From contig JBHIYN010000016.1 in the NCBI GenBank assembly GCA_041984235.1, positions 67,058 through 131,057 on the forward strand: DNA of 64,000 nucleotides, given 5' to 3'. This DNA comes from Gammaproteobacteria bacterium. Lineage in GTDB: Bacteria > Pseudomonadota > Gammaproteobacteria > Ga0077536. The notes under the pieces are model-generated. The model had not been told where the DNA came from and ran no database searches. It saw only the letters and a list, made by a program, of their open reading frames with translations. Position numbers and translations under genes: made by a program. This document shows positions 1-64,000 of this stretch, in pieces (position 1 is the stretch's first letter; every line of letters starts with the position of its first letter).

Positions 1-733
<733 letters not shown>

Positions 734-2050
734 TCAGGAAGGGTCGTCGCCGCGGCCGACGATGACCGTGATGAGCCGATCCAGTGCGACGCGGCGGCGG
801 AAGGCGTCGCGCACGTCGTCCGCGCTGACGGCGGCCACGCGCGCCGTGAACCGCTCGAGGTAGTCCAGCGGCAGATCGTAGAAACCGATCATCGAGATGT
901 ACTCGGAGATCTTGTCGTTGCTGTCGATGCGCAGCGGGAAGCCGCCGATGAGGTTCTTCTTCGCCGCTTCCAGCGCCTCGGCCGGCGGCCCGTCGTTGAC
1001 GAAGGCGGCGATGGTCTGGTTCAGCACCGCGACCGCCTCGTCCTGCTGCGAGCGATCGGTCTGCAAAACGGCCACGAACGGCCCCTTCTCCGCCATCGGC
1101 TGGAAATAGCTGTAGGCGCTGTAGGACAGCCCGCGCTTGTTGCGGATCTCCTCGAACAGCAGCGACACCAGCGAGTTGCCGCCGAGCGCGTGGTTGCCGA
1201 CCAGGAGCGGGAAGTAGTCCGGATCGTTGCGGCTCATGCCGGGCAGCCCGACGCGCACATGGCTCTGGATCGAAGGGTACTCGACGTGGGTGCTCTCGGC
1301 TGCCGGCGCGGCCACCGCGGGCAGCGCCGCCGCACGCTCGCCGGCCGGCATGGCCGCCGCGAGGCGCGCGGCGATCGCTTCAGCGCGCGCGCGGTCGACC
1401 GCACCGACGATGGCGATGACGGCGTTGCGGGCGACGTAGTAGCGACGATGAAACGCGACCACCTGCTCGCGGGTCAGCGCGGCGACAGCCTCGGGGTTGC
1501 CGTCGGGTGGCGAGGCGTAAGGGTGATCGGCGTAGAGATGGGCGAAGAAGGTTTCCTCGGCAATGGTGCCGGGCGACTGCTGCTTGTGACGGAACATGAC
1601 CTGCGCACGCGCCTTCAGCCGCTCCAGCGCATCGGCTTCGAAGCGCGGCCGCGCGATGGCGTCTTCGAGCAGACCGAGCGCCGGCGTCGCGTAACGCTCC
1701 GCCGCCAGCGTGCGCAGGTCGAGGTAGGCCATGTCGCGCTGCGCACCGGTGGTCAGGCGCGCGCCGGTGCGGCCCAGTGCCTCGCGGAAGGTGTCGGCAT
1801 CGAGCTCGCCCGCGCCTTCGCCGAGCAGGTCGTTGGTGATGTGGGCGAGCCCCTTGCTCTCACCGTCGCGCGCGCTGCCGCCGTCGAAGGTCAGGCGCAC
1901 GTCGATCATCTCGATCTCGGGCGCGTGCACGAAGTAGACGCGCGCGCCGTTGTCCGTGGTCCAGGTTTCGATCGCCGGCAGTGCGAACGCCGGCTGCAGC
2001 AGGCAGGCGGCCAGCGCCGCACAGGCGAGTTCGGCCAGGCGGCGCGTCAT
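734..2050 (-). CDS. M16 family peptidase, pitrilysin-like, without a canonical HxxEH motif (second subunit of a pair)
   Basis: 438 aa with a signal peptide and M16 C-terminal-domain-like sequence. It overlaps the upstream M16 gene by 4 nt (ATGA), the typical paired arrangement. Confidence 0.75.
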   Translation of the reverse strand: MTRRLAELACAALAACLLQPAFALPAIETWTTDNGARVYFVHAPEIEMIDVRLTFDGGSARDGESKGLAHITNDLLGEGAGELDADTFREALGRTGARLTTGAQRDMAYLDLRTLAAERYATPALGLLEDAIARPRFEADALERLKARAQVMFRHKQQSPGTIAEETFFAHLYADHPYASPPDGNPEAVAALTREQVVAFHRRYYVARNAVIAIVGAVDRARAEAIAARLAAAMPAGERAAALPAVAAPAAESTHVEYPSIQSHVRVGLPGMSRNDPDYFPLLVGNHALGGNSLVSLLFEEIRNKRGLSYSAYSYFQPMAEKGPFVAVLQTDRSQQDEAVAVLNQTIAAFVNDGPPAEALEAAKKNLIGGFPLRIDSNDKISEYISMIGFYDLPLDYLERFTARVAAVSADDVRDAFRRRVALDRLITVIVGRGDDPS

Positions 2051-3456
2051 TCGCCCGCCTCCGGCAACAGGTAGGCGACCGTGAGCTCCTCCGGGCGCAG
2101 GTATTTCTCGGCCACCGCGCGCACCTGCTCGCTGGTCACGGCCTCGATCTTCTGCACGTAGTCGTCCTTCAGCCGCCAGTCCAGGCCGACCGATTCCAGG
2201 CTGCCGATGATGATCGCCTGGTGCTGCATCGAATCGCGTTCGAACACGCTGTCGGCGACCACCCGGGTCTTGATGCGCTCGATCTCCTCGGCGCTCGGCG
2301 GCTCACGCTTGAGGGCTTCGATCTCGGCCACGATGGCCGCCTCCAGCGTGGACAGGTCCTGCCCTTCGCGCGGCACCGCGCTGAAGTAGAACAGCGTCGT
2401 CAGCATCGCCGCGGAGGAATAGCTGGCGCTGACGTGCGAGGCGATCTCCGCACCGCGCACGAGGTTGCGCTCTAGACGCGCGCTGCCGTCACCATCGAGG
2501 GTCTCGGCGAGCACGTCGAGTGCGTAGACTTCCCACTCCTCGACGCTGCCGTCCAGCGTCTGCGTCAGTACCGGCGCCTTGTAACCCAGCACGAGGTAGG
2601 GGTTGCGTGCCTTGGGGCTGTTGAAGGTGACCCGCTTGACGCCGCGCTGCGCCACTTCCGGGCGCGGCTTGGGCGGTGCGATGTCGCGCGCCGGCAGCGG
2701 CCCGAAATGCTTCTTCGCGAGCGCGTGCACGGCGTCCGGATCGACGTCGCCGACGACCACCACGGTGGCGTTGTTGGGGCCGTACCAGCGGCCGTACCAC
2801 GCGCGCAGGTCGGCCGCCGACATGTTCTTGATGTCGGCCTCCCAGCCGATGATCGGCTGGCGATAGGGACTGGTCTGGTAGGCCACGGCGCGCGCGGCCT
2901 CGGCTGCCAGCGCCTGCGGGTTGTCGTCGGTGCGCAGGCGGCGCTCCTCCAGCACCACGTTGATCTCCTTGGCGAACTCGGCGTCGTCGATGCGCAGGTT
3001 GGCCATGCGCTCGGCCTCGAGCTCGAAGCTGAGCTCGACGTTGTCCGCCGACCACTGCTGGAAGTAGGCCGTGTAATCGGTGCCGGTAAAGGCGTTCTCG
3101 CGCCCGCCGTTGGCCGCGACAATGCGTGAGAACTCGCCCACCTCGAGCTTCTCGGTGCCCTTGAACATCATGTGTTCGAGCGCGTGCGAGATGCCGGTGA
3201 GGCCGTCGTGCTCGTAAGCGCCGCCGACGCGGTACCAGACCTGGACCACGGCAACGGGCGCGCGGTGGTCTTCCTGCACGATGAGCTCGAGGCCGTTGTC
3301 GAGGCGGTACTCGTGGGTGCGCTGCTCGGCGGCACCGGTCACCGCGGCCCACATGGAGAGGAAGACGGCTGCACAGGGGATGATCAAACGCAAAGCGGAC
3401 GCTCCGGAGTTACTCGGCTGACACGGGTCAGACTGTGGCTGGGCGATATCGTTCAA
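2047..3456 (-). CDS. M16 family zinc metallopeptidase (insulinase-like)
   Basis: 469 aa with an HALEHMMFKGT zinc-binding HxxEH motif and an N-terminal hydrophobic signal sequence. Confidence 0.85.
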   Translation of the reverse strand: MNDIAQPQSDPCQPSNSGASALRLIIPCAAVFLSMWAAVTGAAEQRTHEYRLDNGLELIVQEDHRAPVAVVQVWYRVGGAYEHDGLTGISHALEHMMFKGTEKLEVGEFSRIVAANGGRENAFTGTDYTAYFQQWSADNVELSFELEAERMANLRIDDAEFAKEINVVLEERRLRTDDNPQALAAEAARAVAYQTSPYRQPIIGWEADIKNMSAADLRAWYGRWYGPNNATVVVVGDVDPDAVHALAKKHFGPLPARDIAPPKPRPEVAQRGVKRVTFNSPKARNPYLVLGYKAPVLTQTLDGSVEEWEVYALDVLAETLDGDGSARLERNLVRGAEIASHVSASYSSAAMLTTLFYFSAVPREGQDLSTLEAAIVAEIEALKREPPSAEEIERIKTRVVADSVFERDSMQHQAIIIGSLESVGLDWRLKDDYVQKIEAVTSEQVRAVAEKYLRPEELTVAYLLPEAGE

Positions 3457-3597
3457 CGTCGCGGCCGGGCGCCGCGAGGCGTGGCACCGGCGGCCGGGCG
3501 ATGGCCCGGGCCAGGGTGCTGAATGCTAGGATAGCGCATCCCGCGCGCAGCCGTTCCGCCCTGCCGCGCGGGTGTGTCCACAGTCCTCGGTGAATTC

Positions 3598-4520
3598 ATG
3601 TTCTCTCGCCTGAAAGCCGGCATCGCGCGTACCCGTGACGGGCTCGCCGGCGGCATCAGTCGCCTGCTCGGGCGCAGCCGCAAGCTCGATGCGGCCACGC
3701 TCGACGAGCTCGAGATGCTGCTGCTCTCGCGCGATGTCGGCGTCGCTGCCACCACCCGCCTGGTCGACAGCGTGCGGCGCATCGGCAGTGACGACACGCC
3801 GGCGGCGGCGATCGAACGCGAGATGCTCGCCATCCTCGAGCCGTGTGCACGGCCGCTCGACTTCGCGGCGCCCGGCGGCGGTCCGTTCGTGTTGCTGGTG
3901 GTCGGCGTCAACGGCGTCGGCAAGACCACCACCATCGCCAAGATCGCCGCCCGCCTGCACGACGCCGGCCGCTCGGTCGTGCTCGCCGCCGGCGACACCT
4001 TCCGCGCCGCGGCGGTCGAGCAGCTGCAGACCTGGGGCAAGCGCCTCGACATTCCGGTCATCGCGCAGGGCACCGGGGCCGACCCCGCCTCGGTGGTGTT
4101 CGACGCCTGTGCGACGGCGCGCAGCCGCGGCGCCGACGTGCTCATCGCCGACACCGCCGGCCGCCTGCACACCCAGGACAACCTCATGGCCGAGCTGGCC
4201 AAGGTGCGCCGGGTCATCGGCAAGCACGATGCGCAGGCGCCGCACGAGACCCTGCTGGTGCTGGACGCGACCATGGGACAGAACGCGATCAACCAGGCCG
4301 AGCAGTTCCTCGCCGCCGTCGAGGTCACCGGCATCGCGCTGACCAAGCTCGACGGCTCGGCCCGCGGCGGGGTGATCTTCGCGCTGGCCGAGCGCTTCGC
4401 CCTGCCGATCCGCTACGTCGGCGTGGGCGAGGCCGCGCAGGACCTGCAGGAATTCGACGCCGCCGAGTTCGTCGCCGCGCTGCTCGGCGAGTTCGCCGGC
4501 GCGGAACCCGAAACGGAGCC

Positions 4521-4524
<4 letters not shown>
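3598..4524 (+). CDS. ftsY: signal recognition particle receptor FtsY (short form without acidic A domain)
   Basis: MFSRLKAGIARTRDGL...GVNGVGKTTTIAKIA...DTAGRLH...TKLDG NG-domain motifs. The start is taken at ATG 3598 rather than ORF start 3574. Confidence 0.9.
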
Positions 4525-5188
<664 letters not shown>

Positions 5189-5189
<1 letters not shown>

Positions 5190-6154
5190 TGGCACGCGCA
5201 CGCACACGTCGCGGCGGCGCGCGCCGCCACCTGCCGCGCGGCTGGCTGCTCGAGCACGCGCGCGCCGCGCGCGAAGGCTGGAGCCATGTGCGCGACAATG
5301 CCGCCGCCGCCGCCGTCAGCGTGGCCGTGATGGCGATTGCCGTGGCGCTGCCGGCGCTGCTGTTCGCCCTGCTCGAGAGCCAGCAGTCGCTGCTCGGCGA
5401 GTGGGGCACCGAGCCCACCCTGTCGGCGTTCCTGACCGCCCCTACCGGGCACGACGCGGCCGCGGCGCTGGCCGCGCGCTGGCGCGCCGAGGCCGACATC
5501 GCCGGCGTCGAGCTGGTCACCGCCGAGGCCGCGTTCGCCGAGCTGGCCGGCGCGGTCGGCCTCGGCAGCATGGACGGCGGTGGCGAGAATCCCCTGCCGC
5601 ACGTGCTGGTGGTCACGCCGCGCGCGTCGGCCTGGGCCGATGCGGGCGGCGAGGCACTGGCCGCGCGGCTGCGCTCGGCGCCCGAGGTCGACACCGTGCT
5701 GGTCGACTTCGCCTGGGTCGAGCGGCTGCAGGCCCTCGCCGCCCTGCTCAGCCGTGCCCTGATCCTGCTGGCCGCGATCCTGGTCGCCGGCACGGTGCTG
5801 ATTGTCGGCAACACCATCCGCGGCCTGGTGGTGCAGCAACGCGCGGAGATCGAGGTCCTCAAGCTGGTCGGCGCGACCGACGCCTACGTACGGCGGCCGT
5901 TTCTCTACAGCGGCGCGCTGCACGGCCTGGCGGCGGGCTGCCTCGCGCTGCTGCTGGTCGAAGGGGTGTTCCTCGCCCTGGCCGGCCCGGTGCGCGCGCT
6001 GGCCGCCACCTATCTCAGCGATTTCGTCCTCGGCGCCCCCGGCTGGCGCTTCGCCGCAGCCGTGATCGGGGTTGCCGCGGCCAGCGGCTGGGGCGGCGCC
6101 TGGCTCGGCACCGCGCGCAGCCTGCGCGCGCTGGAGGTCGGCGCGGAGGCGTGA
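5189..6154 (+). CDS. ftsX: cell division permease FtsX
   Basis: ATG overlaps the ftsE stop. 321-aa membrane protein in ftsYEX operon order. Confidence 0.85.
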
Positions 6155-6253
6155 AAAACGGCCTGGGCGGGGAACCCGGCCGCCCTTTAGCACTCTAATC
6201 TCGAGAGTGCTAAAATCGTCTCAGACGAGGCATCCGGGAGGATCCACATCACC

Positions 6254-7123
<870 letters not shown>

Positions 7124-7148
7124 GTCGATCGAATGCCGCGCTGCGCCC

Positions 7149-7856
7149 TCAGGCGCGCGCGGCCGCTTCGACCCGCTTCAGCAAGGACATCAGGTAGAGC
7201 AGCAGGAACAGCGCGAAGTAGTACTCCTGCGGCTCGCTGTAGCGCAGCTCGTAAGGCAGGGACTGCAGACCGGCGAGGTCCTTGATGCGTTCCGGCGTAC
7301 GCACCAGGATCGCGAGCACCGCGGTCGGCAGGCAGTCGAACGTCGGCCACAGCCACGTCCCCATCTGCGCAGGCTGCACCTGCGCCGGCGCGCTGATCCC
7401 GCGCAGCGGGACGATGATGCCGCCGACCAGCACCCAGATCTCGAGCAGCAGGCGTGGCTTCTGGTCGAACCAGCTGCTCACGTTGTGCAGGTTGGTTTCG
7501 TTCTGGTCGTTGATCCCGGCCAGGTAGTCCGGCGTTGCCCAGCCGAACAGGTGCTGGCCCCACGACAGCTCTTCGCCGGCGAAGTACACGCAGGCCGCCG
7601 TCATCGCCGCACTCCACAGCAGCAGCAGGCTGGTGCCGCCACCGCGCAGCGCGAGCAGCAGGCGTACGCCGTAGACCGCGCCGATAATCGCCAGCAACGG
7701 CGTGAGCAGCTCGATCAGGCCCAGCTCGCCGTCGATCCAGGCACTGTAGGCCGCCGGATCGGCAACGCGTACCGGCAGGATGACCAGCAGCAGCAGGGGC
7801 GGAAACCACAGCCACAGCCAGCGCGGCAGGACCGCCGCAGGACGCCGCCGCGACAT
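7149..7856 (-). CDS. hypothetical integral membrane protein
   Basis: 235-aa ORF (MSRRRPAAVLPRWLWLWFPPLLLLVIL...) with several hydrophobic helices. It lies 5 nt downstream of ctaB on the same strand. The longer 7149..8720 ORF is a frame artefact overlapping ctaB. Confidence 0.5.
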   Translation of the reverse strand: MSRRRPAAVLPRWLWLWFPPLLLLVILPVRVADPAAYSAWIDGELGLIELLTPLLAIIGAVYGVRLLLALRGGGTSLLLLWSAAMTAACVYFAGEELSWGQHLFGWATPDYLAGINDQNETNLHNVSSWFDQKPRLLLEIWVLVGGIIVPLRGISAPAQVQPAQMGTWLWPTFDCLPTAVLAILVRTPERIKDLAGLQSLPYELRYSEPQEYYFALFLLLYLMSLLKRVEAAARA

Positions 7857-7861
7857 CGGCC

Positions 7862-8779
7862 TCAGGCCAGGCCGGCGAAGGACATCAGCGCGGCCCAGTA
7901 GTGATCGAGGAAGAACACCGCGAACAGGCCGGTGAGGTAGATGATCGAGTAGCGGAAGGTGGCGAAGGCCAGCGCGTCGTCGTGGTCGAACTGCATGCGC
8001 ACCGCGTAGTAGAGGAAGATCGCGTCCAGCACCAGCGCGCCGGCGAGGTAGACCACGCCGCTCATGAAGGTCACGTAGGGCAGCAGCGTGGCGACCACCA
8101 GGATCAGCGTGTAGAGCAGGATCTGCTGGCGCGTGAAATCGACGCCGTGGGTGATCGGCAGCATCGGGATGGCCGCCTTGGCGTAGTCCTCGCGGCGATA
8201 GATGGCGAGCGCCCAGAAATGCGGCGGGGTCCAGGCGAAGATGATCAGGAACAGCAGCAGGGCATGCGGGTCCACGCTGCCGGTAACCGCGGTCCAGCCG
8301 AGCACCGGCGGCGCCGCACCGGCGGCACCGCCGATGACGATGTTCTGCGGTGTCGCGTACTTCAGGTACATGGTGTAGATCACGGCGTAGCCGATCAGCG
8401 AGGCGAAGGTCAGCACCGCGGTCAGCACGTTGACGAAGGCGACCAGCAGGTACATCGAGATCGCGCCGATGAACAGCGCGAAGGCCAGCGCCTGCGCGCG
8501 ATGCAGGCCACCCTGCGGCAGCGGCCGGTTCTGCGTGCGCGCCATCAGGGCGTCGATGCGGTACTCGGCGACGTGGTTGATGGCGGCGGCCGAGGCCGCG
8601 GCCAGGGCGATGCCGACGGTCGCCGGCACGAACACCGCCAGCGGCACCGTGCCCGGCGTGGCGAGGAACATGCCGATCACCGCGGTGAACACGATCAGCC
8701 CGACCACGCGCGGCTTGCACAGCTCGGCGTAGTCGCGCCAGTGCCCGATCGCGGAGGGAACCAGGGTGTTGCTCGTCAT
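7862..8779 (-). CDS. ctaB: protoheme IX farnesyltransferase (heme O synthase)
   Basis: 305 aa starting [26 protein letters not shown], with UbiA-family motifs. Start trimmed from the ORF-track start; ATGA overlap with ctaA. Confidence 0.85.
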
Positions 8780-9777
8780 CGTGTCTCGGGACTGGTGGTT
8801 GTCGGGCGGGTCGCGTGGACCAGGGTCATCGACGTCAGCAGCAGTAACGCGGCGCCGGCGTTGTGTGCGACCGCGACCGCCAGCGGCAGGCCGCCGAGCA
8901 CGTTGCTGATACCGAGCACGAGCTGCGTCGAGAGGACCGCGAGTATACACCAGCCGGAAATACGCAAACGGCGCTCGCCGGCGCGCACGGCGGCGATCGC
9001 CAGTGCTGCCAGGACCAGCGCGGTGAGCAGGGCGCCGAGCCGATGTGCCATGTGGATGGCGGTGCGCGCGGGGGTCTCCAGCACGCCGAATTCGTAGTTG
9101 ACGCCGAGCCCGCGCCACAGCACGAAGGCCTCGCCGAAGTCGGTGTCGGGCCACCAGCGGCCGTGGCAGGTGGGAAAATCGGTACACGCCAGCGCCGCGT
9201 AATTGGTGCTGGTCCAGCCGCCGAGGAAGATCTGACCCGCCAGCACCGCCAGCGCCAGCCAGGCCGCGCGGTGCAGGCGCGGGTGCGGCCGTTGCCCCGG
9301 GGCAGTCTCCAGGCCCAGCAGGTTCCACCACAGCAGCGCCAGGGTCGCCAGGCCACCGAGCAGGTGCGCGGAGACCACCAGCGGCTTGAGCAGCCAGGTC
9401 ACCGTCCACATGCCGAGCACGCCCTGGAACACGACCAGTGGGACCAGCACGTAGACCACCCGGCTCGCACCGCCGCGTGCCCGCGTGCGCCAGGCGGCGA
9501 GCGCCAGCACCACGATGCCGAGGCCCAGCGTGCTGGCGAGATAGCGGTGGATCATCTCGCGCCAGGCCTTGCCGCTCTCCAGCGGGCGTGCCGCCCAGTC
9601 CGGGTCTTCCAGGTGCACGGCCTCGCTGCCGGCCGGCACGGTGAGGCGGCCGTAGCAGCCGGGCCAGTCGGGACAGCCGAGCCCGGCATCGGTCAGGCGC
9701 ACGTAGGCACCGAACACGATCACGGTCAGGGCCAGCAACGGCAGCAGCCAGCTGAGGACACGGATCAGGCGCGGCAT
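8776..9777 (-). CDS. ctaA: heme A synthase (COX15/CtaA family)
   Basis: Start at [43 protein letters not shown]. Conserved CPDWP and a histidine-rich membrane protein. Confidence 0.8.
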
Positions 9778-9808
9778 GTCGTCCGGTCCAGGGCCGCGTG
9801 CGCGCGGC

Positions 9809-10381
9809 TCATTTGATCTTGGACGCGCGCAGCAGGCGCTTGAGGTCGCGCTTGATGTCGCCGGGCTCGCCGGCATCCGCGAAGTGCATCATCACCTGGC
9901 CGCGCCAGTCGAGGAACACGACGCCCTGCTCCGCGCCATCGGACGCGCCGCCGGCGGCCACCGCAGCGGCGAGTCGGGCGCGCGCGGCAGGGTCGACGAT
10001 CACACGGTGTGCAGCCCCGCCGGGTGCGTCCACCACGGCCGCGATGCGCACGCGGGTACCGTCGTGTCCGAGCACGCTGCGGATGGTCTCGAGCGTACCG
10101 ACGGCTCGCTCGCACGCTTCGGCGCACGGGCCTGGCCCGTAATGGATCATGGCCCACTCTCCCGGCGCCAGCGGAATCGCCGCCAGAGCGGCCGTCACCG
10201 GGTCGGCGTTGACGTCCAGCGGCGGCTCGATCAGCGTGCCGCGGTTGAGCAGGCTGCCGCCGCCGGGCGGGCTGACCAGCGCGAGCCAGCTCGCGACCAG
10301 GATCGGAACGACGAACAGCGCCACCACCAGGGCGACGGTGTAGCGCGGCGCGAGGCCCTTGCGTTTTTCGACTTCGGTCAT
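9809..10381 (-). CDS. hypothetical membrane-anchored protein with CxxxC motif in the cytochrome oxidase cluster
   Basis: 190 aa with an N-terminal TM helix and GPGPCAEAC (CxxxC). Sits between surf1 and ctaA. Possibly a SCO/thioredoxin-like copper or redox accessory, but not recognisably SCO1. Confidence 0.45.
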   Translation of the reverse strand: MTEVEKRKGLAPRYTVALVVALFVVPILVASWLALVSPPGGGSLLNRGTLIEPPLDVNADPVTAALAAIPLAPGEWAMIHYGPGPCAEACERAVGTLETIRSVLGHDGTRVRIAAVVDAPGGAAHRVIVDPAARARLAAAVAAGGASDGAEQGVVFLDWRGQVMMHFADAGEPGDIKRDLKRLLRASKIK

Positions 10382-11094
10382 GGCAGTGGCTTCTTACGCC
10401 GCAGGTTCCAGCCCCCGATCAGCGCCAGCACGGTTGCCATCGCGAACCATTGCACGGCGTAGGCGGTGTGCTTGGCCGAGCCGTCGCCCGGCAGCGGCCA
10501 GTCGGTCGCGAGCGCGCCCAGTGCACCCGCATCGAGGTAGACCACCACCGGTGCCGGCTCGGCGCCGAGCAGCGGGGCCAGCCCGTCGAGCATCACGCGC
10601 TGTACGCGCAGCACGCGCGGGGACAGCCATTCGGCCTCCTCGGCATGCTCGGCCAGCGTGATGCCGACCACCGGCTCGTCGCCGAGGAAGCCGGTCAGCG
10701 TGGTCGGATCGGCCGGTGCAATAGCGTCCGGAACGGTCTCGCGCGTGGGTGGCATGGGGATCCAGCCGCGGTTGACCATCACCATGCGGCCACCCTCGGT
10801 CACGAACGGTGACAGGACCTCGTAGCCGGCACGGCCGGCGCGGGTGCGGTTGTCGAGCAGGACGTCGAACTCCTGGTAGTGGCCACTGACGGTCACGCGC
10901 CGCCAGCGGAATGCCTCGGCGAGCTCGTCGCCGGCCAGCGAGTCGAAGGCCACCGGACGCGCCGCCATGCGCTCGGCGAAGGCGGTGTAGCGCGCGTGCT
11001 TCTGCGCGGCGCGGTCGAGCTGCCAGAAACCGAGGCGGACAAGCCCCGCGCAGGCCGCGATCAGCAGCACGGCGAGGATCAGGCGCGTGCGCAT
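10378..11094 (-). CDS. surf1: SURF1 family cytochrome oxidase assembly protein
   Basis: 238 aa with LGFWQLDRAAQK, RGWIP and YAVQWF, typical of SURF1. Confidence 0.8.
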   Translation of the reverse strand: MRTRLILAVLLIAACAGLVRLGFWQLDRAAQKHARYTAFAERMAARPVAFDSLAGDELAEAFRWRRVTVSGHYQEFDVLLDNRTRAGRAGYEVLSPFVTEGGRMVMVNRGWIPMPPTRETVPDAIAPADPTTLTGFLGDEPVVGITLAEHAEEAEWLSPRVLRVQRVMLDGLAPLLGAEPAPVVVYLDAGALGALATDWPLPGDGSAKHTAYAVQWFAMATVLALIGGWNLRRKKPLP

Positions 11095-11167
11095 CGTGAT
11101 TGTGGTCGCGGGAACGAATCCCGATAATGACCGTCACACTTCATCAAGCCCACTCCGTCCCGCTGTC

Positions 11168-11383
11168 ATGGCAGATACCCCGTTCATCAAGGCGCTGGTC
11201 ATCGCGATCTTCATCGCGATCCTGGTCTCGCTCGCCGCGGCCGGCCTCAACCTGTTCCGTGACAAGGATCCTTCCGGCGAAGCGACCGTGCGCGCGCTGA
11301 CCTGGCGCGTCGGACTGTCGATCGGCCTGGTCGCCATGCTCGGCATCCTCTACGCGCTGGGCATCATCACCCCCAACGCCTGA
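11168..11383 (+). CDS. twin-transmembrane small protein (DUF2909-like) of cox clusters
   Basis: 72 aa, MADTPFIKALVIAIFIAILVSL...TVRALTWRVGLSIGLVAMLGILYALGII. Two TM helices. It sits between coxC and surf1 but on the opposite strand. Confidence 0.5.
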   Translation: MADTPFIKALVIAIFIAILVSLAAAGLNLFRDKDPSGEATVRALTWRVGLSIGLVAMLGILYALGIITPNA

Positions 11384-11450
11384 GCGCCGCGCCCCGCGGA
11401 AAAAAGAAGCGCCACTCGAAGTGGCGCCTCGCGTGAACGGCGCGTGCCGT

Positions 11451-12326
11451 CTACAGCCAGTAGACGAAGATGAACAGGCCGATCCAGACCACGTCCACGA
11501 AGTGCCAGTACCAGGCCACGGCCTCGAAGCCGAAGTGGTGCTTGGCGGTGAAGTGGCCGCTGATCGAACGCCCCAGGATCACCGCGAGCATGATCGTGCC
11601 CATGGTGACGTGGAAGCCGTGGAAGCCGGTCAGCATGAAGAAGGTCGCGCCGTAGATACCCGAGTTCAGGGTGAGGCCGAGCTCGTGGTAGGCATGGCCG
11701 TACTCCTCGGCCTGCATGAAGACGAACAGCGCGCCGAGTGCGACGGTCGCTGCGAGGCCCAGGATGAGCTGCTGCCGGCTGCCCTTCTTGAGGCCCCAGT
11801 GCGCCCAGGTCACGGTGCCGCCCGAGGTGAGCAGGATGACCGTGTTCCAGAACGGCACGCCCCACGCGCCGATGGTTTCCTTGAAGTGGGTGAAGCCATA
11901 GGCCGAGGGCGATTCCAGCAGTGGCCACGCGGCGACGAAATCCGGCCACAGGAACTGGTTGGTGGCCGCGCCCGAGCCCTCGCCGCCGAGCCACGGCACC
12001 GAGTAGATGCGCGCGTAGTAGAGCGCGCCGAAGAAGGCGGCGAAGAACATCACCTCGGAGAAGATGAACCAGGCCATGCCCATGCGGAAGCTGACGTCGA
12101 CCTGGTCGTTGTAATAGCCGCCCTCGCTCTCCTTGATGACGACGCCGAACCAGCCGAACAGCATGAACACGAAGAGCAGGAAGCCGACGCCCAGGATGGT
12201 CGGGCCGATACTGCCGCCGTTCAGCGTGGTGGCGCCACCGACGAACATCGTGAAGATCGCCACGGTGGCGATGATCGGCCAGCGGCTTGGTTCGGGGACG
12301 TAGTATTCGGAATGTGCTTCAGCCAT
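11451..12326 (-). CDS. coxC: cytochrome c oxidase subunit III
   Basis: 291 aa, MAEAHSEYYVPEPSRWPIIATVAIF..., a 7-TM COX3 family protein. Confidence 0.9.
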   Translation of the reverse strand: MAEAHSEYYVPEPSRWPIIATVAIFTMFVGGATTLNGGSIGPTILGVGFLLFVFMLFGWFGVVIKESEGGYYNDQVDVSFRMGMAWFIFSEVMFFAAFFGALYYARIYSVPWLGGEGSGAATNQFLWPDFVAAWPLLESPSAYGFTHFKETIGAWGVPFWNTVILLTSGGTVTWAHWGLKKGSRQQLILGLAATVALGALFVFMQAEEYGHAYHELGLTLNSGIYGATFFMLTGFHGFHVTMGTIMLAVILGRSISGHFTAKHHFGFEAVAWYWHFVDVVWIGLFIFVYWL

Positions 12327-12362
12327 GGTTTGAGCTTCCCGGTTGAGAGAATGGCGCCGGCG

Positions 12363-12941
12363 TCAGGAATGCGGGCGCGTGCCCGCGCTGCCGTCGCGCG
12401 ACGTCGTGGTCTGTGATTCGAAGAAGGTGTAGGCGAGTGTCAGTACGGTGACGTTCGCCGGCAGCTTCGGGTCGACCACGAAGCGGACCGGCATGGTGCG
12501 GGCCTCGCCCGCGGCGAGTGACTGCTGGGTAAAGCAGAAACATTCGGTCTTGCTGAAGTAACGCGCCGCCGCGTTCGGCGCCACGCTCGGCACCGCGTTG
12601 CCGGTGATCGGCCACTGCGCGGTGTTGACGGCCTCGAACTCGACCACGGTCTCGGCGCCGGGGTGCACCTGCACCTTGTTCACCAGAGGCCGGAATTCCC
12701 ACGGCATGCCGGCGTTGACGCTGGTCACGAACTCGACCGTCACCGTGCGTGATTCGTCGACCGTGGTCTGCGTCGCCTGCTCCGCGCTCAGCCGCCCGGT
12801 CTTGCCGTTCAGCCCGGTGATCTCGCAGAACACGTCGTACAGCGGAACCAGCGCGTAGCCGAAGCCGAACATCACCACCGTCGCGAGCAACAGCCGCGTG
12901 ACCGTGCGGCGATTGGCGCGCTTCAGATCGTCGCTGCCCAC
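12363..12941 (-). CDS. ctaG: cytochrome c oxidase assembly protein CtaG/Cox11
   Basis: 192 aa with LLLATVVMFGFGYALVPLYDVFCEITGLNGKTGR and the Cox11 CFCF motif region. Confidence 0.85.
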   Translation of the reverse strand: MGSDDLKRANRRTVTRLLLATVVMFGFGYALVPLYDVFCEITGLNGKTGRLSAEQATQTTVDESRTVTVEFVTSVNAGMPWEFRPLVNKVQVHPGAETVVEFEAVNTAQWPITGNAVPSVAPNAAARYFSKTECFCFTQQSLAAGEARTMPVRFVVDPKLPANVTVLTLAYTFFESQTTTSRDGSAGTRPHS

Positions 12942-12945
12942 GGCG

Positions 12946-13068
12946 TCAGATCCTCGACAGGATGCCCCAGGCGTAGATCGCCACCGCGACCGCCGCCAGG
13001 ATCAGGGCCGTGCGCACGGCGGCCCGCTTGCGGGCCGCCATGTCCGGCGGCGTCTGCTCGGTCGCCAT
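12946..13068 (-). CDS. putative small membrane protein between coxA and ctaG
   Basis: 40-aa ORF MATEQTPPDMAARKRAAVRTALILAAVAVAIYAWGILSRI with a single TM helix. ATG is 8 nt after the coxA stop. Supported by conserved position only. Confidence 0.3.
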   Translation of the reverse strand: MATEQTPPDMAARKRAAVRTALILAAVAVAIYAWGILSRI

Positions 13069-13075
13069 CACCGGA

Positions 13076-14674
13076 TCAGCGCATGCCGCCGACGATGGTC
13101 GCCGGGTCCGGCGGGGTGTTGAAGCTGTGGTACGGCGGCGGCGAGGACAGCGTCCACTCGAGACCGTGCGCGCCTTCCCAGACCTGGTCGCTGGCCTTGG
13201 CGCCGCCACGGGCGCACTTGACGATGACGACCACGAACAGCAATTGCGACAGGCCGAACACGAAGCCGCCGATGCTCGAGATCACGTTGAAGTCGGTGAA
13301 CTGCACGGCATAGTCGGGGATACGCCGCGGCATGCCGGCGAGACCGAGGAAGTGCTGCGGGAAGAACAGGACGTTGACCGAGATGGTCGACAGCCAGAAG
13401 TGCCACTTGCCGAGCGTCTCGTCGTACATGTAGCCGGTCCACTTCGGCAGCCAGAAATAGGTCCCGGCCATGATCGCGTAGATCGCGCCGGTCACCAGCA
13501 CGTAGTGGAAGTGCGCGACCACGAAGTAGGTGTCGTGGTACTGGAAGTCGACCGGGGTCACCCCCAGCATGAGGCCGGAGAAACCGCCGATGGTGAACAG
13601 CACCACGAAGGCCAGCGCGAACAGCATCGGCACCTCGAAGGTCATCGAGCTCTGCCACATGGTCGCCACCCAGTTGAACACCTTGACGCCGGTCGGCACC
13701 GCGATCAGCACGGTGGTGTACATGAAGAACAGCTCGCCGGCGAGCGGCATGCCGACGGTGAACATGTGGTGCGCCCACACGATGAACGAGAGGAAGGCGA
13801 TCGCCGCCGTGGCGTAGACCATGGAGGCATAGCCGAACAGCGGCTTGCGCGCGAAGGTCGGGATGATCGCGGACGCGATACCGAACGCCGGCAGGATCAG
13901 GATGTAGACCTCGGGGTGGCCGAAGAACCAGAAGATGTGCTGGAACATGACCGGGTCGCCGCCGCCCGCCGCGCTGAAGAACGCGGTGCCGAAGAACTTG
14001 TCGGTCAGCAGCATGGTGACCGCGCCCGCCAGCACCGGGATCGAGGCGATGAGCAGGAAGGCGGTGATGATCCAGGCCCACACGAACAGCGGCAGCTTGA
14101 GCAGCGTCATGCCCGGCGCGCGCATGTTGAACACCGTGGCGATGATGTTGATGGCGCCGGCGATCGAGGACGCGCCCATGAAGTGCACGGCGAAGATCAG
14201 GAACGGAAAGGCGTCGCCGGTCTGCAGCACCAGCGGCGGGTACATGGTCCAGCCGCCGGCGGGCGCGCCGCCCGGCATGAACAGGGTCGCGAGCAGCAGG
14301 GTGAAGGCGAACGGCAGGATCCAGAAGCTCCAGTTGTTGAGCCGCGGCAGCGCCATGTCGGGGGCGCCGATCATCATCGGGATCATCCAGTTGGCGAATC
14401 CCGTCCAGGCCGGCATGACCGCGCCGAAGATCATGATCAGCGCATGCATGGTGGTCATGGAGTTGAAGAACTGCGGATCGACGAACTGCAGCCCGGGCTG
14501 GAACAGCTCGAGGCGGATGATCATGGCCATCGCGCCGCCGATGAAGAACATCACCAGGGCGAAGATCAGGTACATCGTGCCGATGTCCTTGTGGTTGGTC
14601 GTCGTCAGCCAGCGCATGATGCCGGCCGGGTGATGGTCGTGGTGCTCGTCGTGGTGGGTCGCTGCCTCACTCAT
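13076..14674 (-). CDS. coxA: cytochrome c oxidase subunit I (aa3-type)
   Basis: 532 aa from MSEAATHHDEHHDHHPAGIMRWLTTTNHKDIGTMYLIF, with heme-copper oxidase histidine ligands. Start trimmed to the ATG at 14674. Confidence 0.95.
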   Translation of the reverse strand: MSEAATHHDEHHDHHPAGIMRWLTTTNHKDIGTMYLIFALVMFFIGGAMAMIIRLELFQPGLQFVDPQFFNSMTTMHALIMIFGAVMPAWTGFANWMIPMMIGAPDMALPRLNNWSFWILPFAFTLLLATLFMPGGAPAGGWTMYPPLVLQTGDAFPFLIFAVHFMGASSIAGAINIIATVFNMRAPGMTLLKLPLFVWAWIITAFLLIASIPVLAGAVTMLLTDKFFGTAFFSAAGGGDPVMFQHIFWFFGHPEVYILILPAFGIASAIIPTFARKPLFGYASMVYATAAIAFLSFIVWAHHMFTVGMPLAGELFFMYTTVLIAVPTGVKVFNWVATMWQSSMTFEVPMLFALAFVVLFTIGGFSGLMLGVTPVDFQYHDTYFVVAHFHYVLVTGAIYAIMAGTYFWLPKWTGYMYDETLGKWHFWLSTISVNVLFFPQHFLGLAGMPRRIPDYAVQFTDFNVISSIGGFVFGLSQLLFVVVIVKCARGGAKASDQVWEGAHGLEWTLSSPPPYHSFNTPPDPATIVGGMR

Positions 14675-14741
14675 GGTGTGTGACCTCTGAGTCTGCTGAT
14701 TCTTTGATACGGTGTACGGGTGACGGCGCGCTGGCGGCCGC

Positions 14742-15605
14742 TCAGGATCCCGTGGCGTCGGCAACCGCGCGGCTGGCTTGCACCGCGTCGGCCTGCTGGG
14801 TTGCGGCCTTGCGCTCGGCGACCCAGGCGGCGTAGTCGTCTTCGCTCATGGCATGGACCACGATCGGCATGAAGCCATGGTCCTTGCCGCACAGCTCCGC
14901 GCACTGGCCGCGGTAGATGCCGGGCTCTTCGATGGTCGCCCAGGACTCGTTGATGAAGCCCGGAATGGCGTCGCGCTTCCAGCCCAGCGCCGGCACCCAC
15001 CAGGCGTGGATGACGTCGCCGGCGGTGGTCAGGAAACGAATTTTCTTGTGCGTGGGAACGACGAGGTAGTTGTCGACGTCCAGCAGGTAGTGCTCCACCG
15101 TGTTGGGATCGATGCCGGAGCCACGCTGCCGCGCGGCGTTGGCGTCCTGCGTCAGGGTCGAGAAGAAGGCGATGCCGTCGTCGATGTACTGGTAGTGCCA
15201 CTTCCACTGGTAGCCGGTGACCTTGATGGTCATGTCCGCATCCGACACGTCTTCCATCATGATCAGCGCGCGCGTGGCGGGTACGGCGATGGCGACCAGG
15301 ATGACGAAGGGGATGATCGTCCACAGCACCTCGACCTTGGTGCTCTCGTGCCATTGCGCGGCCTGCGCGCCCTTCGATTTGCGGAAGGCGAAGATGGAGT
15401 AGAACATCGCGCCGAACACGCCGATCGCGATGACCACGCACACGCCGAGGATCAGCATGTGGAGATCGTAGATCTCGCGGCTGAACGGCGTGACGCCGCG
15501 CGTCAGGTTGAGTCCCCAGTCGGCCATCGCGGTAAGCGGCAGCGCCATCAGCGCGCCGCTCACGAGCGCGGTTCCAAGGGTGGCTCGCAGTTGGGTCAGT
15601 GTCAT
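14742..15605 (-). CDS. coxB: cytochrome c oxidase subunit II
   Basis: 287 aa with signal peptide MTLTQLRATLGTALVSGALMALPLTAMA and the CuA motif HAWWVPALGWKRDAIPG...CAELCG. Confidence 0.9.
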   Translation of the reverse strand: MTLTQLRATLGTALVSGALMALPLTAMADWGLNLTRGVTPFSREIYDLHMLILGVCVVIAIGVFGAMFYSIFAFRKSKGAQAAQWHESTKVEVLWTIIPFVILVAIAVPATRALIMMEDVSDADMTIKVTGYQWKWHYQYIDDGIAFFSTLTQDANAARQRGSGIDPNTVEHYLLDVDNYLVVPTHKKIRFLTTAGDVIHAWWVPALGWKRDAIPGFINESWATIEEPGIYRGQCAELCGKDHGFMPIVVHAMSEDDYAAWVAERKAATQQADAVQASRAVADATGS

Positions 15606-15949
15606 GATCCGGGCTCTCCGTACCGGGGCGCCATGCGCGCCTCGGGCTTGGTGCTGTTGCAGTTGTTCGTTTGTTCGATTGTCGCGCGGCGGGAACGGAC
15701 GATTCTTAACCCTGGTCACGCCCGAGCCCTTCCGGTGCCGTTCCGGCGGCGGAGATCCGCGCGTCCCGAATCGCGCACGTCCTGCGGTCGAACGTCGTCG
15801 AATTGTCTTGCATCATCTGGTCCCGCGGGTGCGGTCCAAGCGCTGTCTCTTACCTTGTCGCCGATTCAGTCCACACCCCGGCTGGCCGCTGGTCCCTGGC
15901 TGGCCGGTGCGGCGCTCGCGCGCCTTTCCCGCTGGGCGGAAGGGGCATT

Positions 15950-16366
15950 TTACCGGTTTTTCTTCAGCGCGCTAATCAAAGTTTGCGCGAATGATTCGCG
16001 TTCTCCCTCGGTCAGGAAACGGCCGAGCTCGACCGCGCGTCCCTGGCTCGCGACCCTGAGCGTGCGCGGGTGCAGGCGGCTGCGCGCCGCGACCAGCTCC
16101 ACGCGGACCCAGAAACGGTTGAACACGAGCCGATCCTCGAGCTCGCGAGCGCCGCGCTCGATGACCAGCTCGTCACCCTCGATACGCACGATCTCGCGCC
16201 GCTCGCCGTCGCGCAGCACGACGTAGAAGGCAGCCGCTACCGCGGCCGCCTCGAGTCCGGAGAACGGCAGCACCAGGGGCAGGCCCATGAAGGCGAAAAA
16301 ACCGCCCAGCCCGAGGCTGACAGCGGCAACGGCGAGAATGAAACGCTGCGCCTGCGGCCAGGTCAT
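15950..16366 (-). CDS. DUF2244-like integral membrane protein (cytochrome oxidase-associated)
   Basis: 138 aa from MTWPQAQRFILAVAAVSLGLGGFFAF..., two TM helices then a soluble tail. Start chosen to avoid overlap with bioD. Confidence 0.45.
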   Translation of the reverse strand: MTWPQAQRFILAVAAVSLGLGGFFAFMGLPLVLPFSGLEAAAVAAAFYVVLRDGERREIVRIEGDELVIERGARELEDRLVFNRFWVRVELVAARSRLHPRTLRVASQGRAVELGRFLTEGERESFAQTLISALKKNR

Positions 16367-16440
16367 CGAACGTGTCGGGCGCAGTTCCCAGCCGCTGGCG
16401 GCGGCTCCGGTCGCATCGAGTTCGGTAACCAAGTCTCGCG

Positions 16441-17130
16441 TCACTCCGGGAAAGGTCCGCCCTCGGGCAGGCGCTCGCAGAGCCCGGCGGCCACCGCCGC
16501 CGGCAGGCCCCCGTTCCATTCCAACGTCGCCAGGCGCGGCGCCGGGATCGCGGCCTCCAGTGTCTCGAATACGCCGGCGGCGTCGAACAGATCACCTTCG
16601 AGCCGGTTTGCGATCCAGCCGGCCAGGGTCACGCCGCTGGCCGCGATCGCCTGCGCGCTGAGCAGCGCGTGGTTGATGCAGCCCAGACGCACCCCAACCA
16701 CCAGCAGCACCGGCAGGCGCAGTTGCACGGCGAGATCGGCGAGCTCGAGATGCGGTCCCAGCGGCACGCGCCAGCCGCCGACGCCTTCCACCACCACGAA
16801 TTCGGCGCGCTGCCCGAGGGCCGCGCAGGCCGCAGCGATCGGGCCGGGCTCGATGCGCACCCCGGCCGCTGCCGCTGCCAGGTGCGGCGAGCACGGCGGC
16901 TCGAACAGGTAGGGATTGATCAGCTCCGCCGGCGCCGTGACACCCGAGGCCACGGTGAGCGCGGCGACGTCCTCGTTGACCAGGCGCCCGTCGACGTGCT
17001 CGGCGCCGGTCGCCACGGGCTTCATGCCGACCGCCGCGATGCCCGCTTCGCGCGCGGCCGCCAGCAGCGCGCAGCTGACCCGGGTCTTGCCGCAGCCGGT
17101 ATCGGTGCCGGTGATGAAGACGCCCTTCAC
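16441..17130 (-). CDS. bioD: dethiobiotin synthetase
   Basis: 229 aa with MKGVFITGTDTGCGKT P-loop and BioD family features. Confidence 0.85.
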   Translation of the reverse strand: MKGVFITGTDTGCGKTRVSCALLAAAREAGIAAVGMKPVATGAEHVDGRLVNEDVAALTVASGVTAPAELINPYLFEPPCSPHLAAAAAGVRIEPGPIAAACAALGQRAEFVVVEGVGGWRVPLGPHLELADLAVQLRLPVLLVVGVRLGCINHALLSAQAIAASGVTLAGWIANRLEGDLFDAAGVFETLEAAIPAPRLATLEWNGGLPAAVAAGLCERLPEGGPFPE

Positions 17131-18008
17131 CGGCGCTTCAACCGCGACAGGGGGAAGACCTGTGCCTGCGGATCCTCGCTGCTGACCCGTTCCGTCGCCC
17201 AGGCATGGCCGAACACCACTTCCCAGGTCGCCGGCAGCTTACCGTCGCGGCGGTGCTCCTCGTACGCGTCGATCAGGGCCTGCAGCTGGCGACGCCCGAA
17301 CAGGCCGCGTGGCCGGCCACGGCTGGCATTGGCGGCACCGAGTCCCTTGAGATCGCGCATCAGGGTCATGACGGTGTCGTATTCGACGGTGATGTACTCG
17401 GTCTCCATGACCGGGTCGGCGAAGCCCGCGCGCCCCAGCATGTCGCCGACGTCGTGCATGTCGAGGAAGGCGTTGACATGGTCGGCACGGGACACCCGGG
17501 CGAAGGCCGCGCGCAGTTCCTTCAGCGTATCCGGTCCCAGGGTGGTGAACAGGAACAGGCCGCCGGGCCGCAGCGCGTGGTGGACCTCGGCGAACGTCTG
17601 CCCCAGGTCGCTGCACCACTGCACGGCGAGGCTGGAGAACGCGAGGTCGAAAGCGTCGCGCGCGAACGGCAGCCGTTCGATGTCCGCGCAGGCGTAGCGG
17701 TGGCGTGAGAAGAGGCGCGGGCCCTGGCGCCGGGCGGCCGCGAGCATACCCGGCGCGAGATCGCAGTGCACCACGCGGGCACGGCGATAACGTTCGGCCA
17801 GGGCGCGCGCGCCCTGCCCCGTGCCGGAGCCGAGGTCGACGACGTTGCGCGGCTCCAGCGCGACGTAGTCGAGCCGCTCCAACGCACGCGACAGCACCTC
17901 GCGCTGCAGCACCGCGTGGTCGTCGTAGCGCGGCGCGGCGTGGTCGAAGTGCGCGGCGACCCGCTGCTTGTCGAGCGCGCCGGCGTCGGGCGGTGATTGA
18001 GAATTCAT
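17127..18008 (-). CDS. bioC: malonyl-ACP O-methyltransferase
   Basis: 293 aa with SAM-MTase motif VVDLGSGTG and the BioC-like N-terminus. Sits between bioF and bioD. Confidence 0.8.
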   Translation of the reverse strand: MNSQSPPDAGALDKQRVAAHFDHAAPRYDDHAVLQREVLSRALERLDYVALEPRNVVDLGSGTGQGARALAERYRRARVVHCDLAPGMLAAARRQGPRLFSRHRYACADIERLPFARDAFDLAFSSLAVQWCSDLGQTFAEVHHALRPGGLFLFTTLGPDTLKELRAAFARVSRADHVNAFLDMHDVGDMLGRAGFADPVMETEYITVEYDTVMTLMRDLKGLGAANASRGRPRGLFGRRQLQALIDAYEEHRRDGKLPATWEVVFGHAWATERVSSEDPQAQVFPLSRLKRR

Positions 18009-19168
18009 CCCGTCACCGCCTCGGCGCAGGCCGCGACCAGGCCGTCGATGTCGGCGCGATCGTGGCTCGCGCTCAGCGTGATGCGCAGGCGCGCGGTGCC
18101 GCGCGGCACCGTCGGCGGCCGGATCGCGCGAACGTAATAGCCGGCCGCATTGAGTGCCGCGGCGGCGCGCAGCGCGTCGCCGTCGGCGCCAATCGGCAGC
18201 GGCTGGATGGCCGTCGTGCTCGGCAGCAGCGGCAGGCCGGCCGCGCGCGCCTGCGCGCGGAAGTGCGCGACGTTCGCGGTCAGCGCGTGGCGCGGCGATG
18301 AGTCGCCGAAGGCGAGGTCCAGCGCGGCCAGTGCCGCGGCGGCGGTGACCGGCGGCGCGGCGGTGTCGTAGACGAAAGTACGCGCGCGCTGTACCAGGGT
18401 ATCGATGACCACCGCCGGACCCAGCACCAGGGCGCCGGCCGAACCGAGCGCCTTGCCGAGCGTGATCATGGTCAGCGTGACCGGCGGCGCGGTGACGGCG
18501 GCCAGCGCCGCCGCGGCGCCGCGCCCGTCGTCACCGGTGACGCCGAAGCCGTGCGCGTCGTCGACGTAGAGCACGGCGTCGCCGGCCTCGGCAACGGCGG
18601 CGAGCTCGGCGAGCGGCGCGGCATCGCCGTCCATGCTGAACACCGATTCGGTCACCACGAAGCGCTGGCGCGCGGGCGGCAGCGCGTCGAGATCGGGCAG
18701 CGTGCCATGGCGGTAGCGGCGGTGACGCGCGCGGCTCGCGATGACCCCGTCGATGAGTGAGGCGTGGTTGAGCCGATCGTGGGCGATGGCGTCCTCGCGC
18801 CCGGCCAGGGCAGCGAGCGCGCCGAGGTTGGCGAGGTAGCCGGAGCTGAACAGCAGGCCCGCCTCGTGGCCGGTCAGCGTGGCAACGCGTCGCTCGAGCT
18901 CGTCGTGCAGTGCGCTGCGGCCGGACAGCAGGGCGGCGGCGCCGGCGCCGAAGCCGGTGTTGCCGAGGGTCTCACGAACGCGCGCGAGGACGTAAGGGTG
19001 CGCGGCCAGGCCGAGGTAGTCGTTGCCGCTGAAGTTGACCAGCTCGCGGCCGGCGAGACGCACGCGGGCGCGCGGGGCGGGCTCGCACACCTCCAGCGTG
19101 CGCAGCGCGTCGCCGGCACGGTCGTGCGCGAGGGCGCCGGCGAGGCGCGCGAGGAAAGCGTCGCTCAC
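18005..19168 (-). CDS. bioF: 8-amino-7-oxononanoate synthase
   Basis: 387 aa with NFSGNDYLGL and the PLP-lysine region SFSKALG-like (TLGKALGSAG). Confidence 0.85.
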   Translation of the reverse strand: MSDAFLARLAGALAHDRAGDALRTLEVCEPAPRARVRLAGRELVNFSGNDYLGLAAHPYVLARVRETLGNTGFGAGAAALLSGRSALHDELERRVATLTGHEAGLLFSSGYLANLGALAALAGREDAIAHDRLNHASLIDGVIASRARHRRYRHGTLPDLDALPPARQRFVVTESVFSMDGDAAPLAELAAVAEAGDAVLYVDDAHGFGVTGDDGRGAAAALAAVTAPPVTLTMITLGKALGSAGALVLGPAVVIDTLVQRARTFVYDTAAPPVTAAAALAALDLAFGDSSPRHALTANVAHFRAQARAAGLPLLPSTTAIQPLPIGADGDALRAAAALNAAGYYVRAIRPPTVPRGTARLRITLSASHDRADIDGLVAACAEAVTG

Positions 19169-19184
19169 GCGCTGCGTGCTGCGG

Positions 19185-20174
19185 TCACGCGTGCGCGGGA
19201 CTGGCGCTCAGACCGAGCCGGGCGAACAGCTGCTGATCGGCGAGCACGGCGGGGTTGGCCGTGGTCAGCAGCTCGTCGCCGTAGAAGATGGAGTTGGCGC
19301 CGGCGAAGAAGCACAGCGCCTGCAGCTCGTCGCTCATGCCGGTGCGGCCGGCCGACAGGCGTACATGGGATGCGGGCATGAGGATGCGCGCGACCGCGAT
19401 GGTGCGCACGAAGTCGATCGGGTGCACGGCCTCGGTCGCGGCCAGCGGCGTGCCCTCGACCTTGACCAGGAGATTGATCGGCACCGACTCGGGATGCCGT
19501 GGCAGGTTGGCCAGCGTGGTCAGCATGGCGCTGCGATCGGCGACGTCTTCACCGAGGCCGACGATGCCCCCGCAGCAGACCTTGATGTTCGCGTCACGCA
19601 CGTTGTCGAGGGTGTCGAGGCGATCGCGGTAGGTGCGCGTGGAGATGATCTCGCCGTAGAACTCCGGCGAGGTGTCAAGATTGTGGTTGTAGTAATCGAG
19701 ACCGGCGTCGGCCAGGCGCGAGGCCTGTGCCGCGTTCAGCATGCCGAGGGTGACGCAGGTTTCCATGCCGAGTGCGCGGACGCCCTCGATCAGCGGGACC
19801 ACGCGATCGAGATCGCGATCCTTGGGCGAGCGCCACGCGGCGCCCATGCAGAAGCGCGTCGCGCCGGCGTCGCGGGCTGCACGCGCGGCCTTGAGCACTT
19901 CATCGAGCTCGAGCACGGGGGTGGCCTCGACGCCGGTGTCGTAACGCACGCTCTGCGGGCAGTAGGCGCAGTCCTCCGGACAGCCGCCGCTCTTGATGTT
20001 GAGCAGGGTGCTGAGCTGTACCACGTTGGCGTCGAAGTGCTCGCGATGGGTGCTGTGGGCACGGAACAGCAGGTCGTTGAACGGCATCGCGAAGAGTGTT
20101 TCGGCTTCACTGCGCGACCAGTCATGGCGCAGGTGATCGGCGGGCGCGGAAGCGGTTAGGGTAGTGGCATGCAT
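19185..20174 (-). CDS. bioB: biotin synthase
   Basis: Radical-SAM [11 protein letters not shown] motif. Start chosen at MHATTLTAS by alignment to E. coli BioB (upstream in-frame ATGs are also possible). Confidence 0.9.
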
Positions 20175-20223
20175 GGCGCGGGTTCCGTCGGGTCGTGCGG
20201 GAAAGAGCTGGAGGTTGCGCATC

Positions 20224-20901
20224 ATGGACGAAGCGAACCGGCTGTCAAGCCCGGCCGGGGCAGGAAAGCTGTACGGGCGGTGGTGGACGCGCGGGATAGC
20301 GGCGCGCTGCCTGCTGTGCACGGCGCGTTGTGCGGACCGTGGACTGTGTGCGGCCTGCCTGGCGGATCTGCCGTGGCGTGGTGAGCCGGCCGTGCCGCGC
20401 CGGCCCCGCGAGCTCGACCTGCTGCTGGCGGCCTGCGATTACCGTTACCCGCTCGACGTGATCGTGATGAACGCCAAGTTCCACGCCGACCTCGCCGCAC
20501 TGAAGCTGGCTGGGGAGATGCTTTGCCAAGGAGTAAGCACCCACTTACCGAGAGCGGACCGCGTGTTGCCGGTGCCGCTTTACGGGTCGCGGCGCCTGCT
20601 ACGCGGCTTCAACCAGGCGCTGGAGCTGGCGCGGCCGCTGGCCGCCCGCCTCGGCCTGACGCCGGACACGGCAACCCTGCGCCGGCTGCGTGGCGGACGC
20701 GCGCAATCGCGCCTCTCGGCGAGCGCACGCCGGGCCAACCTGGCCGGCGCCTTCGTCGCCCGCGGCTCGCTGGCCGGTGAGACGGTGGTGCTGGTCGACG
20801 ACGTGGTTACCACCGGGGCGACCCTGGGCGCGGCAGCGGCCGCACTGCGCCGCGCCGGCGCGCGGCGCATCGTCGGGGTGGCGCTGGCGGCCACCCCGTG
20901 A
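20224..20901 (+). CDS. comF: ComF family protein (phosphoribosyltransferase domain, competence-related)
   Basis: N-terminal Zn-finger-like [17 protein letters not shown] and C-terminal PRTase motif [14 protein letters not shown]. Divergent from bioB. Confidence 0.7.
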
Positions 20902-20908
20902 ACGGCCG

Positions 20909-23320
<2,412 letters not shown>

Positions 23321-24397
23321 TCAGGCATGAGGCTCTGAGGCATGGGGTTTCACGTGGAACACGGCAGCCGCCTGGTCGGCGATCTCGGGTAACTCGGTCG
23401 GGCGGATGGCGGTATAGATGCGCTGTCCCCCCTGCCGATCGATGATGTCCACAGCCCAGGCGCGCATTTTATCATCAAGCTCGGCCGCGAGGTCATCGAC
23501 CAGCATTACGGGTTTTCGGCCACTGCCCGCTTCGATGAAAGCGGCCAGTCCGACCAGCATCTGGCAGACCGTGAACTTGCTCTGCCCACGCGACAAATGG
23601 CGCGCAATACTCCGGCCGCCGCCCTTGAGGCTCAGGTCCGCGCGATGCACCCCGGCAGCGGTAAAGCCAAGTGCCCTGTCCCGCTCCCACTGCTCCGCGA
23701 GCTGGCGCGCCAGCCCGGTGTCCCGGTCCCAGCCCGGCAGGTAATGCAGCGTTATCGGTCCGAAATTCTCGACCAGCGGGCTTTCGGCCAGCGCCCCGTT
23801 CAGAACCTCGACGACCCGGCAGCGACAGCGGTCGATCTCCAGCGCCGCGCGTTCCAGCTCCTGGTTCCAGAATTCAGCCTCTGACCTGGCAGCGTTGCGT
23901 CGCAGCAATTCGTTGCGCTGACGCAAAGCCTGCCGGTAACGCTTCCAGGCTTCGATATACGCCGGTTCCACGTGAAACATGGTGCGGTCGACCAGTGCAC
24001 GGCGATTGCTCGGACTATCGGTCAGCAAACCGCCGACTCTCGAATCGATGACAATCAGCGGTACCCGCTGCGCCAGTGCCGACGCCGCCATCACCGGCAC
24101 GCCGTCAATGGCAATCGCCGTCTCCTCGCGCGTCTTTTTTACCGTCACCCGAAAATGCCCGGCCGCCTCCCCTGCCAGCAGGGCACGCACCGACAGGCCG
24201 TCGGTACCCAGGCGTACGATGTCGCGCACCCGGTTCGACAGGAACGACTTACCCAGGCTGGCCAGGGCAAAACCCTCGAGCAGGGAGGTCTTGCCGCTGC
24301 CGTTATCCCCCCAGACCAGGCTGACCGCCTCGTCGGGCTCGAATTCCAGCGTCTCCAGGCAACGCAGGTTGGTGATCGCGATCGCTTCGAAACGCAT
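23321..24397 (-). CDS. recF: DNA replication and repair protein RecF
   Basis: 358 aa with Walker A GDNGSGKTSLLE, in dnaA-dnaN-recF-gyrB order. Confidence 0.9.
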   Translation of the reverse strand: MRFEAIAITNLRCLETLEFEPDEAVSLVWGDNGSGKTSLLEGFALASLGKSFLSNRVRDIVRLGTDGLSVRALLAGEAAGHFRVTVKKTREETAIAIDGVPVMAASALAQRVPLIVIDSRVGGLLTDSPSNRRALVDRTMFHVEPAYIEAWKRYRQALRQRNELLRRNAARSEAEFWNQELERAALEIDRCRCRVVEVLNGALAESPLVENFGPITLHYLPGWDRDTGLARQLAEQWERDRALGFTAAGVHRADLSLKGGGRSIARHLSRGQSKFTVCQMLVGLAAFIEAGSGRKPVMLVDDLAAELDDKMRAWAVDIIDRQGGQRIYTAIRPTELPEIADQAAAVFHVKPHASEPHA

Positions 24398-24441
24398 GCC
24401 TGGCCTGCGGTCCGTGACCGCGGTGGCGGCTCGCCCGCGGA

Positions 24442-25542
24442 TCAGAGCCGCATGGGCATGACGACGTAACGCGAGCGCTCGTCTTCGGGTGCCCGCATCA
24501 GGCAGCTGCTGCTGGCATCGATCAGGTCCAGGCGTACGTTCTCCGAGCGCATCACCCCGAGCACGTCAAGCAGGTACGATACGTTGAACCCGACTTCCAT
24601 CGCGTCCCCACTGTAATCCACCTCGATCTCTTCTTCCGCCTCTTCCTGCTCCGGGTTGTGGGCCACGGCGGTCAGCAGGTTCTTCTTCAGGATCAGCCGA
24701 ATACCGCGGAATTTCTCGTTCGACAGGATCGAAGCCCGGCTGAGCCCGGCGCGCAGCGCCTCGCGATCGGCCGTGACGACGTTGCTGCTCTCGCGCGGAA
24801 TGACCCGCTCGTAGTCGGGAAAGCGGCCGTCGATGAGCTTGGTCGTCAGTGATTGTCCGCCGCTGGTAACGCGGAAGTGGTTGTCCCCGATCGCAACGCT
24901 GACCTGCTCCTCGGCACTGTTCAGCAGTCGTTCGATCTCCAGTACCCCTTTGCGTGGCAGGATGAGCTGCCGGGGTGCGTCGAGCTCGAGCTCGATGTCC
25001 TTGTCGGTCAGCGCCAGGCGGTGGCCATCGGTCGCCACCGCGCGCACCCGGTTGGCGTCCATTTCCAGTAACAGGCCGTTCAGGTAATAGCGCACGTCCT
25101 GGTGGGCCATGGCGAAATGCGTGCTTTCCAGCAGATCGGTCAGCGCCTCGCTCGCGAGCTGAAACTCGACCTTGACGTCGAACGCACCGATCGACGGGAA
25201 CTCGTCGGCCTTCATGCTCGCCAGCGAGAAGCGGCTGCGCCCGGAAGCGATCTTGGTCTTGGCGCCGCTGCCATCGATGGACAGCTCCGCATCGGCCGGC
25301 AGCGCACGGCAGATGTCGAACAGCTTGCGCGCGGGCAACGCGAGGGCGCCCTCTTCGCCCGGCTTGATGTCCAGCCCGTAGCTCAGCTCCACCTCCATGT
25401 CGGTGGCACCGATCCGCACACCGTCCCCGTCCGCCTGGAACAACAGGTTGCTCAGAATCGGTAACGTCTGCCGTCGCTCGACCACGTTGTTCGCTGCCTG
25501 CAGCGCAGGTAACAGTATTTCTCTGGAAAGCTTGATCTTCAT
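24442..25542 (-). CDS. dnaN: DNA polymerase III beta sliding clamp
   Basis: 366 aa, MKIKLSREILLPALQAANNVVERRQTLPILSNLLF. Confidence 0.9.
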   Translation of the reverse strand: MKIKLSREILLPALQAANNVVERRQTLPILSNLLFQADGDGVRIGATDMEVELSYGLDIKPGEEGALALPARKLFDICRALPADAELSIDGSGAKTKIASGRSRFSLASMKADEFPSIGAFDVKVEFQLASEALTDLLESTHFAMAHQDVRYYLNGLLLEMDANRVRAVATDGHRLALTDKDIELELDAPRQLILPRKGVLEIERLLNSAEEQVSVAIGDNHFRVTSGGQSLTTKLIDGRFPDYERVIPRESSNVVTADREALRAGLSRASILSNEKFRGIRLILKKNLLTAVAHNPEQEEAEEEIEVDYSGDAMEVGFNVSYLLDVLGVMRSENVRLDLIDASSSCLMRAPEDERSRYVVMPMRL

Positions 25543-25718
25543 CTGTTGTATTTATTACCTGCCCCGTTATTGGGTATAACAAAATAACGCATAAATTTCA
25601 TAGACTTATGCGCCCCTCCCGGTGTGTACCCAAGCGCGTGCCCTGTGGATAAGCTCGGGGTGAACGGCGCGTCCGGACACCCCCGAAATTTATCCACAAC
25701 TTGGCCCACGTAATACCA
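25543..25718. promoter_or_regulatory. oriC: candidate chromosomal replication origin (oriC), dnaA-dnaN intergenic
   Basis: Perfect DnaA boxes TGTGGATAA (25644-25652) and TTATCCACA (25690-25698). A ~70-bp AT-rich tract (25543-25610) sits in an otherwise ~70% GC genome. Confidence 0.5.
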
Positions 25719-27068
25719 TCAGGTTGTGAGTATCCTTTCCAGATTGGCGTAATCCTCCTGGATACGCGAATCGCTGGCTTTCAGTTCCGCTACCTTGCGG
25801 CAGGCATGGATGACCGTGGTGTGGTCGCGCCCGCCGAAGGCATCGCCGATCTCGGGCAGGCTGTGGTTGGTGAGGTCCTTGGACAGCGCCATCGCCACCT
25901 GGCGCGGTCGCGCGATCGACCGGTTGCGGCGCTTGGAGAGCAGGTCGGCGACCCGGATCTTGTAGTACTCCGCGACCGTCTTCTGGATGTTGTCCATGGT
26001 TACCATGCGATCCTGCAGGGCGAGCAGGTCGCGCAGGCCTTCCTTGGCGAACTCGAGCGTGATCGGGTTGCCGGTGAAATTGGCGTTGGCGACGACCCGG
26101 TGCAGGGCCCCCTCCAGCTCGCGGATGTTGGAGCGGAAACGCTTGCCGATGAAGAAGGCGACCTCGTGGGGCAGATCGATGCCGTTCTGGTGCGCCTTGC
26201 GCATCAGGATCGCGACCCGCGTCTCCAGTTCCGGCGGCTCTATGGCCACCGTGAGGCCCCAGCCGAAGCGTGACTTGAGCCGCTCGGCGACCCCGGAGAC
26301 CTCCTTGGGATAGCGGTCGCAGGTCAGCACGATCTGCTGCTGACCCTCAAGTAGGGCATTGAAAGTATGGAAGAATTCTTCCTGGGAGCGTTCCTTGCCG
26401 GCGAAGAACTGGATGTCGTCGATGAGCAGCGCGTCGACCGAGCGGTAGAAGCGTTTGAACTCGTTAATGGCGTTGTGCTGCAGGGCCTTGACCATGTCGG
26501 CGACGAAGCGCTCGGAGTGCAGGTAGACCACCCGGGCGCCGTCACGGCTGCCGCCGATGAGATTGCCGACGGCGTGCATGAGGTGGGTCTTGCCCAGTCC
26601 GACGCCACCGCAGATGAACAGGGGGTTATAGGCTTTTCCCGGGTTTTCAGCAACTTGCAGGGACGCGGCGCGGGCGAGCTGGTTCGATTTACCCTCGACG
26701 AAGCTGTCGAAGGTGAACTCCGCCTTGAGTCCCGAGGCGTGCTTGCCGCCCGGTTCGGCCGGGCGCCTGGGCGCCGGCCGGCGGGCTTCCGGCGCTGCCG
26801 CGGGCGGCGCGGGTGTGCGCGCTTCAGCGCTGCCGACGGCGATGCGCAGTGCGAATTCAGGGCCCGGCGCGAGATCGTCGACGATCAGCTGGATGCGCTC
26901 CGAGTACTTGTCCCTGATCCAGTCGAGCACGAAGCGGTTGGGCGCCAGGATCGCCAGGCTGTCACCTTCCTCGACCGCCTGCAGGGGCCGGATCCAGGTG
27001 TTGAATTGCTGCGGCGACAGCTCGCGTTCGAGCTGTTGCAGGCATTGCTGCCAGATGGAATCGTGCAC
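25719..27068 (-). CDS. dnaA: chromosomal replication initiator protein DnaA
   Basis: 449 aa with AAA+ motifs [13 protein letters not shown] and the C-terminal DNA-binding domain. Confidence 0.95.
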
Positions 27069-27134
27069 CGTTCAGGTCGTCTCGCGGGGCCGGGTCGGTT
27101 GTGGTCGGGGCGAGTGTAACCGCCTTAACCGAGC

Positions 27135-27207
27135 TTATCCACAGGCCGCGCCGGGACCCAATACAGACCTGAAAAGATTGACATTTTTTCGTCAACCCGC
27201 CTATTAT
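27135..27207 (+). promoter_or_regulatory. dnaA/rpmH divergent control region: DnaA box and putative rpmH sigma-70 promoter
   Basis: TTATCCACA at 27135-27143. TTGACA at 27178-27183 and TATTAT at 27202-27207 with an 18-bp spacer, upstream of rpmH. Confidence 0.45.
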
Positions 27208-27273
27208 CGCGGCCCTTTTTCGGGGCCCTGCCCGGCAGTGCCTTGGTCTTACCCTACGAGCATGTCTTGAACC

Positions 27274-27411
27274 ATGAAACACACATTTCAACCCGGACGA
27301 CTGAAACGCGCACGCAAGCACGGCTTCCGCGCGCGCATGAAGACCAAGGCAGGCCGACGCGTGATCAAGGCCCGCCGTGCGCGCGGACGCGCTCGCCTGG
27401 CCGCGCAATAG
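27274..27411 (+). CDS. rpmH: 50S ribosomal protein L34
   Basis: [45 protein letters not shown], 45 aa. Confidence 0.9.
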
Positions 27412-27812
27412 TCTGCTCCGAGCGGCGTAGCACGACGCCGCAGCACGCGTTTCCTTTCCGCCCTGCGCAGCGCATCCTGCGCAGTTCCGAATTCGTTCAC
27501 GTCATGCGTGACGGCAAGCGTCTGCGGCATGCTGCCTACACCCTGCACTACCTGCCCAATCGTGTCGGTCATGCGCGACTCGGCCTCGCGATCGGGCGAC
27601 GCGTCTCTCCGCATGCCGTGATCCGCAATACGCTCAAGCGCATCGTGCGCGAACGCTTTCGTCACCTGGCGCCGCGCCTGCCGGCACTCGACATCGTGCT
27701 AAACGCACGCGCGCCTGCCGCGCAGCTCGACCGTCGCACCCTCGCGGCCGCCGTTGACGACGCACTGCTGCAACTCGCCGTGCGCCATCCTCCTGAACCC
27801 GAAGCGCACTGA
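27411..27812 (+). CDS. rnpA: ribonuclease P protein component (start codon unresolved)
   Basis: FPFRPAQRILRSSEFVHV...GLAIGRRVSPHAVIRNTLKRIVRE is collinear with RnpA. No ATG/GTG/TTG lies in frame upstream of the conserved N-terminus. The first ATG (27504) would truncate the protein. Confidence 0.75.
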   Translation, partial: VCSERRSTTPQHAFPFRPAQRILRSSEFVHVMRDGKRLRHAAYTLHYLPNRVGHARLGLAIGRRVSPHAVIRNTLKRIVRERFRHLAPRLPALDIVLNARAPAAQLDRRTLAAAVDDALLQLAVRHPPEPEAH

Positions 27813-27825
27813 AGCCCGCCGTTCC

Positions 27826-29481
27826 ATGGATAACATCCGTCTCGCTCTCGTCGTCGCCCTGTCCTTTCTCGGGCTCATGCTGTGGCAGGCCTGGGAACAG
27901 GACTACGGTCGCGTTGCCGCGCCGCCGCCCATGCCCGCTGCCGACACGGATGCACCGGCTTTCGAGCTGCCGGCAACCCCGCCGCCTGCAACACCGGTCG
28001 CCGGTGCGCCGGACGTCGAGCTACCCGACGCGGCGATGACCCCGTCGCCCGCAGCGCACGAGGCAGCGACCGAGATCACGATCGTCTCCGACGTTCTCGC
28101 GCTCACCGTTTCCAGCGAGGGCGGCAACCTGGTGCGCACCGCGCTGCGCCAGTATCCCCTGGACCCGGACGTGCCCGAGGTTCCGGTCGAGTTGCTCGGT
28201 GTCGCGCCGCCCCGCATCTACGTCGCCGAAGGCGGACTCGCCGGTGATCGTGCGTTGCCCAATCATCACTCACCCTACCGCTTCCGGGCCACGCACTACG
28301 CGCTGGCCGACGGTGCGGACAGGCTGGTCGTACCGCTGACGTGGCAGGGTGAAGACGGCGTCACGGTCGAGAAGCGCTACGTTCTCGAGCGCGGCAGTTA
28401 CGAGATCACCATCGAGTACGTGATCGACAACGGCTCGGAAGAAGCGTTGCGCGTGCACGACTACGCACAGCTCAAGCGCAACGAGGAGTCGTCGCGCCAG
28501 GGCATGGTCTACACCTACACCGGTGCCGTGCTCTCGACCCCAGAGCAACGCTTCGAGAAATACGATCTCGACGATCTCGAAGAGCAGCCGCTAGACGTCG
28601 CGGCAAGCGATGCCTGGGTCGGCATCATGCAGCATTACTTCGTGTCCGCGCTGATCCCGCCGGCCGGCCGTGCTTACCAGTTCTACTCCAAGGTGCTGGA
28701 CAACGCCGTCTACCTGGTCGGCTTTCTCGGTCCCGCGGCCGAGGTCGCGCCGGGCGCACAGGCGCGGCTCGCGGCGACGCTCTTCATCGGACCCAAGCGC
28801 CACGATCTGATCGAGTCGGTGACCCCGGGTCTCGAGCTGACCGTCGACTACGGCATCCTGTGGTTCATCGCCAAGCCGCTGTTCGTGGTGCTGCGCATGA
28901 TCCACGACCTGATCGGCAACTGGGGTTGGGCCATCGTGATCCTCACGATCCTGCTCAAGCTGGTGTTCTACCCGCTCTCGGCGGCCGGTTATCGTTCGAT
29001 GGCCAACATGCGGCGCGTGCAGCCGCGCATGCTCGCCATGCGCGACCGTTACAAGGACGATCGTGCGCAGCTCAACCAGGCCATGATGCAGCTCTACAAG
29101 GAAGAGAAGATCAATCCGCTCGGCGGCTGCCTGCCGATCCTGATCCAGATCCCGGTGTTCATCGCGCTCTACTGGGTGCTGCTCGAGAGCGTGGAGATGC
29201 GCCAGGCGCCGTTCATCCTGTGGATCAACGATCTCTCGACGCGCGATCCGCTGTTCGTGCTGCCGCTGCTGATGGGCATCAGCATGTGGGGCCAGCAGAA
29301 GCTGAACCCCGCACCGCTGGACCCGACCCAGGCCAAGGTCATGCAGATCCTGCCGTTCGTGTTCACGGTGTTCTTTGCCTTCTTCCCCGCGGGCCTGGTG
29401 CTGTACTGGCTGGTCAACAACATCCTGTCGATTGCCCAGCAGTGGCAGATCACGCGCCAGATCGAGCAGGCCGCGGACTGA
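27826..29481 (+). CDS. yidC: membrane protein insertase YidC
   Basis: 552 aa from MDNIRLALVVALSFLGLMLWQAWEQDYG, with a periplasmic domain and C-terminal 5-TM region. Confidence 0.9.
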   Translation: MDNIRLALVVALSFLGLMLWQAWEQDYGRVAAPPPMPAADTDAPAFELPATPPPATPVAGAPDVELPDAAMTPSPAAHEAATEITIVSDVLALTVSSEGGNLVRTALRQYPLDPDVPEVPVELLGVAPPRIYVAEGGLAGDRALPNHHSPYRFRATHYALADGADRLVVPLTWQGEDGVTVEKRYVLERGSYEITIEYVIDNGSEEALRVHDYAQLKRNEESSRQGMVYTYTGAVLSTPEQRFEKYDLDDLEEQPLDVAASDAWVGIMQHYFVSALIPPAGRAYQFYSKVLDNAVYLVGFLGPAAEVAPGAQARLAATLFIGPKRHDLIESVTPGLELTVDYGILWFIAKPLFVVLRMIHDLIGNWGWAIVILTILLKLVFYPLSAAGYRSMANMRRVQPRMLAMRDRYKDDRAQLNQAMMQLYKEEKINPLGGCLPILIQIPVFIALYWVLLESVEMRQAPFILWINDLSTRDPLFVLPLLMGISMWGQQKLNPAPLDPTQAKVMQILPFVFTVFFAFFPAGLVLYWLVNNILSIAQQWQITRQIEQAAD

Positions 29482-29503
29482 CCGTCCGCTGACGGGCACG
29501 GCG

Positions 29504-30841
29504 GTGACCACCGAGACCATCGTCGCGGTGTCCACGCCCCCGGGCCGCGGTGGCATCGGCGTGGTGCGCCTCGCCGGTCCCGCCGCCGCCGCGATTGCCA
29601 GGCAGATCTGCGGTATCGATCTGCGTCCGCGCCACGCGCACTTCGCGCAGTTCCGGGATGCCGACGGTTGCAGCATCGACGCCGGTATCGTGATCCACTA
29701 CCCGGCGCCCGGTTCCTATACCGGTGACGACGTCAGCGAGCTGCAGGCACACGGCAGCCCGGTGGTGCTCGACCAGCTCGTGCAGCGCGCCTTGGCACTG
29801 GGCGCGCGCGCCGCGCGTCCGGGCGAGTTCACCGAGCGCGCGTTCCTGAACGACCGGCTGGACCTGGCCCAGGCCGAGGCGGTGGCCGATCTGATCGCCG
29901 CGCAAAGCGTGCGCGCCGCGCGTGCCGCGCAGCGCAGCCTTGCCGGCGAGTTCGGGCAGGCGGTCGCGGCGATCGTCGCGGCGGTGCGGGCGGCACGCGC
30001 CGAGCTCGAGGCCGGCATCGATTTCGCCGAAGACGTCGACGACTCCGACCTGCTCCGCGACCAGGCGCAGCGCCGCGCGGATCTGCTCGACACGCTGGAC
30101 GACGTCATCGCGCGTGCGAGCAGCGGTGCGCGACTGCGCTCCGGCGCCACGCTGGCCATCGCCGGCGCACCCAACGTCGGCAAGTCGTCGTTGCTGAATC
30201 GCCTGGCCGCGCGCGAGCGCGCCATCGTTTCCGATCGGCCGGGCACCACGCGCGACCTGGTCGAAGCCGATATCCTGGTCGCCGGCCTGCCGCTGACGGT
30301 GATCGATACCGCCGGGCTGCGGGTGAGTGCCGATGACGTCGAACGCGAAGGCATGGCGCGCGCCGAGCAGGCGATCGCGGCGGCCGACCTGACCCTGCTG
30401 GTGACCGACGATCCCAACCAGTGCGACGCGCAGACCCTGTGGCAGGCACTGGGCCGCCACGATGCGCCGCCGGCCACGCACGTCGTGGTGCTGAACAAGA
30501 TCGACCGCCTCGGTGTCGTGGCCGGTTGCCGTGACGGTGTCGTGAGCCTGTCCGCGCTGAGTGGCGCCGGCCTCGATGCCTTGCATAGCGTGATCGCCAA
30601 CCGCCTCGGCGTGGACGAAGCGGCAGAGAACGAGTACGCGGCGCAGCAACGTCACCTCGACGCCTTGCGCGCCGCGCGCGAGGCGCTGGCGGGCATCGAC
30701 GAAACGCTGGTCGGCGAGCATCCCGAGATCGCCGCCGAGCATTACCGTCGCGCCGACGCCGCGCTCGAAACGATCGCCGGGCGCCACACCAGCGAAGACT
30801 TGCTCGGTGCCATCTTCGCGCGTTTCTGTATCGGCAAGTGA
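29504..30841 (+). CDS. mnmE: tRNA modification GTPase MnmE
   Basis: GTG start, TIVAVSTPPGRGGIGVVRLAG. G-domain AGAPNVGKSSLLN and C-terminal CIGK. Confidence 0.9.
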   Translation: MTTETIVAVSTPPGRGGIGVVRLAGPAAAAIARQICGIDLRPRHAHFAQFRDADGCSIDAGIVIHYPAPGSYTGDDVSELQAHGSPVVLDQLVQRALALGARAARPGEFTERAFLNDRLDLAQAEAVADLIAAQSVRAARAAQRSLAGEFGQAVAAIVAAVRAARAELEAGIDFAEDVDDSDLLRDQAQRRADLLDTLDDVIARASSGARLRSGATLAIAGAPNVGKSSLLNRLAARERAIVSDRPGTTRDLVEADILVAGLPLTVIDTAGLRVSADDVEREGMARAEQAIAAADLTLLVTDDPNQCDAQTLWQALGRHDAPPATHVVVLNKIDRLGVVAGCRDGVVSLSALSGAGLDALHSVIANRLGVDEAAENEYAAQQRHLDALRAAREALAGIDETLVGEHPEIAAEHYRRADAALETIAGRHTSEDLLGAIFARFCIGK

Positions 30842-31746
30842 GCGCTACGCCCGCCCTGCTGGTGATCACGCTGAGCAACGTCGGCGACGTCGTCATGACC
30901 ACGCCGGTGATGGAAGCGCTGGCCGCAGCCTATCCGGCGAGCCGTATCGACGTCGTCGCCGACGCGCGCTCGTCCGACCTGCTCGCCGCCGCACCGTGGC
31001 TGGGCCGGCTGTACCATCGTCACAAGCGCGGCGGCGCGGGCGCGCAGTGGCGGCTGTGGCGTGCGCTCAGGCGTACCCGCTACGAGGTCGTGGCGGATCT
31101 GCGCACGGGTTTCCTGCCCTACCTCCTGCGCGCGCGGCACCGGCTGGTGAAACCGCCGCGCGACGCGGCACGCCCGCACGCGGTGGAGGAGCACTTCGCG
31201 GTGCTGGCGCCGCTGCTCGGTGCCGCCTCACCGCCGCCGTGCCGCCTGCATCTTGCCGACCCGGCCCGCGCGGCAGCCAGCGCGCTGCTGGCCGACCTGC
31301 CCGGCCGTCGCTGGCTCGCGATAGCGCCGGGCGCGAACTGGCCGGGCAAGCGCTGGCCGGCGCAGCGCTACCGCGACTTGCTGGCGCTGGCCGCGAGCGA
31401 CTTCGACGCCGCCATCGTGCTCGGCGGGCGTGGCGACCTGGAGACGCCGTTCGACGGCGCGGGGCTGACCCTGGCGCACGCCAACCTCGTCGATCGCACC
31501 ACGCTGCCGGTCGCGGCCGCGGTGCTCGCGCGCGCCGCCGCCTTCGTCGGCAACGATTCCGGGCTGGGCCACATGGCCGCCGCACTCGGCGTGCCGACCC
31601 TGACCGTGTTCGGTCCCGGCCAGCCCGCGCGCTACCGGCCGTGGGGCGCACGCACGCACGTGGTATACGCGCCCGACGACGATCTCGCTGCGCTGGACGC
31701 CGCCACCGTGCACGCCCGGCTGCGCGCCCTGGCGCCGCGCGACTGA
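30838..31746 (+). CDS. glycosyltransferase family 9 (LPS heptosyltransferase-like)
   Basis: 302 aa. GTG start overlaps the mnmE stop. GT9 features LLVITLSNVGDVVMTTP and FVGNDSGLGHMAAALGVP. Confidence 0.75.
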   Translation: MSATPALLVITLSNVGDVVMTTPVMEALAAAYPASRIDVVADARSSDLLAAAPWLGRLYHRHKRGGAGAQWRLWRALRRTRYEVVADLRTGFLPYLLRARHRLVKPPRDAARPHAVEEHFAVLAPLLGAASPPPCRLHLADPARAAASALLADLPGRRWLAIAPGANWPGKRWPAQRYRDLLALAASDFDAAIVLGGRGDLETPFDGAGLTLAHANLVDRTTLPVAAAVLARAAAFVGNDSGLGHMAAALGVPTLTVFGPGQPARYRPWGARTHVVYAPDDDLAALDAATVHARLRALAPRD

Positions 31747-31750
31747 CGCC

Positions 31751-32785
31751 ATGCGTATCGCCCAGGTCATGCTCGCCCGCGGCTTCGGGGGTGCCGAGCG
31801 CTCCTTCGTCGACCTCAGCCGCGCGCTCGCCGCGCGCGGCCACACCGTGCTCGCCATCGGTGAGCGCCGCGGCGTGGCGCTCGGCATGCTCGACGGCGTT
31901 GCCGGGATCACCACCTTGGGGATACGTTGTCACGGCAGCTGGGACCGGCTCGCGGGTCACGCCGTGCGCCGCGCGCTCGCAGGGTTCGCGCCCGCCGTCG
32001 TCCACACCCACCTGGCGCGCGCGGCGCATCTCGGCGGTCGCGCCGCGCACGCCCTGGGCCTGCCGACGCTGGCCAAGACCCACAACCTGGTCGACCTCAA
32101 GTACTACCGCGCGATCGACTGCCTGGTACCGACCACGCAGGCGCAGGCCGACTACCTCGCCGCGCACGGTGTCGCCGCGTCGCGCATCACGCGCATTCCG
32201 AATTTCACCGCGGTGCAGGCGGTGACGACGCTGGCCGCGCAGGCCGAGGGCACGCCGGGGTGCCTGAAGGCGATCGGCCGCTTCGTGCACAAGAAGGGTT
32301 TCGACACGCTGGTCGAGGCGCACGCCGTGCTCGTGCGCGAGGGCCGTGAGGTGACCCTGGAGCTCGCCGGCGACGGACCCGAGCGCGCGCATCTCGAGGG
32401 GCGCATCGCGGCCCTCGGGCTCGGCGCGCGCGTGCGCCTCACCGGCTGGTGTGACGATGTCGCGGCGTTTCTCGACGGCGGCGACCTGTTCGTGCTGCCC
32501 TCGCGCGACGAGCCGTTCGGGATCGTCGTCATCGAAGCCATGGCGCGCGGCGTGCCGGTGCTCGCGACCCGCACCCAGGGTCCGCTGGAGATCCTGCCCG
32601 ACGACTGCGGCTACCTGACCGTGGCCGACGACCCGGCCGCGCTGGCCGCGGCGATCGCCGGCGCGCTGGACGACCCCGACCGGCTCGCCCGCGCGCGCGC
32701 CGCGCTGGCACGCTTCCACGCGCATTACAGCGTGGAACAGGTGGTCACCCGCTACGAGGCGCTCTACGCGCGTCTGGCCGGGTAG
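31751..32785 (+). CDS. glycosyltransferase family 4
   Basis: 344 aa with GT4 C-terminal motif EPFGIVVIEAMARGVPVLAT. Confidence 0.75.
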   Translation: MRIAQVMLARGFGGAERSFVDLSRALAARGHTVLAIGERRGVALGMLDGVAGITTLGIRCHGSWDRLAGHAVRRALAGFAPAVVHTHLARAAHLGGRAAHALGLPTLAKTHNLVDLKYYRAIDCLVPTTQAQADYLAAHGVAASRITRIPNFTAVQAVTTLAAQAEGTPGCLKAIGRFVHKKGFDTLVEAHAVLVREGREVTLELAGDGPERAHLEGRIAALGLGARVRLTGWCDDVAAFLDGGDLFVLPSRDEPFGIVVIEAMARGVPVLATRTQGPLEILPDDCGYLTVADDPAALAAAIAGALDDPDRLARARAALARFHAHYSVEQVVTRYEALYARLAG

Positions 32786-32899
32786 CACCAGGCCATCGCT
32801 GCCGGATGGCGGCGGCGTCCGCCCGCTGCGTTACACGCCTGCGGTGACGCGTACCGACGGCGCGTAACGGTTCGCGCCCGTGGCCTGCCCGTTCTGCGC

Positions 32900-33883
32900 T
32901 CAGGCACGCGGTGGGGCGACCAGGTCTTCCGCGGCGAGCCGCGCCCACACCGTGTCGACGTCGACCGCACCCAGACAGTCCGCGGCGCGCTGCCCGGCGT
33001 GCGCCGGGTCGAGCTCGACGCAGGCGATCACGCGCGCGGCCTGGCCGAGCGCGTGGTTGCGGCGCCAGTCGCTGGGCCCGAACAAACCGAACACCGGAAT
33101 GCCTGCCGCCGACAGCACGTGCATCGGCCCGGAGTCGTTGGTCACGGCGAAGCGTGCGCGGCGACCGAGCTCGGCGAGGGCGACGATGTCGAACGCGCCG
33201 GTGGCATCGAGGCCGCCGCCGCGCGCGCACAGCGTGCGGTTGAGCGCCCGGTCGTCGGGTCCGCCCAGCCACGCCACGTCGTGCCCGGCATCGCGCAGCC
33301 GTGCGGCGAGCTCGGCGAAGTGCGGCCAGCGTTTCTGCGGCCGCGCGGCACTGGCGCCGGCATGCAGCAGCACGGGTGCCCGGCGTGCGGGCAGGTTGTG
33401 CGCCAGCCACGCGTCGACCCGCGCGCGCGCCGTGTCGTCCGCCGGCAGCAGCGGCGTGCGCGCGGTGACCGCGACCCCGGCGCTCGCCAGCACCGCGCAC
33501 AGGCGCTCGAAGATGTGCCCCTCGCCGCGCCAGGGTGTACGCGGGTGATGGGTGTAGGGATAGCGCGCATGATTGCCGACGCGCTCGCCGATCCCGGACA
33601 GCGCGCACAGCACGCCGCTGCGATCGTTGCCCTGCAGATCGTAGACGCGGCTGAAGCCGCCGCCGCGCAGGTAACGCAGCAAGCGCCACATGGCGCGCGC
33701 GCCGCGCCGCGGCAGGGCGACCACCTCGAGCCCGGGCCAGCCCGCGAACAGCGGCGCGAAGGCCGGCGTGGTCAGCAGCGTGCAGTCGTCATCGGCATGG
33801 TGGCGCACGATGGCGTCGACCAGGGGCGTGGCCATGACCACGTCGCCGAGCGCTCCGAGCTTGATGATCGCGATTCGGGCCAT
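32900..33883 (-). CDS. glycosyltransferase family 9 (heptosyltransferase-like)
   Basis: 327 aa, MARIAIIKLGALGDVVMATPL...VTNDSGPMHVLSAAGIPVFGLFGPS. Confidence 0.75.
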   Translation of the reverse strand: MARIAIIKLGALGDVVMATPLVDAIVRHHADDDCTLLTTPAFAPLFAGWPGLEVVALPRRGARAMWRLLRYLRGGGFSRVYDLQGNDRSGVLCALSGIGERVGNHARYPYTHHPRTPWRGEGHIFERLCAVLASAGVAVTARTPLLPADDTARARVDAWLAHNLPARRAPVLLHAGASAARPQKRWPHFAELAARLRDAGHDVAWLGGPDDRALNRTLCARGGGLDATGAFDIVALAELGRRARFAVTNDSGPMHVLSAAGIPVFGLFGPSDWRRNHALGQAARVIACVELDPAHAGQRAADCLGAVDVDTVWARLAAEDLVAPPRA

Positions 33884-33900
33884 GGGGCAGCGGGCAAGGG

Positions 33901-34998
33901 ATGACGGCGAAGACCCGGCCGGCGCGCCGGGCGAGGGTCTACAAGCTTATCCGGTTCGGCTATCCTTCGCCGCTCCCCGCAGCCGCGCCCGCCCCGCGCC
34001 CGAGCCTTCCCATGCCCGCGCCGAAATCGGTACTCGTCGTCAATCTCAAGAGCCTGCCGACCTGGCACCTCGACCTGGCTGCCGCGTTCACGACGCTGGG
34101 CCTGAGCGCCGAGGTCTTCATCACCACGCCGCAGACCCTGCGCGAGCGCTTCGACAAGAGCGTGCGTGGCGCCAAGTGGTTCGAGTCGGATTCGGTACTC
34201 GCGCGCCTGCGCGCACACTGCCGGCGCCTGCGCCCGGAGCTGGTGGTGTTCCTCGGCCTGTTCGTGCTGCCGGCGCGCGTCGCCGAGCTCCTCGCGCAGG
34301 GGCTGGACTACCGGCCGCAGAGCGCGGCGTGGGTGTGCGACTGCTTCCGCCAGCCGCAGTTTGCCGACTGGGCGCCGGCCGACCATGCGTTCTACTTCGA
34401 TACCTTCATGCGCGAGGTCCTGCCGGCCTATTACCCGGATGCGACCGCGACCAGCTTCCTGCCGCTGGCGGCCAGCCCCGAGCGCTATCGTCCGCTGCCC
34501 GGCGCCGCGACCCACGGCGCGCGCGACGCGGCGCTGGTCTTCGCCGGCAACGTCTCGGCCAACCGCCGCGCGCTGATCGAGCAGGTCGCGCCGCGCCTGC
34601 CACTCGCGGTACACGGACCGAATGCCGCCGGCCGTACCCGCGACCGCCGCCGCAAGCTCGACAGCGCGACCATCAATGCGCTCTACAATCAGCATGCCAT
34701 GGTGCTCAACATCAACCAGTCGCCGAACACCGAGCACGGCCTCAACCTGCGCGCGTTCGAGGTCACCGCGGCCGGCGCGGTGCTGCTGACCCAGGACTGT
34801 GCCGACCTGCCGCTGCACTTCGAGCCGGGCCGGGAGGTGCTCTGCTACGGCTCGGCCGACGAGCTGGTGGCGTGCTACCAGGCGGCGGTCGGCGATCGCA
34901 CGCACCTCGCTGCCATCGCCGCCGCCGGCCTCGCGCGCACCCGCGCCGCGCACACCTTCGTGCACCGCGCGCGCGACATGCTGCGCGCCTTCACCTGA
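33901..34998 (+). CDS. putative glycosyltransferase (CgeB/DUF3880-like GT-B fold); start uncertain (alt. ATG 34011)
   Basis: C-terminal GT-B-like region NLRAFEVTAAGAVLLTQ...VLCYGSADELVA. The N-terminal 37 aa are Pro/Ala-rich, so the later start is likely. Confidence 0.5.
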   Translation: MTAKTRPARRARVYKLIRFGYPSPLPAAAPAPRPSLPMPAPKSVLVVNLKSLPTWHLDLAAAFTTLGLSAEVFITTPQTLRERFDKSVRGAKWFESDSVLARLRAHCRRLRPELVVFLGLFVLPARVAELLAQGLDYRPQSAAWVCDCFRQPQFADWAPADHAFYFDTFMREVLPAYYPDATATSFLPLAASPERYRPLPGAATHGARDAALVFAGNVSANRRALIEQVAPRLPLAVHGPNAAGRTRDRRRKLDSATINALYNQHAMVLNINQSPNTEHGLNLRAFEVTAAGAVLLTQDCADLPLHFEPGREVLCYGSADELVACYQAAVGDRTHLAAIAAAGLARTRAAHTFVHRARDMLRAFT

Positions 34999-35006
34999 GC
35001 AGCGCG

Positions 35007-35837
35007 GTGATCGATCCGCACGCCCACGTCTCGCGCCTGGCCTGCAGCTGGCACGCGCAGCGCCGCGCGCTGGGCAACTTCTCCTTCCGCCGGCACCGCC
35101 GCTTCGATGCCTTCATCGTGACCATGCACCAGAGCGGCACGCACTGGCTGAAGTACCTGCTGACCCTGATGATCGCGCGCGAGCGCGGGCTGCCGCCGCC
35201 GCAGTCGATCAGCGACAACATCGCCATCGGCGGGCCGCGCGAGACGCCGCGCCACGACCTGCGCCCGCGCCTCGGCCAGAGCCACACCATTCCCTCGCCG
35301 CTGCTCGACCTCGCGCTCGGCGTGCCCGGCGCGGGCTTTCCCGACTACCTCGTGCTGGTGCGTGACGTGCGCGACGTGCTGCTCGCGCACTACCGCAAGT
35401 GGCAGACGCGCTACGACTGCTCGTTCTCCGAGTACCTGCGCGGCGACGTCACCCGGCGGCGCTTCGAGAAGGACGTGTGGTGGGACTTCCGCTTTCTCAA
35501 TGCCTGGGGCGCGATCGCCGCGCACCATCCGCGCCGCGTGCAGGTGCTGCGCTACGAGGACCTGCTGCGTGACCCGGCCGCCGAGCTGCGCGCGGTGGTG
35601 GCCTTCCTGCGCATCCCGCTGGCCGACGTCGACGCCGCGATCGCGTACGCACTGGCCGGCGCAAGCAAGGACGCGATGGCCGCGCGCGACAGCCGGCCCT
35701 ACGGCATGGCCGTGGTCAACGACGAGGTGCGCGACTGGGACACCTGGTACGCACCGGCCGACCGCGCCTGGCTGCGCGAGGCCTGCCGGCGCCACCTGCA
35801 CCACGACTTCGGTTACGGCTATGCCGACTGGCACTGA
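35007..35837 (+). CDS. sulfotransferase family protein
   Basis: GTG start. PAPS-binding 5'-PSB-like motif TMHQSGTHWLKYLL and the downstream RDVRDVLLAHY (3'-PB region). Confidence 0.6.
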   Translation: MIDPHAHVSRLACSWHAQRRALGNFSFRRHRRFDAFIVTMHQSGTHWLKYLLTLMIARERGLPPPQSISDNIAIGGPRETPRHDLRPRLGQSHTIPSPLLDLALGVPGAGFPDYLVLVRDVRDVLLAHYRKWQTRYDCSFSEYLRGDVTRRRFEKDVWWDFRFLNAWGAIAAHHPRRVQVLRYEDLLRDPAAELRAVVAFLRIPLADVDAAIAYALAGASKDAMAARDSRPYGMAVVNDEVRDWDTWYAPADRAWLREACRRHLHHDFGYGYADWH

Positions 35838-36561
35838 GTCGCTTACCGCCTGCGCCGCCTGCGGCGGCGCCGAGCTGCGCCCCTTCGTGCACAAGGACGG
35901 CTGGGACTACGTACGCTGTGCCGGCTGCGGCTTCGTGGTGGTGGCGCCGATGCCGTCGCAGGGCGAGCTGAACGCGCTCTACCAGAGCGCGCCCGTCGCC
36001 GGTACGGCCTACCCCAAGGCCCGCTCGCGTCACCGCCGCGCGCTACTGCGCGCGCTGCGCCTGGCGCCGTGGGTGTGGCGGCGTCGGGTCATCGATCTCG
36101 GTTGCGGCGGCGGCTTCATGGCCGGTGCCTTCGCGCACTTCGCGCGCGCGTCGCACGGTCTCGACATCGACGTCGAGGCGATTGCCTACGCGCGCAGGCG
36201 CTACCCGCGTTGCGTGTTCCACCAGGCCTCCTTCGATCGCTTCGTGCCCGACGGCCGCTACGACTTCGTCTATTCCTCGGAGCTGATCGAGCACGTCGCG
36301 CGGCTCGACGAGTACATGGACCTGGTCCGGCGCCTGACCGCGCCGGGCGGTCACGTGTTCATCACCACCCCGGACATCGGCTCGCCGCGGGTGCCGGCCG
36401 ACGTCACCCGCTGGGACGTGTTCGGTCCGCCCTACCATGTGCAGTTCTTCGATGAGCGCGCGCTGGCGACGCTGTTCGCGCGCTACGGCTTCACCACGCT
36501 GCGGCGCTTCCCCGATCGCAAGGCCGGGCTCAAGATGCTCTTCCGGCGCGAGGCTGCCTAG
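35821..36561 (+). CDS. class I SAM-dependent methyltransferase with N-terminal Cys4 zinc-ribbon
   Basis: 246 aa with CAACGG...CAGCGF then the SAM motif VIDLGCGGGF. Overlaps the sulfotransferase gene by 17 nt. Confidence 0.65.
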   Translation: MPTGTESLTACAACGGAELRPFVHKDGWDYVRCAGCGFVVVAPMPSQGELNALYQSAPVAGTAYPKARSRHRRALLRALRLAPWVWRRRVIDLGCGGGFMAGAFAHFARASHGLDIDVEAIAYARRRYPRCVFHQASFDRFVPDGRYDFVYSSELIEHVARLDEYMDLVRRLTAPGGHVFITTPDIGSPRVPADVTRWDVFGPPYHVQFFDERALATLFARYGFTTLRRFPDRKAGLKMLFRREAA

Positions 36562-37673
36562 CCGCCGGCGAGGCGCGCGTAGACGGCGAGCGTCGCCGCC
36601 TGCATCGCCTGCACGGTGTAGGGATGCTCGCGCGGCACCGGCTCGGGCGCGGCAAGCAGCGCCGCGCTGCGCTCGGCGGCGGCAGCGACGTCGCCCACCG
36701 GCACGCGCCCGGCGGGGAAGACCCGCGCCAGGATCTCGCCGGTGCCACCGTGGTCGTAGCCGACTACCGGCGTACCCAGGCTGAGTGCCTCGATGGTGGT
36801 GCGGCCGAAGGCCTCGGGCTCGCCGGTCAGCGAGAACGCGAGATCGGAGATCGCGAGGATCTCGCGCAGGTCGTCGCGGCTGCCGAGAAAGCTCACCGCC
36901 TCGCTCACGCCCTGCGCGCGTGCCGCCTGTTCCAGCTCGGCGGCGAAGTGCGGCTTGCGCCGGTGCGCGCCGCCTACCACCAGCCCGTGCACCGGCAGAC
37001 CGCGCGCGCGCAGGGCGGCGATGAGCGCAATGAAATCGAGCTGGCCTTTCCAGCGCGTGAGGCGACCGGGCAGGGTCAGCAGGCGGCGGCCGGCGAGCGC
37101 CGGGTAGCGCGCCTGCCACTCGGCCAGCCACGCGGCGTCCGGCGTGTAGCCGAAGGCATGGCGGGCGCGGTCGACGCCGCGCGGGATGACCGTGATGCGC
37201 TCCGGCGTGACCTGCGGGTAATGCGTGGTCACGTAGTCGCGGATGAACTCCGAGATCGCGATCACGGCCTCGCCGCTGGTCATGATGCGGCTGTAGCGGT
37301 TGACGGTGTAGGGGCCGTGCACGGTGGTCACCCAGTGCGGACGCGCCGCCGCCGGCAGGCGCTGCCGGGCGAGCCAGGCCAGCCACGCCGGCAGGCGCGA
37401 GCGCGCGTGCAGCACGTCGACCGAATGCTCCCGCAGCAGGCGCCCCAGCGTCGCTACCAGCGCCAGGCTGCGCAAGCGCTTGGCGCCCACCGGCAGGGTG
37501 ACGTGGGTCGCGCCGCAGTCAGCGATCTCGGCGGCCAGCGGGCCGCCGCCGGAGACCACCACGGCGCGGTGGCCGGCGGCGACCAGGGCCTCGGCGATCT
37601 CCACCGTGCCGCGCTCGACGCCGCCGACGCCGAGCTCGGGCAGCACCTGCATCACGGTCAGCGCGCGACTCAT
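36558..37673 (-). CDS. glycosyltransferase family 4
   Basis: 371 aa with MQVLPELGVGGVERGTVEIAEAL N-terminus and EAFGRTTIEALSLGTPVVG. Confidence 0.75.
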   Translation of the reverse strand: MSRALTVMQVLPELGVGGVERGTVEIAEALVAAGHRAVVVSGGGPLAAEIADCGATHVTLPVGAKRLRSLALVATLGRLLREHSVDVLHARSRLPAWLAWLARQRLPAAARPHWVTTVHGPYTVNRYSRIMTSGEAVIAISEFIRDYVTTHYPQVTPERITVIPRGVDRARHAFGYTPDAAWLAEWQARYPALAGRRLLTLPGRLTRWKGQLDFIALIAALRARGLPVHGLVVGGAHRRKPHFAAELEQAARAQGVSEAVSFLGSRDDLREILAISDLAFSLTGEPEAFGRTTIEALSLGTPVVGYDHGGTGEILARVFPAGRVPVGDVAAAAERSAALLAAPEPVPREHPYTVQAMQAATLAVYARLAGG

Positions 37674-38584
37674 GCGCCGTCGCCCAGCGCCGGCCAGCGC
37701 GCGAGCAGCGCGTCGGCGACGCGTCCGGCCTCGTCCAGGGTGACCGGCGCGCGCGGCGGCTCGCCCGCCGCCACCGCCCAGCCGCGCGCGATCAGCGCCG
37801 GCGCGATGGCCGTGATGCGATCGTCGCGGCGCGCTTCCAGTGCAATCAGGGATAGCGCGGCGCCGGCCGTCAGCGCCTCGTAGATCATGGCCATGCTGTC
37901 GGCCGTAACCACGGCGTGGCCGGCGCGCGCGAGCAGGCCGGGCAGCCAGTCCGGCGCGCAGGTGTCGCTGGCGGTGAAGCGGGCGGCGAGTTCCGGGTCG
38001 GCCGCGATCGCCGCGCGCAGCGCGCCCGGCGATCGCCGCGAGTCGGTCAGGTGCCAGCGCACCTGCGGTGCGCGCTGCATCGCGCGCTGTGCTTGTTCGA
38101 GCACCGCGCCGACGTCGAAGCGGTGATGCGCCGAGGGTCCGCCGAGCAGGACCACGCCGAGCGCGGGGTCCTTGTCCGCCGCCGGGCGCAGCGGGTTCAG
38201 CGGCCCTTCGCTGGCGATGACGTTGGCGGCCTCACGCGGCCGGTCGTGGCGCGGCACCACGCACAGGTCGAACCAGCGCCACGGCAGCCCCGGGCGCATC
38301 AGGCAGACCGCCGGCACGCGGTACGCGCGGCGCACCGCGACCAGCGGCCAGTGGCAGGCGCGGCCGGCGCCGACGACCAGGTCGGGCGCTGGCAGGCCGC
38401 GGCCGGCAGGAAAGCGCGCGCGCAGCGCGTCCCAGGTGTTCGATGCCGCGCTGGCGGTGACGTCGATGCGGCGCGCGTCCAGTGCGACGCGATCGGCCAG
38501 CGCCGCGATCAGGCCCTCGCTCTGGCGTTCGTGGCCCCGCTTGCCGTCGGCGAGCTGCCACACGACGACGGCGCGCCCGCTCAT
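37670..38584 (-). CDS. ELM1/DUF1022 family protein (glycan-locus associated)
   Basis: 304 aa with VVWQLADGKRGHERQSEGLIAAL and VVPRHDRP, typical of mitochondrial-fission ELM1-like bacterial proteins found in LPS core loci. ATGA overlap with the upstream GT4. Confidence 0.55.
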   Translation of the reverse strand: MSGRAVVVWQLADGKRGHERQSEGLIAALADRVALDARRIDVTASAASNTWDALRARFPAGRGLPAPDLVVGAGRACHWPLVAVRRAYRVPAVCLMRPGLPWRWFDLCVVPRHDRPREAANVIASEGPLNPLRPAADKDPALGVVLLGGPSAHHRFDVGAVLEQAQRAMQRAPQVRWHLTDSRRSPGALRAAIAADPELAARFTASDTCAPDWLPGLLARAGHAVVTADSMAMIYEALTAGAALSLIALEARRDDRITAIAPALIARGWAVAAGEPPRAPVTLDEAGRVADALLARWPALGDGA

Positions 38585-38597
38585 CGCCGCACGCGGG

Positions 38598-39521
38598 TCA
38601 CGCGACCAGGGTCAGCCACTCCGCCGGGGCCGCGCGGCGGCCGGTGACGAGGTCGAGGTAGGCCTGCTGCAGACGCTGGGTCACGGGCCCGATCGAGCCC
38701 TGCCCGATGGTGCGGTTGTCGAGCTCGCGGATCGGCGTGACCTCGGCCGCGGTGCCGGTGAAGAAGGCCTCGTCGGCGATGTAGACCTCGTCGCGGGTGA
38801 TGCGCTTCTCGATCACCTCGATGCCTTCCTCGGCGGCCAGCCACATCACCGTCTCGCGCGTGATGCCTTCGAGCGCGGAGGTGATCTCCGGCGTGTACAG
38901 CTTGCCCCGGCGCACGATGAAGATGTTCTCGCCGCTGCCTTCGCAGACCATGCCCTCGTTGTCGAGCAGCAGCGCCTCGTCGTAGCCGTCGCGCGCCGCT
39001 TCCTGCAGCGCCAGGATGGAGTTGATGTAATTGCCGCAGGCCTTGGCATGGCACATCACGCTGTTGACCAGGTGGCGGGTATAGGACGAGGTCTTGATAC
39101 GAATGCCCTTCTCCAACGCCTCGGCGCCGAGGTAGGCGCCCCAGAACCACGACGCGATGGCGACGTGCGTGGACAACGAGTCGGCGTGCAGACCCATGCC
39201 CTCGGAGCCGTAGAAGACCAGCGGGCGGATGTAGGCGGAGCTGAGCTCGTTGTCCTTCACCGACTCGATGCAGGCCTGCACGATGACCTCGTGGCTGAAC
39301 GGCATGTCCATCTGCAGGATGTGCGCGGTGTCGAACAGGCGGCGGATGTGATCGTCGAGGCGGAAGATGGCCGTGCCGCGCTCGGTCTCGTAGGCGCGGA
39401 TCCCCTCGAACGCGCCGACACCGTAGTGCAGCGAATGGGTCAGCACGTGCACGTTGGCCTCGCGCCACGGCAGCTTCTGACCGTCCATCCAGATCACCCC
39501 GTCGCGATCGGCGTAACTCAT
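38598..39521 (-). CDS. ilvE: branched-chain amino acid aminotransferase
   Basis: 307 aa, MSYADRDGVIWMDGQKLPWREANVHVLTHSLHYG...EVFFTGTAAEVTPI. Confidence 0.9.
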   Translation of the reverse strand: MSYADRDGVIWMDGQKLPWREANVHVLTHSLHYGVGAFEGIRAYETERGTAIFRLDDHIRRLFDTAHILQMDMPFSHEVIVQACIESVKDNELSSAYIRPLVFYGSEGMGLHADSLSTHVAIASWFWGAYLGAEALEKGIRIKTSSYTRHLVNSVMCHAKACGNYINSILALQEAARDGYDEALLLDNEGMVCEGSGENIFIVRRGKLYTPEITSALEGITRETVMWLAAEEGIEVIEKRITRDEVYIADEAFFTGTAAEVTPIRELDNRTIGQGSIGPVTQRLQQAYLDLVTGRRAAPAEWLTLVA

Positions 39522-39527
39522 CTCTCT

Positions 39528-42422
39528 CTACTCCAAAGTACCGGCTGACCCGAACAGTTGCTCCCAGATCCCGACCACGCTGGCGCGGTGGTCGCCGAAG
39601 CGCTCCGCCTCGACCACGGCGTCCACCTGCTGCAGCGTGCAGCGATGCAGGGCGGCGCGGTAGGCGAAGTAGGCGTCGTGCAGGTGACGGCAGGACTCGG
39701 CCGGCAGCAGCGCGAGATCCGCGATGGTCTCCAGCAGCCGCAGGTTGTCCGTCCAGGCCAGCAGTTCGGGATGCTCGCCGGCCCACCTGAGAACGGCGTA
39801 TTGCACCATAAATTCGATGTCCGTTATACCGCCCGCGCCCTGCTTGAGATCGAAGCCGGCGCTGCCGCTGCGGTCGAGCTCGCCGCGCATGCGTGCGCGC
39901 ATGGCGACGATCTCACATGCCAGCTCGTCCTCGCTGCGCGAGCGGGCGAGCACCTCCGCGCGGATCGCGGCGAAGCGTTCGAGCACGCCCGCGCTGCCGG
40001 CGATGCCGCGCGCGCGTACCAGCGCCTGGTGCTCCCACACCCAGGCCTCGTCGCTGAGATAGCGCGCGTAGGCCGTGGTCGAGATCACCATCATGCCGGC
40101 GCTGCCGGAGGGCCGCAGGCGGGTGTCGACCTCGTAGGCGACGCCGGACGGCGTGTTGGTCGAGAGGATGTGGATGAAGCGCTGCACGAGGCGGGTGAAG
40201 AACACCCCGTTCTCGATCGATTTCGCGCCGTTGGTGTGCTGCGCGCTGCCGGTCGAGTCGTTGAGGAAGACGAGATCGAGGTCCGAGCCGTAGCCGAGCT
40301 CCAGCCCGCCGAGCTTGCCATAGGCGATGATCGCGAAGCCGGCCGTGCGCGTGCCCGCGCCATCGTCGCAGCACGGCTCGCCGTAGCGCGCGACGACCTC
40401 GCGCCAGGCGAGATCCAGCGCCGCGACGATGCAGGCCTCGGCGATGTCGGTGAGCTGGTTGGAGACCTCGGCGACCGGGAAGTTGCCGGTGATGTCGCTG
40501 GCGGCGACCCGCAGCACCTGCTGGTTGCGAAAGGCGCGCAGGTTTTCCATGCCCTGCTCGAGGCCGTCGCCCGGGCGCACCTGCGCGGCGACGAGCTGGT
40601 CGAGGCGCGCGCGATCGGGCGGCGTGTAGAGCACGCGCGGATCGAGCAGCTCGTCGAGCAGGAGCGGCTGCGCGGTGATCTGCTCGGCGATCCAGGGGCT
40701 GGCCGCGAACAGCTGCAGCAGGCGATCCAGCGCGCCGGGATTGTCGGCGAGGAAGGCGACGTAGACGCTGCGCCGCGCGATCGCGTGCAGCAGGTTGGCG
40801 ATGCGGCGCAGCGCGGCGTCCGCCAGCGCGAGATCCTGCGCGCGCGCCAGCAGCAGCGGCATGAGGCGGTCGAGGCGCGCACGGCCGTGGCTGCTGAGAC
40901 GCGCGAGGAAGCGCTCCGCGCGCAGCTCGGCGACGACCGCGAGCATGCCCTCGCCGGCCGCCAGCCCGGCCTCGGCGGCGTGCTCGGCGAGGGCCGCGGC
41001 ATCGCCGTCGGCCTGCCACAGGTCGCGCCAGGCGGCGAGCGCGTCGTCCTGCTCGTCGCTGCGGTCGGGTGCTTCGAGCAGGGTGCGGAAGTGTGCGCGC
41101 GTCGCCTCGCGGTGCGTGTCCAGCGCGGCGCGGAAGGCGTCGAAGTCGGCGAAGCCGAGGGCGAAGGCGAGGCGTTCGCGCTCCAGCGGATCGCCCGGCA
41201 CGCTGTGGGTCTGCCGGTCGCGCACCTGCTGCAGGCGGTGCTCGGCGGTGCGCAGAAAGCGGTAGGCGGCGACGAGGCGGGTGACGGTGTCACGCTCGAT
41301 GAGGCCGAGATCGGCGCAGGCCTCGAGCGTCGCCACCAGCGAGCGATCGCGCAGGCGCGGCTCGCGGCCGCCGCGGATGAGCTGGAACAGCTGCCCGGTG
41401 AACTCGATCTCGCGGATGCCGCCGCGGCCGCGCTTGAGGTCGTCGACGAGCTGGCGCGAGGAGGCCTCGCGATCGATCGACTGCTTCATCTCGCGCAGCG
41501 CTTCGAGTGCGCCGAAGTCGAGGTAGCGGCGGTAGACGAACGGTCGCACGATGTCGTCGAGCTCGGCCAGGGTACGCGTGTCACCGGTGATCGCGCGGCC
41601 CTTGATCAGCGCGTAGCGTTCCCAGTCGCGGCCGTGCGCGGCGTAGTAGTGTTCGAGCCCGGTCAGCGAGGTGGTGAGCGGACCGGAGTCGCCGAACGGG
41701 CGCAGCCGCATGTCGACGCGGAACACGAAGCCGTCGGCGGTGGTCTCGTTGAGCAGCCCGATGAGCTCGCGCCCGAGGCGGTTGAAGTAGTCCTGCAGCT
41801 CGAGCTCGCGGCGGCCGCCGCGGGTCACGCCACGGCCGCGGTAGACGAACAGCAGGTCGATGTCGGAGGAGAAGTTGAGCTCGCCGCCGCCGAGCTTGCC
41901 CATGCCGATGACGACCAGCTGCAGCGCGCTGCCGTCGGCGTCGAAGGCCTGGCCGAAGCGCGGCGCGAGATGCGTCTCCAGCCAGCCCAGCGCGCCGGCG
42001 ACGACGGCGTCGGCGAAGGCCGACAGCTCGGCCATGATCGCGAGCACGTCGCCGCCGAGACGGATGTCGCGCCACGCGAGGCGCACCATCTCGAGGTTGC
42101 GCAGCCGGCGCAGGGCGCGCTTGGCCGCGGCCAGCTCGTCGACGCCGGCCAGCTCGGCGGCGACGAGACGGTCGTAGTCGGCGCGGCTGCGCGGCGTGGC
42201 GAGCGCGGCATCGGCCAGCAGCGCGTCGAACTCGGCCGGCCGGCGGATCGCGACTTCGGCCAGGAACGGGCTGGCGGCGAACATCGCGGCGAGCTCGGCA
42301 TCGGTGCGGCGCGCGATGCCGGCGGCCGCCGCGGCCTCGTCGAAGCGCGCGGCCAGCGGTGCGGCCTCGGCGGCGAGCGCCGGCGGCAGGGTGGCGGGCG
42401 GTTCGAACACGGGCAGGGTCAT
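39528..42422 (-). CDS. glnE: bifunctional glutamine synthetase adenylyltransferase/adenylyl-removing enzyme
   Basis: 964 aa with two nucleotidyltransferase domains (GKLGGGELNFSSDIDL and GKLGGLELGYGSDLDL). Start trimmed to MTLPVFEPP. Confidence 0.9.
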   Translation of the reverse strand: MTLPVFEPPATLPPALAAEAAPLAARFDEAAAAAGIARRTDAELAAMFAASPFLAEVAIRRPAEFDALLADAALATPRSRADYDRLVAAELAGVDELAAAKRALRRLRNLEMVRLAWRDIRLGGDVLAIMAELSAFADAVVAGALGWLETHLAPRFGQAFDADGSALQLVVIGMGKLGGGELNFSSDIDLLFVYRGRGVTRGGRRELELQDYFNRLGRELIGLLNETTADGFVFRVDMRLRPFGDSGPLTTSLTGLEHYYAAHGRDWERYALIKGRAITGDTRTLAELDDIVRPFVYRRYLDFGALEALREMKQSIDREASSRQLVDDLKRGRGGIREIEFTGQLFQLIRGGREPRLRDRSLVATLEACADLGLIERDTVTRLVAAYRFLRTAEHRLQQVRDRQTHSVPGDPLERERLAFALGFADFDAFRAALDTHREATRAHFRTLLEAPDRSDEQDDALAAWRDLWQADGDAAALAEHAAEAGLAAGEGMLAVVAELRAERFLARLSSHGRARLDRLMPLLLARAQDLALADAALRRIANLLHAIARRSVYVAFLADNPGALDRLLQLFAASPWIAEQITAQPLLLDELLDPRVLYTPPDRARLDQLVAAQVRPGDGLEQGMENLRAFRNQQVLRVAASDITGNFPVAEVSNQLTDIAEACIVAALDLAWREVVARYGEPCCDDGAGTRTAGFAIIAYGKLGGLELGYGSDLDLVFLNDSTGSAQHTNGAKSIENGVFFTRLVQRFIHILSTNTPSGVAYEVDTRLRPSGSAGMMVISTTAYARYLSDEAWVWEHQALVRARGIAGSAGVLERFAAIRAEVLARSRSEDELACEIVAMRARMRGELDRSGSAGFDLKQGAGGITDIEFMVQYAVLRWAGEHPELLAWTDNLRLLETIADLALLPAESCRHLHDAYFAYRAALHRCTLQQVDAVVEAERFGDHRASVVGIWEQLFGSAGTLE

Positions 42423-42520
42423 GGGGCGCGGCACTCCCGGGCGCTGCGGTTGATCGAAAGCACCGCGGCGGTGACACTCGCCCGGGCATCGCCATTGTCC
42501 AACATCGTTCCGCACGCGTC

Positions 42521-43678
42521 ATGACCGCCACCCCGCACCTCGAGAGCAAGCTGCCCGACGTCGGCACCACCATCTTCACCGTCATGTCGCAGATGGCGCA
42601 CGAGCACGGTGCGATCAACCTGTCGCAGGGCTATCCCGATTACGACGGTCCGGCACTGCTGCGCGAGCGCCTCGCCTGGTACGCCGGCAACGGCTACAAC
42701 CAGTACGCACCGCTGGCCGGGGTGCCGGCACTGCGCGCCGCCTGTGCGGCCAAGGTCGAGCGCTGCTACGGGCGCGTTACCGACGCCGACAGCGAGATCA
42801 CCGTCACCCCCGGCGCGACCGAGGCCATCTACTGCGCGGTGACCGCGGTGGTGCGCCCGGGCGACGAAGTGATCATGTTCGACCCGGTCTACGACTGCTA
42901 CGACCCGGCCGTGCGCCTGTCGGGCGGGGTGCCGGTGCACCTCACGCTGACCGCGCCCGACTACCGCATCGACTGGGACGCGGTCGAACGTGCGGCCACG
43001 CCGCGCACGCGCGCGATCATGATCAACTCGCCGCACAACCCGACCGGCACGGTGATCGACGGCGACGACCTCGCCGCCCTTACCCGCCTCGCCTGCGCGC
43101 ACGATCTGATCGTGATCTCGGACGAGGTCTACGAGCACCTCGTGTTCGACGGCCGCGAGCACCAGAGCGTGCTGCGCGAGCCGCGCCTGGCGGCCCGCGC
43201 CTTCGCCGTGTTCTCCTTCGGCAAGACCTTCCACGTCACCGGCTGGAAGACCGGCTACGCGGTCGCGCCGCCGACGCTCACCACCGAGCTGCGCCGCGTG
43301 CACCAGTTCGTCGCCTTCGTCGCCTGCACCCCGGTGCAGCACGCGCTGGCCGATTTCATGAACGCCGAGCCCGGCCATATCGACGGCCTGCCGGCTTTCT
43401 ACCAGCGCAAGCGCGACCGCTTCAACGCTGCATTGGCCGGCTCGCGCTTCCGTTTCACGCCGAGTGCCGGCACCTTCTTCCAGCTCGCCGACTACTCGGC
43501 GCTGGACGACCGCGACGACAGAGCTTTCGTCACCTGGCTGACGCAGGAGGTCGGCGTCGCGGCGATCCCGATGTCGGTGTTCTACGCCGAGCCGCCGGAC
43601 GAGCGCTACGTGCGCTTCTGCTTCTGCAAGGAAGACGACACCCTGGATACCGCCGCCACCAAACTCGCCGCCCTGTAG
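42521..43678 (+). CDS. PLP-dependent aminotransferase (YbdL/methionine aminotransferase-like, class I)
   Basis: 385 aa from MTATPHLESKLPDVGTTIFTVMSQMA...SFGKTFHVTGWKTGY (PLP-lysine region). Confidence 0.8.
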   Translation: MTATPHLESKLPDVGTTIFTVMSQMAHEHGAINLSQGYPDYDGPALLRERLAWYAGNGYNQYAPLAGVPALRAACAAKVERCYGRVTDADSEITVTPGATEAIYCAVTAVVRPGDEVIMFDPVYDCYDPAVRLSGGVPVHLTLTAPDYRIDWDAVERAATPRTRAIMINSPHNPTGTVIDGDDLAALTRLACAHDLIVISDEVYEHLVFDGREHQSVLREPRLAARAFAVFSFGKTFHVTGWKTGYAVAPPTLTTELRRVHQFVAFVACTPVQHALADFMNAEPGHIDGLPAFYQRKRDRFNAALAGSRFRFTPSAGTFFQLADYSALDDRDDRAFVTWLTQEVGVAAIPMSVFYAEPPDERYVRFCFCKEDDTLDTAATKLAAL

Positions 43679-43772
43679 AAAAGGGGACATGCCACATTTG
43701 TAAGTGTTGCTACGCAAGCGCAGCCGGTTGCCCCGGTGCGGCCCACTTGCAAATGTGGCATGTCCCCTTTTC
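43679..43772. repeat. ~94-bp perfect palindromic element, copy 1 (28-bp inverted arms, A-tract/T-tract flanked)
   Basis: AAAAGGGGACATGCCACATTTGTAAGTG...loop...CACTTGCAAATGTGGCATGTCCCCTTTT. Sits directly after the ybdL-like stop. Confidence 0.75.
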
Positions 43773-43871
43773 CGTTCCCCGTCGATGGTGTGCGCGCCGC
43801 CGGGGCTGCGCGGGCCGCCGGGCGGCCGTCCGGCCTGCACCACCATGCGCGTGGCGAAGCCGGCGGCGAGG

Positions 43872-43967
43872 AAAAAGGGGACATGCCACATTTGTAAGTG
43901 CTTCTACGCAAGCGCAGCCGGTTGCCCGGTGCGGCCCACTTACAAATGTGGCATGTCCCCTTTTTCC
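43872..43967. repeat. ~96-bp perfect palindromic element, copy 2
   Basis: Near-identical to copy 1. Immediately followed by the fxsA stop (43969). The spacer between copies carries a ~90-bp duplicate of an internal fxsA 3' segment. Confidence 0.75.
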
Positions 43968-43968
43968 G

Positions 43969-44442
43969 CTACTCGATGCGGCGGTGGCTGCGGCGGGCGT
44001 CGTCGTCCTCCACGGTGTAGTCGGCGTCGATGGTGTGTGAGCCGCCGGGGCTGCGCGGGCCGCCGGGTGGCCGTCCGACCTGCACCACCATGCGCGCGGC
44101 GAAGCCGGCGGCGAGGGCGCGGCGGATGGCCGGCACCAGGCAGGCGAAACCGAGCACGTCGGTGATGAAGCCCGGGGTCAGCAGCATGACGCCGGTGAAC
44201 AGCAGGATCAGGCCCTCCACCACCTCCAGCGCCGGCAGCTCGCCGGCCTCCAGCGCGGCGCGCATGCGCGCCACCGTGGCCAGGCCCTGGCCGCGCAGCA
44301 GCCAGGCGCCGACCACCGCCGTCAGCACCACCAGCGCGACCGTGGTCGCGGCCCCGATCGAGCGCCCGACCTCGATCAGCACGTACAGCTCGACCAGCGG
44401 CACGCCGATGAGCAGGGCCAGGAGCAGCACGAAGACGGGCAT
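43969..44442 (-). CDS. fxsA: FxsA family cytoplasmic membrane protein
   Basis: 157 aa, MPVFVLLLALLIGVPLVELYVLIEVG..., an FxsA-like 2-TM N-terminus. Confidence 0.8.
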   Translation of the reverse strand: MPVFVLLLALLIGVPLVELYVLIEVGRSIGAATTVALVVLTAVVGAWLLRGQGLATVARMRAALEAGELPALEVVEGLILLFTGVMLLTPGFITDVLGFACLVPAIRRALAAGFAARMVVQVGRPPGGPRSPGGSHTIDADYTVEDDDARRSHRRIE

Positions 44443-44508
44443 GGAAAGTGACGGCGGGGCAGGTGGGCAACGTACAATAACATGGCGTCATAACCCGACT
44501 TTGCAACC

Positions 44509-44850
44509 ATGGACCTGTCATCCGGCGCCGCCGCGCACGCCCTCATCGTACTCTGCACCTGCCCCGACGAGGCGAGTGCCGCGCGCCTCGCCGAGGCCGC
44601 CGTCGAGGGCGGGCACGCGGCCTGCGTCAACCGGGTGCCGGGGCTGTTGTCGACCTTCCTGTGGCAAGGGCGCGTCGAGCGCGAGTCCGAGGTGCTGCTG
44701 CTGGCCAAGACCACGCCGGCGGCCTACCCGGCGCTCGAAGCCTGCTGGAGCGCGCTGCACCCCTATGAACTCCCGGAGGTCATCGCGGTCGATGTGACTA
44801 CCGGGTCCGCGGCCTACCTCGAATGGATCGAATCGTGCGTTACCTCCTGA
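44509..44850 (+). CDS. cutA: divalent-cation tolerance protein CutA
   Basis: 113 aa with LIVLCTCPDEASAARLAEAAVEGGHAACVN, CutA1 family, upstream of dsbD as in E. coli. Confidence 0.85.
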   Translation: MDLSSGAAAHALIVLCTCPDEASAARLAEAAVEGGHAACVNRVPGLLSTFLWQGRVERESEVLLLAKTTPAAYPALEACWSALHPYELPEVIAVDVTTGSAAYLEWIESCVTS

Positions 44851-46655
44851 CCGCCCTCGCCGCCCTGTGGCTGGTCGCGGGCGCCGAGGCCGGCGTGCTC
44901 GATCGCCTCGAACGGCTGGGCGCCGCGCCGGGCCCCGGCCAGCGCGAATTTCTGCCGCCCGACCAGGCCTTCCGCCTGTCCGAGCGGGTCACCGCGGCGG
45001 GCGAGCTCGCGATCGCCATCGACATCGAGCCCGGCTACTACATCTACCGTGACAAGTTCGCCGTCAGCGCGGTGACTCCGGGCCTCACGCTCGGCGCACC
45101 GGCGCTGCCGCCGAGCGAGAGCAAGGACGACCCCGAGTTCGGCGTGGTCGAGATCTACCGCGATCGCGCCGAGTTCGTGGTGCCGGTCACGGCGCGGCCC
45201 GCGGGCGCGCTGGCCGAGACCGAGGTGCGCTACCAGGGCTGCGCGGAGGACGGCATCTGCTACCCGCCGATCAGGAAGACCGTCGGTTTCACCTTCACCG
45301 CCGGCACACCGGCGCCGGCGTCCGCGCCACCTACCGGCGCCAGCGGCCTGTCCGCCAGCGATCGCATCGCGCAGCAGCTAGGTGAGCGCTCACTCGCAGC
45401 CACGCTCGCGACCTTCCTCGGGCTCGGCCTGCTGCTCTCGCTGACCCCCTGCGTGTTCCCGATGGTGCCGATCCTCTCCGGCATCATCGTCGGCCAGGCC
45501 CAGCCGGTGACCGCGGCGCGCGGGCTCGCGCTGTCCACCACCTACGTGGTGGCCATGGCGCTGACCTACACCCTGGCCGGGATCGCCGCCGGGCTGGCCG
45601 GCAAGAACCTGCAGGCCGCGTTCCAGCAGCCCGCGGTGATCGTCGCCTTCGCCGCGGTGTTCGTGGCGCTGGCGCTGTCGATGTTCGGCTTCTACGAGCT
45701 GCAGCTGCCGGCCGCGCTGCAGTCGCGCCTCGACGGCCTCTCGCGCCGCCAGCGCAGTGGCAGCTACCCGGGGGTCGCCGTGATGGGCGTGCTGTCGGCG
45801 ATCATCGTCGGCCCGTGCGTGGCGCCGCCGCTGGCCGGCGCGCTGGCCTACATCGGCCAGACCGGCTCGCCGGTCACCGGCGGCGCGGCGCTGTTCGCGC
45901 TCGGCCTCGGCATGGGCGCACCGCTGCTCGCGCTGGGCGCCTCGGCCGGCGCCCTGCTGCCGCGCGCCGGCGCCTGGATGGATCGCGTCAAGCAGGTCTT
46001 CGGCGTGATCTTCCTCGGCGTTGCGATCTGGTTTCTCGAGCGCGTCATCGCACCCGCCGCGACGCTCATGCTGTGGGCCGCGCTGGCGCTGGGTGCCGCG
46101 GTCTTCCTCGGCGCCCTGACCCGCCTCGCCGAGCGTGCCCCCGCGGCGGCCCGCCTCGCCCAGGCGCTGGGCGTGCTGCTGCTGGTCTACGGTGCGGCGC
46201 TGGTGGTGGGCGCCGCCGCCGGCGCGCGCGATCCGCTGCGCCCGCTGGCACCGCTGGTTGCCGGCGGCGCGCCGGCCGCGAGCAACGCGGTGCCCTTCAC
46301 CGCGGTCAAGTCGGCCGCCGACGTCGAGCGCCATCTGGCCGCCGCCGATGCGCGCGGGCAGGCGGTGATGCTCGACGTCTACGCCGACTGGTGCATCGAG
46401 TGCAAGCATCTCGAACGCGAGACCTTCACCGCGCCCGCGGTGCGCACGCGCCTCGCCGACATGCTGCTGCTGCGCGCCGACGTCACCGCCAACGACGCGG
46501 CCGATCGCGCCCTGCTCGCCCGTTACGAGCTGTTCGGCCCGCCGGCGGTGCTGTTCTTCCGTGACGGCGCGGAGCAGCGCGCCAACCGCCTGGTCGGCTT
46601 CGCCGACGCCGAGGACTTCGGCGGCCTGCTCGATCGCGTCACCGCGCGCCCGTGA
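44823..46655 (+). CDS. dsbD: thiol:disulfide interchange protein DsbD
   Basis: 610 aa with signal peptide, N-terminal DsbD-alpha, central 8-TM domain with CVFP/CVAP cysteines, and C-terminal thioredoxin WCIEC. Confidence 0.9.
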   Translation: MDRIVRYLLTALAALWLVAGAEAGVLDRLERLGAAPGPGQREFLPPDQAFRLSERVTAAGELAIAIDIEPGYYIYRDKFAVSAVTPGLTLGAPALPPSESKDDPEFGVVEIYRDRAEFVVPVTARPAGALAETEVRYQGCAEDGICYPPIRKTVGFTFTAGTPAPASAPPTGASGLSASDRIAQQLGERSLAATLATFLGLGLLLSLTPCVFPMVPILSGIIVGQAQPVTAARGLALSTTYVVAMALTYTLAGIAAGLAGKNLQAAFQQPAVIVAFAAVFVALALSMFGFYELQLPAALQSRLDGLSRRQRSGSYPGVAVMGVLSAIIVGPCVAPPLAGALAYIGQTGSPVTGGAALFALGLGMGAPLLALGASAGALLPRAGAWMDRVKQVFGVIFLGVAIWFLERVIAPAATLMLWAALALGAAVFLGALTRLAERAPAAARLAQALGVLLLVYGAALVVGAAAGARDPLRPLAPLVAGGAPAASNAVPFTAVKSAADVERHLAAADARGQAVMLDVYADWCIECKHLERETFTAPAVRTRLADMLLLRADVTANDAADRALLARYELFGPPAVLFFRDGAEQRANRLVGFADAEDFGGLLDRVTARP

Positions 46656-47227
46656 TGCGCGCCCTGTATCCGCTGGTGCTGGTCGCGCTCGCCCTGCTCG
46701 CGGGCACCGCCGGCTACGTCACCCACCGCATGCTGGCGGCCGGCGACCCGGCTCCCGCACCCGCCACCGCCGCCCTCGACCCGGTGCCGGCCGCGCGCGC
46801 CGCGCCCGAGCAGCCGCTGGCCTGGTCGTTCGCCACCCTCGACGGCGAACGCCGCCGCCTCGACGCCTGGCCGGCCGAGGTCGTGGTGCTGAATTTCTGG
46901 GCCACCTGGTGCCCGCCCTGCCTGCGCGAGATCCCGGCCTTCGTCGAGCTGCAGGCGCGCCACGGCGCGGACGGACTGCAGTTCATCGGCATCGCGCTCG
47001 ACCAGCCGGAACAGGTCGCCGCCTTCGTCGCCGAGCACACCATGAACTATCCCGTGCTGGTGGGTAACGACGACGTCATCCGCTTCATGCAGCAGCTCGG
47101 CAACGCGATCGGCGGCCTGCCCTACACGGTGGTGCTGGCCGGCGGCGAGGTGGTGCTCACCCACCAGGGCGAATGGGACGCCGCGGAAGCCGCCGAAACG
47201 CTGGCGGGTTTGCTGAAAACACCCTGA
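46652..47227 (+). CDS. TlpA-like thiol-disulfide oxidoreductase (thioredoxin fold)
   Basis: 191 aa with an N-terminal anchor and WATWCPPC active site. ATGA overlap with dsbD. Confidence 0.75.
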
Positions 47228-47337
47228 AGGAACCGGGTTCGCGCCCCGATCGGTCGCGAAAATCGGGGAACGTGTTCCCCGCACGCAGGCGATGTGGTAG
47301 CGTTCGCCACTCTTCCCAGCGTCGCCCGGAACGGCTC

Positions 47338-47787
47338 TTGGCCAAGCTCGCCATCATCAACGGTCCCAACCTCAACCTGCTCGGCAGCCGCGAGCCGGCG
47401 CTGTATGGCGCGACCACGCTGGCCGAGCTCGAGGCGCGGCTGGTCGAGGTGGCGGCCGGGGCGGGCTTCGCGGCGAGCTGCTTCCAGAGCAACGCCGAGG
47501 GCGCGCTGGTCGAGCAGGTGCACGCGGCCGGCGCCGCGGCGGCCGACTTCGTCGTCATCAACCCGGGCGCCTACACCCATACCAGCATCGCGCTGCGCGA
47601 TGCCTTCCTCGGCGTCGCCGTGCCGTTCATCGAGGTGCACATCTCGAACGTGTTCGCGCGCGAGGAGTTTCGCCACCGCTCCTACCTGTCCGACATCGCG
47701 CTCGGCGTCATCTCGGGGCTGGGGGTGCAGGGCTACGAGCTCGCCATCACCGCAGCCGGCGAGTGGGTGCGGCGGCACAAGCTGTGA
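47338..47787 (+). CDS. aroQ: 3-dehydroquinate dehydratase type II
   Basis: TTG start giving [23 protein letters not shown]...[13 protein letters not shown]. Confidence 0.85.
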
Positions 47788-47868
47788 ACGACGCGCGCCG
47801 CGGCGTGCGCCGGCAACGACAATGACAACGGGACCGTGCTCCTGAGCACGGATCCGGGGGATAGCCAA

Positions 47869-48312
47869 GTGGACATCAGGAAGGTCAAGAAACTCATCGA
47901 GCTGCTCGAGGAATCGGGCGTCGCCGAAATCGAGATCCGCGAGGGCGAGGAATCGGTACGCATCAGTCGCGGCGCGGTCTCGATCGCCGCCCCGGCGGCC
48001 GCTGCCCCCGCGCCAATCGCCGCCCCCGGCCCGGCGCCGGCAGCACCCGCCGCCCCCGTGGCTGAGCCCGCGCCCGAGGGCACGACGGTGACCGCACCCA
48101 TGGTCGGTACCTTCTACACCTCGCCGTCGCCCGAGGCCGCGCCGTTCGTGCGCGTCGGCCAGACGGTCAGCGTCGGCGACCCGCTGTGCATCATCGAGGC
48201 GATGAAGATCATGAATCCGATCGAGTCCGAGGTCGACGGCACCGTCAGCGCGATCCTGGTCGAGAACGGGCACCCGGTGGAGTACGAGCAGCCGCTGTTC
48301 ATCATCACCTGA
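47869..48312 (+). CDS. accB: acetyl-CoA carboxylase biotin carboxyl carrier protein
   Basis: GTG start gives [22 protein letters not shown], as in E. coli AccB. Biotinyl motif [10 protein letters not shown]. An upstream in-frame ATG at 47836 is also possible. Confidence 0.85.
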
Positions 48313-48355
48313 GTTCCCCCTCTTTCCGCACAGCCCAGACAGCCGGCGCATCCCT

Positions 48356-49699
48356 ATGTTCGACAAAGTCGTCATCGCCAACCGCGGTGAAATCGCCCTG
48401 CGCGTCCTGCGCGCCTGCCGCGACCTCGGTATCAAGACCGTCGCCGTTCACTCCGCCGCCGATCGCGATCTCAAGCACGTACGCCTGGCCGACGAGTCGG
48501 TGTGCATCGGTCCCGCCGCGGCGGCCGAGAGCTATCTCAACGTGCCGGCGGTGATCGCCGCGGCCGAGGTCGTCGACGCGGTCGCCATTCACCCCGGCTA
48601 CGGCTTCCTGTCCGAGAACGCGGACTTCGCCGAGCGCGTGGAGAAGTCCGGCTTCGTGTTCATCGGCCCGCGCCCGGAGACCATGCGCCTGATGGGCGAC
48701 AAGCTATCCGCCATCGCCGCCATGCAGGAAGCGGGCGTGCCCTGCGTGCCGGGCTCGGTCAAGCCGCTGGGTGACGATGCGCAGGAGAACCTCGCACTCG
48801 CGCGCCAGATTGGTTACCCCGTGATCATCAAGGCCTCGGGCGGTGGCGGCGGCCGCGGCATGCGCGTGGTGCACAGCGAGGCGCACCTGCGCAACGCCAT
48901 CGTGCTGACCAAGCGCGAGGCGGCGAGCGCGTTCAACAACGACAGCGTCTACCTGGAGAAATTCCTCGAGCACCCGCGCCACGTCGAGTTCCAGGTCCTC
49001 GCCGACGGCCACGGCAACGCCATTCACCTGGGCGAGCGCGACTGCTCCATGCAGCGCCGTCACCAGAAGGTGCTGGAGGAAGCGCCGGCCCCGGGCATCG
49101 ACGCCGCCACGCGCGCGCGCATCGGCGGGCTGTGCGTGGACGCCTGCAAGCGCATCGGCTACCGCGGCGCCGGCACCTTCGAGTTCCTGTACGAGAAGGG
49201 CGAGTTCTACTTCATCGAGATGAACACGCGCATCCAGGTCGAGCACCCGGTGACGGAGATGATCACCGGCATCGACCTGGTCAAGCAGCAGCTGCGCGTC
49301 GCGGCCGGCGAGAAGCTCGACATCACCCAGGACGACGTCAAGATCTCCGGCCACGCGATCGAGTGCCGCATCAATGCCGAGGATCCCTATACCTTCCGCC
49401 CGTCGCCGGGCCGCATCGCCGTCTACCATCCGGCCGGCGGCCCCGGCGTGCGCATCGACTCGCACATCTACGACGGCTACGTGGTGCCGCCCTACTACGA
49501 CTCGCTGATCGGCAAGCTCATCGTGCATGCCGAGGATCGCGACGCCGCGCTCGCACGCATGCAGAACGCGCTCACCGAGCTCGTCATCGAAGGCATCGAC
49601 ACCAACATCCCGCTGCACATCGACCTCGTCTCCGATGCCGCCTTCCGTAACGGCGGTACCGACATCCACTACCTCGAACGGCGCCTGGGCCTGGTCTAG
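48356..49699 (+). CDS. accC: acetyl-CoA carboxylase biotin carboxylase subunit
   Basis: 447 aa, [36 protein letters not shown]-grasp. Confidence 0.95.
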
Positions 49700-49720
49700 C
49701 CGAGCGCCCGGGGTAGCGCC

Positions 49721-50587
49721 ATGTACGCGGCCCGCTTCACCGTCGATGCCGCCGGCTGGCCGGCGCTGGAAGCCGAGCTGGAAGCGCTGGGCGCACTGGC
49801 CATCACCTGCGCCGACGGCGACGCGCCGCTGTTCGACGAGCCCGGCACGGCGAGCAGTGAGCAGTGGGCGCGCTTCGCGGTGGAGGCCCTGTTCGACGAG
49901 GCCGTCGCGGCCGATGCGGTGCGCGCGCTGCTCGCACCGCGCGCGGTGAGCATCGCCGCGGTCGCCGAGGACGCCTGGGCCGAGCGCTGGAAGGCGCACT
50001 GGCAACCGCAGATCTTCGCCGGCGGCCTGTGCGTGCATCCGAGCTGGTGCGCGCCGGCGCCCGGCGCGCGTCACCTGATCGAGCTCGATCCCGGCCAGGC
50101 CTTCGGCACCGGCACCCATCCGACCACCGCGCTGTGTCTCGACTGGCTCGCCACGCAGGCCCCGCTCACCGGCCAGAGCGTGATCGACTACGGTTGTGGC
50201 TCGGCCATCCTCGCCCTTGCCGCCGAGCGCTTCGGCGCCGCGCACGTGCAGGCGGTCGACATCGACCGCGCCGCGCTCGCGGTGGCCGCCGACAACGTCG
50301 CGCGCAACGCGGCCGGCGCGGTGGTCAGCGTCGGCGCACCGGACACCCTCGCCGCCGGCAGCGCCGACCTGCTGATCGCCAACATCCTGCTCGAGCCGCT
50401 GCTGTCGCTCGCCGATCGTTTTGCTGCGCTGCTGCGTCCGCACGGCCGTATCCTGCTCTCCGGCGTGCTGGCAACGCAGGTCGAACGCCTGCAGGCCGGC
50501 TACCCGGGCGCTTTCGCGTTCGACCCGGTCATGACGCGCGAGGAGTGGGCCGCGCTGGCCGGCCGCCGTGTGCCGGCGACGGTGTAA
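49721..50587 (+). CDS. prmA: ribosomal protein L11 methyltransferase
   Basis: 288 aa with LDPGQAFGTGTHPTTALCLDWL and DYGCGSAILALAA. Confidence 0.85.
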   Translation: MYAARFTVDAAGWPALEAELEALGALAITCADGDAPLFDEPGTASSEQWARFAVEALFDEAVAADAVRALLAPRAVSIAAVAEDAWAERWKAHWQPQIFAGGLCVHPSWCAPAPGARHLIELDPGQAFGTGTHPTTALCLDWLATQAPLTGQSVIDYGCGSAILALAAERFGAAHVQAVDIDRAALAVAADNVARNAAGAVVSVGAPDTLAAGSADLLIANILLEPLLSLADRFAALLRPHGRILLSGVLATQVERLQAGYPGAFAFDPVMTREEWAALAGRRVPATV

Positions 50588-50646
50588 ACTGCGGCCGGAG
50601 AGGCGGGCCGCCGCGCCCGCCCGCTGACCGAGGGGGAGAAGCGCGC

Positions 50647-51954
50647 TTGCTGACGCGTTGCCCGACATGCCAGAGCTGGTTTCGCGTGCGCGCCGAGCAC
50701 CTCAGCGCGGCCAGCGGTTACGTCACCTGCGGCCAGTGCGACGCAGTGTTCAACGCCCTGGCCACGCTGGTCGAGGAGAGCGCGCCGCCGGTGGCGCCCG
50801 CGGCGCCGCGCGCCGACGCCGTGCCGGTACCCCCTGCATCGCGGCCGCCGGACGACGTGGCGCAGGCGCAGGCCGCCGTCGCGGAGAAGACGGATGCGCG
50901 GGCGGTCGCACCCGAAGCACCCCCTGAACCGGCCGCGGCGGCCTTGCCGACGGACGGGGAACCTGCGACGCCACCCGCGGCTGCCGACGAGACCCGCGCC
51001 GCGGCGCCCACGGTCGCTGCGGACGGTCCGCCTCCGGTGCCGGGCAACCCGCCGCAAGCTGCCAGCGCCGCCGAACGGGAGGACGCCGCGCCGCCGGCGG
51101 CCGCCGTTATCCCGGACGCCGCCGAACCCGCGCCCGGCGACGCGCCCGGCGGCGATCTGGCCGACGAATGGAGCGCCGAGTTCGACGCCATGGTCGACGC
51201 CGATGCCGGCGCGCCCGAGGCGAATCACGCCGACGAGCCGGAGCGCGCGACCCCCGGCGGCGCCACGCTGAGCGCGGCCGAGCACGCCATCCTCTTCACC
51301 GAGCCCGGCAGTGGCGACGACGACGAGGACGAGGGGGAAGACGAGGACGCGGATGCGGCCGGCGCCGCCGCGTCCGCGGACAGCACCGGCGATGACGCCG
51401 AAACCGACGCCACCGTGCCCGACGCGGTGCCTCCGGTGATCGAGAGCGAGGTCGCCGCGCTCGCCGGCGTGCGCCCCGGCGCCGCCCGCGGTGCGAACCT
51501 GTGGCGCGCGGCGCTGCTGCTGCTGGCGGTCGCGCTGCTCGCGCAGGGTGTCTTCGCGCTGCGCGCGCCGCTCGCCGCCGCGTGGCCGGCCAGCCGGCCG
51601 TGGTTGGAGGCGATGTGCGCGCGGCTCGGCTGCCAGCCCGAGGCCGCGCCGCAGGACACCGTGCGCCTGCTGGCCCGTGACGTGCGCGAGCATCCGCAGT
51701 ACCGCGACGCGCTGCTGGTCAACGCGACCCTGGTCAACCGCGGCGGCGCGCCGCAGCCCTACCCGGTGCTCGAGCTGCGCCTCAAGGACGGCAACGGGAT
51801 GCTGGTCGGCGCGCGCCGCTTCGCGCCCGGCGAGTACCTCGATCACAGTATCGACGTCGACGCCGGCATGCCGCCGGGCCAGCCGATCTACGTGGTGATG
51901 GAGCTCGGCGGCGACGCCGCCGCCGCGACCAGCTTCGAATTCTCCTTCCTGTAG
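50647..51954 (+). CDS. DUF3426-like protein with N-terminal MJ0042-type zinc ribbon and long acidic Ala/Pro-rich linker
   Basis: TTG start, TRCPTCQSWFRV...CGQC. Low-complexity acidic middle region, a TM helix (LWRAALLLLAVALLAQ), and C-terminal DUF3426-like domain. Follows prmA as in many gammaproteobacteria. Confidence 0.55.
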   Translation: MLTRCPTCQSWFRVRAEHLSAASGYVTCGQCDAVFNALATLVEESAPPVAPAAPRADAVPVPPASRPPDDVAQAQAAVAEKTDARAVAPEAPPEPAAAALPTDGEPATPPAAADETRAAAPTVAADGPPPVPGNPPQAASAAEREDAAPPAAAVIPDAAEPAPGDAPGGDLADEWSAEFDAMVDADAGAPEANHADEPERATPGGATLSAAEHAILFTEPGSGDDDEDEGEDEDADAAGAAASADSTGDDAETDATVPDAVPPVIESEVAALAGVRPGAARGANLWRAALLLLAVALLAQGVFALRAPLAAAWPASRPWLEAMCARLGCQPEAAPQDTVRLLARDVREHPQYRDALLVNATLVNRGGAPQPYPVLELRLKDGNGMLVGARRFAPGEYLDHSIDVDAGMPPGQPIYVVMELGGDAAAATSFEFSFL

Positions 51955-52187
51955 CGCCCCGGCGCGGCGCCGGCGGCGCTGCCGCGGCGCACCGTGATAG
52001 CGCAGGCGCGCGCCGCCCTTTCAGGATGGCGGGGTTCTGGCTATCATCCCCGCTCGCGCCGGTGCCGCGGGGGAAAACGACGGTGCCGCGCGATCAACCC
52101 GTCCCGTGTCTTCAAGAACGTGCGGCCAGCACGCGCGCAGGGGCGGCGTTTCCCCGGGGTGCAGATCACGCTATCGCTGAATCGCTG

Positions 52188-53162
52188 ATGAAGATCGGGC
52201 CGTATGAATTCACCACGCCCATCGCGCTCGCGCCGATGGCGGGGATTAGCGATCGCCCCTTCCGCCTGCTCTGCCGCCGCTACGGCGCCGCCTACGCGGT
52301 GTCCGAGATGGTCGCTTCGCGCACCGCGCTGTGGGCGAGCCGCAAGACGCGCACGCGGCTCGACATGCACGACGAGCCGGCACCGCGCATCGTGCAGATC
52401 GCCGGCGCCGATCCGGCGCTGATGGCCGAGGCCGCGCGGCTCGCCGTCGACCACGGCGCCGACGTCATCGACATCAACATGGGCTGCCCGGCGAAGAAGG
52501 TCTGTCACAAGCTGGCCGGCTCGGCGCTGCTGCGCGACGAGGTGCTGGTCGGTGCGATCCTCGACGCGGTGGTCGCCGCGGTCGCCGTGCCGGTGACCCT
52601 GAAGACGCGCACCGGCTGGGACCCCGCGCATCGCAACGGGCCGGCCGTCGCGCGTCTCGCCGAGCAGTGCGGCGTTGCCGCCATCACCGTGCACGGGCGC
52701 ACCCGCGCCTGCGCTTTCCGCGGCAGTGCCGAGTACGACACCATTGCCGTGATCAAGGACGCCGTGCGCATCCCGGTGATCGCCAACGGCGACATCGCCG
52801 ACGTGGCGCGCGCCCGCCGTGTGCTCGAACACACCGGCGCCGACGGGCTCATGATCGGCCGCGCCGCACAGGGCCGGCCGTGGCTGTTCGGCGAGCTCGC
52901 CGCGGGACTCGAAGGGCGCGCCTGGGCGCCGCCCTCGGCCGCCGAGCGCCGCGCGCTGATGGCCGAGCACCTCGAGTTGCTGCATGCCCATTACGGGCGC
53001 GACGCCGGCACGCGTATCGCACGTAAGCACGTCGGCTGGTACCTCGCCGGGTGGCCCGAGGCGCGCGCGCTGCGCGCGGACTTCAACCGCATCGAGGACG
53101 CCACCGCACAGCAGCGTTTCGTCGCCGCGCTGGCCGCGGAGTCGCTGGAGCTCGCCGCATGA
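52188..53162 (+). CDS. dusB: tRNA-dihydrouridine synthase B
   Basis: 324 aa, [20 protein letters not shown]...[11 protein letters not shown]. Confidence 0.9.
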
Positions 53163-53413
53163 GCCCGACGCGCAAGAGCGCCGGCGAGCCGCTGTGCGAG
53201 CAGGTCAAGCGCTCGGTCGAGCAGTACTTCGAGGATCTCAACGGCGAGCAGCCGACCAACCTGCACGAGTTCGTGATCAAGCAGGTCGAGCGCCCGCTGT
53301 TCGAAATCGTGCTGCGCGAGACGCGCGGCAACCTCTCCGCGGCGGCCAAGATCCTCGGCCTCAACCGCGCCACGCTGCGCACGCGGCTGAACAAGTACGG
53401 CCTCAAGGAGTAG
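53159..53413 (+). CDS. fis: DNA-binding protein Fis
   Basis: 84 aa with C-terminal [33 protein letters not shown] overlap with dusB. Confidence 0.9.
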
Positions 53414-53415
53414 GC

Positions 53416-54996
53416 ATGAACGCAACGGCGAGGCGCGCCCGGCGCTGGGCGCTGGTCAGCGTTTCCGACAAGCGCGGCGTGGTCGAGCTGGCGCAGGCGA
53501 TTGTCGCCGCCGGCATCGGCGTGCTCTCGACCGGCGGCTCCGCGCGCACCCTGCGCGAGGCCGGCATCGAGGTGCGCGACGTCTCCGAGCACACCGGCTT
53601 CGCCGAGATGATGGAAGGGCGGGTCAAGACCCTGCACCCCAAGGTGCACGGCGGCATCCTCGCGCGGCGCGGCACCGACGACGCGGTCATGGCCGAGCAC
53701 GGCATCGAGGCCATCGACCTCGTGGTGGTCAACCTCTATCCCTTCGAGCAGACCATCGCACGGCGTGACTGCACGCTGGACGAGGCCATCGAGAACATCG
53801 ACATCGGCGGCCCCGCGCTGCTGCGCGCCGCGGCCAAGAACCACGCCCACGTCGCCGTGGTCTGCGATCCGGACGATTACCCGCTGGTGATGTCCGAGCT
53901 CGGCAAGTCCGGCGAGGTCGGCGCGGCGACGCGCTATCGCCTGGCGACCAAGGCCTACGCGCACACCGCCCACTACGACGCCGCGATCAGCACGTTTCTG
54001 GCCGCGCGCGGCGCCCGCGATCCGGATGCCTTCCCGCGCCAGCTCGACCTGCGCGTGACCCTGCAGCAGAACCTGCGCTACGGCGAGAACCCGCACCAGC
54101 GCGCCGCCTTCTACGTCGACACCAACCCGCCGCCCGGCACCCTCGCCACCGCGCGCCAGCTGCAGGGCAAGGCGCTCTCCTACAACAACATCGCCGACAC
54201 CGACGCCGCGCTCGACTGCGTGCGCTCGTTCCGCGAGCCGGCGTGCTGCATCGTCAAGCACGCCAACCCCTGCGGCGTGGCCGAGTCGCGTGACCTGGAG
54301 CAGGCCTACGAGCTCGCCTGGGCCACCGATCCGACGTCCGCCTTCGGCGGCATCATCGCTTTCAACCGCCCGCTCGAAGCGGAGCTCGCGCGCACCATCG
54401 TCGAGCGCCAGTTCGTCGAAGTGATCATCGCGCCCGGCGTTACGCCGGAGGCGCTGCAGGCCTGCAGCGTGAAGAAGAACGTGCGCGTGCTGGCGTGCGA
54501 GCCGTGGCCGGCCGAGCCGCTGCGCCAACTCGAGTACAAGCGCGTGATGGGCGGGCTGCTGGTGCAGGACCGCGACTTCGCCGCGCAGACCCTGAGCGCC
54601 GGCTCGCTCAAGACCGTGACCAGACGCAGCCCCGACACCGACGAGCTGCGTGACCTCATCTTCGCCTGGCGCGTGGCCGCCTGCGTCAAGTCGAACGCCA
54701 TCGTCTACGCGCGCAACCGCCAGACCATCGGCATCGGCGCCGGCCAGATGAGCCGCGTCTACAGCGCCCGCATCGCCGGCATCAAGGCCGCCGACGAAGG
54801 CCTCGAAGTGAAAGGCTCGGTGATGGCCTCCGACGCCTTCTTCCCGTTCCGCGACGGCATCGACCAGGCCGCCGAGGCCGGCATTCGCGCGGTGATCCAG
54901 CCGGGTGGATCGATGCGCGACGAAGAGGTGATCGCGGCGGCGGACGAGGCGGGGATGGCGATGGTGTTCACCGGCGAACGCCACTTCCGCCATTGA
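53416..54996 (+). CDS. purH: bifunctional AICAR transformylase/IMP cyclohydrolase
   Basis: 526 aa, [20 protein letters not shown]... Confidence 0.95.
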
Positions 54997-55007
54997 GTGG
55001 CCGCTGA

Positions 55008-55460
55008 CGCGTCTCATGCGGCACAGGGCGGCGTTAATAATCGGCTCGGAATGCTCATGTACTGTTTGTACACTCCGCTTCCTCGCCGATTCTTGCCTTG
55101 CCCTGCACTCGCCTGAGTCACTTCATCGGCCACTCAACGAGCTAATCGATTGTCAGCACGTCTCAGACCGCACATGGCTGCGTTGAAAACCGGCTCGGAA
55201 TGCTCATGTACTGCGTGTACACTCCGCTTCCTCGCCGGTTTTCGCCTTGCCCTGCACGCTCTGAGCCGCACTGACAGCCGATTAGCCGAGTCGCCGCTGA
55301 AGCGTCTCAGTGCGCGCATGGCTGCGTTGAAAACCGACTCGGAATGCTCATGTACTGCGTGTACACTCCGCTTCCTCGCCGGTTTTCGCGTTGCCCTGCA
55401 CGCTCCGAGACGTGCTGACAACCGATTAGCCGAGCCGGCGGTGAGGCGCCTCGTTTCCGT
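55008..55460. repeat. three tandem ~140-160-bp intergenic repeats, each with a 10-bp-stem hairpin (GAAAACCGGC...GCCGGTTTTC)
   Basis: Units start at 55008, 55147 and 55309, each beginning CGTCTCA. Conserved core GGCTCGGAATGCTCATGTACTGCGTGTACACTCCGCTTCCTCGCC. The overlapping predicted ORFs on both strands are repeat artefacts. Confidence 0.7.
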
Positions 55461-55532
55461 AAGTGAAACTATACGGACCGCTACGCCGACACCGGCACCG
55501 CACTGGGTCAACGGGCAGGCGACGGAGCGAGC

Positions 55533-56819
55533 ATGAAAGTTCTCATCATTGGCGGCGGCGGGCGCGAGCATGCGCTGGCCTGGAAGTGCGCGCAGTCGCC
55601 GCTGGCGAGTGAGGTCCTGTGCGCGCCCGGCAACGCCGGCACCGCGCGTGAGGCGAAGGTGCGCAACGTGGACGTCGGCGCTGAGGACGTCGGTGCCTTG
55701 GTCGAGCTCGCCGAGCGCGAGGACGTCGGGCTGACCATCGTCGGACCCGAAGCGCCGCTCGCCGCGGGCGTGGTCGATGCCTTCATGCTCGCCGGCCGGC
55801 GCTGCTTCGGGCCGCCGCAGGCGGCCGCCGTGCTCGAGGCGTCCAAGGCTTACACCAAGGATTTTCTTAAACGCCACGGGATTCCGACCGGCGGCTACGC
55901 GACCTTCGAGGACCTGGACGCCGCGCTGGCGTACATCGAAGCGGGCCCCGAGCGCGTCGTCGTCAAGGCCGACGGCCTCGCCGCCGGCAAGGGCGTGGTG
56001 GTCGCCGCCTCGCGGGAGGAAGCGCAGCAGGCCGCGCGCGCCATGCTCGCCGAGAACAGCTTCGGCGCCGCCGGCAGCCGCATCGTCGTCGAGGAGTTCC
56101 TCGAAGGCGAGGAGGCGAGCTTCATCTGCATGTGCGACGGCGACACCGCGGTGCCGTTCGCCTCGTCCCAGGATCACAAGGCGCGCGACGACGGCGACCG
56201 CGGCCCCAACACCGGCGGCATGGGCGCCTACTCACCGGCGCCGATCGTGGACGAGGCCATGAGCGCACGCATCATGCGCGAGGTCATAGAGCCGACGCTC
56301 GCCGGCATGCGCGCCGACGGCCGGCCCTACCGCGGCTTCCTCTACGCCGGGCTCATGATCGGCGCAGACGGCGTGCCGAAGGTGCTCGAGTTCAACTGCC
56401 GCTTCGGCGATCCCGAGACGCAGCCGATCATGATGCGCCTGAAGACCGATCTCGTCGCCGCCTGCCTCGACCTGCTCGACGGCCGCGCCGCGGGCGTCGA
56501 GCTCGAGTTCGACCCGCGCGCCGCGCTCGGCGTGGTGCTCGCCGCCGGCGGCTACCCCGGCAGCTACGACAAGGGCGCGGTCATCGGCGGGCTGGACGCC
56601 GCGCAGCCGGACACCTACGTCTTCCACGCCGGCACCCGCCTCGAAGGCGAGGACTGCGTCACCGCCGGCGGCCGCGTGCTGTGCGTGGTCGGCCTCGGCG
56701 ACAGCGTCAGCGAAGCACAGGCCCGCGCCTATGCCCGCGTCGACACCATCCACTGGGACGGCATGGTCTGCCGGCGCGACATCGGCTACCGCGCGGTGGC
56801 GCGGGAGCGGGGCTGCTAG
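55533..56819 (+). CDS. purD: phosphoribosylamine-glycine ligase
   Basis: 428 aa, MKVLIIGGGGREHALAWK..., ATP-grasp. Confidence 0.95.
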   Translation: MKVLIIGGGGREHALAWKCAQSPLASEVLCAPGNAGTAREAKVRNVDVGAEDVGALVELAEREDVGLTIVGPEAPLAAGVVDAFMLAGRRCFGPPQAAAVLEASKAYTKDFLKRHGIPTGGYATFEDLDAALAYIEAGPERVVVKADGLAAGKGVVVAASREEAQQAARAMLAENSFGAAGSRIVVEEFLEGEEASFICMCDGDTAVPFASSQDHKARDDGDRGPNTGGMGAYSPAPIVDEAMSARIMREVIEPTLAGMRADGRPYRGFLYAGLMIGADGVPKVLEFNCRFGDPETQPIMMRLKTDLVAACLDLLDGRAAGVELEFDPRAALGVVLAAGGYPGSYDKGAVIGGLDAAQPDTYVFHAGTRLEGEDCVTAGGRVLCVVGLGDSVSEAQARAYARVDTIHWDGMVCRRDIGYRAVARERGC

Positions 56820-56828
56820 GCATCGAGC

Positions 56829-57821
56829 TCAGCGCTGGTCTTGGTCGCGGCGGCCGAGCACCGCCGACAGTGGGCTCTTCACGGCGAGGCCGCCGCGATT
56901 GAGCACATGCGTGTAGATCTGCGTGGTTCGAATATCCCGATGACCCAACTGTTCCTGCACCGTGCGGATATCGGCCCCGCGCTCCAGCAGGTGTGTCGCG
57001 AACGAGTGCCGCAGACTGTGGCAGGTTGCCGGCTTCTCGATTCGCGCGTCGAGAACCGCGCGACGCACCGCCCGTTGCACCCGCTGCTCGTCGAAATGAT
57101 GACGCCGCCGGCGTCCGCTGCGCGGATCGCGGGAGATGCGATCCGCAGGGAACACGTACTGCCAGCTCCACTCCGTTGCTGCGCGCGGATACTTGCGTTC
57201 CAGCGCGAAAGGCAACCACACCTCACCGCAACCGTTGGCGACGTCGCGGTCGAAGACGGTGCGCCGGTCTGCGAGGTGGCGCCGCAACGGCACGATGAGC
57301 TCATCCGGCAGCGTCACGACGCGATCCCGTCCGCCTTTCCCGTCCCGGACGAGGATCGCCCGATGCTCGAAATCCAGATCCTTTACCCGCAAACGAACGC
57401 TCTCCATCAAGCGCAGGCCGGAGCCATACTGCAGGCATGCGATGAGCCAGGCGGCCCGCTCGACGCGCAGCAGCACTTTCGTGACTTCCTCCACGGTGAG
57501 CACTACGGGTAGCCGTTCCGGTCGCTTCGCGCGAACGACGTTCGTCATCTCGTCGAGCGGCCGTTCGAGAACATGACGGTACAGGAAGACGAGGGCATTC
57601 AACGCCTGGTTCTGCGTCGCCGGCGCCACCTTACGTTGCAGCGCAAGGTGGGTGAGGAAGCGCTCGACTTCCGCAGAGCCCATCTCTTCCGGATGCCTGT
57701 TCCCGTGGAACCGGATAAAACGCTTCACCCAGTCGACGTAGCGCTGCTCCGTGCGGATACTGTAGTGGCGCATCCGGATCGCGGCGCGAACCCGCTGCAG
57801 GAATGGCGATGGTGGCGACAC
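56829..57821 (-). CDS. intI: integron integrase (IntI family tyrosine recombinase)
   Basis: 330 aa collinear with IntI1: [39 protein letters not shown], the integron-specific extra segment ALERKYPRA...[14 protein letters not shown], and [15 protein letters not shown] with catalytic Tyr. GTG start. Confidence 0.9.
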
Positions 57822-57894
57822 GTCCCTGTGCGCTCCTCATGGTTTTATCCAAACGTACTGACTGGTCCCGGGAATCGCAACAGTCCGCCAAGCG

Positions 57895-58093
57895 GGCTGC
57901 GCGGATCCACGTCAAATCGACACTTTTTCCCAGAGAACGATGGGAGAAAAGATGACGACGGCTCCAACGCATGCTAGAAAAGAACAAGCCTTTTCAGACA
58001 GTAAAGGCTCCCTCCTCTTCTCCAAGGACGGTCCACCCCATGAACGCAGTTGCGGATCCCCGTCAAATTGACGTGTTAGATCACGTCAGAATG
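57895..58093 (+). other. attI: putative attI integration site
   Basis: Direct repeats TGCGGATCC(A/C)CGTCAAAT(C/T)GAC (57899 and 58031). Core-like GTTAGAT (58055) and GTTAGGC (58087-58093) in the same orientation. Followed immediately by the first cassette. Confidence 0.5.
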
Positions 58094-58135
58094 ACGTCCA
58101 ATTGCTGTTAGGCGGCTAGGATAAGTAGTCTCTTC

Positions 58136-58465
58136 ATGGCGGCCAAAATGGAGATAGTAAGCGAGCCAATTGGAATCGGCTTGCTGATACGTACACCTGG
58201 CCGTTATGCGATGGGCGTCGGCGTAGATGTCCTCAACTTTCTTGACGGGCAACCTGATATTTCTGTGAAGAACACCGGGTGGAAGAATGGCTTTGGTTTG
58301 GACGTTGCGGTTTCACTCCCAATTATTCGCATGGGAAGCCTACTCGCAGAGGTTTCGACCGATGGAGAGGAGTTTCATCTTCTCCGGGCATCTGGGCCAT
58401 ACGAAGAGTTCGCGGATTTGCTCCATCGAGTCGGAAAGTTCCTGGAGGACTACGAACCTCAGTAA
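58136..58465 (+). CDS. cassette 1 ORF: hypothetical protein (109 aa)
   Basis: First ORF after attI GTTAGGC. MAAKMEIVSEPIGIGLLIRTPGRYAMGVGVDVLNFLDG..., no recognisable family. Confidence 0.5.
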   Translation: MAAKMEIVSEPIGIGLLIRTPGRYAMGVGVDVLNFLDGQPDISVKNTGWKNGFGLDVAVSLPIIRMGSLLAEVSTDGEEFHLLRASGPYEEFADLLHRVGKFLEDYEPQ

Positions 58466-58708
58466 GGGCTATGCCGAGTGCGCATAGCGGCCGGCGCAGC
58501 ATGCGTTCTGCTTACACTGACTCGGCGGGGCGAGGGAGCCGCAAGAATCCGGCGGATGAGTGGGCGCCTCGAACGCGCTTCGTCAGTCACGCCACGAATT
58601 CTTCTAAATACGTTTGCGCCAGACTTCGGAACGTAGTGGAATCACTAGATGGGCATAGGCTTCGGAAAGCAGGTCGCAGATCATTTCGTTGAGGTCAGCG
58701 CGGCGCCT

Positions 58709-58812
58709 CCTAACAAAGGGATGGAGCCGACAGTCAAAAGCGACACGCCCTTTGCAAAGAGAAGAGCAAAGGCCGCGCCGCTTTCGCCCGCGGCTCATCC
58801 CGGGCGTTAGGC
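58709..58812 (+). other. attC: attC site 1
   Basis: TCCTAAC...imperfect inverted repeat GGGATGGAGCCG/CGGCTCATCCC...GTTAGGC (58806-58812). Confidence 0.55.
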
Positions 58813-58828
58813 ATCTTAGAGATCTCCT

Positions 58829-59518
58829 GTGCAGCAGCTAGACATCTCAGCGATAATGAGGTGGTCCCAGATTGGGAAGGTGCGATTCCCGTCTTCGGCG
58901 TCCATCATCTGCCCATATTGTGGCGAGAAGGGCGTTTTCTCCCTCACCAACCCAACGGACGACCCGCCGCGTCTAGCGCTTTCGGCAACTGCAGCGTGTC
59001 CAGGTTGCGGAAAACCGGTCCAATTCTGGTCGATACGAACCAAGAAAGCGCCGCCCGGCGATGCAGAAAATCCGATCGCCGTATATTTCTATCCGCCCAT
59101 AGAGAACCATTATCGGGTACCTGAATTCACGACAGATATCCCCGAACCGCTAAGTAGGTCATTCGTTTCGACCATCGATGCATATAACTCAAGAAATTAC
59201 GCAGCTACCGCAGTCTTATGCCGTCGAACGTTAGAAGGGATCTTTAAATATCTTCTGCCCCACGAAAAGCAAGATCTACCGCTTCACAAAGCAGTATCCG
59301 AGGTGCAGAACACTAAAGACCTTGCCGCGCCCTTGAACGCTTTGTCCCATGCAATTAGACAAGGCGGAAATCTTGGTGCGCATTTCGATATGGTCAAAGA
59401 GCCCGATGAGCAACTGGCGAAGAAAATGGTCGCATTACTCGAATATCTGATTACTTATCTCTATGAGTTGCCGGCCGAGATAGAACAAATAGAAAAAAGC
59501 CTAGAAAAAGATGCCTAA
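58829..59518 (+). CDS. cassette 2 ORF: zinc-ribbon plus DUF4145/HEPN-like domain protein (229 aa; start may be ATG 58856)
   Basis: N-terminal CPYCGEKG...CPGCGK. C-terminal segment with RRTLEGIFKYLLP...IRQGGNLGAHFD...LLEYLITYLYEL, matching DUF4145 architecture. Stop TAA embedded in the attC GCCTAAC core. Confidence 0.55.
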   Translation: MQQLDISAIMRWSQIGKVRFPSSASIICPYCGEKGVFSLTNPTDDPPRLALSATAACPGCGKPVQFWSIRTKKAPPGDAENPIAVYFYPPIENHYRVPEFTTDIPEPLSRSFVSTIDAYNSRNYAATAVLCRRTLEGIFKYLLPHEKQDLPLHKAVSEVQNTKDLAAPLNALSHAIRQGGNLGAHFDMVKEPDEQLAKKMVALLEYLITYLYELPAEIEQIEKSLEKDA

Positions 59519-59622
59519 CAAGCGGATCAACCTGACGTGTTACAGCGCGCTTCTCTCCTGCGGCTCCGCATTTTCGCTTCCGAGAAGCGCGCTGTAACAC
59601 GCAGGTTATCCGAGCGTTATAT
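59513..59622 (+). other. attC: attC site 2 (family A, ~110 bp)
   Basis: GCCTAACAAGCGGATCAACCTGACGTGTTACAGCGCGC...GCGCGCTGTAACACGCAGGTTATCCGAGCGTTATAT. Confidence 0.7.
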
Positions 59623-59861
59623 GTCGTGTGGACTAAAGAGCCCTCGAGCAAACGTCAGCGCTGCTGCGATTCCTTTCGTGAATAGAGAAAAGCGGCATCC
59701 GGCGGCTGTCGGCCGCGGCAGCGTAGATGGTGCTTCACCTGATACAACGTCGAGCGGTATCGTCGCAGTGCAGGGACGTCCAGGCCGGTAGTCGTGGCGA
59801 AGCGCCCACTTCCGAAAGGAATCGAGATGTCGTGTAAAGCAGGAACAGAATCCTACCCGCC

Positions 59862-59957
59862 ATATAACAAGGCAATGAAGCTGACGTTTGACCGCGCCTT
59901 CCCTTCGCTACCGCTCCGGTCAGTTGCCGTCAAACGCAGCTTATTGCAGCGTTGGGC
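59862..59957 (+). other. attC: attC site 3 (family B, ~96 bp)
   Basis: ATATAACAAGGCAATGAAGCTGACGTTTGACCGCGCC...CCGGTCAGTTGCCGTCAAACGCAGCTTATTGCAGCGTTGGGC. Confidence 0.6.
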
Positions 59958-59960
59958 GTC

Positions 59961-60326
59961 ATGAAACCACGGAGCATTAATCTGGAGGAGAAGCTTCGGT
60001 TGTTCACGGAGCACTGGACTCCCAAGATCATCGGAGAATTGAACGACTACCAGATTAAGGTGGCCAAGTTCCTCGGAGACTTCGTTTGGCATAGGCACGA
60101 CAACACAGACGAACTGTTCTTGTGCTTATCAGGGAAAATGAAGATCGAACTTCGGGACGGTGCCGTAGAGCTGAGCGAAGGGGAGCTATATATCGTTCCG
60201 AAAGGTGTGGAACACAAACCAGGCGCTACAGAGGAATGTCACGTCCTCCTTATAGAGCCTCGAGGCGTCGTTAATACGGGAAATACGAAGAGCGAACTAA
60301 CGGCGCCCGGGGACACATGGATATGA
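59961..60326 (+). CDS. cassette 4 ORF: small cupin-domain protein (121 aa)
   Basis: Cupin_2-like FVWHRHDNTDELFLCLSGKMKIEL...LYIVPKGVEHKPGA. Stop TGA abuts the attC GCCCAAC. Confidence 0.65.
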   Translation: MKPRSINLEEKLRLFTEHWTPKIIGELNDYQIKVAKFLGDFVWHRHDNTDELFLCLSGKMKIELRDGAVELSEGELYIVPKGVEHKPGATEECHVLLIEPRGVVNTGNTKSELTAPGDTWI

Positions 60327-60327
60327 C

Positions 60328-60422
60328 GCCCAACAAGTCGTTGGAGCGGACGCTTGACCGCTCCCTTCCTTCGCTATCGCTCCAGTCGGTCGCCGTCAAG
60401 CGCCGCTCAACTCTGCGTTAGG
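60328..60422 (+). other. attC: attC site 4 (family B)
   Basis: GCCCAACAAGTCGTTGGAGCGGACGCTTGACCGC...CGGTCGCCGTCAAGCGCCGCTCAACTCTGCGTTAGGC. Confidence 0.7.
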
Positions 60423-60432
60423 CGTATTCGCG

Positions 60433-60855
60433 ATGCCTTCATTCGAATCTCGTGTCGAGCGTCTCTGGACTAATCCTAAGAGAGTCCGTGTATCGGCGCC
60501 ATTCGTTTATTTCATCTCGGTATCCGACGAAAACGGCAATGAGTATCGATATGTCGGCCGAGCCCGGGATAAAAGCCGCCTAGAAGAATACAAACGGAAT
60601 ATGGCTAAGATCCGAGCACGAAAGCCACGAGGTAAAAAGCAAAAATATAGAGCTGTGCATTTCGTACTCTACAAGGCGATAGAGAACGATTGGGACATTG
60701 CGTTTCATCCCTATGAAGAATGTTCAGAGTCCCAGCTCAATGAAGTCGAGAATCGTCTAATTAGCGATCTTGCGTGCAACCTGAATTCGGCAAGCACGTG
60801 GCCGATCGAGAAGCTTTCGACACTGACAATCAAAGAACTACTAGAGAATGCGTAA
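60433..60855 (+). CDS. cassette 5 ORF: small GIY-YIG-like protein (140 aa), putative nuclease
   Basis: FVYFISVSDENGNEYRYVGRARDKSRLEEYKR resembles the GIY-(10-11)-YIG-R spacing. Downstream E...N pattern (ESQLNEVENRLISDLACNLN) resembles the distal GIY-YIG catalytic residues. Confidence 0.4.
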   Translation: MPSFESRVERLWTNPKRVRVSAPFVYFISVSDENGNEYRYVGRARDKSRLEEYKRNMAKIRARKPRGKKQKYRAVHFVLYKAIENDWDIAFHPYEECSESQLNEVENRLISDLACNLNSASTWPIEKLSTLTIKELLENA

Positions 60856-60864
60856 GGAGAATAC

Positions 60865-60974
60865 GCCTAACCAATGGATCAACCGGACGTGTTACAGCGC
60901 GCTTCCCTCCGGCGGCTTCGCATTTTCGCCTCCGCGAAGCGCGCTGTAACACGCCGGTTATCCAAGCGTTAGGC
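60865..60974 (+). other. attC: attC site 5 (family A)
   Basis: GCCTAACCAATGGATCAACCGGACGTGTTACAGCGCGC...GCGCGCTGTAACACGCCGGTTATCCAAGCGTTAGGC. Confidence 0.7.
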
Positions 60975-60980
60975 GCTCAG

Positions 60981-61529
60981 GTGCAACTCGAAACCGCCAT
61001 AAAGATAGTCACGTTCTTCGGAGGGACGGTGGGCGCGATATTCGGGGGTATAGCGCTACGAAACCTGCTTTTCCCAATCAGAATAATTCCTTCTTGGCAG
61101 CGCGTTTTCGACGGATCAGAACCGGACGCTATACAAGCACAAATAGTTAATCTCACGGACAAGCCTCTTGTGCTAGTTGCTTGCTCGGCGAAACCAACTT
61201 ATCGCCTTCGAACAATAATCACCCGACATCTCAAAAACCCGCTCACGCCGCGACGCCTATGGCCGAATATTCACTTCACCTCACAGTCCTTTCTGCTCCT
61301 TAACGAACCACAACGTAGACTCGAAGGAAAAGAGGTATTGGAACTAGAGCATAGGTTGTCGTCACACCCGCTTTCGTTTTTGATGGCGCCAATGTTTATC
61401 GTCGAAGTAACCTTGTCGACCGGACGAAAATTCAGATCACGCCGCATCACTGCGCCTGAGCGATGGCTGTTAATTAACAATCTTGATGAGGCTCGAAATC
61501 ATGATTCCCCGAATCAAACACGCGCCTAA
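60981..61529 (+). CDS. cassette 6 ORF: hypothetical protein with N-terminal TM helix (182 aa)
   Basis: GTG start right after attC 5. IVTFFGGTVGAIFGGIALRNLLF hydrophobic segment. Stop TAA inside the GCCTAAC of attC 6. Confidence 0.45.
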   Translation: MQLETAIKIVTFFGGTVGAIFGGIALRNLLFPIRIIPSWQRVFDGSEPDAIQAQIVNLTDKPLVLVACSAKPTYRLRTIITRHLKNPLTPRRLWPNIHFTSQSFLLLNEPQRRLEGKEVLELEHRLSSHPLSFLMAPMFIVEVTLSTGRKFRSRRITAPERWLLINNLDEARNHDSPNQTRA

Positions 61530-61641
61530 CAAGCGGATCAACCTGACGTGTTACAGCGGGCTTTTCTTACGTGGCTGCGCTATTTTCACTTCAGAAAAGC
61601 CCGCTGTAACACGCAGGTTATCCTGGCGTTGTGCGTCTGTA
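61524..61641 (+). other. attC: attC site 6 (family A)
   Basis: GCCTAACAAGCGGATCAACCTGACGTGTTACAGCGGGC...GCCCGCTGTAACACGCAGGTTATCCTGGCGTTGTGC. Confidence 0.65.
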
Positions 61642-61992
61642 GAGTCCGAGCACCAGCGACCGCCATCGGATCCGAACCTCTGCATGCGAATGGCTGAAGC
61701 CGAGGCTACACTCTGAGCAGGCCCGCGAGGCGAGCCACCGAAACCGAGTAGTCGCCCGAGGTTCAAGGATGAAACATCGCTTCAAAGTTAAAGCGGCGGT
61801 TGGCGAAGTGCGGTTCCAGCCGTTTGCTCGTCAATTACATCCAGGCGAGCATTTCCAAACGCACCATGGTCTTTCAGGTTGTCGAAATCGAGGCGCCGCT
61901 GCTGCCGCGCGGCTGCTGCACCCAGTAGCTGGCCGCACCGCCTCTGGCTTCCTGGCGTGGTCACTAGCCACGGCACATTTCTCAGCGCTGCC

Positions 61993-62102
61993 GCACAACA
62001 AGCGGGTGGAGTCGGACGCATTACAGCGGGCTTCCGCTCCGTGCCTGGCTATTGTCACTCCGCAGAAGCCCGCTGTAATGCGCCGCTCACCCGCGCGTTA
62101 GC
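61993..62102 (+). other. attC: attC site 7 (family A variant)
   Basis: GCACAACAAGCGGGTGGAGTCGGACGCATTACAGCGGGC...GCCCGCTGTAATGCGCCGCTCACCCGCGCGTTAGCG. Confidence 0.6.
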
Positions 62103-62119
62103 GTGATTGGAGGAATCCC

Positions 62120-62788
62120 ATGGCTAAGCCGCACCAAATATTCGTAGGCTGTCCATTTGGCCACCCGATCCGCAGGCATTACGACAAGCTTAAGCGCGAA
62201 GTCGAGAAAGAAACGCCTCTGCATATCGTGTTAGCGGATACGACCGCTGTTTCTTCTACCGATTATCTGCTGGAGCACATTACTAGCCTCATTCGTGACT
62301 CCGCGGGCTGCATCTTCGACGTAACTGGTGGCAATCCGAACGTCTCGCTTGAAGTGGGGATCGCACACGCCCTTCCCGCCGATTTCATTCTCGCTTTCTA
62401 CACGAGGAAAGCCCGAAGCCCTGCAGAGAAAGCACTCGCGGAGCAAGGTGAAACGAAGCCGATCATTTCGGATCTTCAAGGCCGCAACCGAATCGAATAC
62501 AAGCAATTTGCCGCACTTAAATCGCAACTCCTGGATCGCTATCTCACACGACTTCCGTACTACCAGCGGTGGCTGCGATTCAAGAAGTCGAACAGCTCAT
62601 ACGAGAAGTATGCTTTGCGGGTTTTCGATGAAATTAGAGATTCTGGCCGCACCCTGACATCTAGAGCATCGGTCGTGCTATCCGGCTCGGGCATAACTAC
62701 TTCCGACTTCGCGAAGGCACTCACGAAAGAGCGCCTAGTCACTATCAAATCGGGAAGGCAGGGTGGCTGGTATTACCCATCACGCTAA
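62120..62788 (+). CDS. cassette 8 ORF: nucleoside 2-deoxyribosyltransferase/TIR-fold-like protein (222 aa)
   Basis: IFVGCPFGH N-terminus and DVTGGNPNVSLEVGIAHALPADFILAF, which resembles the NDT-family D.G...E.G.A.A nucleotide-binding/catalytic segment. Plus a ~100-aa basic C-terminal extension. Stop TAA inside the attC CGCTAAC. Confidence 0.45.
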   Translation: MAKPHQIFVGCPFGHPIRRHYDKLKREVEKETPLHIVLADTTAVSSTDYLLEHITSLIRDSAGCIFDVTGGNPNVSLEVGIAHALPADFILAFYTRKARSPAEKALAEQGETKPIISDLQGRNRIEYKQFAALKSQLLDRYLTRLPYYQRWLRFKKSNSSYEKYALRVFDEIRDSGRTLTSRASVVLSGSGITTSDFAKALTKERLVTIKSGRQGGWYYPSR

Positions 62789-62878
62789 CAAACTGGTCAA
62801 CCGGACGCTTGACCGCTGGCTTCCTTCGCTACCGCTCCGGTCGCCAGCCGTCAAGCGCCGGTTACCAGAGCGTTAGAT
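62783..62878 (+). other. attC: attC site 8 (family B)
   Basis: CGCTAACAAACTGGTCAACCGGACGCTTGACCGC...CCGGTCGCCAGCCGTCAAGCGCCGGTTACCAGAGCGTTAGAT. Confidence 0.7.
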
Positions 62879-62885
62879 TGCAGTA

Positions 62886-63521
62886 ATGAGCTCGGTACTC
62901 AGCTTTGCGCTCTTCTTGTTAATCGGAGTCGTCTTCGGAAAAATAATTGTCTCCGTTGTTAACCTCATGCGAGGTCGACGGAGTACAGCCACCATGGCAT
63001 CCGACGCAGATGTTGCAGCAAACTTGGAACAACGACGCATCAATAACGCGATTGCGGACGCGTCGAACTTGTCCGACGAGCAATACGATGCGGCGCTCGA
63101 CGAGTTCGTCATCCCGTACGAGAACGCTGCGAATTATTTGGTCATAGATTGGCGAGAAGAAGACGATAAAGTCGTGGCAGCCTGCAGGAACGCTCTACTA
63201 GATGGATCTCAGGCCGAACTCAAATTTACATCTGTCGAGAACGATGATCATTGCTCTGCGACAGGCATCCTTAAGTATGGTGACAGATCTCTAGAAATAG
63301 AGATCCCTTTCTCACATAAAAGCCGATACATCCTATTAAGAGCAGTTAATCAAATTCTCTCGCCAGATTACGAAATCCGGCTGATTCGTCACTCCTTGGG
63401 CGGTGACACACATGAATTTATGCTCTTCTCCAGACAACAATGGAGCGAGATACAGAAAACAAGTGAACAATTAGTCAACGGATTGTTCGTCCCACTAACG
63501 GAACCGGTAGATTTCGAGTGA
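62886..63521 (+). CDS. cassette 9 ORF: hypothetical membrane-anchored protein (211 aa)
   Basis: N-terminal TM helix LSFALFLLIGVVFGKIIVSVV, then an acidic soluble domain. No recognisable family. Confidence 0.45.
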   Translation: MSSVLSFALFLLIGVVFGKIIVSVVNLMRGRRSTATMASDADVAANLEQRRINNAIADASNLSDEQYDAALDEFVIPYENAANYLVIDWREEDDKVVAACRNALLDGSQAELKFTSVENDDHCSATGILKYGDRSLEIEIPFSHKSRYILLRAVNQILSPDYEIRLIRHSLGGDTHEFMLFSRQQWSEIQKTSEQLVNGLFVPLTEPVDFE

Positions 63522-63535
63522 TCACCGGGATCTGC

Positions 63536-63633
63536 AATCTAACAAATCGTTCAACCGGACGCTTGACTGCCCGCTCCCTGCGCTGCCGCTCCGGTCGCGG
63601 TCCGTCAAGCGCCGGTTAACAGAAGCGTTGGGC
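63536..63633 (+). other. attC: attC site 9 (family B)
   Basis: ATCTAACAAATCGTTCAACCGGACGCTTGACTGC...CGGTCGCGGTCCGTCAAGCGCCGGTTAACAGAAGCGTTGGGC. Confidence 0.7.
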
Positions 63634-63981
63634 GTCAGCGGACACCGATTTTTCGGAACCAGGCAGCGCGAGCCAGTAAGGGCATCGCTTCACCACAAAC
63701 GCGGTGCAGGCTCGGTCGAAGCGCCGTGCCCGTCCGAGAGGCGGCCCGCCGAATCGGGTTTGCAGGATAGGAGCGAAGGCGTAGGCTTCAAGTCGTGACC
63801 CCGACGCAGCCGGGGTGGGGAAGGATCTTCTCGAGTCAGGGACAGGCACGTGCCGGGGAGTCATTGGAGTGATTGTTGCTGAACTTAGGCCGCATGTGTC
63901 GAGCTGCCGTGCCAGCCTGGTCGCTCGGCACAGCACCGTAGAGTGCCCGCAGCACAGCCATTGGTTCTCAAAGGCCGAGAC

Positions 63982-64000
63982 ACCCAACAAGTTGTTGGAG
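63982..64000 (+). other. attC: start of attC site 10 (family B; truncated by window end)
   Basis: ACCCAACAAGTTGTTGGAG matches the 5' end of attC 4 (GCCCAACAAGTCGTTGGAG). Confidence 0.5.

Follow-up and report, generated by a model that had tools for sequence, protein, structure and literature searches.

The stretch of 64,000 nucleotides analyzed here (hereafter, the window) very probably carries a sedentary chromosomal integron directly after purD, comprising an intact integrase gene (intI), an attI-type core and an array of co-oriented gene cassettes. The host is an uncultured gammaproteobacterium with a G + C content of approximately 70%, and the element lies directly 3' of purD in its chromosome. 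It is a clean but ordinary example of a well-known and well-described class.

The host gene bordering the integron, purD (phosphoribosylamine-glycine ligase; 55533-56819, plus strand), was recognized by the GARS_N, GARS_A and GARS_C domains (E = 1e-32 to 4e-77), and the closest homologues of its product (81%) occur in metagenome-assembled genomes (MAGs) that carry the label Gammaproteobacteria bacterium. The gene order in the neighbourhood is aroQ-accBC-prmA-dusB-fis-purH-purD. The gene intI (56829-57821, minus strand) is convergent with purD, with 9 bp between the two stop codons, and the purD-intI-cassette junctions were found with 100% identity in independent assemblies. The G + C content is 0.70 in positions 1-56819, 0.65 in intI and approximately 0.53-0.54 in the cassette array, which bears out the low G + C content of the cassettes (~50% against ~70% for the host) reported in the initial annotation of this DNA. 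The assembled locus contains neither a transposase nor a Tn402-like module or a second recombinase.

Integrase and attI region

The product of intI (330 aa, apparently intact, with both PF13495 and PF00589 found) scored 479.3 bits on the integron-integrase model TIGR02249, for which the cut-off is 265. It aligned end to end (residues 5-320) with the Vibrio cholerae integron integrase of solved structure, VchIntIA (PDB 2A3V), giving 341 bits and 52% identity over 317 positions, and the IntI-specific extra segment at residues about 203-228 (codons at 57138-57215, minus strand) was aligned without gaps to LPTALKEKYPNAPYEFRWHYLFPSFQ of 2A3V. The motif residues R (GLRLME), K (GKGG), H-x-x-R (HSLRHSF), and H and Y (GH...IYTHV), which we take, as established knowledge, to be the catalytic residues of tyrosine recombinases, were all aligned and identical to those of 2A3V. 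The XerC, XerD and XerA chains matched only piecewise or over no more than the C-terminal part, and the Xer models that also matched the protein all remained far below their cut-offs. On the IntI1-type equivalog model NF011946, the score was 350.6 bits against a cut-off of 435, and thus the protein is not of the IntI1 type by this model. The ORF at 56829-57821 encodes a true IntI carrying the IntI-specific patch. The initial annotation had proposed a full-length IntI-family integrase with this segment, convergent with purD and 9 bp from its stop codon, followed by an attI-like region with GTTAGGC; the first two proposals hold, and a core of the attI type is present where it would be expected.

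The attI-type core, GTTAGGC (58107-58113, plus strand), is the first GTTRRRY after intI and, at approximately 285 bp upstream of this gene, occupies the expected place at the start of the array. Its assignment as a putative attI is based on position and core sequence; no general sequence model exists for attI sites. Its reverse complement agrees with the left core of attC1 at 6/7 positions, and the crossover at attI would probably occur between G58107 and T58108. The spacer between intI and attI (57822-58106; G + C content of 0.53) contains no attC-like match. Reading its sequence revealed two 12-nt direct repeats, CGTCAAAT(C/T)GAC, located at 57910-57921 and 58061-58072, together with a palindromic GACGTG-N6-CACGTC (58070-58087), and these elements may act as accessory IntI-binding sites. 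A scan of 57600-58250 for the sigma-70 consensus, the only promoter type searched in this host of approximately 70% G + C, found no promoter, such as a Pc that would drive the cassettes, and no LexA box (CTGT-N8-ACAG with at most one mismatch, the one LexA motif scanned) was found near intI. Thus, expression and SOS control are not supported by these scans. LexA-dependent SOS control of intI is common among integrons but not universal.

Structure of the attC sites

Nine complete attC sites and a tenth cut by the window end are located in the window. They comprise attC1 (58708-58812; fold of -37.6 kcal/mol, z = -7.9, and 66 bits on the covariance model R1 described below), attC2 (59513-59622; fold z = -8.2) and attC3 (59862-59957), the left core of which, ATATAAC, is the exact complement of the preceding right core GTTATAT. 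The other complete sites are attC4 (60328-60423), attC5 (60865-60974), attC6 (61524-61634), attC7 (61993-62103), attC8 (62783-62878) and attC9 (63537-63633); attC10, which begins at 63982, scored 87.6 bits on an identical public contig. The bottom strands of all nine complete sites fold into long, imperfectly paired hairpins (z-scores relative to shuffled sequences of -3.1 to -9.1), and each hairpin has two unpaired single-base bulges on the same arm. The sites of the array belong to two interleaved sequence types of approximately 96 nt and 110 nt, with 80-96% identity within each type.

Model R1 was trained on these nine attC sites of the array itself. In 57 kb of host DNA, it found nothing further (best E = 0.47), while in the continuation of the contig it recovered eight attC sites outside the training set, with scores of 84-113 bits. 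When applied to 80 unrelated intI loci, all of its 81 matches at E < 1e-5 were located on the coding strand of intI and upstream of this gene. Among 96 aligned matches, 93.4% of the cells were paired, compared to 29-38% in slid controls, and compensatory changes were observed in 23 of the 31 pairs. The attC sites claimed initially are upheld as structurally valid by the bottom-strand folds, the covariance-model matches and the covarying pairs. The RYYYAAC/GTTRRRY cores described in the same annotation were retained only in part: AAC/GTT is invariant, but a strict RYYYAAC is present in only approximately half of the left cores.

Each attC has a left core that reads as the reverse complement of the right core preceding it, with agreement at 7/7 positions in 15 of the 17 sites and at 6/7 in the other two, while the left core matches the right core of its own site less well (3/7 to 7/7). 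Complementarity to the core of the upstream junction, rather than to the own right core, is as expected for the insertion of cassettes one by one and is a footprint of the excision/insertion process. The cassettes are thus discrete units, each of which would restore its attC upon circularization. If the established integron mechanism applies to this locus, IntI would recognize the folded bottom strand of attC, a hairpin in which the R and L boxes are paired and one arm carries two unpaired bases. Recombination between two attC sites would then excise cassettes as circles, and recombination between attI and attC would re-insert these circles at attI, with the crossover at G|TT; the cassette adjoining attI would be the most strongly expressed. 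The integrase may be active at present.

Gene cassettes and extent of the array

The initial annotation counted at least 10 cassettes in the same orientation; nine are complete, compact and co-oriented (plus strand), while the tenth has a truncated attC in the window. Cassette 1 (58108-58806; attC1) contains an ORF of 109 aa (58136-58465) with no match in Pfam, NCBIfam, PADLOC or PHROG. Cassette 2 (58807-59616; attC2) encodes a protein of 229 aa (58829-59518) with a zinc ribbon and a DUF4145 domain (PF13643, E = 3.7e-8; phrog_1305, E = 8e-26), and its stop codon falls within the left core of attC2. Cassette 3 (59617-59951; attC3) is 335 bp long and without a convincing ORF, and cassette 4 (59952-60417; attC4) encodes a cupin protein of 121 aa (ATG 59961 to 60326; PF07883 Cupin_2, E = 1.4e-12). 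A stand-alone GIY-YIG-fold nuclease of 140 aa (60433-60855) is encoded in cassette 5 (60418-60968; attC5), and a protein of 182 aa (60981-61529) with a hydrophobic N-terminus and without a family in cassette 6 (60969-61628; attC6).

Cassette 7 (61629-62097; attC7) is 469 bp long with a G + C content of 0.62, and its sole ORF, of 110 aa, is doubtful, extends into attC7 and had no family match in Pfam, NCBIfam or PADLOC. The protein of cassette 8 (62098-62872; attC8), of 222 aa (62120-62788), consists of a nucleoside 2-deoxyribosyltransferase-like N-terminal domain and a C-terminal winged helix, and is widespread but unannotated. Cassette 9 (62873-63627; attC9) encodes a protein of 211 aa (62886-63521) with a hydrophobic N-terminus and a domain of approximately 125 aa of unknown function; distant homologues of this protein number 187 at E <= 1e-3, and it lacks an informative Pfam family. 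Cassette 10 (63628-64000, continuing to window-equivalent 64073; attC10) has a G + C content of 0.64 and no conserved ORF. It is 69% identical to cassette 16 over 370 nt, indicating that the two are paralogous, and no reading frame shared by them was found. Where a cassette of the window has a clear ORF, this begins 10-28 nt past the junction, and three of the cassette ORFs stop inside the left core of the following attC. The initial statement that no cassette protein matches a housekeeping family requires a small correction: two of the proteins match Pfam families, namely Cupin_2 and DUF4145.

As had been anticipated, the array runs beyond position 64000. On the identical public contig, it comprises at least 17 attC sites, with at least 18 cassettes, up to window-equivalent 69657, where the contig stops; this size is a lower bound, as the far end of the array lies past the end of the contig. 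For sedentary chromosomal integrons, arrays are commonly considered large from 20 or more cassettes. The cassettes past the window include Abi_alpha, a BrnT/BrnA pair and a paralogue of the NDT-like winged-helix protein of cassette 8, and the cargo is chiefly made up of small stand-alone genes. The GIY-YIG-fold nuclease and DUF4145 in the window and Abi_alpha and BrnT/BrnA beyond it are conflict-type domains, and these genes may have a role in defence. Toxin-antitoxin and antiphage content had been expected for this array: BrnT/BrnA and Abi_alpha just past the window agree with this expectation, and the two proteins inside fit it. Such chromosomal arrays are treated as antiphage gene stores (Darracq et al. 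and Kieffer et al., Science 2025, as cited in 10.64898/2026.03.17.712381), and the cargo fits the published view that chromosomal integrons store both toxin-antitoxin and antiphage genes.

Related genomes and alternative explanations

In three related MAGs (L056, L108 and L109; PurD 77-80% identical), intI is likewise convergent with purD, with the same junction, and the purD|intI gap ranges from 4 to 31 bp across the four genomes. Their attC sites scored 59-112 bits on R1, and both attC types of the present array are common to L108 and L109. The shared junction and attC types indicate that the element is sedentary and associated with the lineage. The arrays of these relatives hold different cassettes, which points to turnover over evolutionary time. 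In a fourth related genome, L110, purD is not followed by an integron. The sedentary chromosomal status assigned initially is supported by the dusB-fis-purH-purD housekeeping synteny, which lacks mobility genes, and by the locus shared with relatives.

An alternative hypothesis is that the platform, although genuine in structure, is no longer active, the array being a frozen, vertically inherited block. The missing promoter and LexA box would agree with such a fossil integron, as would the cassette order, which for the cassettes sampled (1-2 and 7-10) is the same in three independent read sets and gives no direct sign of recent shuffling; moreover, activity loss is widespread in the sedentary integrons of Xanthomonas, according to 10.1101/2025.06.18.660453. 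However, intI is full length with its catalytic motif residues and IntI patch intact, the attC hairpins, like the complementarity of the cores, are nearly perfect and not eroded, the identity within each attC type is still 80-96%, and the different cassettes of the other purD-linked arrays speak for turnover on an evolutionary time scale. We therefore regard a fossil as unlikely.

It is less probable still that a mobile or genomic-island integron landed beside purD recently and that the element is not a sedentary feature of the lineage. This scenario draws on L110, which is without the element, and on the integrase itself, which is 73-75% identical to those of L003 and L006 at other loci but just 56-63% identical to the other purD-linked integrases; the L003 integrase lies next to a second, phage-type integrase. 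Against it, the assembled locus is free of mobility genes and a second recombinase, NF011946 remains under its cut-off, the tight purD|intI junction is repeated in four genomes with shared attC types, and the array is long, its attC sites (at least 17) being of homogeneous types. As the integrase is nearer to those at other loci than to the purD-linked ones, which share 51-63% identity among themselves, it is nevertheless not established that the platform as a whole arose by simple vertical descent. Finally, a XerC/XerD-like recombinase beside unrelated palindromic repeats (REP-like elements) can be dismissed almost with certainty: the Xer models do match the protein, but far under their cut-offs, while TIGR02249 is far over its own, the IntI-specific insertion is present, the repeats show AAC/GTT cores, one-arm single-base bulges and cassette-wise core complementarity, and R1 also detects, next to 80 other integron integrases, sites whose strand and side are correct.

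Comparison with known integrons

The sedentary integron after purD resembles the Vibrio cholerae superintegron (VchIntIA with an attC array of the VCR type) in the architecture of IntI, including the extra segment (52% identity to VchIntIA, as described above), and in being a long, co-oriented chromosomal array with homogeneous, lineage-typical attC sites and toxin-antitoxin cassettes. It differs in its uncultured, high-GC gammaproteobacterial host and its position abutting purD, in the two interleaved attC types (approximately 96 and 110 nt) as opposed to the single VCR type, and in that the CTGT-N8-ACAG scan detected no LexA box. The V. cholerae array contains well over 100 attC sites, while at least 17 were assembled here.

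Like the ilvD-linked integrons of Xanthomonas, the element lies directly downstream of a conserved biosynthetic gene, in a position common to related genomes, although the anchor gene here is purD. In 10.1101/2025.06.18.660453, the ilvD-linked position is read as an ancestral acquisition, most Xanthomonas cassettes are described as without known function, and intI, intact here, is reported to be inactivated in many Xanthomonas species. Vertical descent is less clear for the present element, since the purD-linked integrases are less similar to one another (51-63% identity) than to some of those found elsewhere. With the class 1 mobile integrons (IntI1, attI1, Pc, Tn402), the element shares the IntI family, the attI x attC chemistry and the cassette structure; it is distinguished from them by its NF011946 score (351 bits, below 435), by a locus without transposition genes or resistance cassettes, and by its context of chromosomal housekeeping genes.

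An integron integrase convergent with purD

The region downstream of purD had been read in the initial annotation as a sedentary chromosomal integron, and our analyses confirmed the observation and support that interpretation. The purD gene (55533-56819, + strand; GARS_N, GARS_A and GARS_C domains) and a 330-aa ORF on the opposite strand (intI, 57821 to 56829) are convergent, with their stop codons 9 bp apart, the same layout as originally described. Alignment to integron integrase HMMs placed the predicted protein, IntI, well above the curated cut-off of NCBIfam TIGR02249 (479.3 bits against a cut-off of 265), and the XerC, XerD and XerA models all fell far under their own cut-offs on this ORF. 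In a comparison with a solved structure, IntI residues 5-320 aligned with the V. cholerae integrase VchIntIA (2A3V) at 341 bits (E = 5e-101, 52% identity). The alignment was gap-free through the integron-specific segment, LPTALKEKYPNAPYEFRWHYLFPSFQ in 2A3V, so that the extra segment reported earlier is indeed present, while the match of Xer proteins to IntI was confined to separated stretches or to the C-terminal part alone. Each of the tyrosine-recombinase motif residues, including those of LGH...IYTHV, was aligned and identical to 2A3V. Judged from its sequence, the 330-aa ORF is an intact integron integrase. The IntI1-type equivalog NF011946 gave 351 bits, under its cut-off of 435, and the integron is not of the class 1 mobile type. 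The nearest IntI homologues share no more than 75% identity and come from MAGs labelled Gammaproteobacteria or Pseudomonadota.

The attI-like region proposed next to the integrase was also recovered, with a GTTAGGC core of attI type at 58107-58113. Near intI, no E. coli-type LexA box was detected; a scan of 57600-58250 for sigma-70 consensus promoters likewise gave none, and alignment of the intI-attI spacers of four purD-linked integrons revealed nothing conserved.

Structure and boundaries of the attC sites

Downstream of the GTTAGGC core lie nine complete repeats of 96-111 nt, and a tenth starts at 63982 and is cut at the window end; thus, of the "at least 10" cassettes counted initially, nine are closed by a complete attC site within the window, and the tenth has only a truncated one there. 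Two sequence types can be told apart among the repeats, one of approximately 96 nt with the arm GACGCTTGACCGC and the other of approximately 110 nt with the arm GACGTGTTACAGCG, and the first site, attC1, is divergent. As single-stranded DNA, the bottom strand of every attC folds into a long imperfect hairpin (z = -3.1 to -9.1 relative to dinucleotide shuffles), in which the AAC/GTT cores are paired at the base and two single-base bulges lie on one and the same arm.

An Rfam scan of the window returned no match at the gathering score, with only chance matches to miRNA models on the attC hairpins. As no attC family was among the Rfam matches, a covariance model was trained on the nine sites of the array itself and put to three independent tests. 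Across the 57 kb of host sequence within the window, the best hit of this model had E = 0.47, while on the continuation of the contig, which was outside the training set, it found eight further sites at 84-113 bits. When 80 foreign intI loci from GTDB genomes were searched, all 81 hits at E < 1e-5 were located upstream of intI and on its coding strand, which is the geometry of real integrons. Among 96 aligned hits, in an alignment fitted to the model, standard pairs occupied 93.4% of the cells, compared with 29-38% when the partners were slid by 1-3 columns, and compensatory changes occurred in 23 of the 31 pairs. The claim that the repeats are attC sites with AAC/GTT cores is therefore borne out by the hairpin folds, the model hits and the covariation. 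The segment 58039-58113, similar in sequence to the arms of the approximately 110-nt attC sites, was also considered as a miniature attC; the model, with its filters off, gave only E values of at least 0.4, and this candidate was dropped.

Integration crossover occurs at G|TT, and the left core of an attC should consequently be complementary to the junction core that precedes the cassette it closes, and not to its own right core. The left core was complementary to the upstream junction core at all 7 positions in 15 of 17 sites and at 6 of 7 in the other two, whereas its complementarity to the right core of the same attC ranged from 3/7 to 7/7. This is the most telling internal test of the array. 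Where a window cassette has a clear ORF, its start lies 10-28 nt past the junction, and three ORFs are terminated by a TAA within the next left core.

As far as sequence can tell, then, IntI is intact, a core of attI type is present, the attC sites are structurally valid and covary, and every junction bears a G|TT crossover footprint. By the established integron mechanism, IntI would bind the folded bottom-strand attC hairpins, excise cassettes as circles and put them back at attI, and a promoter close to attI would drive polar expression of the cassettes. Among known elements, the locus is most like the V. cholerae superintegron and the Xanthomonas integrons linked to ilvD, as the latter are described in 10.1101/2025.06.18.660453; the anchor gene in the present case is purD.

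Extent, composition and assembly of the array

The suggestion that the array continues past 64000 held when it was extended. A public contig (GCA_041987945.1, JBHIVR010000054.1), 100% identical to the window over 46829-64000, prolongs the array to window-equivalent position 69657, where this contig ends, and on it the array comprises at least 17 attC sites, with 17 cassettes complete and an 18th begun. In three further read sets, short contigs were 100% identical across purD-intI-cassettes 1-2 and across cassettes 7-10, which indicates that the junction is not an assembly chimera; these contigs end within attC sites, as expected of repeats.

The host part had a G + C content of 0.70, compared with 0.65 for intI and 0.53-0.54 for the array, in line with the lower cassette GC noted initially (~50% against ~70%). 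Two other compositional features were observed upstream. The purH-purD intergenic region (54995-55452) contains 3.1 tandem copies of a 144-bp unit with 79% matches, which has a G + C content of approximately 0.59-0.63, below that of its surroundings, and no Rfam match at the gathering score. Within a zinc-ribbon/DUF3426 gene, the G + C content reaches 0.78-0.80 at 50800-51600, against a window mean of 0.70.

Chromosomal position and conservation of the purD-linked integron

The neighboring genes are aroQ, accB, accC, prmA, a DUF3426 protein gene, dusB, fis, purH and purD. The nearest PurD homologues (no more than 81% identity) are from MAGs labelled Gammaproteobacteria or Pseudomonadota, and the host is an uncultured high-GC gammaproteobacterium. 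An integron-type integrase convergent with purD, at gaps of 4-31 bp, was found in three further genomes with PurD identities of 77-80%: UBA981 (locus L056), GCA_050184115.1 (L108) and GCA_942490995.1 (L109). A low-GC array follows the integrase in the latter two, and the UBA981 contig stops approximately 2 kb past the integrase. The attC sites of these relatives scored 59-112 bits on the model of the window array, indicating that the same two attC types are common to the purD-linked integrons; the cassettes differ. In a fifth genome (L110, PurD 78%), purD is followed by neither an integrase nor an attC. The assembled locus of the window integron contains no transposase and no further gene for mobility. 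The housekeeping neighbors, the recurring purD junction and the lack of mobility genes all support the sedentary chromosomal placement originally proposed; the locus passes both as an integron and as a sedentary chromosomal one, and the size to which its array could be assembled is bounded by the contig end.

The four purD-linked integrases are mutually only 51-63% identical. The window IntI is 73-75% identical to two integrases that are not beside purD, one (L003, 11344-12408) adjoining a second, phage-type tyrosine recombinase and the other (L006, 11109-13673), as we read the translations, adjoining a luciferase-like oxidoreductase and a hemN-like gene. The similarity of the integrases thus disagrees with their genomic positions, and possible explanations are fast evolution of IntI, replacement of the platform by recombination, or relocation in the other genomes. 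The integrases in GCA_050184115.1 (7319-8731) and GCA_942490995.1 (7304-8686) were called as 470 and 460 aa and thus exceed the window IntI by approximately 140 N-terminal residues, reflecting either an extra domain or the choice of start codon.

Gene content of the cassettes

Within the window, cassette 1 encodes a 109-aa orphan, cassette 2 a zinc ribbon with DUF4145 (E = 3.7e-8; phrog_1305, E = 8e-26), cassette 4 a Cupin_2 protein, cassette 6 a 182-aa orphan with a hydrophobic N-terminus, and cassette 9 a 211-aa protein with a domain of unknown function, whose 187 distant homologues include no informative family. The 140-aa product of cassette 5 had no hit against Pfam, NCBIfam or PDB profiles, and its family conserves a GIY-YIG-like residue pattern; fold comparison alone settled its label as a stand-alone nuclease of the GIY-YIG fold. 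Cassettes 3 (59617-59951) and 7 (61629-62097) contain no convincing ORF, as their sole long frames begin in an attC or run into one and have a low-complexity, Ala/Arg-rich translation. Beyond the window, cassette 11 encodes a membrane protein and cassette 12 a paralogue of the cassette-8 protein. Cassette 13 encodes an orphan of 142 aa and cassette 14 an Abi_alpha protein (68.7 bits); the products of cassettes 15 and 17 are small and have hydrophobic segments, and cassette 18 carries a BrnT/BrnA toxin-antitoxin pair. The cassette 13 product was suspected of an HEPN-like R-x4-H motif and considered as a relative of the DUF4145 protein, but showed no significant similarity to it. PADLOC gave no match among the window cassette proteins scanned, except for a marginal hit to cassette 9 (E = 0.02).

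Cassette 10 (63628-64000, continuing to window-equivalent 64073) and its paralogue cassette 16 (15069-15511 in locus L083) are ORF-less, approximately 445 bp long, with a G + C content of 0.64-0.65 and 69% identity over 370 nt, including strongly conserved blocks such as GAGCGAAGGCGTAG and GCTGCCGT.CCA.CCTGGTCG. No common reading frame was present in any of the six frames. A structured RNA was considered but not retained: RNAalifold found 13 compensatory pairs in the two sequences, but single-sequence folding was no better than that of shuffles (z = +0.27 and -0.22), no Rfam match was obtained, and no homologue was present in approximately 90 fetched loci. Of two conserved-block patterns searched in JGI metagenomes, one gave 0 hits and the other 15, which matched nothing beyond the pattern. 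These two cassettes represent a second and weaker oddity after cassette 8.

The cassette-8 family

Cassette 8 (62120-62788) encodes a 222-aa protein with at least 344 homologues of approximately 224 aa, all unannotated; the listed ones share 57-83% identity, and the few whose source is named are from Planctomycetota and Alphaproteobacteria MAGs. The family profile matched the T. brucei nucleoside 2-deoxyribosyltransferase (NDT) weakly (E = 0.021), with the N-terminal FxGxPF motif and an invariant glutamate aligning to IAGPavF and FEVG of that enzyme, and the paralogue four cassettes further on, 27% identical to cassette 8, matched PF05014 at E = 0.009. The protein combines an NDT-like N-glycosidase domain with a winged helix, and its NDT-like label is based on these two weak profile hits and the motif agreement. 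Its structure model had a mean pLDDT of 68.7 and was poor over the conserved N-terminal motif; for this reason, a TIR label was not adopted. No PADLOC match was obtained for cassette 8.

An unrelated array, on an 866-kb contig, carries a further homologue flanked by two attC sites, and the family is thus found as a cassette in two integron arrays that are unrelated. Integrons store both toxin-antitoxin genes and antiphage systems in their cassettes (Kieffer et al. and Darracq et al., Science 2025, as cited in 10.64898/2026.03.17.712381). As this role is already published, the platform itself is not surprising, and only individual cassettes could be new. We consider it rather doubtful that any of the cassettes is a single-gene conflict module (antiphage or toxin) of a kind not yet described; the cassette-8 family would be the best candidate, or else another orphan. 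The widespread, unannotated NDT-like and winged-helix family and the stand-alone GIY-YIG-fold nuclease, which was missed by sequence models, are the main candidates for novelty. More broadly, the locus adds a well-documented sedentary integron lineage beyond the usual Vibrio, Xanthomonas and Shewanella models, marked by its purD anchor, its intact integrase and two attC types common to several uncultured gammaproteobacterial genomes, and is of use to surveys of how integrons evolve and in supplying cassettes for gene-discovery screens.

Outside integrons, another cassette-8 homologue adjoins a DUF4145 gene, in a region that looks like a mobile element and carries no attC. In loci L087, L088 and L089, the homologue (63% identical; 6001-6675 in L087 and L088) is located 63 bp upstream of a 264-aa DUF4145 gene, in a region that also encodes a DNA methyltransferase, an HTH regulator and a DUF5681 protein. 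In the window array, the DUF4145 and cassette-8 genes are carried on separate cassettes.

Follow-up and report, generated by a model that had tools for sequence, protein, structure and literature searches.

Why does a single cassette array on a bacterial chromosome carry more than one kind of attC site? In the sedentary chromosomal integrons (SCIs) of Vibrio, Xanthomonas and Pseudomonas, one highly similar attC type is dominant, and the textbook chromosomal integron is drawn from such uniform Vibrio-type arrays. A preliminary description of a locus in an uncultured gammaproteobacterium of about 70% G+C proposed that two attC families are interleaved in one array, recruited either from two donor pools or by an integrase with relaxed, structure-based recognition. 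Here, this array is examined in a 64-kb stretch of DNA (hereafter, the window), on its source contig, and in other genomes and metagenomes. The mixture is best read as a property of the integron lineage, and not as a recent import from two foreign donors.

The integron and its cassettes

The intI gene, the attI site and the cassette array are located downstream of purD. This gene (55533-56819, + strand) encodes phosphoribosylamine-glycine ligase (544 bits with TIGR00877, cutoff 288) and is the chromosomal gene abutting the integron. It is preceded by purH (53416-54996), and the gene order further upstream is accB-accC-prmA-dusB-fis-purH. The intI gene (56829-57821, - strand) is read towards purD and away from the array. 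It is intact, and its 330-aa product, an integron integrase, scores 479 bits with TIGR02249 (cutoff 265) in an alignment that spans positions 1-314 of the 315 of the profile. The protein has the Pfam domains PF13495 and PF00589, and the XerC and XerD models score far under their cutoffs on it, which marks it as an integron-type tyrosine recombinase. The attI region (57822-58113, + strand) has its crossover GTT at 58107-58109, inside the heptamer GTTAGGC (58107-58113), which agrees at six of seven positions with the reverse complement of the R'' box of attC1 (TCCTAAC). Four CGTCAAATTGACG-like 14-mers at 57910, 58061, 58084 and 58095, and a 21-nt direct repeat with copies at 57901 and 58052, are putative integrase binding sites. 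No Pc promoter was found in a simple sigma-70 scan of 57700-58300, a crude scan that does not cover other promoter types. With intI, attI and attC cassettes, the locus is a complete integron of the ordinary chromosomal type.

The nine attC sites that are complete in the window served to build a covariance model (R1). Applied to the whole window, R1 recovers exactly these nine, and the next match has an E-value of 0.81. All sites are on the + strand, with coordinates running from R'' to R'. attC1 (58708-58812, 105 nt, 67.7 bits with R1) closes cassette 1 (58108-58806). It is the only member of family C here, and its closest relative, with 76% identity, is found in the MAG SJ809 (L009:127-231). 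Four sites belong to family A. attC2 (59513-59622, 110 nt) has an alpha L-box with extrahelical G and T on the bottom strand, spaced 6 bp apart, and closes cassette 2 (58807-59616), which encodes a DUF4145 protein. attC5 (60865-60974, 110 nt, alpha) closes cassette 5 (60418-60968), and attC6 (61524-61634, 111 nt, alpha), which is 95% identical to a site in LOGT_bin.0044 (L033:7576-7686), closes cassette 6 (60969-61628). attC7 (61993-62103, 111 nt) has an L-box of the beta-prime type, in which three bases (C, A and T) are extrahelical, and closes cassette 7 (61629-62097). Family B comprises the remaining five. attC3 (59862-59957, 96 nt) with a gamma L-box (GCTTA) closes cassette 3 (59617-59951), in which no convincing ORF was found. 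attC4 (60328-60423, 96 nt) with a beta L-box (GCTCA) closes cassette 4 (59952-60417), which encodes a cupin. attC8 (62783-62878, 96 nt, alpha) and attC9 (63537-63633, 97 nt, alpha) close cassettes 8 (62098-62872) and 9 (62873-63627), respectively. attC10 (63982-64000) is cut by the end of the window and is a 98-nt site with a beta-prime L-box in the source contig. The preliminary grouping of sites 2, 5, 6 and 7 is thus correct, except that their length is 110-111 nt and not up to 118; that of sites 3, 4, 8, 9 and 10, at 96-98 nt, holds as proposed, and site 1 adds a third family.

The source contig (L065 and L067) is identical to the window across 17,172 nt. It has seven further attC sites after attC10 and ends inside the array at window-equivalent position 69657, so that the array has at least 17 sites; those on the contig comprise nine A, seven B and one C. 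The cassettes are discrete units. At 15 of 16 junctions R' is the exact reverse complement (7/7 nt) of the R'' in the following attC, and at the remaining junction the complementarity is 6/7; the rule holds for A and B junctions alike. All 17 sites have an R'' ending in AAC and an R' beginning with GTT, and form an imperfect palindrome whose bottom strand carries extrahelical bases on the R''-L'' side. When folded, as had been recommended, the bottom strands all give canonical hairpins having an L box with two or three extrahelical bases, and compensatory changes are seen in 16 of 29 consensus pairs of the hairpin.

Distinctness and order of the attC families

Among the nine window sites, identity is 70-87% within A and 70-80% within B, against 56-68% between A and B. 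A degenerate two-arm pattern matches all eight complete A and B sites in the window, where 0.00 matches are expected by chance. In an unbiased clustering of 282 attCs, A and B fall into two distinct clusters (n = 84 and n = 122) with mean distances of 0.28 and 0.25, respectively (72-75% identity), against 0.45 between them (55% identity), and even the nearest A-B pair is 29% different (minimum distance 0.29). Site lengths are bimodal across the collection (108-111 vs. 95-98 nt), and the clusters remain separate over more than 25 genomes. Each family has a conserved apical motif, GGCTTCGCATTTTCGC in the A sites of about 110 nt and CTTCGCTRCCGCTCCGGTCG in the B sites of about 96 nt, and a variable distal stem; the apex is as conserved as the R box. 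A and B are two discrete attC families, and their coexistence in one array, as first proposed, is confirmed.

It was also considered at the outset that the two groups may be length variants of one attC consensus with shared repeats, and this is true in part. The outer R/L-box arms (R''/L'' and L'/R') are common to A and B (TCAACCKGACG...CGCMGGTTA or TGGAGYSGGACG...CGCCGCTCA), and the two families merge together before joining attC types of 117, 86, 129 or 69 nt (cut 0.45). attC11, a B site, has a GACAGC/GCTGTC stem resembling that of A, and attC13 (A) and attC16 (B) are a mosaic pair, with outer arms 95% identical. However, the bimodal lengths, the different and separately conserved apices, a minimum A-B distance that still exceeds the within-family means, and the persistence of both clusters from genome to genome make a single consensus very unlikely.

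The order of the 17 sites is C A B B A A A B B B B A A A A B A. There are seven runs of A or B, against 8.9 +/- 1.9 expected at random (P(<=7) = 0.23). Thus, the order is no different from random, and the families are interleaved but not alternating, as they had been called. A mixed order could in principle arise by mis-assembly, if cassettes of different organisms were joined via shared attC repeats. The source is a MAG-type contig ending inside the array, and independent contigs do break within attC sites. Against this, the Logan assemblies of three separate runs (SRR30684385, SRR32696346 and SRR32696358) reproduce 56665-59542 and 61529-64023 of the window at 100% identity, and the latter stretch covers attC6 and attC7 (A) together with attC8, attC9 and attC10 (B). 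Because the A-to-B junctions are reproduced by independent assemblies, and R'/R'' complementarity is intact at every junction, an assembly chimera is extremely improbable.

Occurrence in other genomes and origin of the mixture

The A/B pattern has 84 matches in 64 loci. The hosts are Gammaproteobacteria MAGs, Methylococcales, Chromatiaceae, Thiothrix, Methylohalomonas lacus, Nitrosomonas marina, N. mobilis and a Burkholderiales MAG, and metagenomes contribute 99 further stretches. These loci were chosen because they contain a site matching A or B, and sites of A, B and C all went into R1, so that the apparent dominance of these families is inflated. A search for the taxa carrying each family, advised in the preliminary description, found both in two Nitrosomonas species and dozens of environmental Gammaproteobacteria; both are widespread, and neither is specific to this genome. 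Since family B is present in Methylococcales MAGs, high-G+C Gammaproteobacteria and Nitrosomonas, it is not specific to one order.

Mixed A and B arrays are found in at least four other MAGs, namely LOGT_bin.0044 (14 A and 9 B), LejiaC_64_15, Co_bin.12 and SJ809 (A, B and C), and in six metagenome contigs. One Methylococcales MAG has three attC families interleaved. Of ten metagenome contigs that have several attCs including A, these six have B as well, and their adjacent pairs are AB in eight cases and AA in four. The order purH-purD-intI-array is kept in LOGT_bin.0044 (L036) and Co_bin.12 (L005), both of which have arrays with A and B sites. In comparison with the window, their PurD is 78-80% and their IntI 58-60% identical, and the closest PurH relatives come from genomes with A or B arrays. 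The closest relatives of IntI (73-77%) are located outside the syntenic locus, which leaves a strictly vertical descent of the integrase uncertain. As the same mixing is seen in related uncultured Gammaproteobacteria, it is a trait of the lineage, not an oddity of one genome.

If the array had recently been supplied by two foreign lineages, one with A-type and one with B-type sites, genomes with nearly pure arrays would be the natural candidates, and such genomes exist: CAXXLL has 35 A and 3 B sites, OZ244144 has 15 A, JACKNG has 32 B, and JBFXAQ is also pure B. The cassette bodies have 47-64% G+C in a 70% G+C host, and 13 of the 17 attCs are closer to a site in another genome or metagenome than to any in their own array. 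However, array G+C is 10-18 points below that of the flanks in every genome examined, so that low G+C is no marker of foreign origin here, and A and B cassettes overlap in G+C (means of 0.50 and 0.55). No cassette is common to this array and the putative donors, the site order is without blocks, and same-locus relatives already have mixed arrays. The two donor pools once suggested could not be traced to any donors, both families being present in relatives of the host, and a recent dual import is unlikely.

The probable explanation is a vertically inherited, sedentary chromosomal integron that draws cassettes from a pool shared by its clade and containing several attC lineages. In an uncultured host with purH-purD, a reverse-strand intI, attI and 17 or more cassettes in a row, cassettes would enter singly, with IntI recombining them into attI at G|TT. 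Their source would be a pool common to a clade of environmental Gammaproteobacteria, in which families A, B, C and others persist as long-lived attC lineages. All these families fold into one type of bottom-strand hairpin, made up of an R box, an L box with two or three extrahelical bases and a long stem, and by virtue of this common fold an integrase that reads structure can treat A, B and C alike. The IntI of the window presumably recombines every attC family, and independent insertions in succession would produce the random interleaving of A and B. Recognition of attC by structure rather than sequence is normal for integron integrases (Ghaly et al., 2024, PMC11089894, citing Nivina 2020 and MacDonald 2006). 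A special relaxed enzyme, as suggested earlier, is unneeded. Cassettes probably pass between genomes. Apart from one nucleotide match of about 70% to LOGT_bin.0044, no cassette body is common to this array and any sampled genome, and such transfer is therefore read from the attC distribution rather than observed.

Another conceivable origin is that the families were made in place, by templated cassette creation with two or more master attC sequences. Local cassette creation has been raised as one possible reason for homogeneous attCs (Cury et al., 2016, PMC4889954). The conservation of the apex at the level of the R box beside a varying stem would fit this idea, as would the mosaic of attC13 and attC16 and the identity of attC10 with an attC on the metagenome contig L095, which is 100% over 91 nt and is joined there to an unrelated cassette body. 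However, no candidate machinery or template was found, and apex conservation is equally explicable by a need for folding or by a bound factor. The same families are present in Betaproteobacteria and in hosts whose G+C ranges from 45% to 70%, a distribution more in keeping with spread than with synthesis on the spot, and creation in place is considered quite unlikely. It is a speculative idea, and a doubtful one, that attCs are copied from a few master templates and then joined to genes, with outer arms and inner hairpin as separable modules; the near-invariant apices beside freely varying stems, the attC10/L095 core on unrelated bodies, and the A/B pair with nearly identical outer arms suggested it. 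If it were true, this clade would be a natural system for studying cassette origin.

Relation to known integrons

Cury et al. are said to use a working threshold of about 20 attC sites for a large array (SCI). In the present case, 17 are found before the contig ends inside the array. In location the integron agrees with an SCI, with the order purH-purD-intI-array in the window and in L036 and L005. Its attCs are not homogeneous and host-specific, because there are three families, the mean pairwise identity over the 17 sites is 0.67 against 0.81-0.85 in single-family arrays of the data set, and A and B are common to many taxa. The SCIs of Vibrio (including the V. cholerae superintegron with its VCR), Xanthomonas and Pseudomonas are alike in having a chromosomal intI-attI-array at a locus conserved among relatives, mostly promoterless cassettes of unknown function, and an array G+C below that of the host. 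They differ from the present array with its two co-dominant families and a third. The preliminary view that chromosomal arrays usually have one species-specific attC type fits large Vibrio-type arrays but not chromosomal integrons generally, since mixed arrays are common in the data set. The homogeneity of attCs has been described as varying with the size of the array in a graded manner (Cury et al., 2016, PMC4889954).

Mobile integrons of the class 1 type also have neighboring cassettes with unrelated attC types, all recognized by one integrase through structure. Their arrays contain many unrelated attCs, whereas the present integron is chromosomal, is syntenic among relatives and has a few large conserved families, with no transposon context seen. 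Published covariance models of attCs cover 11 taxa, Methylococcales among them (Ghaly et al., 2021, PMC8352920). The attC types of these authors are common to many genomes and cluster by environment over host phylogeny, and integrons there are sites of cross-species cassette exchange (PMC8352920, PMC11089894).

No new mechanism is revealed by the mixed array. What it documents, together with its syntenic relatives, is a lineage with two co-dominant, randomly interleaved and conserved attC families. It also offers a calibration for assigning cassette origin by attC type, since here the type marks a clade-shared pool and not a species. Families A, B and C, with three geometries of L-box and extrahelical bases, are a natural substrate set for integrase tolerance. 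The standard experimental attC is that of the aadA7 cassette, which is about 60 nt long with a tiny terminal loop. Its L-boxes are arranged in the TCAAGCCGACG...CGGCTTAAC manner, an extrahelical G and T lie about 6 bp from each other on the bottom strand, and the apex is CTTCGC, features also seen in the present sites. A and B differ from it in having long additional stems and, at the apex, 16-20 nt of conserved sequence.

Two attC families with shared outer arms

Sequence comparison of the nine complete attC sites in the window separated two groups and one outlier. Sites 2, 5, 6 and 7 are 110-111 nt long with a mutual identity of 70-87%, and sites 3, 4, 8 and 9 are 96-97 nt long with a mutual identity of 70-80%, against 56-68% across the two groups. 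Site 1, at 105 nt, shares 49-58% identity with all other window sites. A set of 282 full-length attCs, drawn from other genomes as well as the source contig, was clustered over the R''-to-R' interior (average linkage, distance 0.40), which gave one cluster of 84 sites of 108-111 nt (family A) and another of 122 sites of 95-98 nt (family B). Site 1, referred to as family C, clusters with only one relative, from the MAG SJ809. The presence of two attC families in one array, first proposed in a preliminary description, is thus confirmed, and the clusters put every window site in the group assigned to it there. The length of about 96 nt given for B was accurate, but the 110-118 nt given for A has to be narrowed to 110-111 nt.

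The same description pointed out that the two groups might prove to be length variants of one consensus. Judging from the outer arms common to both, A and B are related, and at a cut of 0.45 they join each other ahead of the 117-, 86-, 129- and 69-nt types of other genomes. The mean distance is nevertheless 0.45 between A and B (minimum 0.29), compared with 0.28 within A and 0.25 within B, and the apical sequence is also family-specific, reading GGCTTCGCATTTTCGC in A and CTTCGCTRCCGCTCCGGTCG in B. In both families, conservation of this apex roughly equals that of the R box, and the stem directly below varies freely. The distinct clusters and the family-specific conserved apices argue for two families, so that the length-variant reading is not borne out. 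Within one family, the so-called variable terminal structure does not vary; the apices (e.g., 59560-59580 and 60372-60392) are conserved between genomes from different orders. Both apices include CTTCGC (GCGAAG on the bottom strand).

The bottom strand of every site forms a long hairpin whose extrahelical bases lie on the R''-L'' side, and compensatory two-sided changes preserve 16 of the 29 consensus pairs in the nine-site alignment. Comparison of the extrahelical bases, as had been recommended, gave four L-box variants. In variant alpha (L' GGTTA), G and T are extrahelical on the bottom strand, 6 bp apart. Variants beta and beta-prime share the L' sequence GCTCA, with extrahelical C and T in the former and C, A and T in the latter, and gamma (L' GCTTA) again has C and T. 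All four are found in A as well as B, outer-arm variation being independent of the division into these families. Family B has a conserved one-by-one mismatch eight pairs inward of the extrahelical T (59890-59895/59930-59935 and its equivalents in attC4, 8 and 9). It reads GACCGC/GCCGTC on the top strand and is G.G on the bottom strand, or A/G in attC9; in attC11, an A-T restores the pair at this position.

The integron and its array

The integron integrase gene (56829-57821, 330 aa) lies 10 bp past purD (55533-56819; TIGR00877, 544 bits), on the opposite strand. Its product covers the whole length of TIGR02249 at 479 bits, against a cutoff of 265. G+C content is near 70% over the first 57 kb of the window and drops to 52-56% beyond 58 kb. 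The first GTT crossover is at 58107, inside GTTAGGC, and from there to the window end nine complete attCs and the initial 19 nt of a tenth were found. A covariance model trained on the nine complete sites returned all nine from the 64 kb and no more, the following match having E=0.81. This model was preferred to a custom palindrome scanner, which missed attC1 and attC4, placed one boundary wrongly and gave a spurious hit at 43658. An Rfam scan of 54500-64000 gave just sub-threshold miRNA-hairpin noise over the attC stems.

A simple sigma-70 promoter and terminator scan of the attI region (57700-58300) gave no hit. Within 57901-58108, there are four palindromic 14-mers resembling CGTCAAATTGACG (57910, 58061, 58084 and 58095, the last adjoining the GTT crossover) and a 21-nt direct repeat, GCGGATCCNCGTCAAATYGAC, with copies at 57901 and 58052. 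These elements are possible IntI binding sites. The stretch 58063-58085 is similar to the 5' arm of family A (TCAA..TGACGTGTTA). On the other side of purD, the purH-purD interval contains a unit of about 144-149 nt repeated three times in tandem (55010-55446; 68-90% identical). Every unit holds CTCGGAATGCTCATGTACTG, which is absent from the rest of the window, and the tandem units have no Rfam match.

The array extends beyond the window. Contig JBHIVR010000054.1 (assembly GCA_041987945.1) matches the window without difference over 17,172 nt and carries the array on to 17 attCs; since the contig end falls inside the array, 17 cassettes is a lower bound. The 17 sites are in the order C A B B A A A B B B B A A A A B A, that is, 9 A, 7 B and 1 C. 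The families had been described as alternating. They are indeed mixed, but the seven runs of A and B are close to the 8.9 +/- 1.9 expected at random (P(<=7)=0.23), which indicates random interleaving and neither strict alternation nor blocks. In Logan assemblies of three separate runs, 56665-59542 and 61529-64023 recur at 100% identity. Since the latter segment spans attC6 to attC10, the A/B junctions are not assembly artefacts.

Of the 16 consecutive junctions, 15 show perfect reverse complementarity between the 7-nt R' of one attC and the R'' of the next, and at the remaining one six of the seven bases match. This complementarity is equal for A-to-B, B-to-A, A-to-A and B-to-B junctions, and is the signature of former circular cassettes cut at G|TT. 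The TAA of R'' serves as the stop of several ORFs (e.g., 59516-59518 and 62786-62788). Cassettes 3 (59617-59951), 7 (61629-62097) and 10 (63628-64000) are 335-469 nt long with G+C raised to 0.58-0.64. None of the three has a convincing forward ORF, the longest reading frame in cassette 10 lying on the reverse strand, and they may be regulatory or contain no gene.

Distribution of the families and of the locus

Taxa carrying each family were searched for with a degenerate two-arm pattern that covers all eight A/B sites of the window (chance expectation 0.00). It gave 84 matches in 64 loci of a species-representative genome collection, and 99 stretches in metagenome contigs. The hosts are chiefly uncultured Gammaproteobacteria, with Methylococcales, Chromatiaceae, Thiothrix, Granulosicoccaceae, Methylohalomonas lacus, Nitrosomonas marina (B), N. 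mobilis (A) and a Burkholderiales MAG among the others. Family counts per genome were obtained by running the covariance model on the matched loci; selection of the loci by an A/B match and training of the model on A, B and C bias these proportions in favour of the same families. On this basis, CAXXLL (35 A, 3 B, 3 unclustered) and OZ244144 (15 A, 0 B, 1 unclustered) carry mostly A, and JACKNG (32 sites) and JBFXAQ (15 sites) carry B without A or other types. LOGT_bin.0044 has 14 A and 9 B and no others, the window genome 9 A, 7 B and 1 C, and a Methylococcales MAG 23 B without A, plus 29 sites of 117 nt, nine of 86 nt and one unclustered. In Methylococcales MAG CBDCZN (loci L008, L013, L021, L025, L028, L044, L049 and L060), three families are interleaved: the 96-nt B, one of 117 nt with very little internal variation (mean distance 0.08), and one of 86 nt. 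A and B are interleaved in LOGT_bin.0044, LejiaC_64_15, Co_bin.12 and SJ809. Among metagenome contigs with at least two attCs, 16 are pure B, two pure A and six mixed, and their adjacent pairs are BB (36), AB (8) or AA (4).

The nearest PurH relatives, from Gammaproteobacteria MAGs, include those of the JBFXAQ MAG (82%; on the contig of locus L050), LOGT_bin.0044 (75%; contig CALOBG010000051.1) and the genome of locus L073 (74%). In LOGT_bin.0044 (L036) and Co_bin.12 (L005), purH, purD, the reverse-strand intI and the array occupy the same place in the same orientation, so the integron was apparently inherited at a fixed chromosomal site in the clade. These syntenic relatives already carry mixed A+B arrays. 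Across the purD-intI junction (L036:5454-7686 and L005:2105-4617 against 55533-57821), PurD is 78-80% and IntI 58-60% identical; the lower conservation of IntI could reflect either fast divergence or replacement at the fixed locus. The closest IntI relatives (73-77% identity) sit in other, unrelated loci: one beside a uniform 69-nt attC array (L073), another beside A-type sites broken up by IS elements (L074), and two with no attC beside them (L072 and L075). Thus, the attC families do not simply track integrase lineage. In L074:1-9800, where the IntI is 73% identical, repeated IS copies with rve-family and HTH_Tnp_1 genes break up the array, which includes ParE and antitoxin-like cassettes, and several attC matches are reduced to the inner stem.

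The element belongs to a known kind: it is an ordinary chromosomal integron, and its mixture of attC types is characteristic of its clade. Mildly unusual is the co-dominance of two conserved attC families in a chromosomal, syntenic integron with 17 or more cassettes; mean pairwise attC identity is 0.67 here and 0.81-0.85 in single-family arrays of the same data set. The similarity of attC sites has been reported to grow with the size of the array, heterogeneous arrays being mostly small (Cury et al., 2016, PMC4889954).

Origin of the cassettes and of attC diversity

Two donor pools or an integrase with relaxed, structure-based recognition had been suggested as the source of the two families. 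Cassette bodies have 47-64% G+C against 70% in the host, and the values for A and B cassettes overlap (means 0.50 and 0.55). In every genome examined (loci L004, L005, L025, L036 and L043, and the window), arrays are 10-18 G+C points below their flanks, from 0.34 against 0.45 in the Methylococcales MAG to 0.52 against 0.70 in the window; the deficit is thus general to these arrays and does not indicate recent import. B-type attCs keep about 55-60% G+C even in a low-G+C host.

For 13 of the 17 attCs, the closest relative is outside their own array, in another genome or metagenome. Comparison of the 17 cassettes with about 170 loci (tblastn and blastn) found no sharing beyond purposely fetched DUF4145 loci and the match of a partly assembled 18th cassette, which has about 70% nucleotide identity to LOGT_bin.0044 and one metagenome contig. 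The cassette bodies are essentially unique among the loci compared. Cassette 2 encodes a DUF4145 protein whose homologues reach no more than 62% identity. The Pseudomonas jilinensis homologue is in a cassette with 57- and 69-nt attCs, and no attC was found near those of Sinimarinibacterium flocculans and two Logan contigs, so at this distance the gene family is not tied to an attC family. With near-unique cassettes and such distant homologues, specific donors cannot be named; the two discrete families stand, but traceable donor pools do not. attC types are conserved within taxa yet cluster by environment, which has been argued to aid exchange among unrelated hosts (Ghaly et al., 2021, PMC8352920). 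Cross-species cassette transfer has been documented, in a study which also reiterates that integrases recognise their sites by the folded structure (Ghaly et al., 2024, PMC11089894).

attC10 (63982-64000 continued at L067:11097-11194, on the source contig with the extended array) is 100% identical to a site of metagenome contig Ga0070727_10081727 (L095:252-349) over 91 nt from AAC to GTTAG; the two sites differ in the first four bases of R'' and are flanked by unrelated cassette bodies. attC13 (A; L067:13481-13591, equivalent to window positions 66366-66476) and attC16 (B; L067:15421-15517, equivalent to 68306-68402) have outer arms 95% identical (36/38 nt) and different inner hairpins. This pair is the top of 10,248 A-B comparisons (the runner-up is 0.87), which suggests modular exchange or gene conversion between attCs. 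General homogenisation of A and B outer arms within genomes was unsupported (0.56 within against 0.58 between genomes). The conserved apices, the attC10 match and the attC13/attC16 pair are compatible with modular or templated attC formation, and also compatible with functional constraint plus occasional gene conversion; templated formation is given a low probability.

Follow-up and report, generated by a model that had tools for sequence, protein, structure and literature searches.

What does a small gene that stands alone in an integron cassette do, and does its product act by a mechanism that has already been described? This question is raised by a 64,000-nucleotide stretch of DNA from a Gammaproteobacteria bacterium (GCA_041984235.1 JBHIYN010000016.1:67058-131057; hereafter 'the window'), in which an earlier note read a solitary zinc-ribbon plus DUF4145/HEPN-like protein as a candidate abortive-infection RNase with 'no described mechanism'. 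We find that the window protein is a divergent relative of the recently characterized RAZR protein, and that it resides in a setting already reported for PD-T7-4, the name under which RAZR was first known. The novelty of the locus is much smaller than the note assumed, because the mechanism of RAZR has been described and PD-T7-4 is known from integron cassettes.

The integron that carries this gene includes the following features, with positions counted from the first letter of the window.

56829-57821, minus strand: intI, the integron integrase, 330 amino acids (NCBIfam TIGR02249, 479 bits, cut-off 265)
58107-58113, plus strand: attI core GTTAGGC, the nearest copy of this sequence downstream of intI, located before the first attC
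58708-58812, plus strand: attC of cassette 1 (covariance model R1, 66.4 bits, E=1.4e-15)
58807-59616, plus strand: target cassette, second in the array, 810 bp, with boundaries taken from the G/TT crossover points
59513-59622, plus strand: attC of the target cassette, R'' GCCTAAC ... R' GTTATAT (model R1, 111 bits)

The integrase is also matched by the Pfam models Phage_integrase and Phage_int_SAM_4. Cassette 1 starts at position 58108, and the array that follows attI carries nine complete attC sites plus the start of a tenth. Model R1 was built from these nine sites of the window and recovers all of them. On its 5' side, the target cassette is bounded by the R' core of the cassette 1 attC (G/TTAGGC, 58806-58812). 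The unit had previously been described as an integron cassette spanning 58807-59622. Its identity and start are correct, but in the strict sense it ends at G59616, with the R' core extending to 59622.

The attC of the target cassette is recombinogenic as its bottom strand, for which DNA folding yields a bulged hairpin with two extrahelical bases (-39.9 kcal/mol, z=-7.6). Each of cassettes 2 through 9 opens with a hexamer whose reverse complement begins the R'' core of its own attC. The target cassette opens with TTAGGC, and its R'' GCCTAAC begins with the reverse-complementary GCCTAA. Such complementarity is a signature of units that formerly were excised circles. The R' sequence GTTATAT departs slightly from GTTRRRY because the R'' of the next cassette is ATATAAC. 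The locus thus presents the features by which integron cassettes are recognized, namely G/TTRRRY crossovers, an imperfectly palindromic attC of its own with extrahelical bases, and an array beside intI and attI. Base composition also differs, with ~70% GC in the backbone, 50-58% in the cassettes and ~50-55% in the target cassette. A resemblance of cassette 2 to cassette 5 at their 3' ends, ahead of the attC sites (repeat D3), was considered separately and failed on alignment.

Only 22 nucleotides separate the cassette boundary from the GTG start codon of the open reading frame, which is alone in the cassette. With this spacing, neither a promoter nor a second gene fits in the cassette, and the promoterless unit must therefore be transcribed from the integron promoter or by read-through. 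A scan of 57500-59700 for sigma-70-like promoters returned no site, although such a scan is uninformative in a 70% GC host. Defense cassettes of sedentary and mobile integrons (Darracq 2025; Kieffer 2025; Getz 2025) are likewise compact, single-gene and promoterless, and the window cassette is a defense candidate of this kind. It differs from them in that the integron resides in a non-Vibrio backbone of ~70% GC, and in that its protein belongs to a divergent subfamily.

The gene and the segments of its product are arranged as follows.

58829-59518, plus strand: gene for the zinc-ribbon plus HEPN (DUF4145) protein, 229 amino acids, GTG start
58901-59026, plus strand: Cys4 zinc ribbon, residues 25-66 (C28, C31, C57, C60), placed by the invariant cysteines and the RAZR alignment
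59141-59515, plus strand: HEPN/DUF4145 domain, residues 105-229 (Pfam match 121-204)
59357-59383, plus strand: catalytic-type motif R177-QGG-N181-LGA-H185 (Rx7H), placed by conservation and by alignment with RAZR R146/N150/H154

The 229-residue translation contains CPYCGEKG (C28, C31) and CPGCGK (C57, C60), and its C-terminal region reads CRRTLEG ... IRQGGNLGAHFD ... LLEYL. The GC content of this reading frame is 49.9%. Its stop codon (TAA, 59516-59518) lies inside the R'' core GCCTAAC (59513-59519), as had been noticed earlier, and in several homolog cassettes R'' is likewise composed of the last codon (Ala, GCN), TAA and a C. The NCBI/Logan gene call (P0001) begins at ATG 58856 and encodes 220 amino acids. 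Two observations favor a start at 58829 instead. The conserved N-terminus of aligned homologs, MQxIxxxxVRxW, corresponds to the GTG-initiated N-terminus of the window protein, and locus L016, from a Rhodanobacteraceae metagenome-assembled genome, is a homologous cassette with the same type of 22-nucleotide leader and likewise a GTG start. The leader type common to both cassettes is TT..GC.TCTTAG.G.....CTGTGCAGC. Judging from these sequences, the true start is probably 58829, and the database entry is nine residues short. The frame is a real gene rather than a chance open reading frame, given its 176 homologs at E<=1e-3, which are mostly 223-235 amino acids long, and the 251 clusters (50% identity) found at E<=1e-30 in an exhaustive profile search (2601 clusters at E<=1e-3).

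The domain architecture put forward earlier is confirmed in its essentials. Residues 121-204 match Pfam DUF4145 (PF13643) with E=3.7e-8 and 33.8 bits against a curated cut-off of 23.1, which places the protein in this family and in the HEPN superfamily. The Pfam search that had been proposed for both domains succeeded only in this half, since every Pfam zinc-ribbon model scored under its cut-off on the window protein. The ribbon is evident instead by the four cysteines, which are invariant in 100 of 100 aligned homologs. In an alignment of 35 homologs, invariance extends beyond the cysteines to R132/R133/L135/E136/G137 and to R177/G179/G180/N181/G183/A184/H185/F186. When 100 homologs are aligned, R133 and E136 are still invariant, and both R132 and the R..GGNLGAH motif are conserved in at least 90%. 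The R/H motif suspected from the sequence is R177...H185, with Rx7H spacing.

Structure prediction, also suggested earlier as a check, gives a beta-rich N-terminal domain followed by five helices. The AF2 model, made from 35 sequences, has an overall pLDDT of 82.8. Eight strands form the N-terminal domain (residues 2-88, pLDDT above 90), and the zinc ribbon is embedded in this beta-rich region, which spans residues 1-88. The helices occupy residues 106-120, 124-140, 152-162, 168-178 and 194-228, and the motif loop (178-186) is modeled at low confidence. Foldseek found no significant match in the PDB, and the RAZR structure 9Y9C did not appear among the matches listed. Two unnamed viral matches (E=5.8e-9 and E=2.5e-4) were obtained against BFVD. 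The 'integron cassette HEPN' family (PDB 3jrt) resembles the window protein in HEPN fold and integron carriage and differs in sequence family, that of the window protein being DUF4145; 3jrt was absent from the top structural matches.

Proteins of this composition are not without precedent. DUF4145 was assigned to the HEPN superfamily in 2013, when fusions to zinc ribbons were already noted (PMC3710099). PD-T7-4, a 'Zn finger-HEPN' protein (RRL46918.1) from E. coli UMB1727, was recovered by functional selection in E. coli (Vassallo 2022, PMC9519451), and it is reported among the commonest known defense systems in integron cassettes (bioRxiv 10.1101/2024.07.02.601686). It was renamed RAZR when its mechanism was worked out (Zhang et al. 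Nature 2026, PMC13017515), with structures in PDB entries 9Y9C and 9Y6U. The same study reports that phage proteins are sensed by an N-terminal Cys4 zinc-ribbon domain (ZFD), which determines specificity and is connected through a linker to a DUF4145/HEPN RNase whose catalytic residues are R146 and H154. Changing either residue to alanine abolishes defense. RAZR alone forms linear oligomers. It assembles into a 24-mer ring that surrounds ring-shaped phage proteins, which can be Gp77 of SECphi27 or the portals of T3, T7 and SECphi18, and the assembled enzyme cleaves single-stranded RNA non-specifically, which leads to abortive infection (PMC13017515). The claim that no mechanism had been described for this architecture is consequently not supported.

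Establishing how the window protein relates to RAZR required intermediates. The PADLOC model for PD-T7-4 (PDLC04109) gave 0 matches at E<=1 on the window protein, and searches of PDB sequences with the window protein, a further sequence (P0034) and two profiles (A1, A2) returned ribosomal and other zinc-ribbon noise and no RAZR. Direct BLASTP between the window protein and RAZR yields 23% identity, confined to the HEPN domain, with E=0.002. Direct comparison of the two family alignments by hhalign is also weak (E=1.6e-3, probability 16%); the 181 aligned columns run colinearly from the first CxxC through the final helix and pair the zinc ligands and the R/N/H residues.

Stronger connections are made through relatives. 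A Phycisphaerales homolog (L036) aligns with the window protein without gaps over 227 amino acids (BLASTP E=1e-48, 34% identity), and this protein and five others (L035, L046, L044, L038 and L042) match PDLC04109 over nearly its full length with E-values from 1e-10 to 3e-5. Among 100 members of the window clade, ten match the PADLOC model (best E=4.4e-6). The same model is matched at 4e-17 by a plasmid protein of Enterobacter kobei and at 2e-16 by a prophage protein of Streptococcus, and true RAZR-like proteins score much above window-clade members. The E. kobei protein matches the RAZR chain 9y9c_OA with E=8e-9. A 14-sequence bridging profile (A5), which covers these relatives together with the window clade, matches the same chain with E=1.1e-8 in a single alignment that pairs profile positions 26-224 with RAZR residues 14-195. 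Among the PDB sequence searches, only these two queries reached RAZR. The bridging profile has a further, weak match to 1qyp, the RPB9 ribbon with which the RAZR ZFD was compared (PMC13017515). Moreover, a single phage protein family, phrog_1305, is matched at full length both by the RAZR cluster representative P0121 (3.9e-28, 99 bits, residues 14-193) and by the window protein (8.4e-26, 92 bits, residues 23-227). From these comparisons, it is very likely that the window protein and RAZR belong to one remote-homology family. By the same sequence measures, the window protein is a member of a distinct subfamily that lies beyond the reach of the PADLOC model.

For comparison of individual residues, RAZR positions 14-195 were rebuilt from the PDB alignment, and the resulting numbering agrees with the residues named in the published work (V21, A68-G69-N70, R146, H154, D179, D180 and R184). 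The zinc ligands C16/C19/C49/C52 of RAZR correspond to C28/C31/C57/C60 of the window protein. R146/N150/H154 correspond to R177/N181/H185, with the same Rx7H spacing that places R and H eight positions apart. RAZR R105 aligns with R132, P185 with P215, and P66 with P89, which is near-invariant in the window clade. Both are single proteins, ~220 amino acids long in the case of RAZR, with the layout of ribbon, linker and C-terminal HEPN domain, and both are carried by mobile elements. The two families also share a pattern of variation. Alignment entropy in the window clade is 2.09 for the zinc-ribbon domain, 1.19 for HEPN and 2.56 for the linker, its most variable segment, and the RAZR family values are 1.73 for the ZFD, 0.35 for HEPN and 0.64 for the linker. 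The zinc-ribbon domain is thus far more variable than HEPN in both families, which fits a division between sensor and effector, and we propose the N-terminal zinc-ribbon domain as a candidate sensor.

These correspondences bear on the possibility that the window protein is a nucleic-acid binder, in which a zinc-ribbon protein attaches to DNA or RNA without cleaving it. Records for phrog_1305 and for Streptococcus phages SM1 and PH15 carry the label 'DNA binding protein', ~20% of DUF4145 members are without the motif (PMC3710099), and the Bacillus plasmid relative L001 has lost its R/H motif. However, no experimental basis was found for the label, and the window protein retains an intact R/N/H motif, which is all but invariant across its clade. 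The same residues are required for defense by RAZR, which cleaves single-stranded RNA. We therefore regard a non-catalytic role as highly improbable.

The window protein also differs from RAZR. Overall identity is ~20-23%. The window clade has ~13 additional N-terminal residues, and its linker is longer and poorly conserved, whereas that of RAZR, which packs on the HEPN domain, is conserved. Strands at residues 2-4, 9-15 and 18-27 of the window protein are absent from the AF2 model of RAZR, which itself is of low confidence. The C-terminal helix of RAZR (~197-218) has no counterpart in the window protein. The residues D179/D180/R184, which make dimer-dimer contacts in RAZR and, like V21, are required for its higher-order oligomers, are replaced by T209/Y210/L214; among close relatives of RAZR, D179 and D180 vary (VTEQ) and R184 is invariant. 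A different, hydrophobic oligomer interface in the window protein is possible. The hosts also differ, with RAZR found in Enterobacterales and the window protein in environmental bacteria.

Given these differences, a different trigger or assembly mode on the same fold is a serious alternative. According to this explanation, the enlarged ribbon domain would sense something other than a ring, such as a monomeric phage protein, a nucleic acid or a product of a plasmid or other mobile element, and no 24-mer ring of the RAZR type would form. The low identity to RAZR, the extra N-terminal strands, the missing terminal helix and the loss of the interface residue R184 are all in keeping with it. Furthermore, the DefensePredictor preprint (bioRxiv 10.1101/2025.01.08.631726) describes DS-38, a single protein that combines zinc-finger and HEPN domains and was validated by experiment; it reportedly aligns with PD-T7-4 in the HEPN domain only. 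Other DUF4145 proteins act against plasmids, as with Ishtar. On the other hand, the alignments of the window protein to RAZR, PD-T7-4 and phrog_1305 span the ribbon as well as the HEPN domain, and the combination of a variable ZFD with a conserved HEPN domain is the sensor/effector logic of RAZR. This alternative seems rather unlikely to us, even as it merits attention. Known defense-associated members of the same Pfam HEPN subfamily, which include the BREX-associated BxaP, the anti-plasmid Ishtar1 and DUF4145-nuclease/helicase fusions, are built differently. Their HEPN domain is N-terminal or is joined to a HEAT-like domain, a beta-rich C-terminal domain, a helicase or a nuclease, and they carry no N-terminal zinc ribbon.

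The genomic surroundings of homologs were examined by a scan of species-representative genomes, which identified 48 loci and 46 full or near-full homologs. These come from Pseudomonadota, Bacteroidota, Planctomycetota, Acidobacteriota, Actinomycetota, Bacillota, Cyanobacteriota, Chloroflexota, Verrucomicrobiota and Thermodesulfobacteriota. An attC directly adjoins the homolog gene in ~9 of the 46 loci, which are integron cassettes (clear in L014, L015, L016, L020, L023, L024, L034 and L050; weak in L012), and L016 also encodes an IntI 65% identical to that of the window. A copy in Sinimarinibacterium has no attC and is flanked by an RND efflux operon and SIMPL/purEK. The Streptococcus prophage relative sits in the lysogeny region near the repressor. 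Searches of phages by tblastn with the window protein and the Bacillus relative gave no match.

No conserved neighbor gene was found across the 46 loci, in agreement with the earlier description of a single-gene cassette with one open reading frame. The sole synteny is with thyX, which lies beside the homolog in one Rhodobacterales clade and was not taken as a partner. These results also bear on an addiction or stress toxin, in which the HEPN RNase would stabilize the array or induce dormancy and have no role in phage defense. Such a function was put forward for integron HEPN cassettes by Anantharaman et al. 2013, and sedentary integrons hold many toxin-antitoxin cassettes (bioRxiv 10.1101/2024.07.02.601686). 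However, there is no partner gene. HEPN-MNT pairs share the HEPN fold with the window protein but differ from it in sequence family, and the window cassette has no second open reading frame that could be an MNT or antitoxin gene. A toxin-antitoxin arrangement was rejected because the cassette has no space for a second gene, and we consider the broader toxin explanation very unlikely.

Some copies outside integrons adjoin type I or type II restriction-modification genes, which raises the further prospect that the window gene is a restriction-modification accessory module captured alone in a cassette. Fusions of DUF4145 with restriction endonuclease and SF-II helicase modules are known, as are operons that it shares with restriction-modification genes (PMC3710099). 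Among 138 neighbors of non-integron copies, the type I subunits hsdM/hsdS directly flank L043 and L044, and small methyltransferases lie beside L025 and L039. Even so, restriction-modification neighbors occur in only ~4 of 36 non-integron loci, the window array contains no such gene, and the gene is solitary in most genomes. It is scarcely credible that the cassette serves this purpose.

The explanation that we favor, with some confidence, is that the window cassette encodes a stand-alone defense protein of the RAZR (PD-T7-4) type. The protein joins a ribbon to a HEPN domain with intact R177...N181...H185, is a remote homolog colinear with RAZR over its full length, and has no partner. By homology to RAZR, the protein expressed alone would be harmless to the cell. 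During infection, its variable zinc-ribbon domain would bind an assembly of phage-made protein, and this binding would reposition HEPN dimers to create composite R/H active sites. The activated enzyme would then cut single-stranded RNA non-specifically, including tRNA, rRNA and mRNA. Translation would halt, and the infected cell would die or arrest before phage release, as is characteristic of abortive infection. The components of this scheme are not equally secure. By analogy with RAZR, phage-triggered abortive-infection RNase activity is the probable outcome, and to this extent the analysis backs the stand-alone RNase proposed earlier as a candidate. A ring-shaped scaffold as the specific trigger would be a tentative extrapolation from RAZR, and one that we hold to be doubtful.

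Although a new kind of system is not revealed here, the relationship to RAZR supplies a likely function and a testable mechanism for a widespread family that is annotated merely as 'DUF4145 domain-containing protein' and is missed by the PADLOC model. It also adds a non-Vibrio, high-GC example to the evidence that integrons are stores of compact anti-phage genes. The natural diversity of the family in its sensor domain, linker and oligomer interface can be used to ask which features of ring-templated activation by RAZR generalize. At 50% identity, the window clade falls into at least 250 clusters; it is spread over many phyla and is often integron-borne. Perhaps, though we would not count on it, this clade is a separate lineage of ZnR-HEPN immune sensors that, through its enlarged beta-rich sensor domain and altered oligomer interfaces, recognizes another class of invader structures or is activated without rings. 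If true, such a lineage would extend RAZR's principle of an assembly-gated RNase to new triggers and new geometries.

The integron of the window (56829-64000) carries at least 10 cassettes, with GC contents of 50-58% as opposed to ~70% in the surrounding backbone. Its attC recombination sites, numbered here by cassette, fall into two length classes, one of ~96 nucleotides (attC3, 4, 8 and 9) and the other of ~110 nucleotides (attC2, 5, 6 and 7). The features of the array are as follows:

Cassette starts: 58108, 58807, 59617, 59952, 60418, 60969, 61629, 62098, 62873, 63628
59952-60326: cupin ORF, in a cassette of the window integron

The remaining cassette ORFs of this integron, the cupin excepted, yielded no Pfam or PADLOC match. 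No ORF of 60 or more amino acids lies wholly within the bounds of cassette 3 (59617-59951, 335 bp), and the ORFs listed around it either begin in the preceding attC or read through its own attC. This cassette may lack an ORF altogether or encode a small peptide. The last complete cassette carries an ORF on the minus strand (63616-63990), against the direction of the array, for which no family match was found.

The zinc ribbon-HEPN gene of cassette 2 is called in one database entry (P0001, 220 amino acids) from the ATG at 58856. The GTG at 58829, which gives a protein of 229 amino acids, is favored as the start codon by the N-terminal conservation among homologs and by a homologous cassette leader in locus L016. 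This longer form is used in a Logan assembly call (P0241).

Homologs reside in varied surroundings. In five Rhodobacterales genera (L027-L031, ~7000-8700 per locus), thyX (Pfam Thy1) lies immediately upstream, a fixed chromosomal position that contrasts with the scattered contexts of other groups. Type I restriction-modification hsdM/hsdS genes directly adjoin the homolog in two Flavobacteriaceae genomes (L043:5051-7897 and L044:8932-11765), and methyltransferases of ~330 amino acids with an NPPx motif lie next to it in L025 and L039. One alphaproteobacterial and one Opitutales metagenome-assembled genome (L011:8694-9500 and L022:8715-9512) share an ORF of 266-269 amino acids immediately downstream of the homolog, without a Pfam or PADLOC match; the pair may constitute a two-gene variant.

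Plasmids also carry relatives. A homolog with 32% identity, on a Deinococcus sp. KNUC1210 plasmid (L002, 605-3672), neighbors parA and a gene for the RNA-guided endonuclease IscB. A full-length relative on a Bacillus sp. DX3.1 plasmid (L001:3001-3696) retains the zinc ribbon, and its R..GN..AH motif is replaced by VHPDSPLYGMLE; it is probably a catalytically dead HEPN protein. The same observation extends to related Bacillus plasmids.

At the end of the gene, the first attC core (R'') is built from the final alanine codon, the TAA stop codon and a C (window 59510-59519; stop regions of L014, L016, L020, L023 and L025). This junction is kept across differing integrons and attC types. Loci L010, L013 and L015 have R''-like strings at their gene ends (GCATAAG, GCCTAAT and GCATAAT), with no attC detected directly downstream; in L015, an attC is present just upstream. 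These gene ends hint that this homolog family spread as a cassette and later became fixed elsewhere.

What the first reader, a model, noticed from the sequence alone, without database searches (positions are those of the whole stretch)
62097..62878. Cassette 8: NDT/TIR-fold-like protein with a basic C-terminal extension
The IFVGCPFGH start and the segment DVTGGNPNVSLEVGIAHALPADFILAF resemble the nucleoside 2-deoxyribosyltransferase (D.G...E.G.A.A) fold. That fold belongs to the same superfamily as TIR and SLOG domains used by defence systems to cleave NAD+ or process nucleotides. A solitary, cassette-borne version fused to a ~100-aa Lys/Arg-rich tail is not a described system. It could be a nucleotide-depleting or N-glycosidase effector.
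Basis: inference. Interest (0 to 1): 0.7.

Follow-up and report, generated by a model that had tools for sequence, protein, structure and literature searches.

The report
Stand-alone TIR-like enzyme with winged helix
This integron cassette carries one conserved, unannotated gene that joins a TIR/NDT-type catalytic domain (the kind bacterial immune effectors use to destroy NAD+) to a strongly basic winged-helix domain; it is probably a self-contained anti-phage suicide effector, but its function is untested.

Summary
ORF 62120..62788 (+, 222 aa) lies between two attC sites in a cassette array. The array starts at an intI gene (56829..57821, -).

The gene is real. There are 344 homologues, almost all full length, from at least eight phyla. 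Synonymous sites are saturated and dN/dS is about 0.12.

- **Conserved residues:** D67, V75, E78 and G80 are invariant in 68 distant relatives. N74 and D118 are nearly so. A weak profile alignment places N74, E78 and D118 on SfSTING N80, E84 (catalytic) and D110 (completes the active site in trans).
- **Family link:** distant relatives hit the CBASS TIR effector model (40 of 68) and Pfam PF10137 (28 of 68).
- **C-terminal part:** the "basic tail" is folded. It is a helical linker plus a winged-helix domain (pLDDT 91, net charge +12).
- **Partners:** no neighbouring gene is conserved across 27 loci. There is no cyclase and no retron.

Best reading: a single-gene, oligomerisation-activated NADase whose winged helix acts as sensor. 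I rate it a new variant of a known kind. Function is inferred, not shown.

The parts
61993..62103 (+). Upstream attC, which belongs to the preceding ORF-less cassette. The R' box GTTAGCG is at 62097-62103, and the target cassette starts at T62098.
   Evidence: Imperfect palindrome with arms 62017-62037 and 62062-62082 (95% complementary), plus outer arms 61997-62008 and 62088-62099. attC-like score 13.0 against a null maximum of 7.0.
62109..62114 (+). Shine-Dalgarno-like GGAGGA, 5 nt before the ATG.
   Evidence: Read directly from the sequence. No sigma-70-like promoter was found in 61500-63000.
62120..62788 (+). Coding sequence of 222 aa: a TIR/NDT-like domain followed by a winged-helix domain.
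   Evidence: ORF list. 344 homologues, nearly all full length. Purifying selection. AlphaFold2 pLDDT 85, pTM 0.81.
62120..62500 (+). Residues 1-127: TIR/NDT-like flavodoxin-fold catalytic domain with alternating strands and helices (bA-aA-bB-aB-bC-aC-bD-aD-bE).
62333..62365 (+). Residues 72-82, NPNVSLEVGIA: the predicted active-site motif. The putative catalytic Glu78 is at 62351-62353.
   Evidence: V75, E78 and G80 are invariant. N74, L77 and A82 are at least 90% conserved in 68 distant relatives. The motif aligns with RDNVVFEFG of SfSTING (R78, N80, E84) and NVHLEFG of PycTIR (residue roles from PMC9402430).
62471..62473 (+). Asp118, in the ISDLQG loop, which is predicted with low confidence.
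   Evidence: Conserved in 66 of 68 distant relatives. Aligns with SfSTING D110, which enters the partner's active site in the filament. pLDDT is 51-56 for residues 101-120.
62501..62593 (+). Residues 128-158: basic two-helix linker.
   Evidence: Helices 130-144 and 146-157 with pLDDT above 90. Net charge +7, family mean +6.8.
62594..62785 (+). Residues 159-222: winged-helix (wHTH) domain with topology H1-S1-H2-H3-S2-wing-S3 and a conserved wing, KxGRxGGxYYP.
62783..62878 (+). The cassette's own attC. R'' is CGCTAAC and overlaps the TAA stop codon. R' is GTTAGAT at 62872-62878.
   Evidence: Arms 62806-62820 and 62843-62857 are 93% complementary. attC-like score 12.5.

Best explanation
The cassette encodes a self-contained two-domain effector.

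- **Catalytic domain (residues 1-127).** This is a TIR-type N-glycosidase of the CAP12/PycTIR kind. Glu78 would be the catalytic residue and Asn74 would bind the ribose or phosphate. Asp118 sits on a flexible loop and would complete a neighbouring subunit's active site. The enzyme should therefore be active only when subunits pack together. The most likely substrate is NAD(P)+.
- **Sensor or scaffold (residues 128-222).** This is a strongly basic helical linker plus winged-helix domain. It occupies the place that STING, SAVED or cNMP-binding domains hold in CBASS and Pycsar effectors. No cyclase or other partner gene is conserved, so the winged helix most likely senses an invader cue directly. 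The likeliest cue is nucleic acid. Binding would drive oligomerisation, NAD+ depletion and abortive infection.

Shown here: the fold, the conserved motif, the domain architecture, the solitary and cassette-borne context, and purifying selection. Inferred: catalysis, substrate, trigger and the defence role.
For: - **Motif.** D67, V75, E78 and G80 are invariant, and F8, N74, L77, A82 and D118 are at least 90% conserved, in 68 relatives of 20-53% identity.
- **Transitive homology.** The close-family profile finds these relatives at E 1e-7 to 1e-27. Of them, 40 of 68 hit the PADLOC CBASS "Effector TIR" model (best 5e-11), 28 of 68 hit PF10137 (two above the gathering score), and 6 hit PycTIR.
- **Residue equivalences.** The profile-to-PDB alignment places N72, N74, E78 and D118 on SfSTING R78, N80, E84 and D110. 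Their roles in NAD+ binding, catalysis and in-trans completion are published (PMC9402430).
- **Flexible loops.** The BB-loop-like segment (residues 41-50) and the D118 loop are conserved but modelled with low confidence, as expected for regulated loops.
- **C-terminal domain.** It is a winged helix with a conserved net charge of about +12.
- **Solitary gene.** No neighbour family occurs in more than 3 of 27 loci.
- **Context.** attC-like flanks occur in 7-10 of 24 loci. DUF4145 and Abi_alpha cassettes sit in the same array. Relatives lie beside a prophage, in a SEFIR/TIR_2/PemK island, and next to a GHKL ATPase.
- **Precedent.** The Retron-Eco1 effector combines an NDT-like domain with a wHTH, binds msDNA and hydrolyses NAD(P)+.
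Against: - No model in Pfam, NCBIfam or PADLOC hits the protein itself. The close-family profile alone finds no TIR in the PDB.
- The alignments that give the residue equivalences are weak on their own: PycTIR E 0.014 and SfSTING E 0.18.
- The N-terminal FxGCPF motif and the Foldseek ranking look as much like NDT/DNPH1 as like TIR. The substrate could therefore be a nucleotide other than NAD+.
- The putative recognition helix of the winged helix (residues 194-203) is variable and partly acidic. This argues against sequence-specific DNA binding and leaves the ligand open.
- No experiment links this family to phage defence, and many integron cassettes are not defence genes.
- No homologue was found in the phage or plasmid collections.
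Confidence: 0.48

Rival explanations
1. It is an NDT, DNPH1 or MilB-like nucleotide or nucleoside N-glycosidase or transferase, not an NADase. It would hydrolyse (d)NMPs, modified nucleotides such as hm-dCMP or hm-dUMP, or bases in DNA. The basic winged helix would tether it to DNA. The role could be defence against phages with modified DNA, or nucleotide salvage and detoxification.
For: - The N-terminal FVGCPF resembles the NDT YFAGxxF loop, and the D..G......E.G.A spacing matches L. leichmannii NDT D72, D92 and E98. Both comparisons are from my own knowledge of the NDT sequence.
- 6 of 68 relatives hit PF05014, and 1 hits the retron NDT_II-A model.
Against: - Many more relatives hit TIR NADase models (40 and 28 of 68) than NDT models (6).
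- The D118 equivalent to SfSTING D110 and the N-x-N-V-x-L-E motif match CAP12-type TIRs.
- The NDT acidic pair is replaced by Asn72 and Asn74.
Confidence: 0.2
2. It is a ligand-sensing transcription factor. The Rossmann-like N-domain would only bind a nucleotide, as CARF does in Csa3, and the winged helix would bind an operator to regulate genes.
For: - The winged-helix fold resembles ArsR, MarR and Fur-type regulators.
- 2-3 relatives hit Csa3 or CasR models through their wHTH.
- The domain order matches sensor-plus-wHTH regulators.
Against: - The catalytic-type Glu, Asn and Asp are invariant across relatives of 20-30% identity. That fits catalysis better than simple binding.
- The recognition helix is the least conserved part of the wHTH.
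- The gene moves as a promoter-less single cassette into unrelated genomes. It has no conserved target or neighbour.
Confidence: 0.12
3. It is a ThsB-like signal-producing TIR. It would make a cyclic-ADPR-type or related messenger for an effector encoded elsewhere in the genome.
Against: - No partner gene is conserved in 27 loci across at least eight phyla.
- A cassette that hops between phyla cannot rely on a resident receptor.
- Sequence affinity is to effector-type CAP12/PycTIR TIRs and not to PF08937.
Confidence: 0.07
4. It is a catalytically dead scaffold, or a gene with a role unrelated to conflict. Its presence in the integron would be incidental.
For: Most integron cassettes have unknown functions. 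No experimental data exist for this family. No defence model hits the protein itself.
Against: Purifying selection is strong over the full length. The active-site-type residues are invariant. The context is repeatedly mobile or defence-like.
Confidence: 0.1

Closest known systems
CBASS and Pycsar TIR effectors (CAP12/TIR-STING, TIR-SAVED, PycTIR; Pfam PF10137; PADLOC PDLC00733 and PycTIR)
   Same: The catalytic domain is of the same kind. The motif N-V-x-[LF]-E-x-G and the downstream D-L-x-G align. Relatives of the target hit these models. Both pair one TIR with one sensor domain on a single polypeptide. The likely activation logic, oligomerisation that completes the active site in trans, is also shared (PMC9402430).
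   Different: The sensor is a basic winged helix, not STING, SAVED or a cNMP-binding domain. The TIR is N-terminal, as in TIR-STING but unlike PycTIR. No CD-NTase or pyrimidine cyclase is nearby. The target's own sequence falls below every model's reporting threshold.
Retron type II-A effector (Retron-Eco1/Ec86 and Sen2; "retron St85 family effector"): NDT-like N-glycosidase plus C-terminal winged helix
   Same: The two-domain order is the same: an NDT/TIR-fold N-glycosidase followed by a wHTH. The retron effector binds DNA (msDNA), forms filaments and hydrolyses NAD(P)+.
   Different: No sequence similarity is detectable: BLASTP E 2.0 and hhalign probability 0.3%. The retron protein is 307 aa against 222 aa. 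There is no reverse transcriptase or msr/msd next to the target or its homologues. The retron effector hits PF15891 and not PF10137.
Nucleoside 2-deoxyribosyltransferase family (NDT, DNPH1/Rcl, MilB, BcmB)
   Same: The fold is the same, and the Glu lies at the start of the helix that follows the third strand. A few relatives hit PF05014 weakly.
   Different: Sequence identity is 11-20%. The acidic residues that bind the sugar in NDTs are Asn here. These enzymes are stand-alone, without a wHTH, and work in metabolism or antibiotic biosynthesis.
PADLOC candidate system PDC-S35
   Same: 16 hits from distant relatives to its two models, through the TIR-like motif. It is a single-gene candidate of similar length, with a profile of 231 positions.
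   Different: The matching motif lies at profile positions 161-211, in the C-terminal half, so the domain order differs. The target and its close family do not hit it. No published mechanism is known to me.

Membership tests
TIR superfamily, CAP12/PycTIR type (PF10137) | Flavodoxin-like five-stranded TIR fold. | tested here: met
TIR superfamily, CAP12/PycTIR type (PF10137) | Conserved catalytic Glu in helix aC, within the N-V-x-[LF]-E-x-G motif. | tested here: met
   E78 is invariant in 45 close and 68 distant relatives. It aligns with SfSTING E84 and the PycTIR NVHLEFG motif.
TIR superfamily, CAP12/PycTIR type (PF10137) | A significant match to the family's sequence model. | tested here: inconclusive
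   The target gives no hit even at E<=10. Among distant relatives, 28 of 68 hit PF10137, and two exceed the gathering score of 24.7 bits (26.8 and 25.3 bits). The link is therefore transitive only.
TIR superfamily, CAP12/PycTIR type (PF10137) | NAD+ glycohydrolase activity that depends on oligomerisation. | not testable with these tools
   This needs an enzyme assay. The only indirect support is the conservation of the D118 equivalent to SfSTING D110.
CBASS or Pycsar system | An adjacent CD-NTase or pyrimidine cyclase that makes the activating nucleotide. | tested here: not met
   No neighbour family is shared by more than 3 of 27 loci. The window neighbours are unrelated single-gene cassettes.
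Retron type II-A effector (NDT-like plus wHTH) | Sequence homology to the St85/Ec86 effector family. | tested here: not met
   BLASTP E 2.0. hhalign of A2 against the Ec86 effector gives probability 0.3%. Only 1 of 68 relatives hits the NDT_II-A model, at E 0.0017.
Retron type II-A effector (NDT-like plus wHTH) | An adjacent retron reverse transcriptase and msr/msd ncRNA. | tested here: not met
   Rfam finds no RNA family anywhere in the window. No conserved neighbour exists. The flanking genes are cassettes without RT domains.
Retron type II-A effector (NDT-like plus wHTH) | Domain order: N-terminal NDT-like domain, C-terminal winged helix. | tested here: met
   for the target. for the retron effector.
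Nucleoside 2-deoxyribosyltransferase (PF05014) | NDT fold with a nucleophilic Glu after strand 3. | tested here: met
Nucleoside 2-deoxyribosyltransferase (PF05014) | A match to the family model above its cut-off. | tested here: not met
   The target gives no hit. 6 of 68 relatives hit it, best E 2.5e-4, all below the 28.8-bit cut-off.
SLOG/LOG superfamily | LOG-type Rossmann fold and the PGGxGTxxE motif. | tested here: not met
Integron gene cassette | A single promoter-less ORF bounded by attC sites with R''/R' boxes and an imperfect palindrome, in an array next to intI. | tested here: met
   attC sites at 61993-62103 and 62783-62878. intI at 56829-57821. No sigma-70-like promoter. Homologues in other phyla show attC-like flanks, with R' 17-23 nt before the ATG.
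Winged-helix (wHTH) domain | H1-S1-H2-H3-S2-wing-S3 topology. | tested here: met
Winged-helix (wHTH) domain | Nucleic-acid binding. | not testable with these tools
   The only support is a conserved net charge of about +12 and a basic wing, KRGRxGG. The recognition helix is variable.

The most novel reading that the evidence does not exclude
This would be a one-protein nucleic-acid sensor and executioner. The basic winged helix would bind invading or aberrant DNA or RNA directly and without sequence specificity. It would line up copies of the protein along that nucleic acid, so that Asp118 of one TIR completes the active site of the next and switches on NAD+ destruction. That would be a TIR immune effector activated by nucleic-acid-templated polymerisation, with no second messenger, Argonaute guide or retron DNA. 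It would also be packaged as a roughly 780-bp integron cassette that works in at least eight bacterial phyla.
Probability: 0.22. Interest if true: 0.75.

Novelty: new variant of a known kind. Interest (0 to 1): 0.55.

Why it matters
Integrons were shown in 2025 to store anti-phage genes (papers cited in the reference list seen). Even so, most environmental cassettes have no assigned function.

This cassette gene is unusually well conserved. Homologues are 57-83% identical across Planctomycetota, Acidobacteriota, Gemmatimonadota, Chloroflexota, Proteobacteria, Actinomycetes and other phyla. It is also invisible to current Pfam, NCBIfam and PADLOC models.

If it is an autonomous TIR NADase with a winged-helix sensor, three things would follow:
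- It would add a minimal 222-aa architecture to TIR immunity.
- It would show that TIR effectors can be uncoupled from cyclic-nucleotide signalling by swapping the sensor domain.
- It would give a small, portable system for studying how TIR active sites are assembled in trans.

It would also supply a profile for annotating several hundred "hypothetical proteins".

Tried and rejected
- **Direct searches with the single sequence.** Pfam, NCBIfam, PADLOC and PDB searches gave nothing useful. PHROGs gave only a marginal hit to a family of unknown function. The close-family profile against the PDB gave only spurious RAD50 and L36 hits. P0163 against the PDB also gave nothing.
- **Retron effector membership: rejected.** I located Ec86 in E. 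coli from its ncRNA, which I supplied from memory, and extracted the effector. I found no similarity to it and no RT nearby.
- **A conserved partner gene: rejected.** This covers a two-cassette system, a cyclase, an antitoxin and DUF4145. The downstream genes are unrelated to one another. All-against-all clustering of 850 neighbouring ORFs found nothing shared.
- **SLOG/LOG: rejected** on fold ranking and Pfam hits.
- **Phage or plasmid carriage:** no tblastn hit in either collection.
- **Structured RNA in the window:** none at Rfam gathering scores.
- **An internal promoter:** none by the consensus scan. That scan covers only sigma-70-type sites.
- **Literature:** searches for a described TIR-plus-winged-helix single-gene system found none. 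The library is incomplete, so this is not proof of absence.
- **Not possible:** I could not inspect model coordinates or PAE. The geometry of E78, D118 and the TIR/winged-helix interface is therefore untested.

Full report
**1. What is there**

ORF 62120..62788 (+) encodes 222 aa. A GGAGGA ribosome-binding site lies 5 nt upstream. The gene sits between two attC sites:
- 61993-62103, with R' GTTAGCG at 62097-62103.
- 62783-62878, with R'' CGCTAAC overlapping the stop codon and R' GTTAGAT at 62872-62878.

Both attC sites are long imperfect palindromes. In a crude attC scan they scored 13.0 and 12.5, against a null 95th percentile of 3.0 and a null maximum of 7.0.

An integron integrase lies at 56829..57821 (-), next to dusB-fis-purH-purD. 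It carries Phage_int_SAM_4 and Phage_integrase domains, at E 1e-33 and 7e-36. The cassette array has about 53% GC in a host of about 70% GC. By my count this is the seventh cassette.

**2. The gene is real and widespread**

A search of 5.8 billion proteins gave 344 hits at E<=1e-3. The best 120 are 57-100% identical and nearly all are full length, at about 224 aa. None carries a Pfam domain or an informative name.

A scan of one genome per species found 24 loci. They come from Planctomycetota, Acidobacteriota, Gemmatimonadota, Anaerolineales, Beta- and Gammaproteobacteria, Actinomycetes, Aminicenantes and Eisenbacteria.

Against 13 homologues, pN is 0.20-0.36 while pS is 0.73-0.90. Synonymous sites are thus saturated, and dN/dS is about 0.12 where it can be computed. 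The family was not found in the phage or plasmid collections.

**3. N-terminal domain (residues 1-127)**

The protein itself hits nothing in Pfam, NCBIfam, PADLOC or the PDB by sequence.

An AlphaFold2 model built on 45 homologues has pLDDT 85 and pTM 0.81. Residues 1-127 form a five-stranded flavodoxin-like domain.
- Foldseek ranks NDTs, RPS4 TIR, DNPH1 and BcmB at E 7e-5 to 1e-3.
- No LOG or SLOG structure appears in either list.

An exhaustive profile search of 1.84 billion cluster representatives found 450 relatives. Many are 220-250 aa with the same two-domain layout.

In an alignment of 68 of them (20-53% identical to the target), D67, V75, E78 and G80 are invariant. F8, N74, L77, A82 and D118 are at least 90% conserved.

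These relatives hit known TIR models:

| Model | Relatives hitting (of 68) | Note |
|---|---|---|
| PADLOC CBASS "Effector TIR" (PDLC00733) | 40 | best E 5e-11 |
| Pfam PF10137 (CAP12/Pycsar TIR) | 28 | two above the gathering score |
| PADLOC PycTIR | 6 | |
| Pfam PF05014 (NDT) | 6 | all below the cut-off |
| PADLOC NDT_II-A (retron) | 1 | E 0.0017 |

**4. Residue equivalences with SfSTING**

A profile of the 68 relatives searched against PDB sequences gives PycTIR (8jsj, E 0.014) and CAP12/SfSTING (7un8, E 0.18).

The SfSTING alignment places NPNVsLElG on RDNVVFEFG, and psDLkG on PTDLDG. Chain numbering is native numbering plus 8. The fit of R78, N80 and E84 supports that offset. The equivalences are then:

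| Target residue | SfSTING residue | Published role in SfSTING (PMC9402430) |
|---|---|---|
| N72 | R78 | binds the NAD+ phosphodiester or ribose |
| N74 | N80 | binds the NAD+ phosphodiester or ribose |
| E78 | E84 | catalytic glutamate |
| D118 | D110 | supplied by the opposite TIR in the filament to complete the active site |

These alignments are weak on their own. I treat the equivalences as well-motivated inference and not as proof.

Two loops fit the picture of mobile, regulated elements: the D118 loop (residues 101-120) and the BB-loop-like segment (residues 41-50). Both are strongly conserved in the close family, yet their pLDDT is only 51-60.

**5. C-terminal part (residues 128-222)**

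This region is as conserved as the enzyme domain. A separate model of residues 127-222 has pLDDT 91. It has two helices followed by an H1-S1-H2-H3-S2-wing-S3 unit.

The region carries net charge +12, with a family mean of +12.8 and pI 10.8. The enzyme domain has net charge -1. The wing KRGRxGGxYYP is conserved. The putative recognition helix (residues 194-203) is variable.

So the "basic tail" is a folded, probably nucleic-acid-binding winged helix that is unlikely to read a specific sequence.

**6. Genomic context**

- No neighbouring ORF family is shared by more than 3 of 27 loci. The genes downstream of different homologues are unrelated. The gene works alone, or with ubiquitous host factors.
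- About 7-10 of 24 distinct loci show attC-like flanks. R' lies 17-23 nt before the ATG, as in the window.
- Other homologues lie beside a prophage and a DUF4145 gene, or after a barstar gene near a transposase.
- Distant relatives with the same architecture sit in a SEFIR/TIR_2/PemK island, or 19 nt downstream of a GHKL ATPase.
- The same integron also carries a DUF4145 cassette, an Abi_alpha cassette, and a second, distant paralogue of the enzyme domain.
- There is no sigma-70-like promoter in the cassette and no Rfam RNA in the window.

**7. Mechanism**

The best-supported model is a single-polypeptide, oligomerisation-gated TIR-type N-glycosidase, most likely an NAD(P)+ hydrolase. Its sensor or scaffold is a basic winged helix, in place of the STING, SAVED or cNMP-binding modules of CBASS and Pycsar effectors.

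No signal-making enzyme travels with it. The trigger is therefore probably sensed directly, and nucleic acid is the obvious candidate.

A precedent for pairing an NDT-like domain with a wHTH exists in the Retron-Eco1 effector. That protein binds msDNA, forms filaments and hydrolyses NAD(P)+. It is not homologous at the sequence level, and no retron is present here.

Rival readings are listed with their odds in the rival explanations. They are an NDT/DNPH1-like nucleotide hydrolase, a Csa3-like ligand-sensing regulator, a ThsB-like signal synthase, and a gene with a role unrelated to conflict.

**8. Verdict**

The finding is best described as a new variant of a known kind. It is a TIR/NDT-superfamily effector domain in a previously undescribed stand-alone fusion with a winged helix, carried on an integron cassette. 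Current annotation resources miss it. Function, substrate and trigger remain untested.

I score interest at 0.55.

Noticed in passing
L001:12934-13662 (same integron, about 2.3 kb beyond the window's right end): A second cassette in the same array encodes a 242-aa distant paralogue of the target's enzyme domain (GYPF...FDTSGGNPNVSFELGLA...ADL). hhalign gives probability 99.6% and E 7e-24 against the superfamily alignment. The match covers residues 13-144 only, and the C-terminus is different.
   Followed up: partly
window 58829-59518 (+), and L001:14374-15054: Other cassettes of the array are defence-type genes. One is a zinc-ribbon plus DUF4145 protein (E 3.7e-8). The other is an Abi_alpha (abortive infection) protein (E 9e-19). 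A DUF4145 gene also lies directly downstream of a homologue of the target in an alphaproteobacterial contig, next to a prophage.
   Followed up: partly
window 61630-62097: The cassette just upstream of the target, about 470 bp between two attC sites, has no convincing ORF. Its only long ORF is 110 aa and runs into the attC. It could be a non-coding or small-peptide cassette.
   Followed up: no
window 59536-59601, 60888-60953, 61547-61613 and 62017-62082, compared with 62806-62857 and 63560-63611: Four attC sites share the core CGTGTTACAGCGSGCTT. The target's own attC and the next one share a different core, CGCTTGAC. This suggests two attC lineages, and so two cassette sources, within one array.
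   Followed up: no
L034:288-2729 (and L035): A distant relative with the same TIR-plus-winged-helix architecture (P0163, 221 aa) lies 19 nt downstream of a 585-aa GHKL ATPase (HATPase_c_3). This could be a two-gene variant of the system.
   Followed up: no
window 55150-55536 (purH-purD intergenic region): A direct repeat of about two copies shows up as a repeated peptide in a spurious ORF. GC dips to 0.59 in a 70% GC genome. It may be a REP-like or other intergenic repeat element.
   Followed up: no
window 62886-63521 (+): The next cassette encodes a 211-aa protein with a hydrophobic N-terminal segment (SFALFLLIGVVFGKIIVSVV). It has no Pfam hit and no relation to the genes downstream of the target's homologues.
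   Followed up: partly
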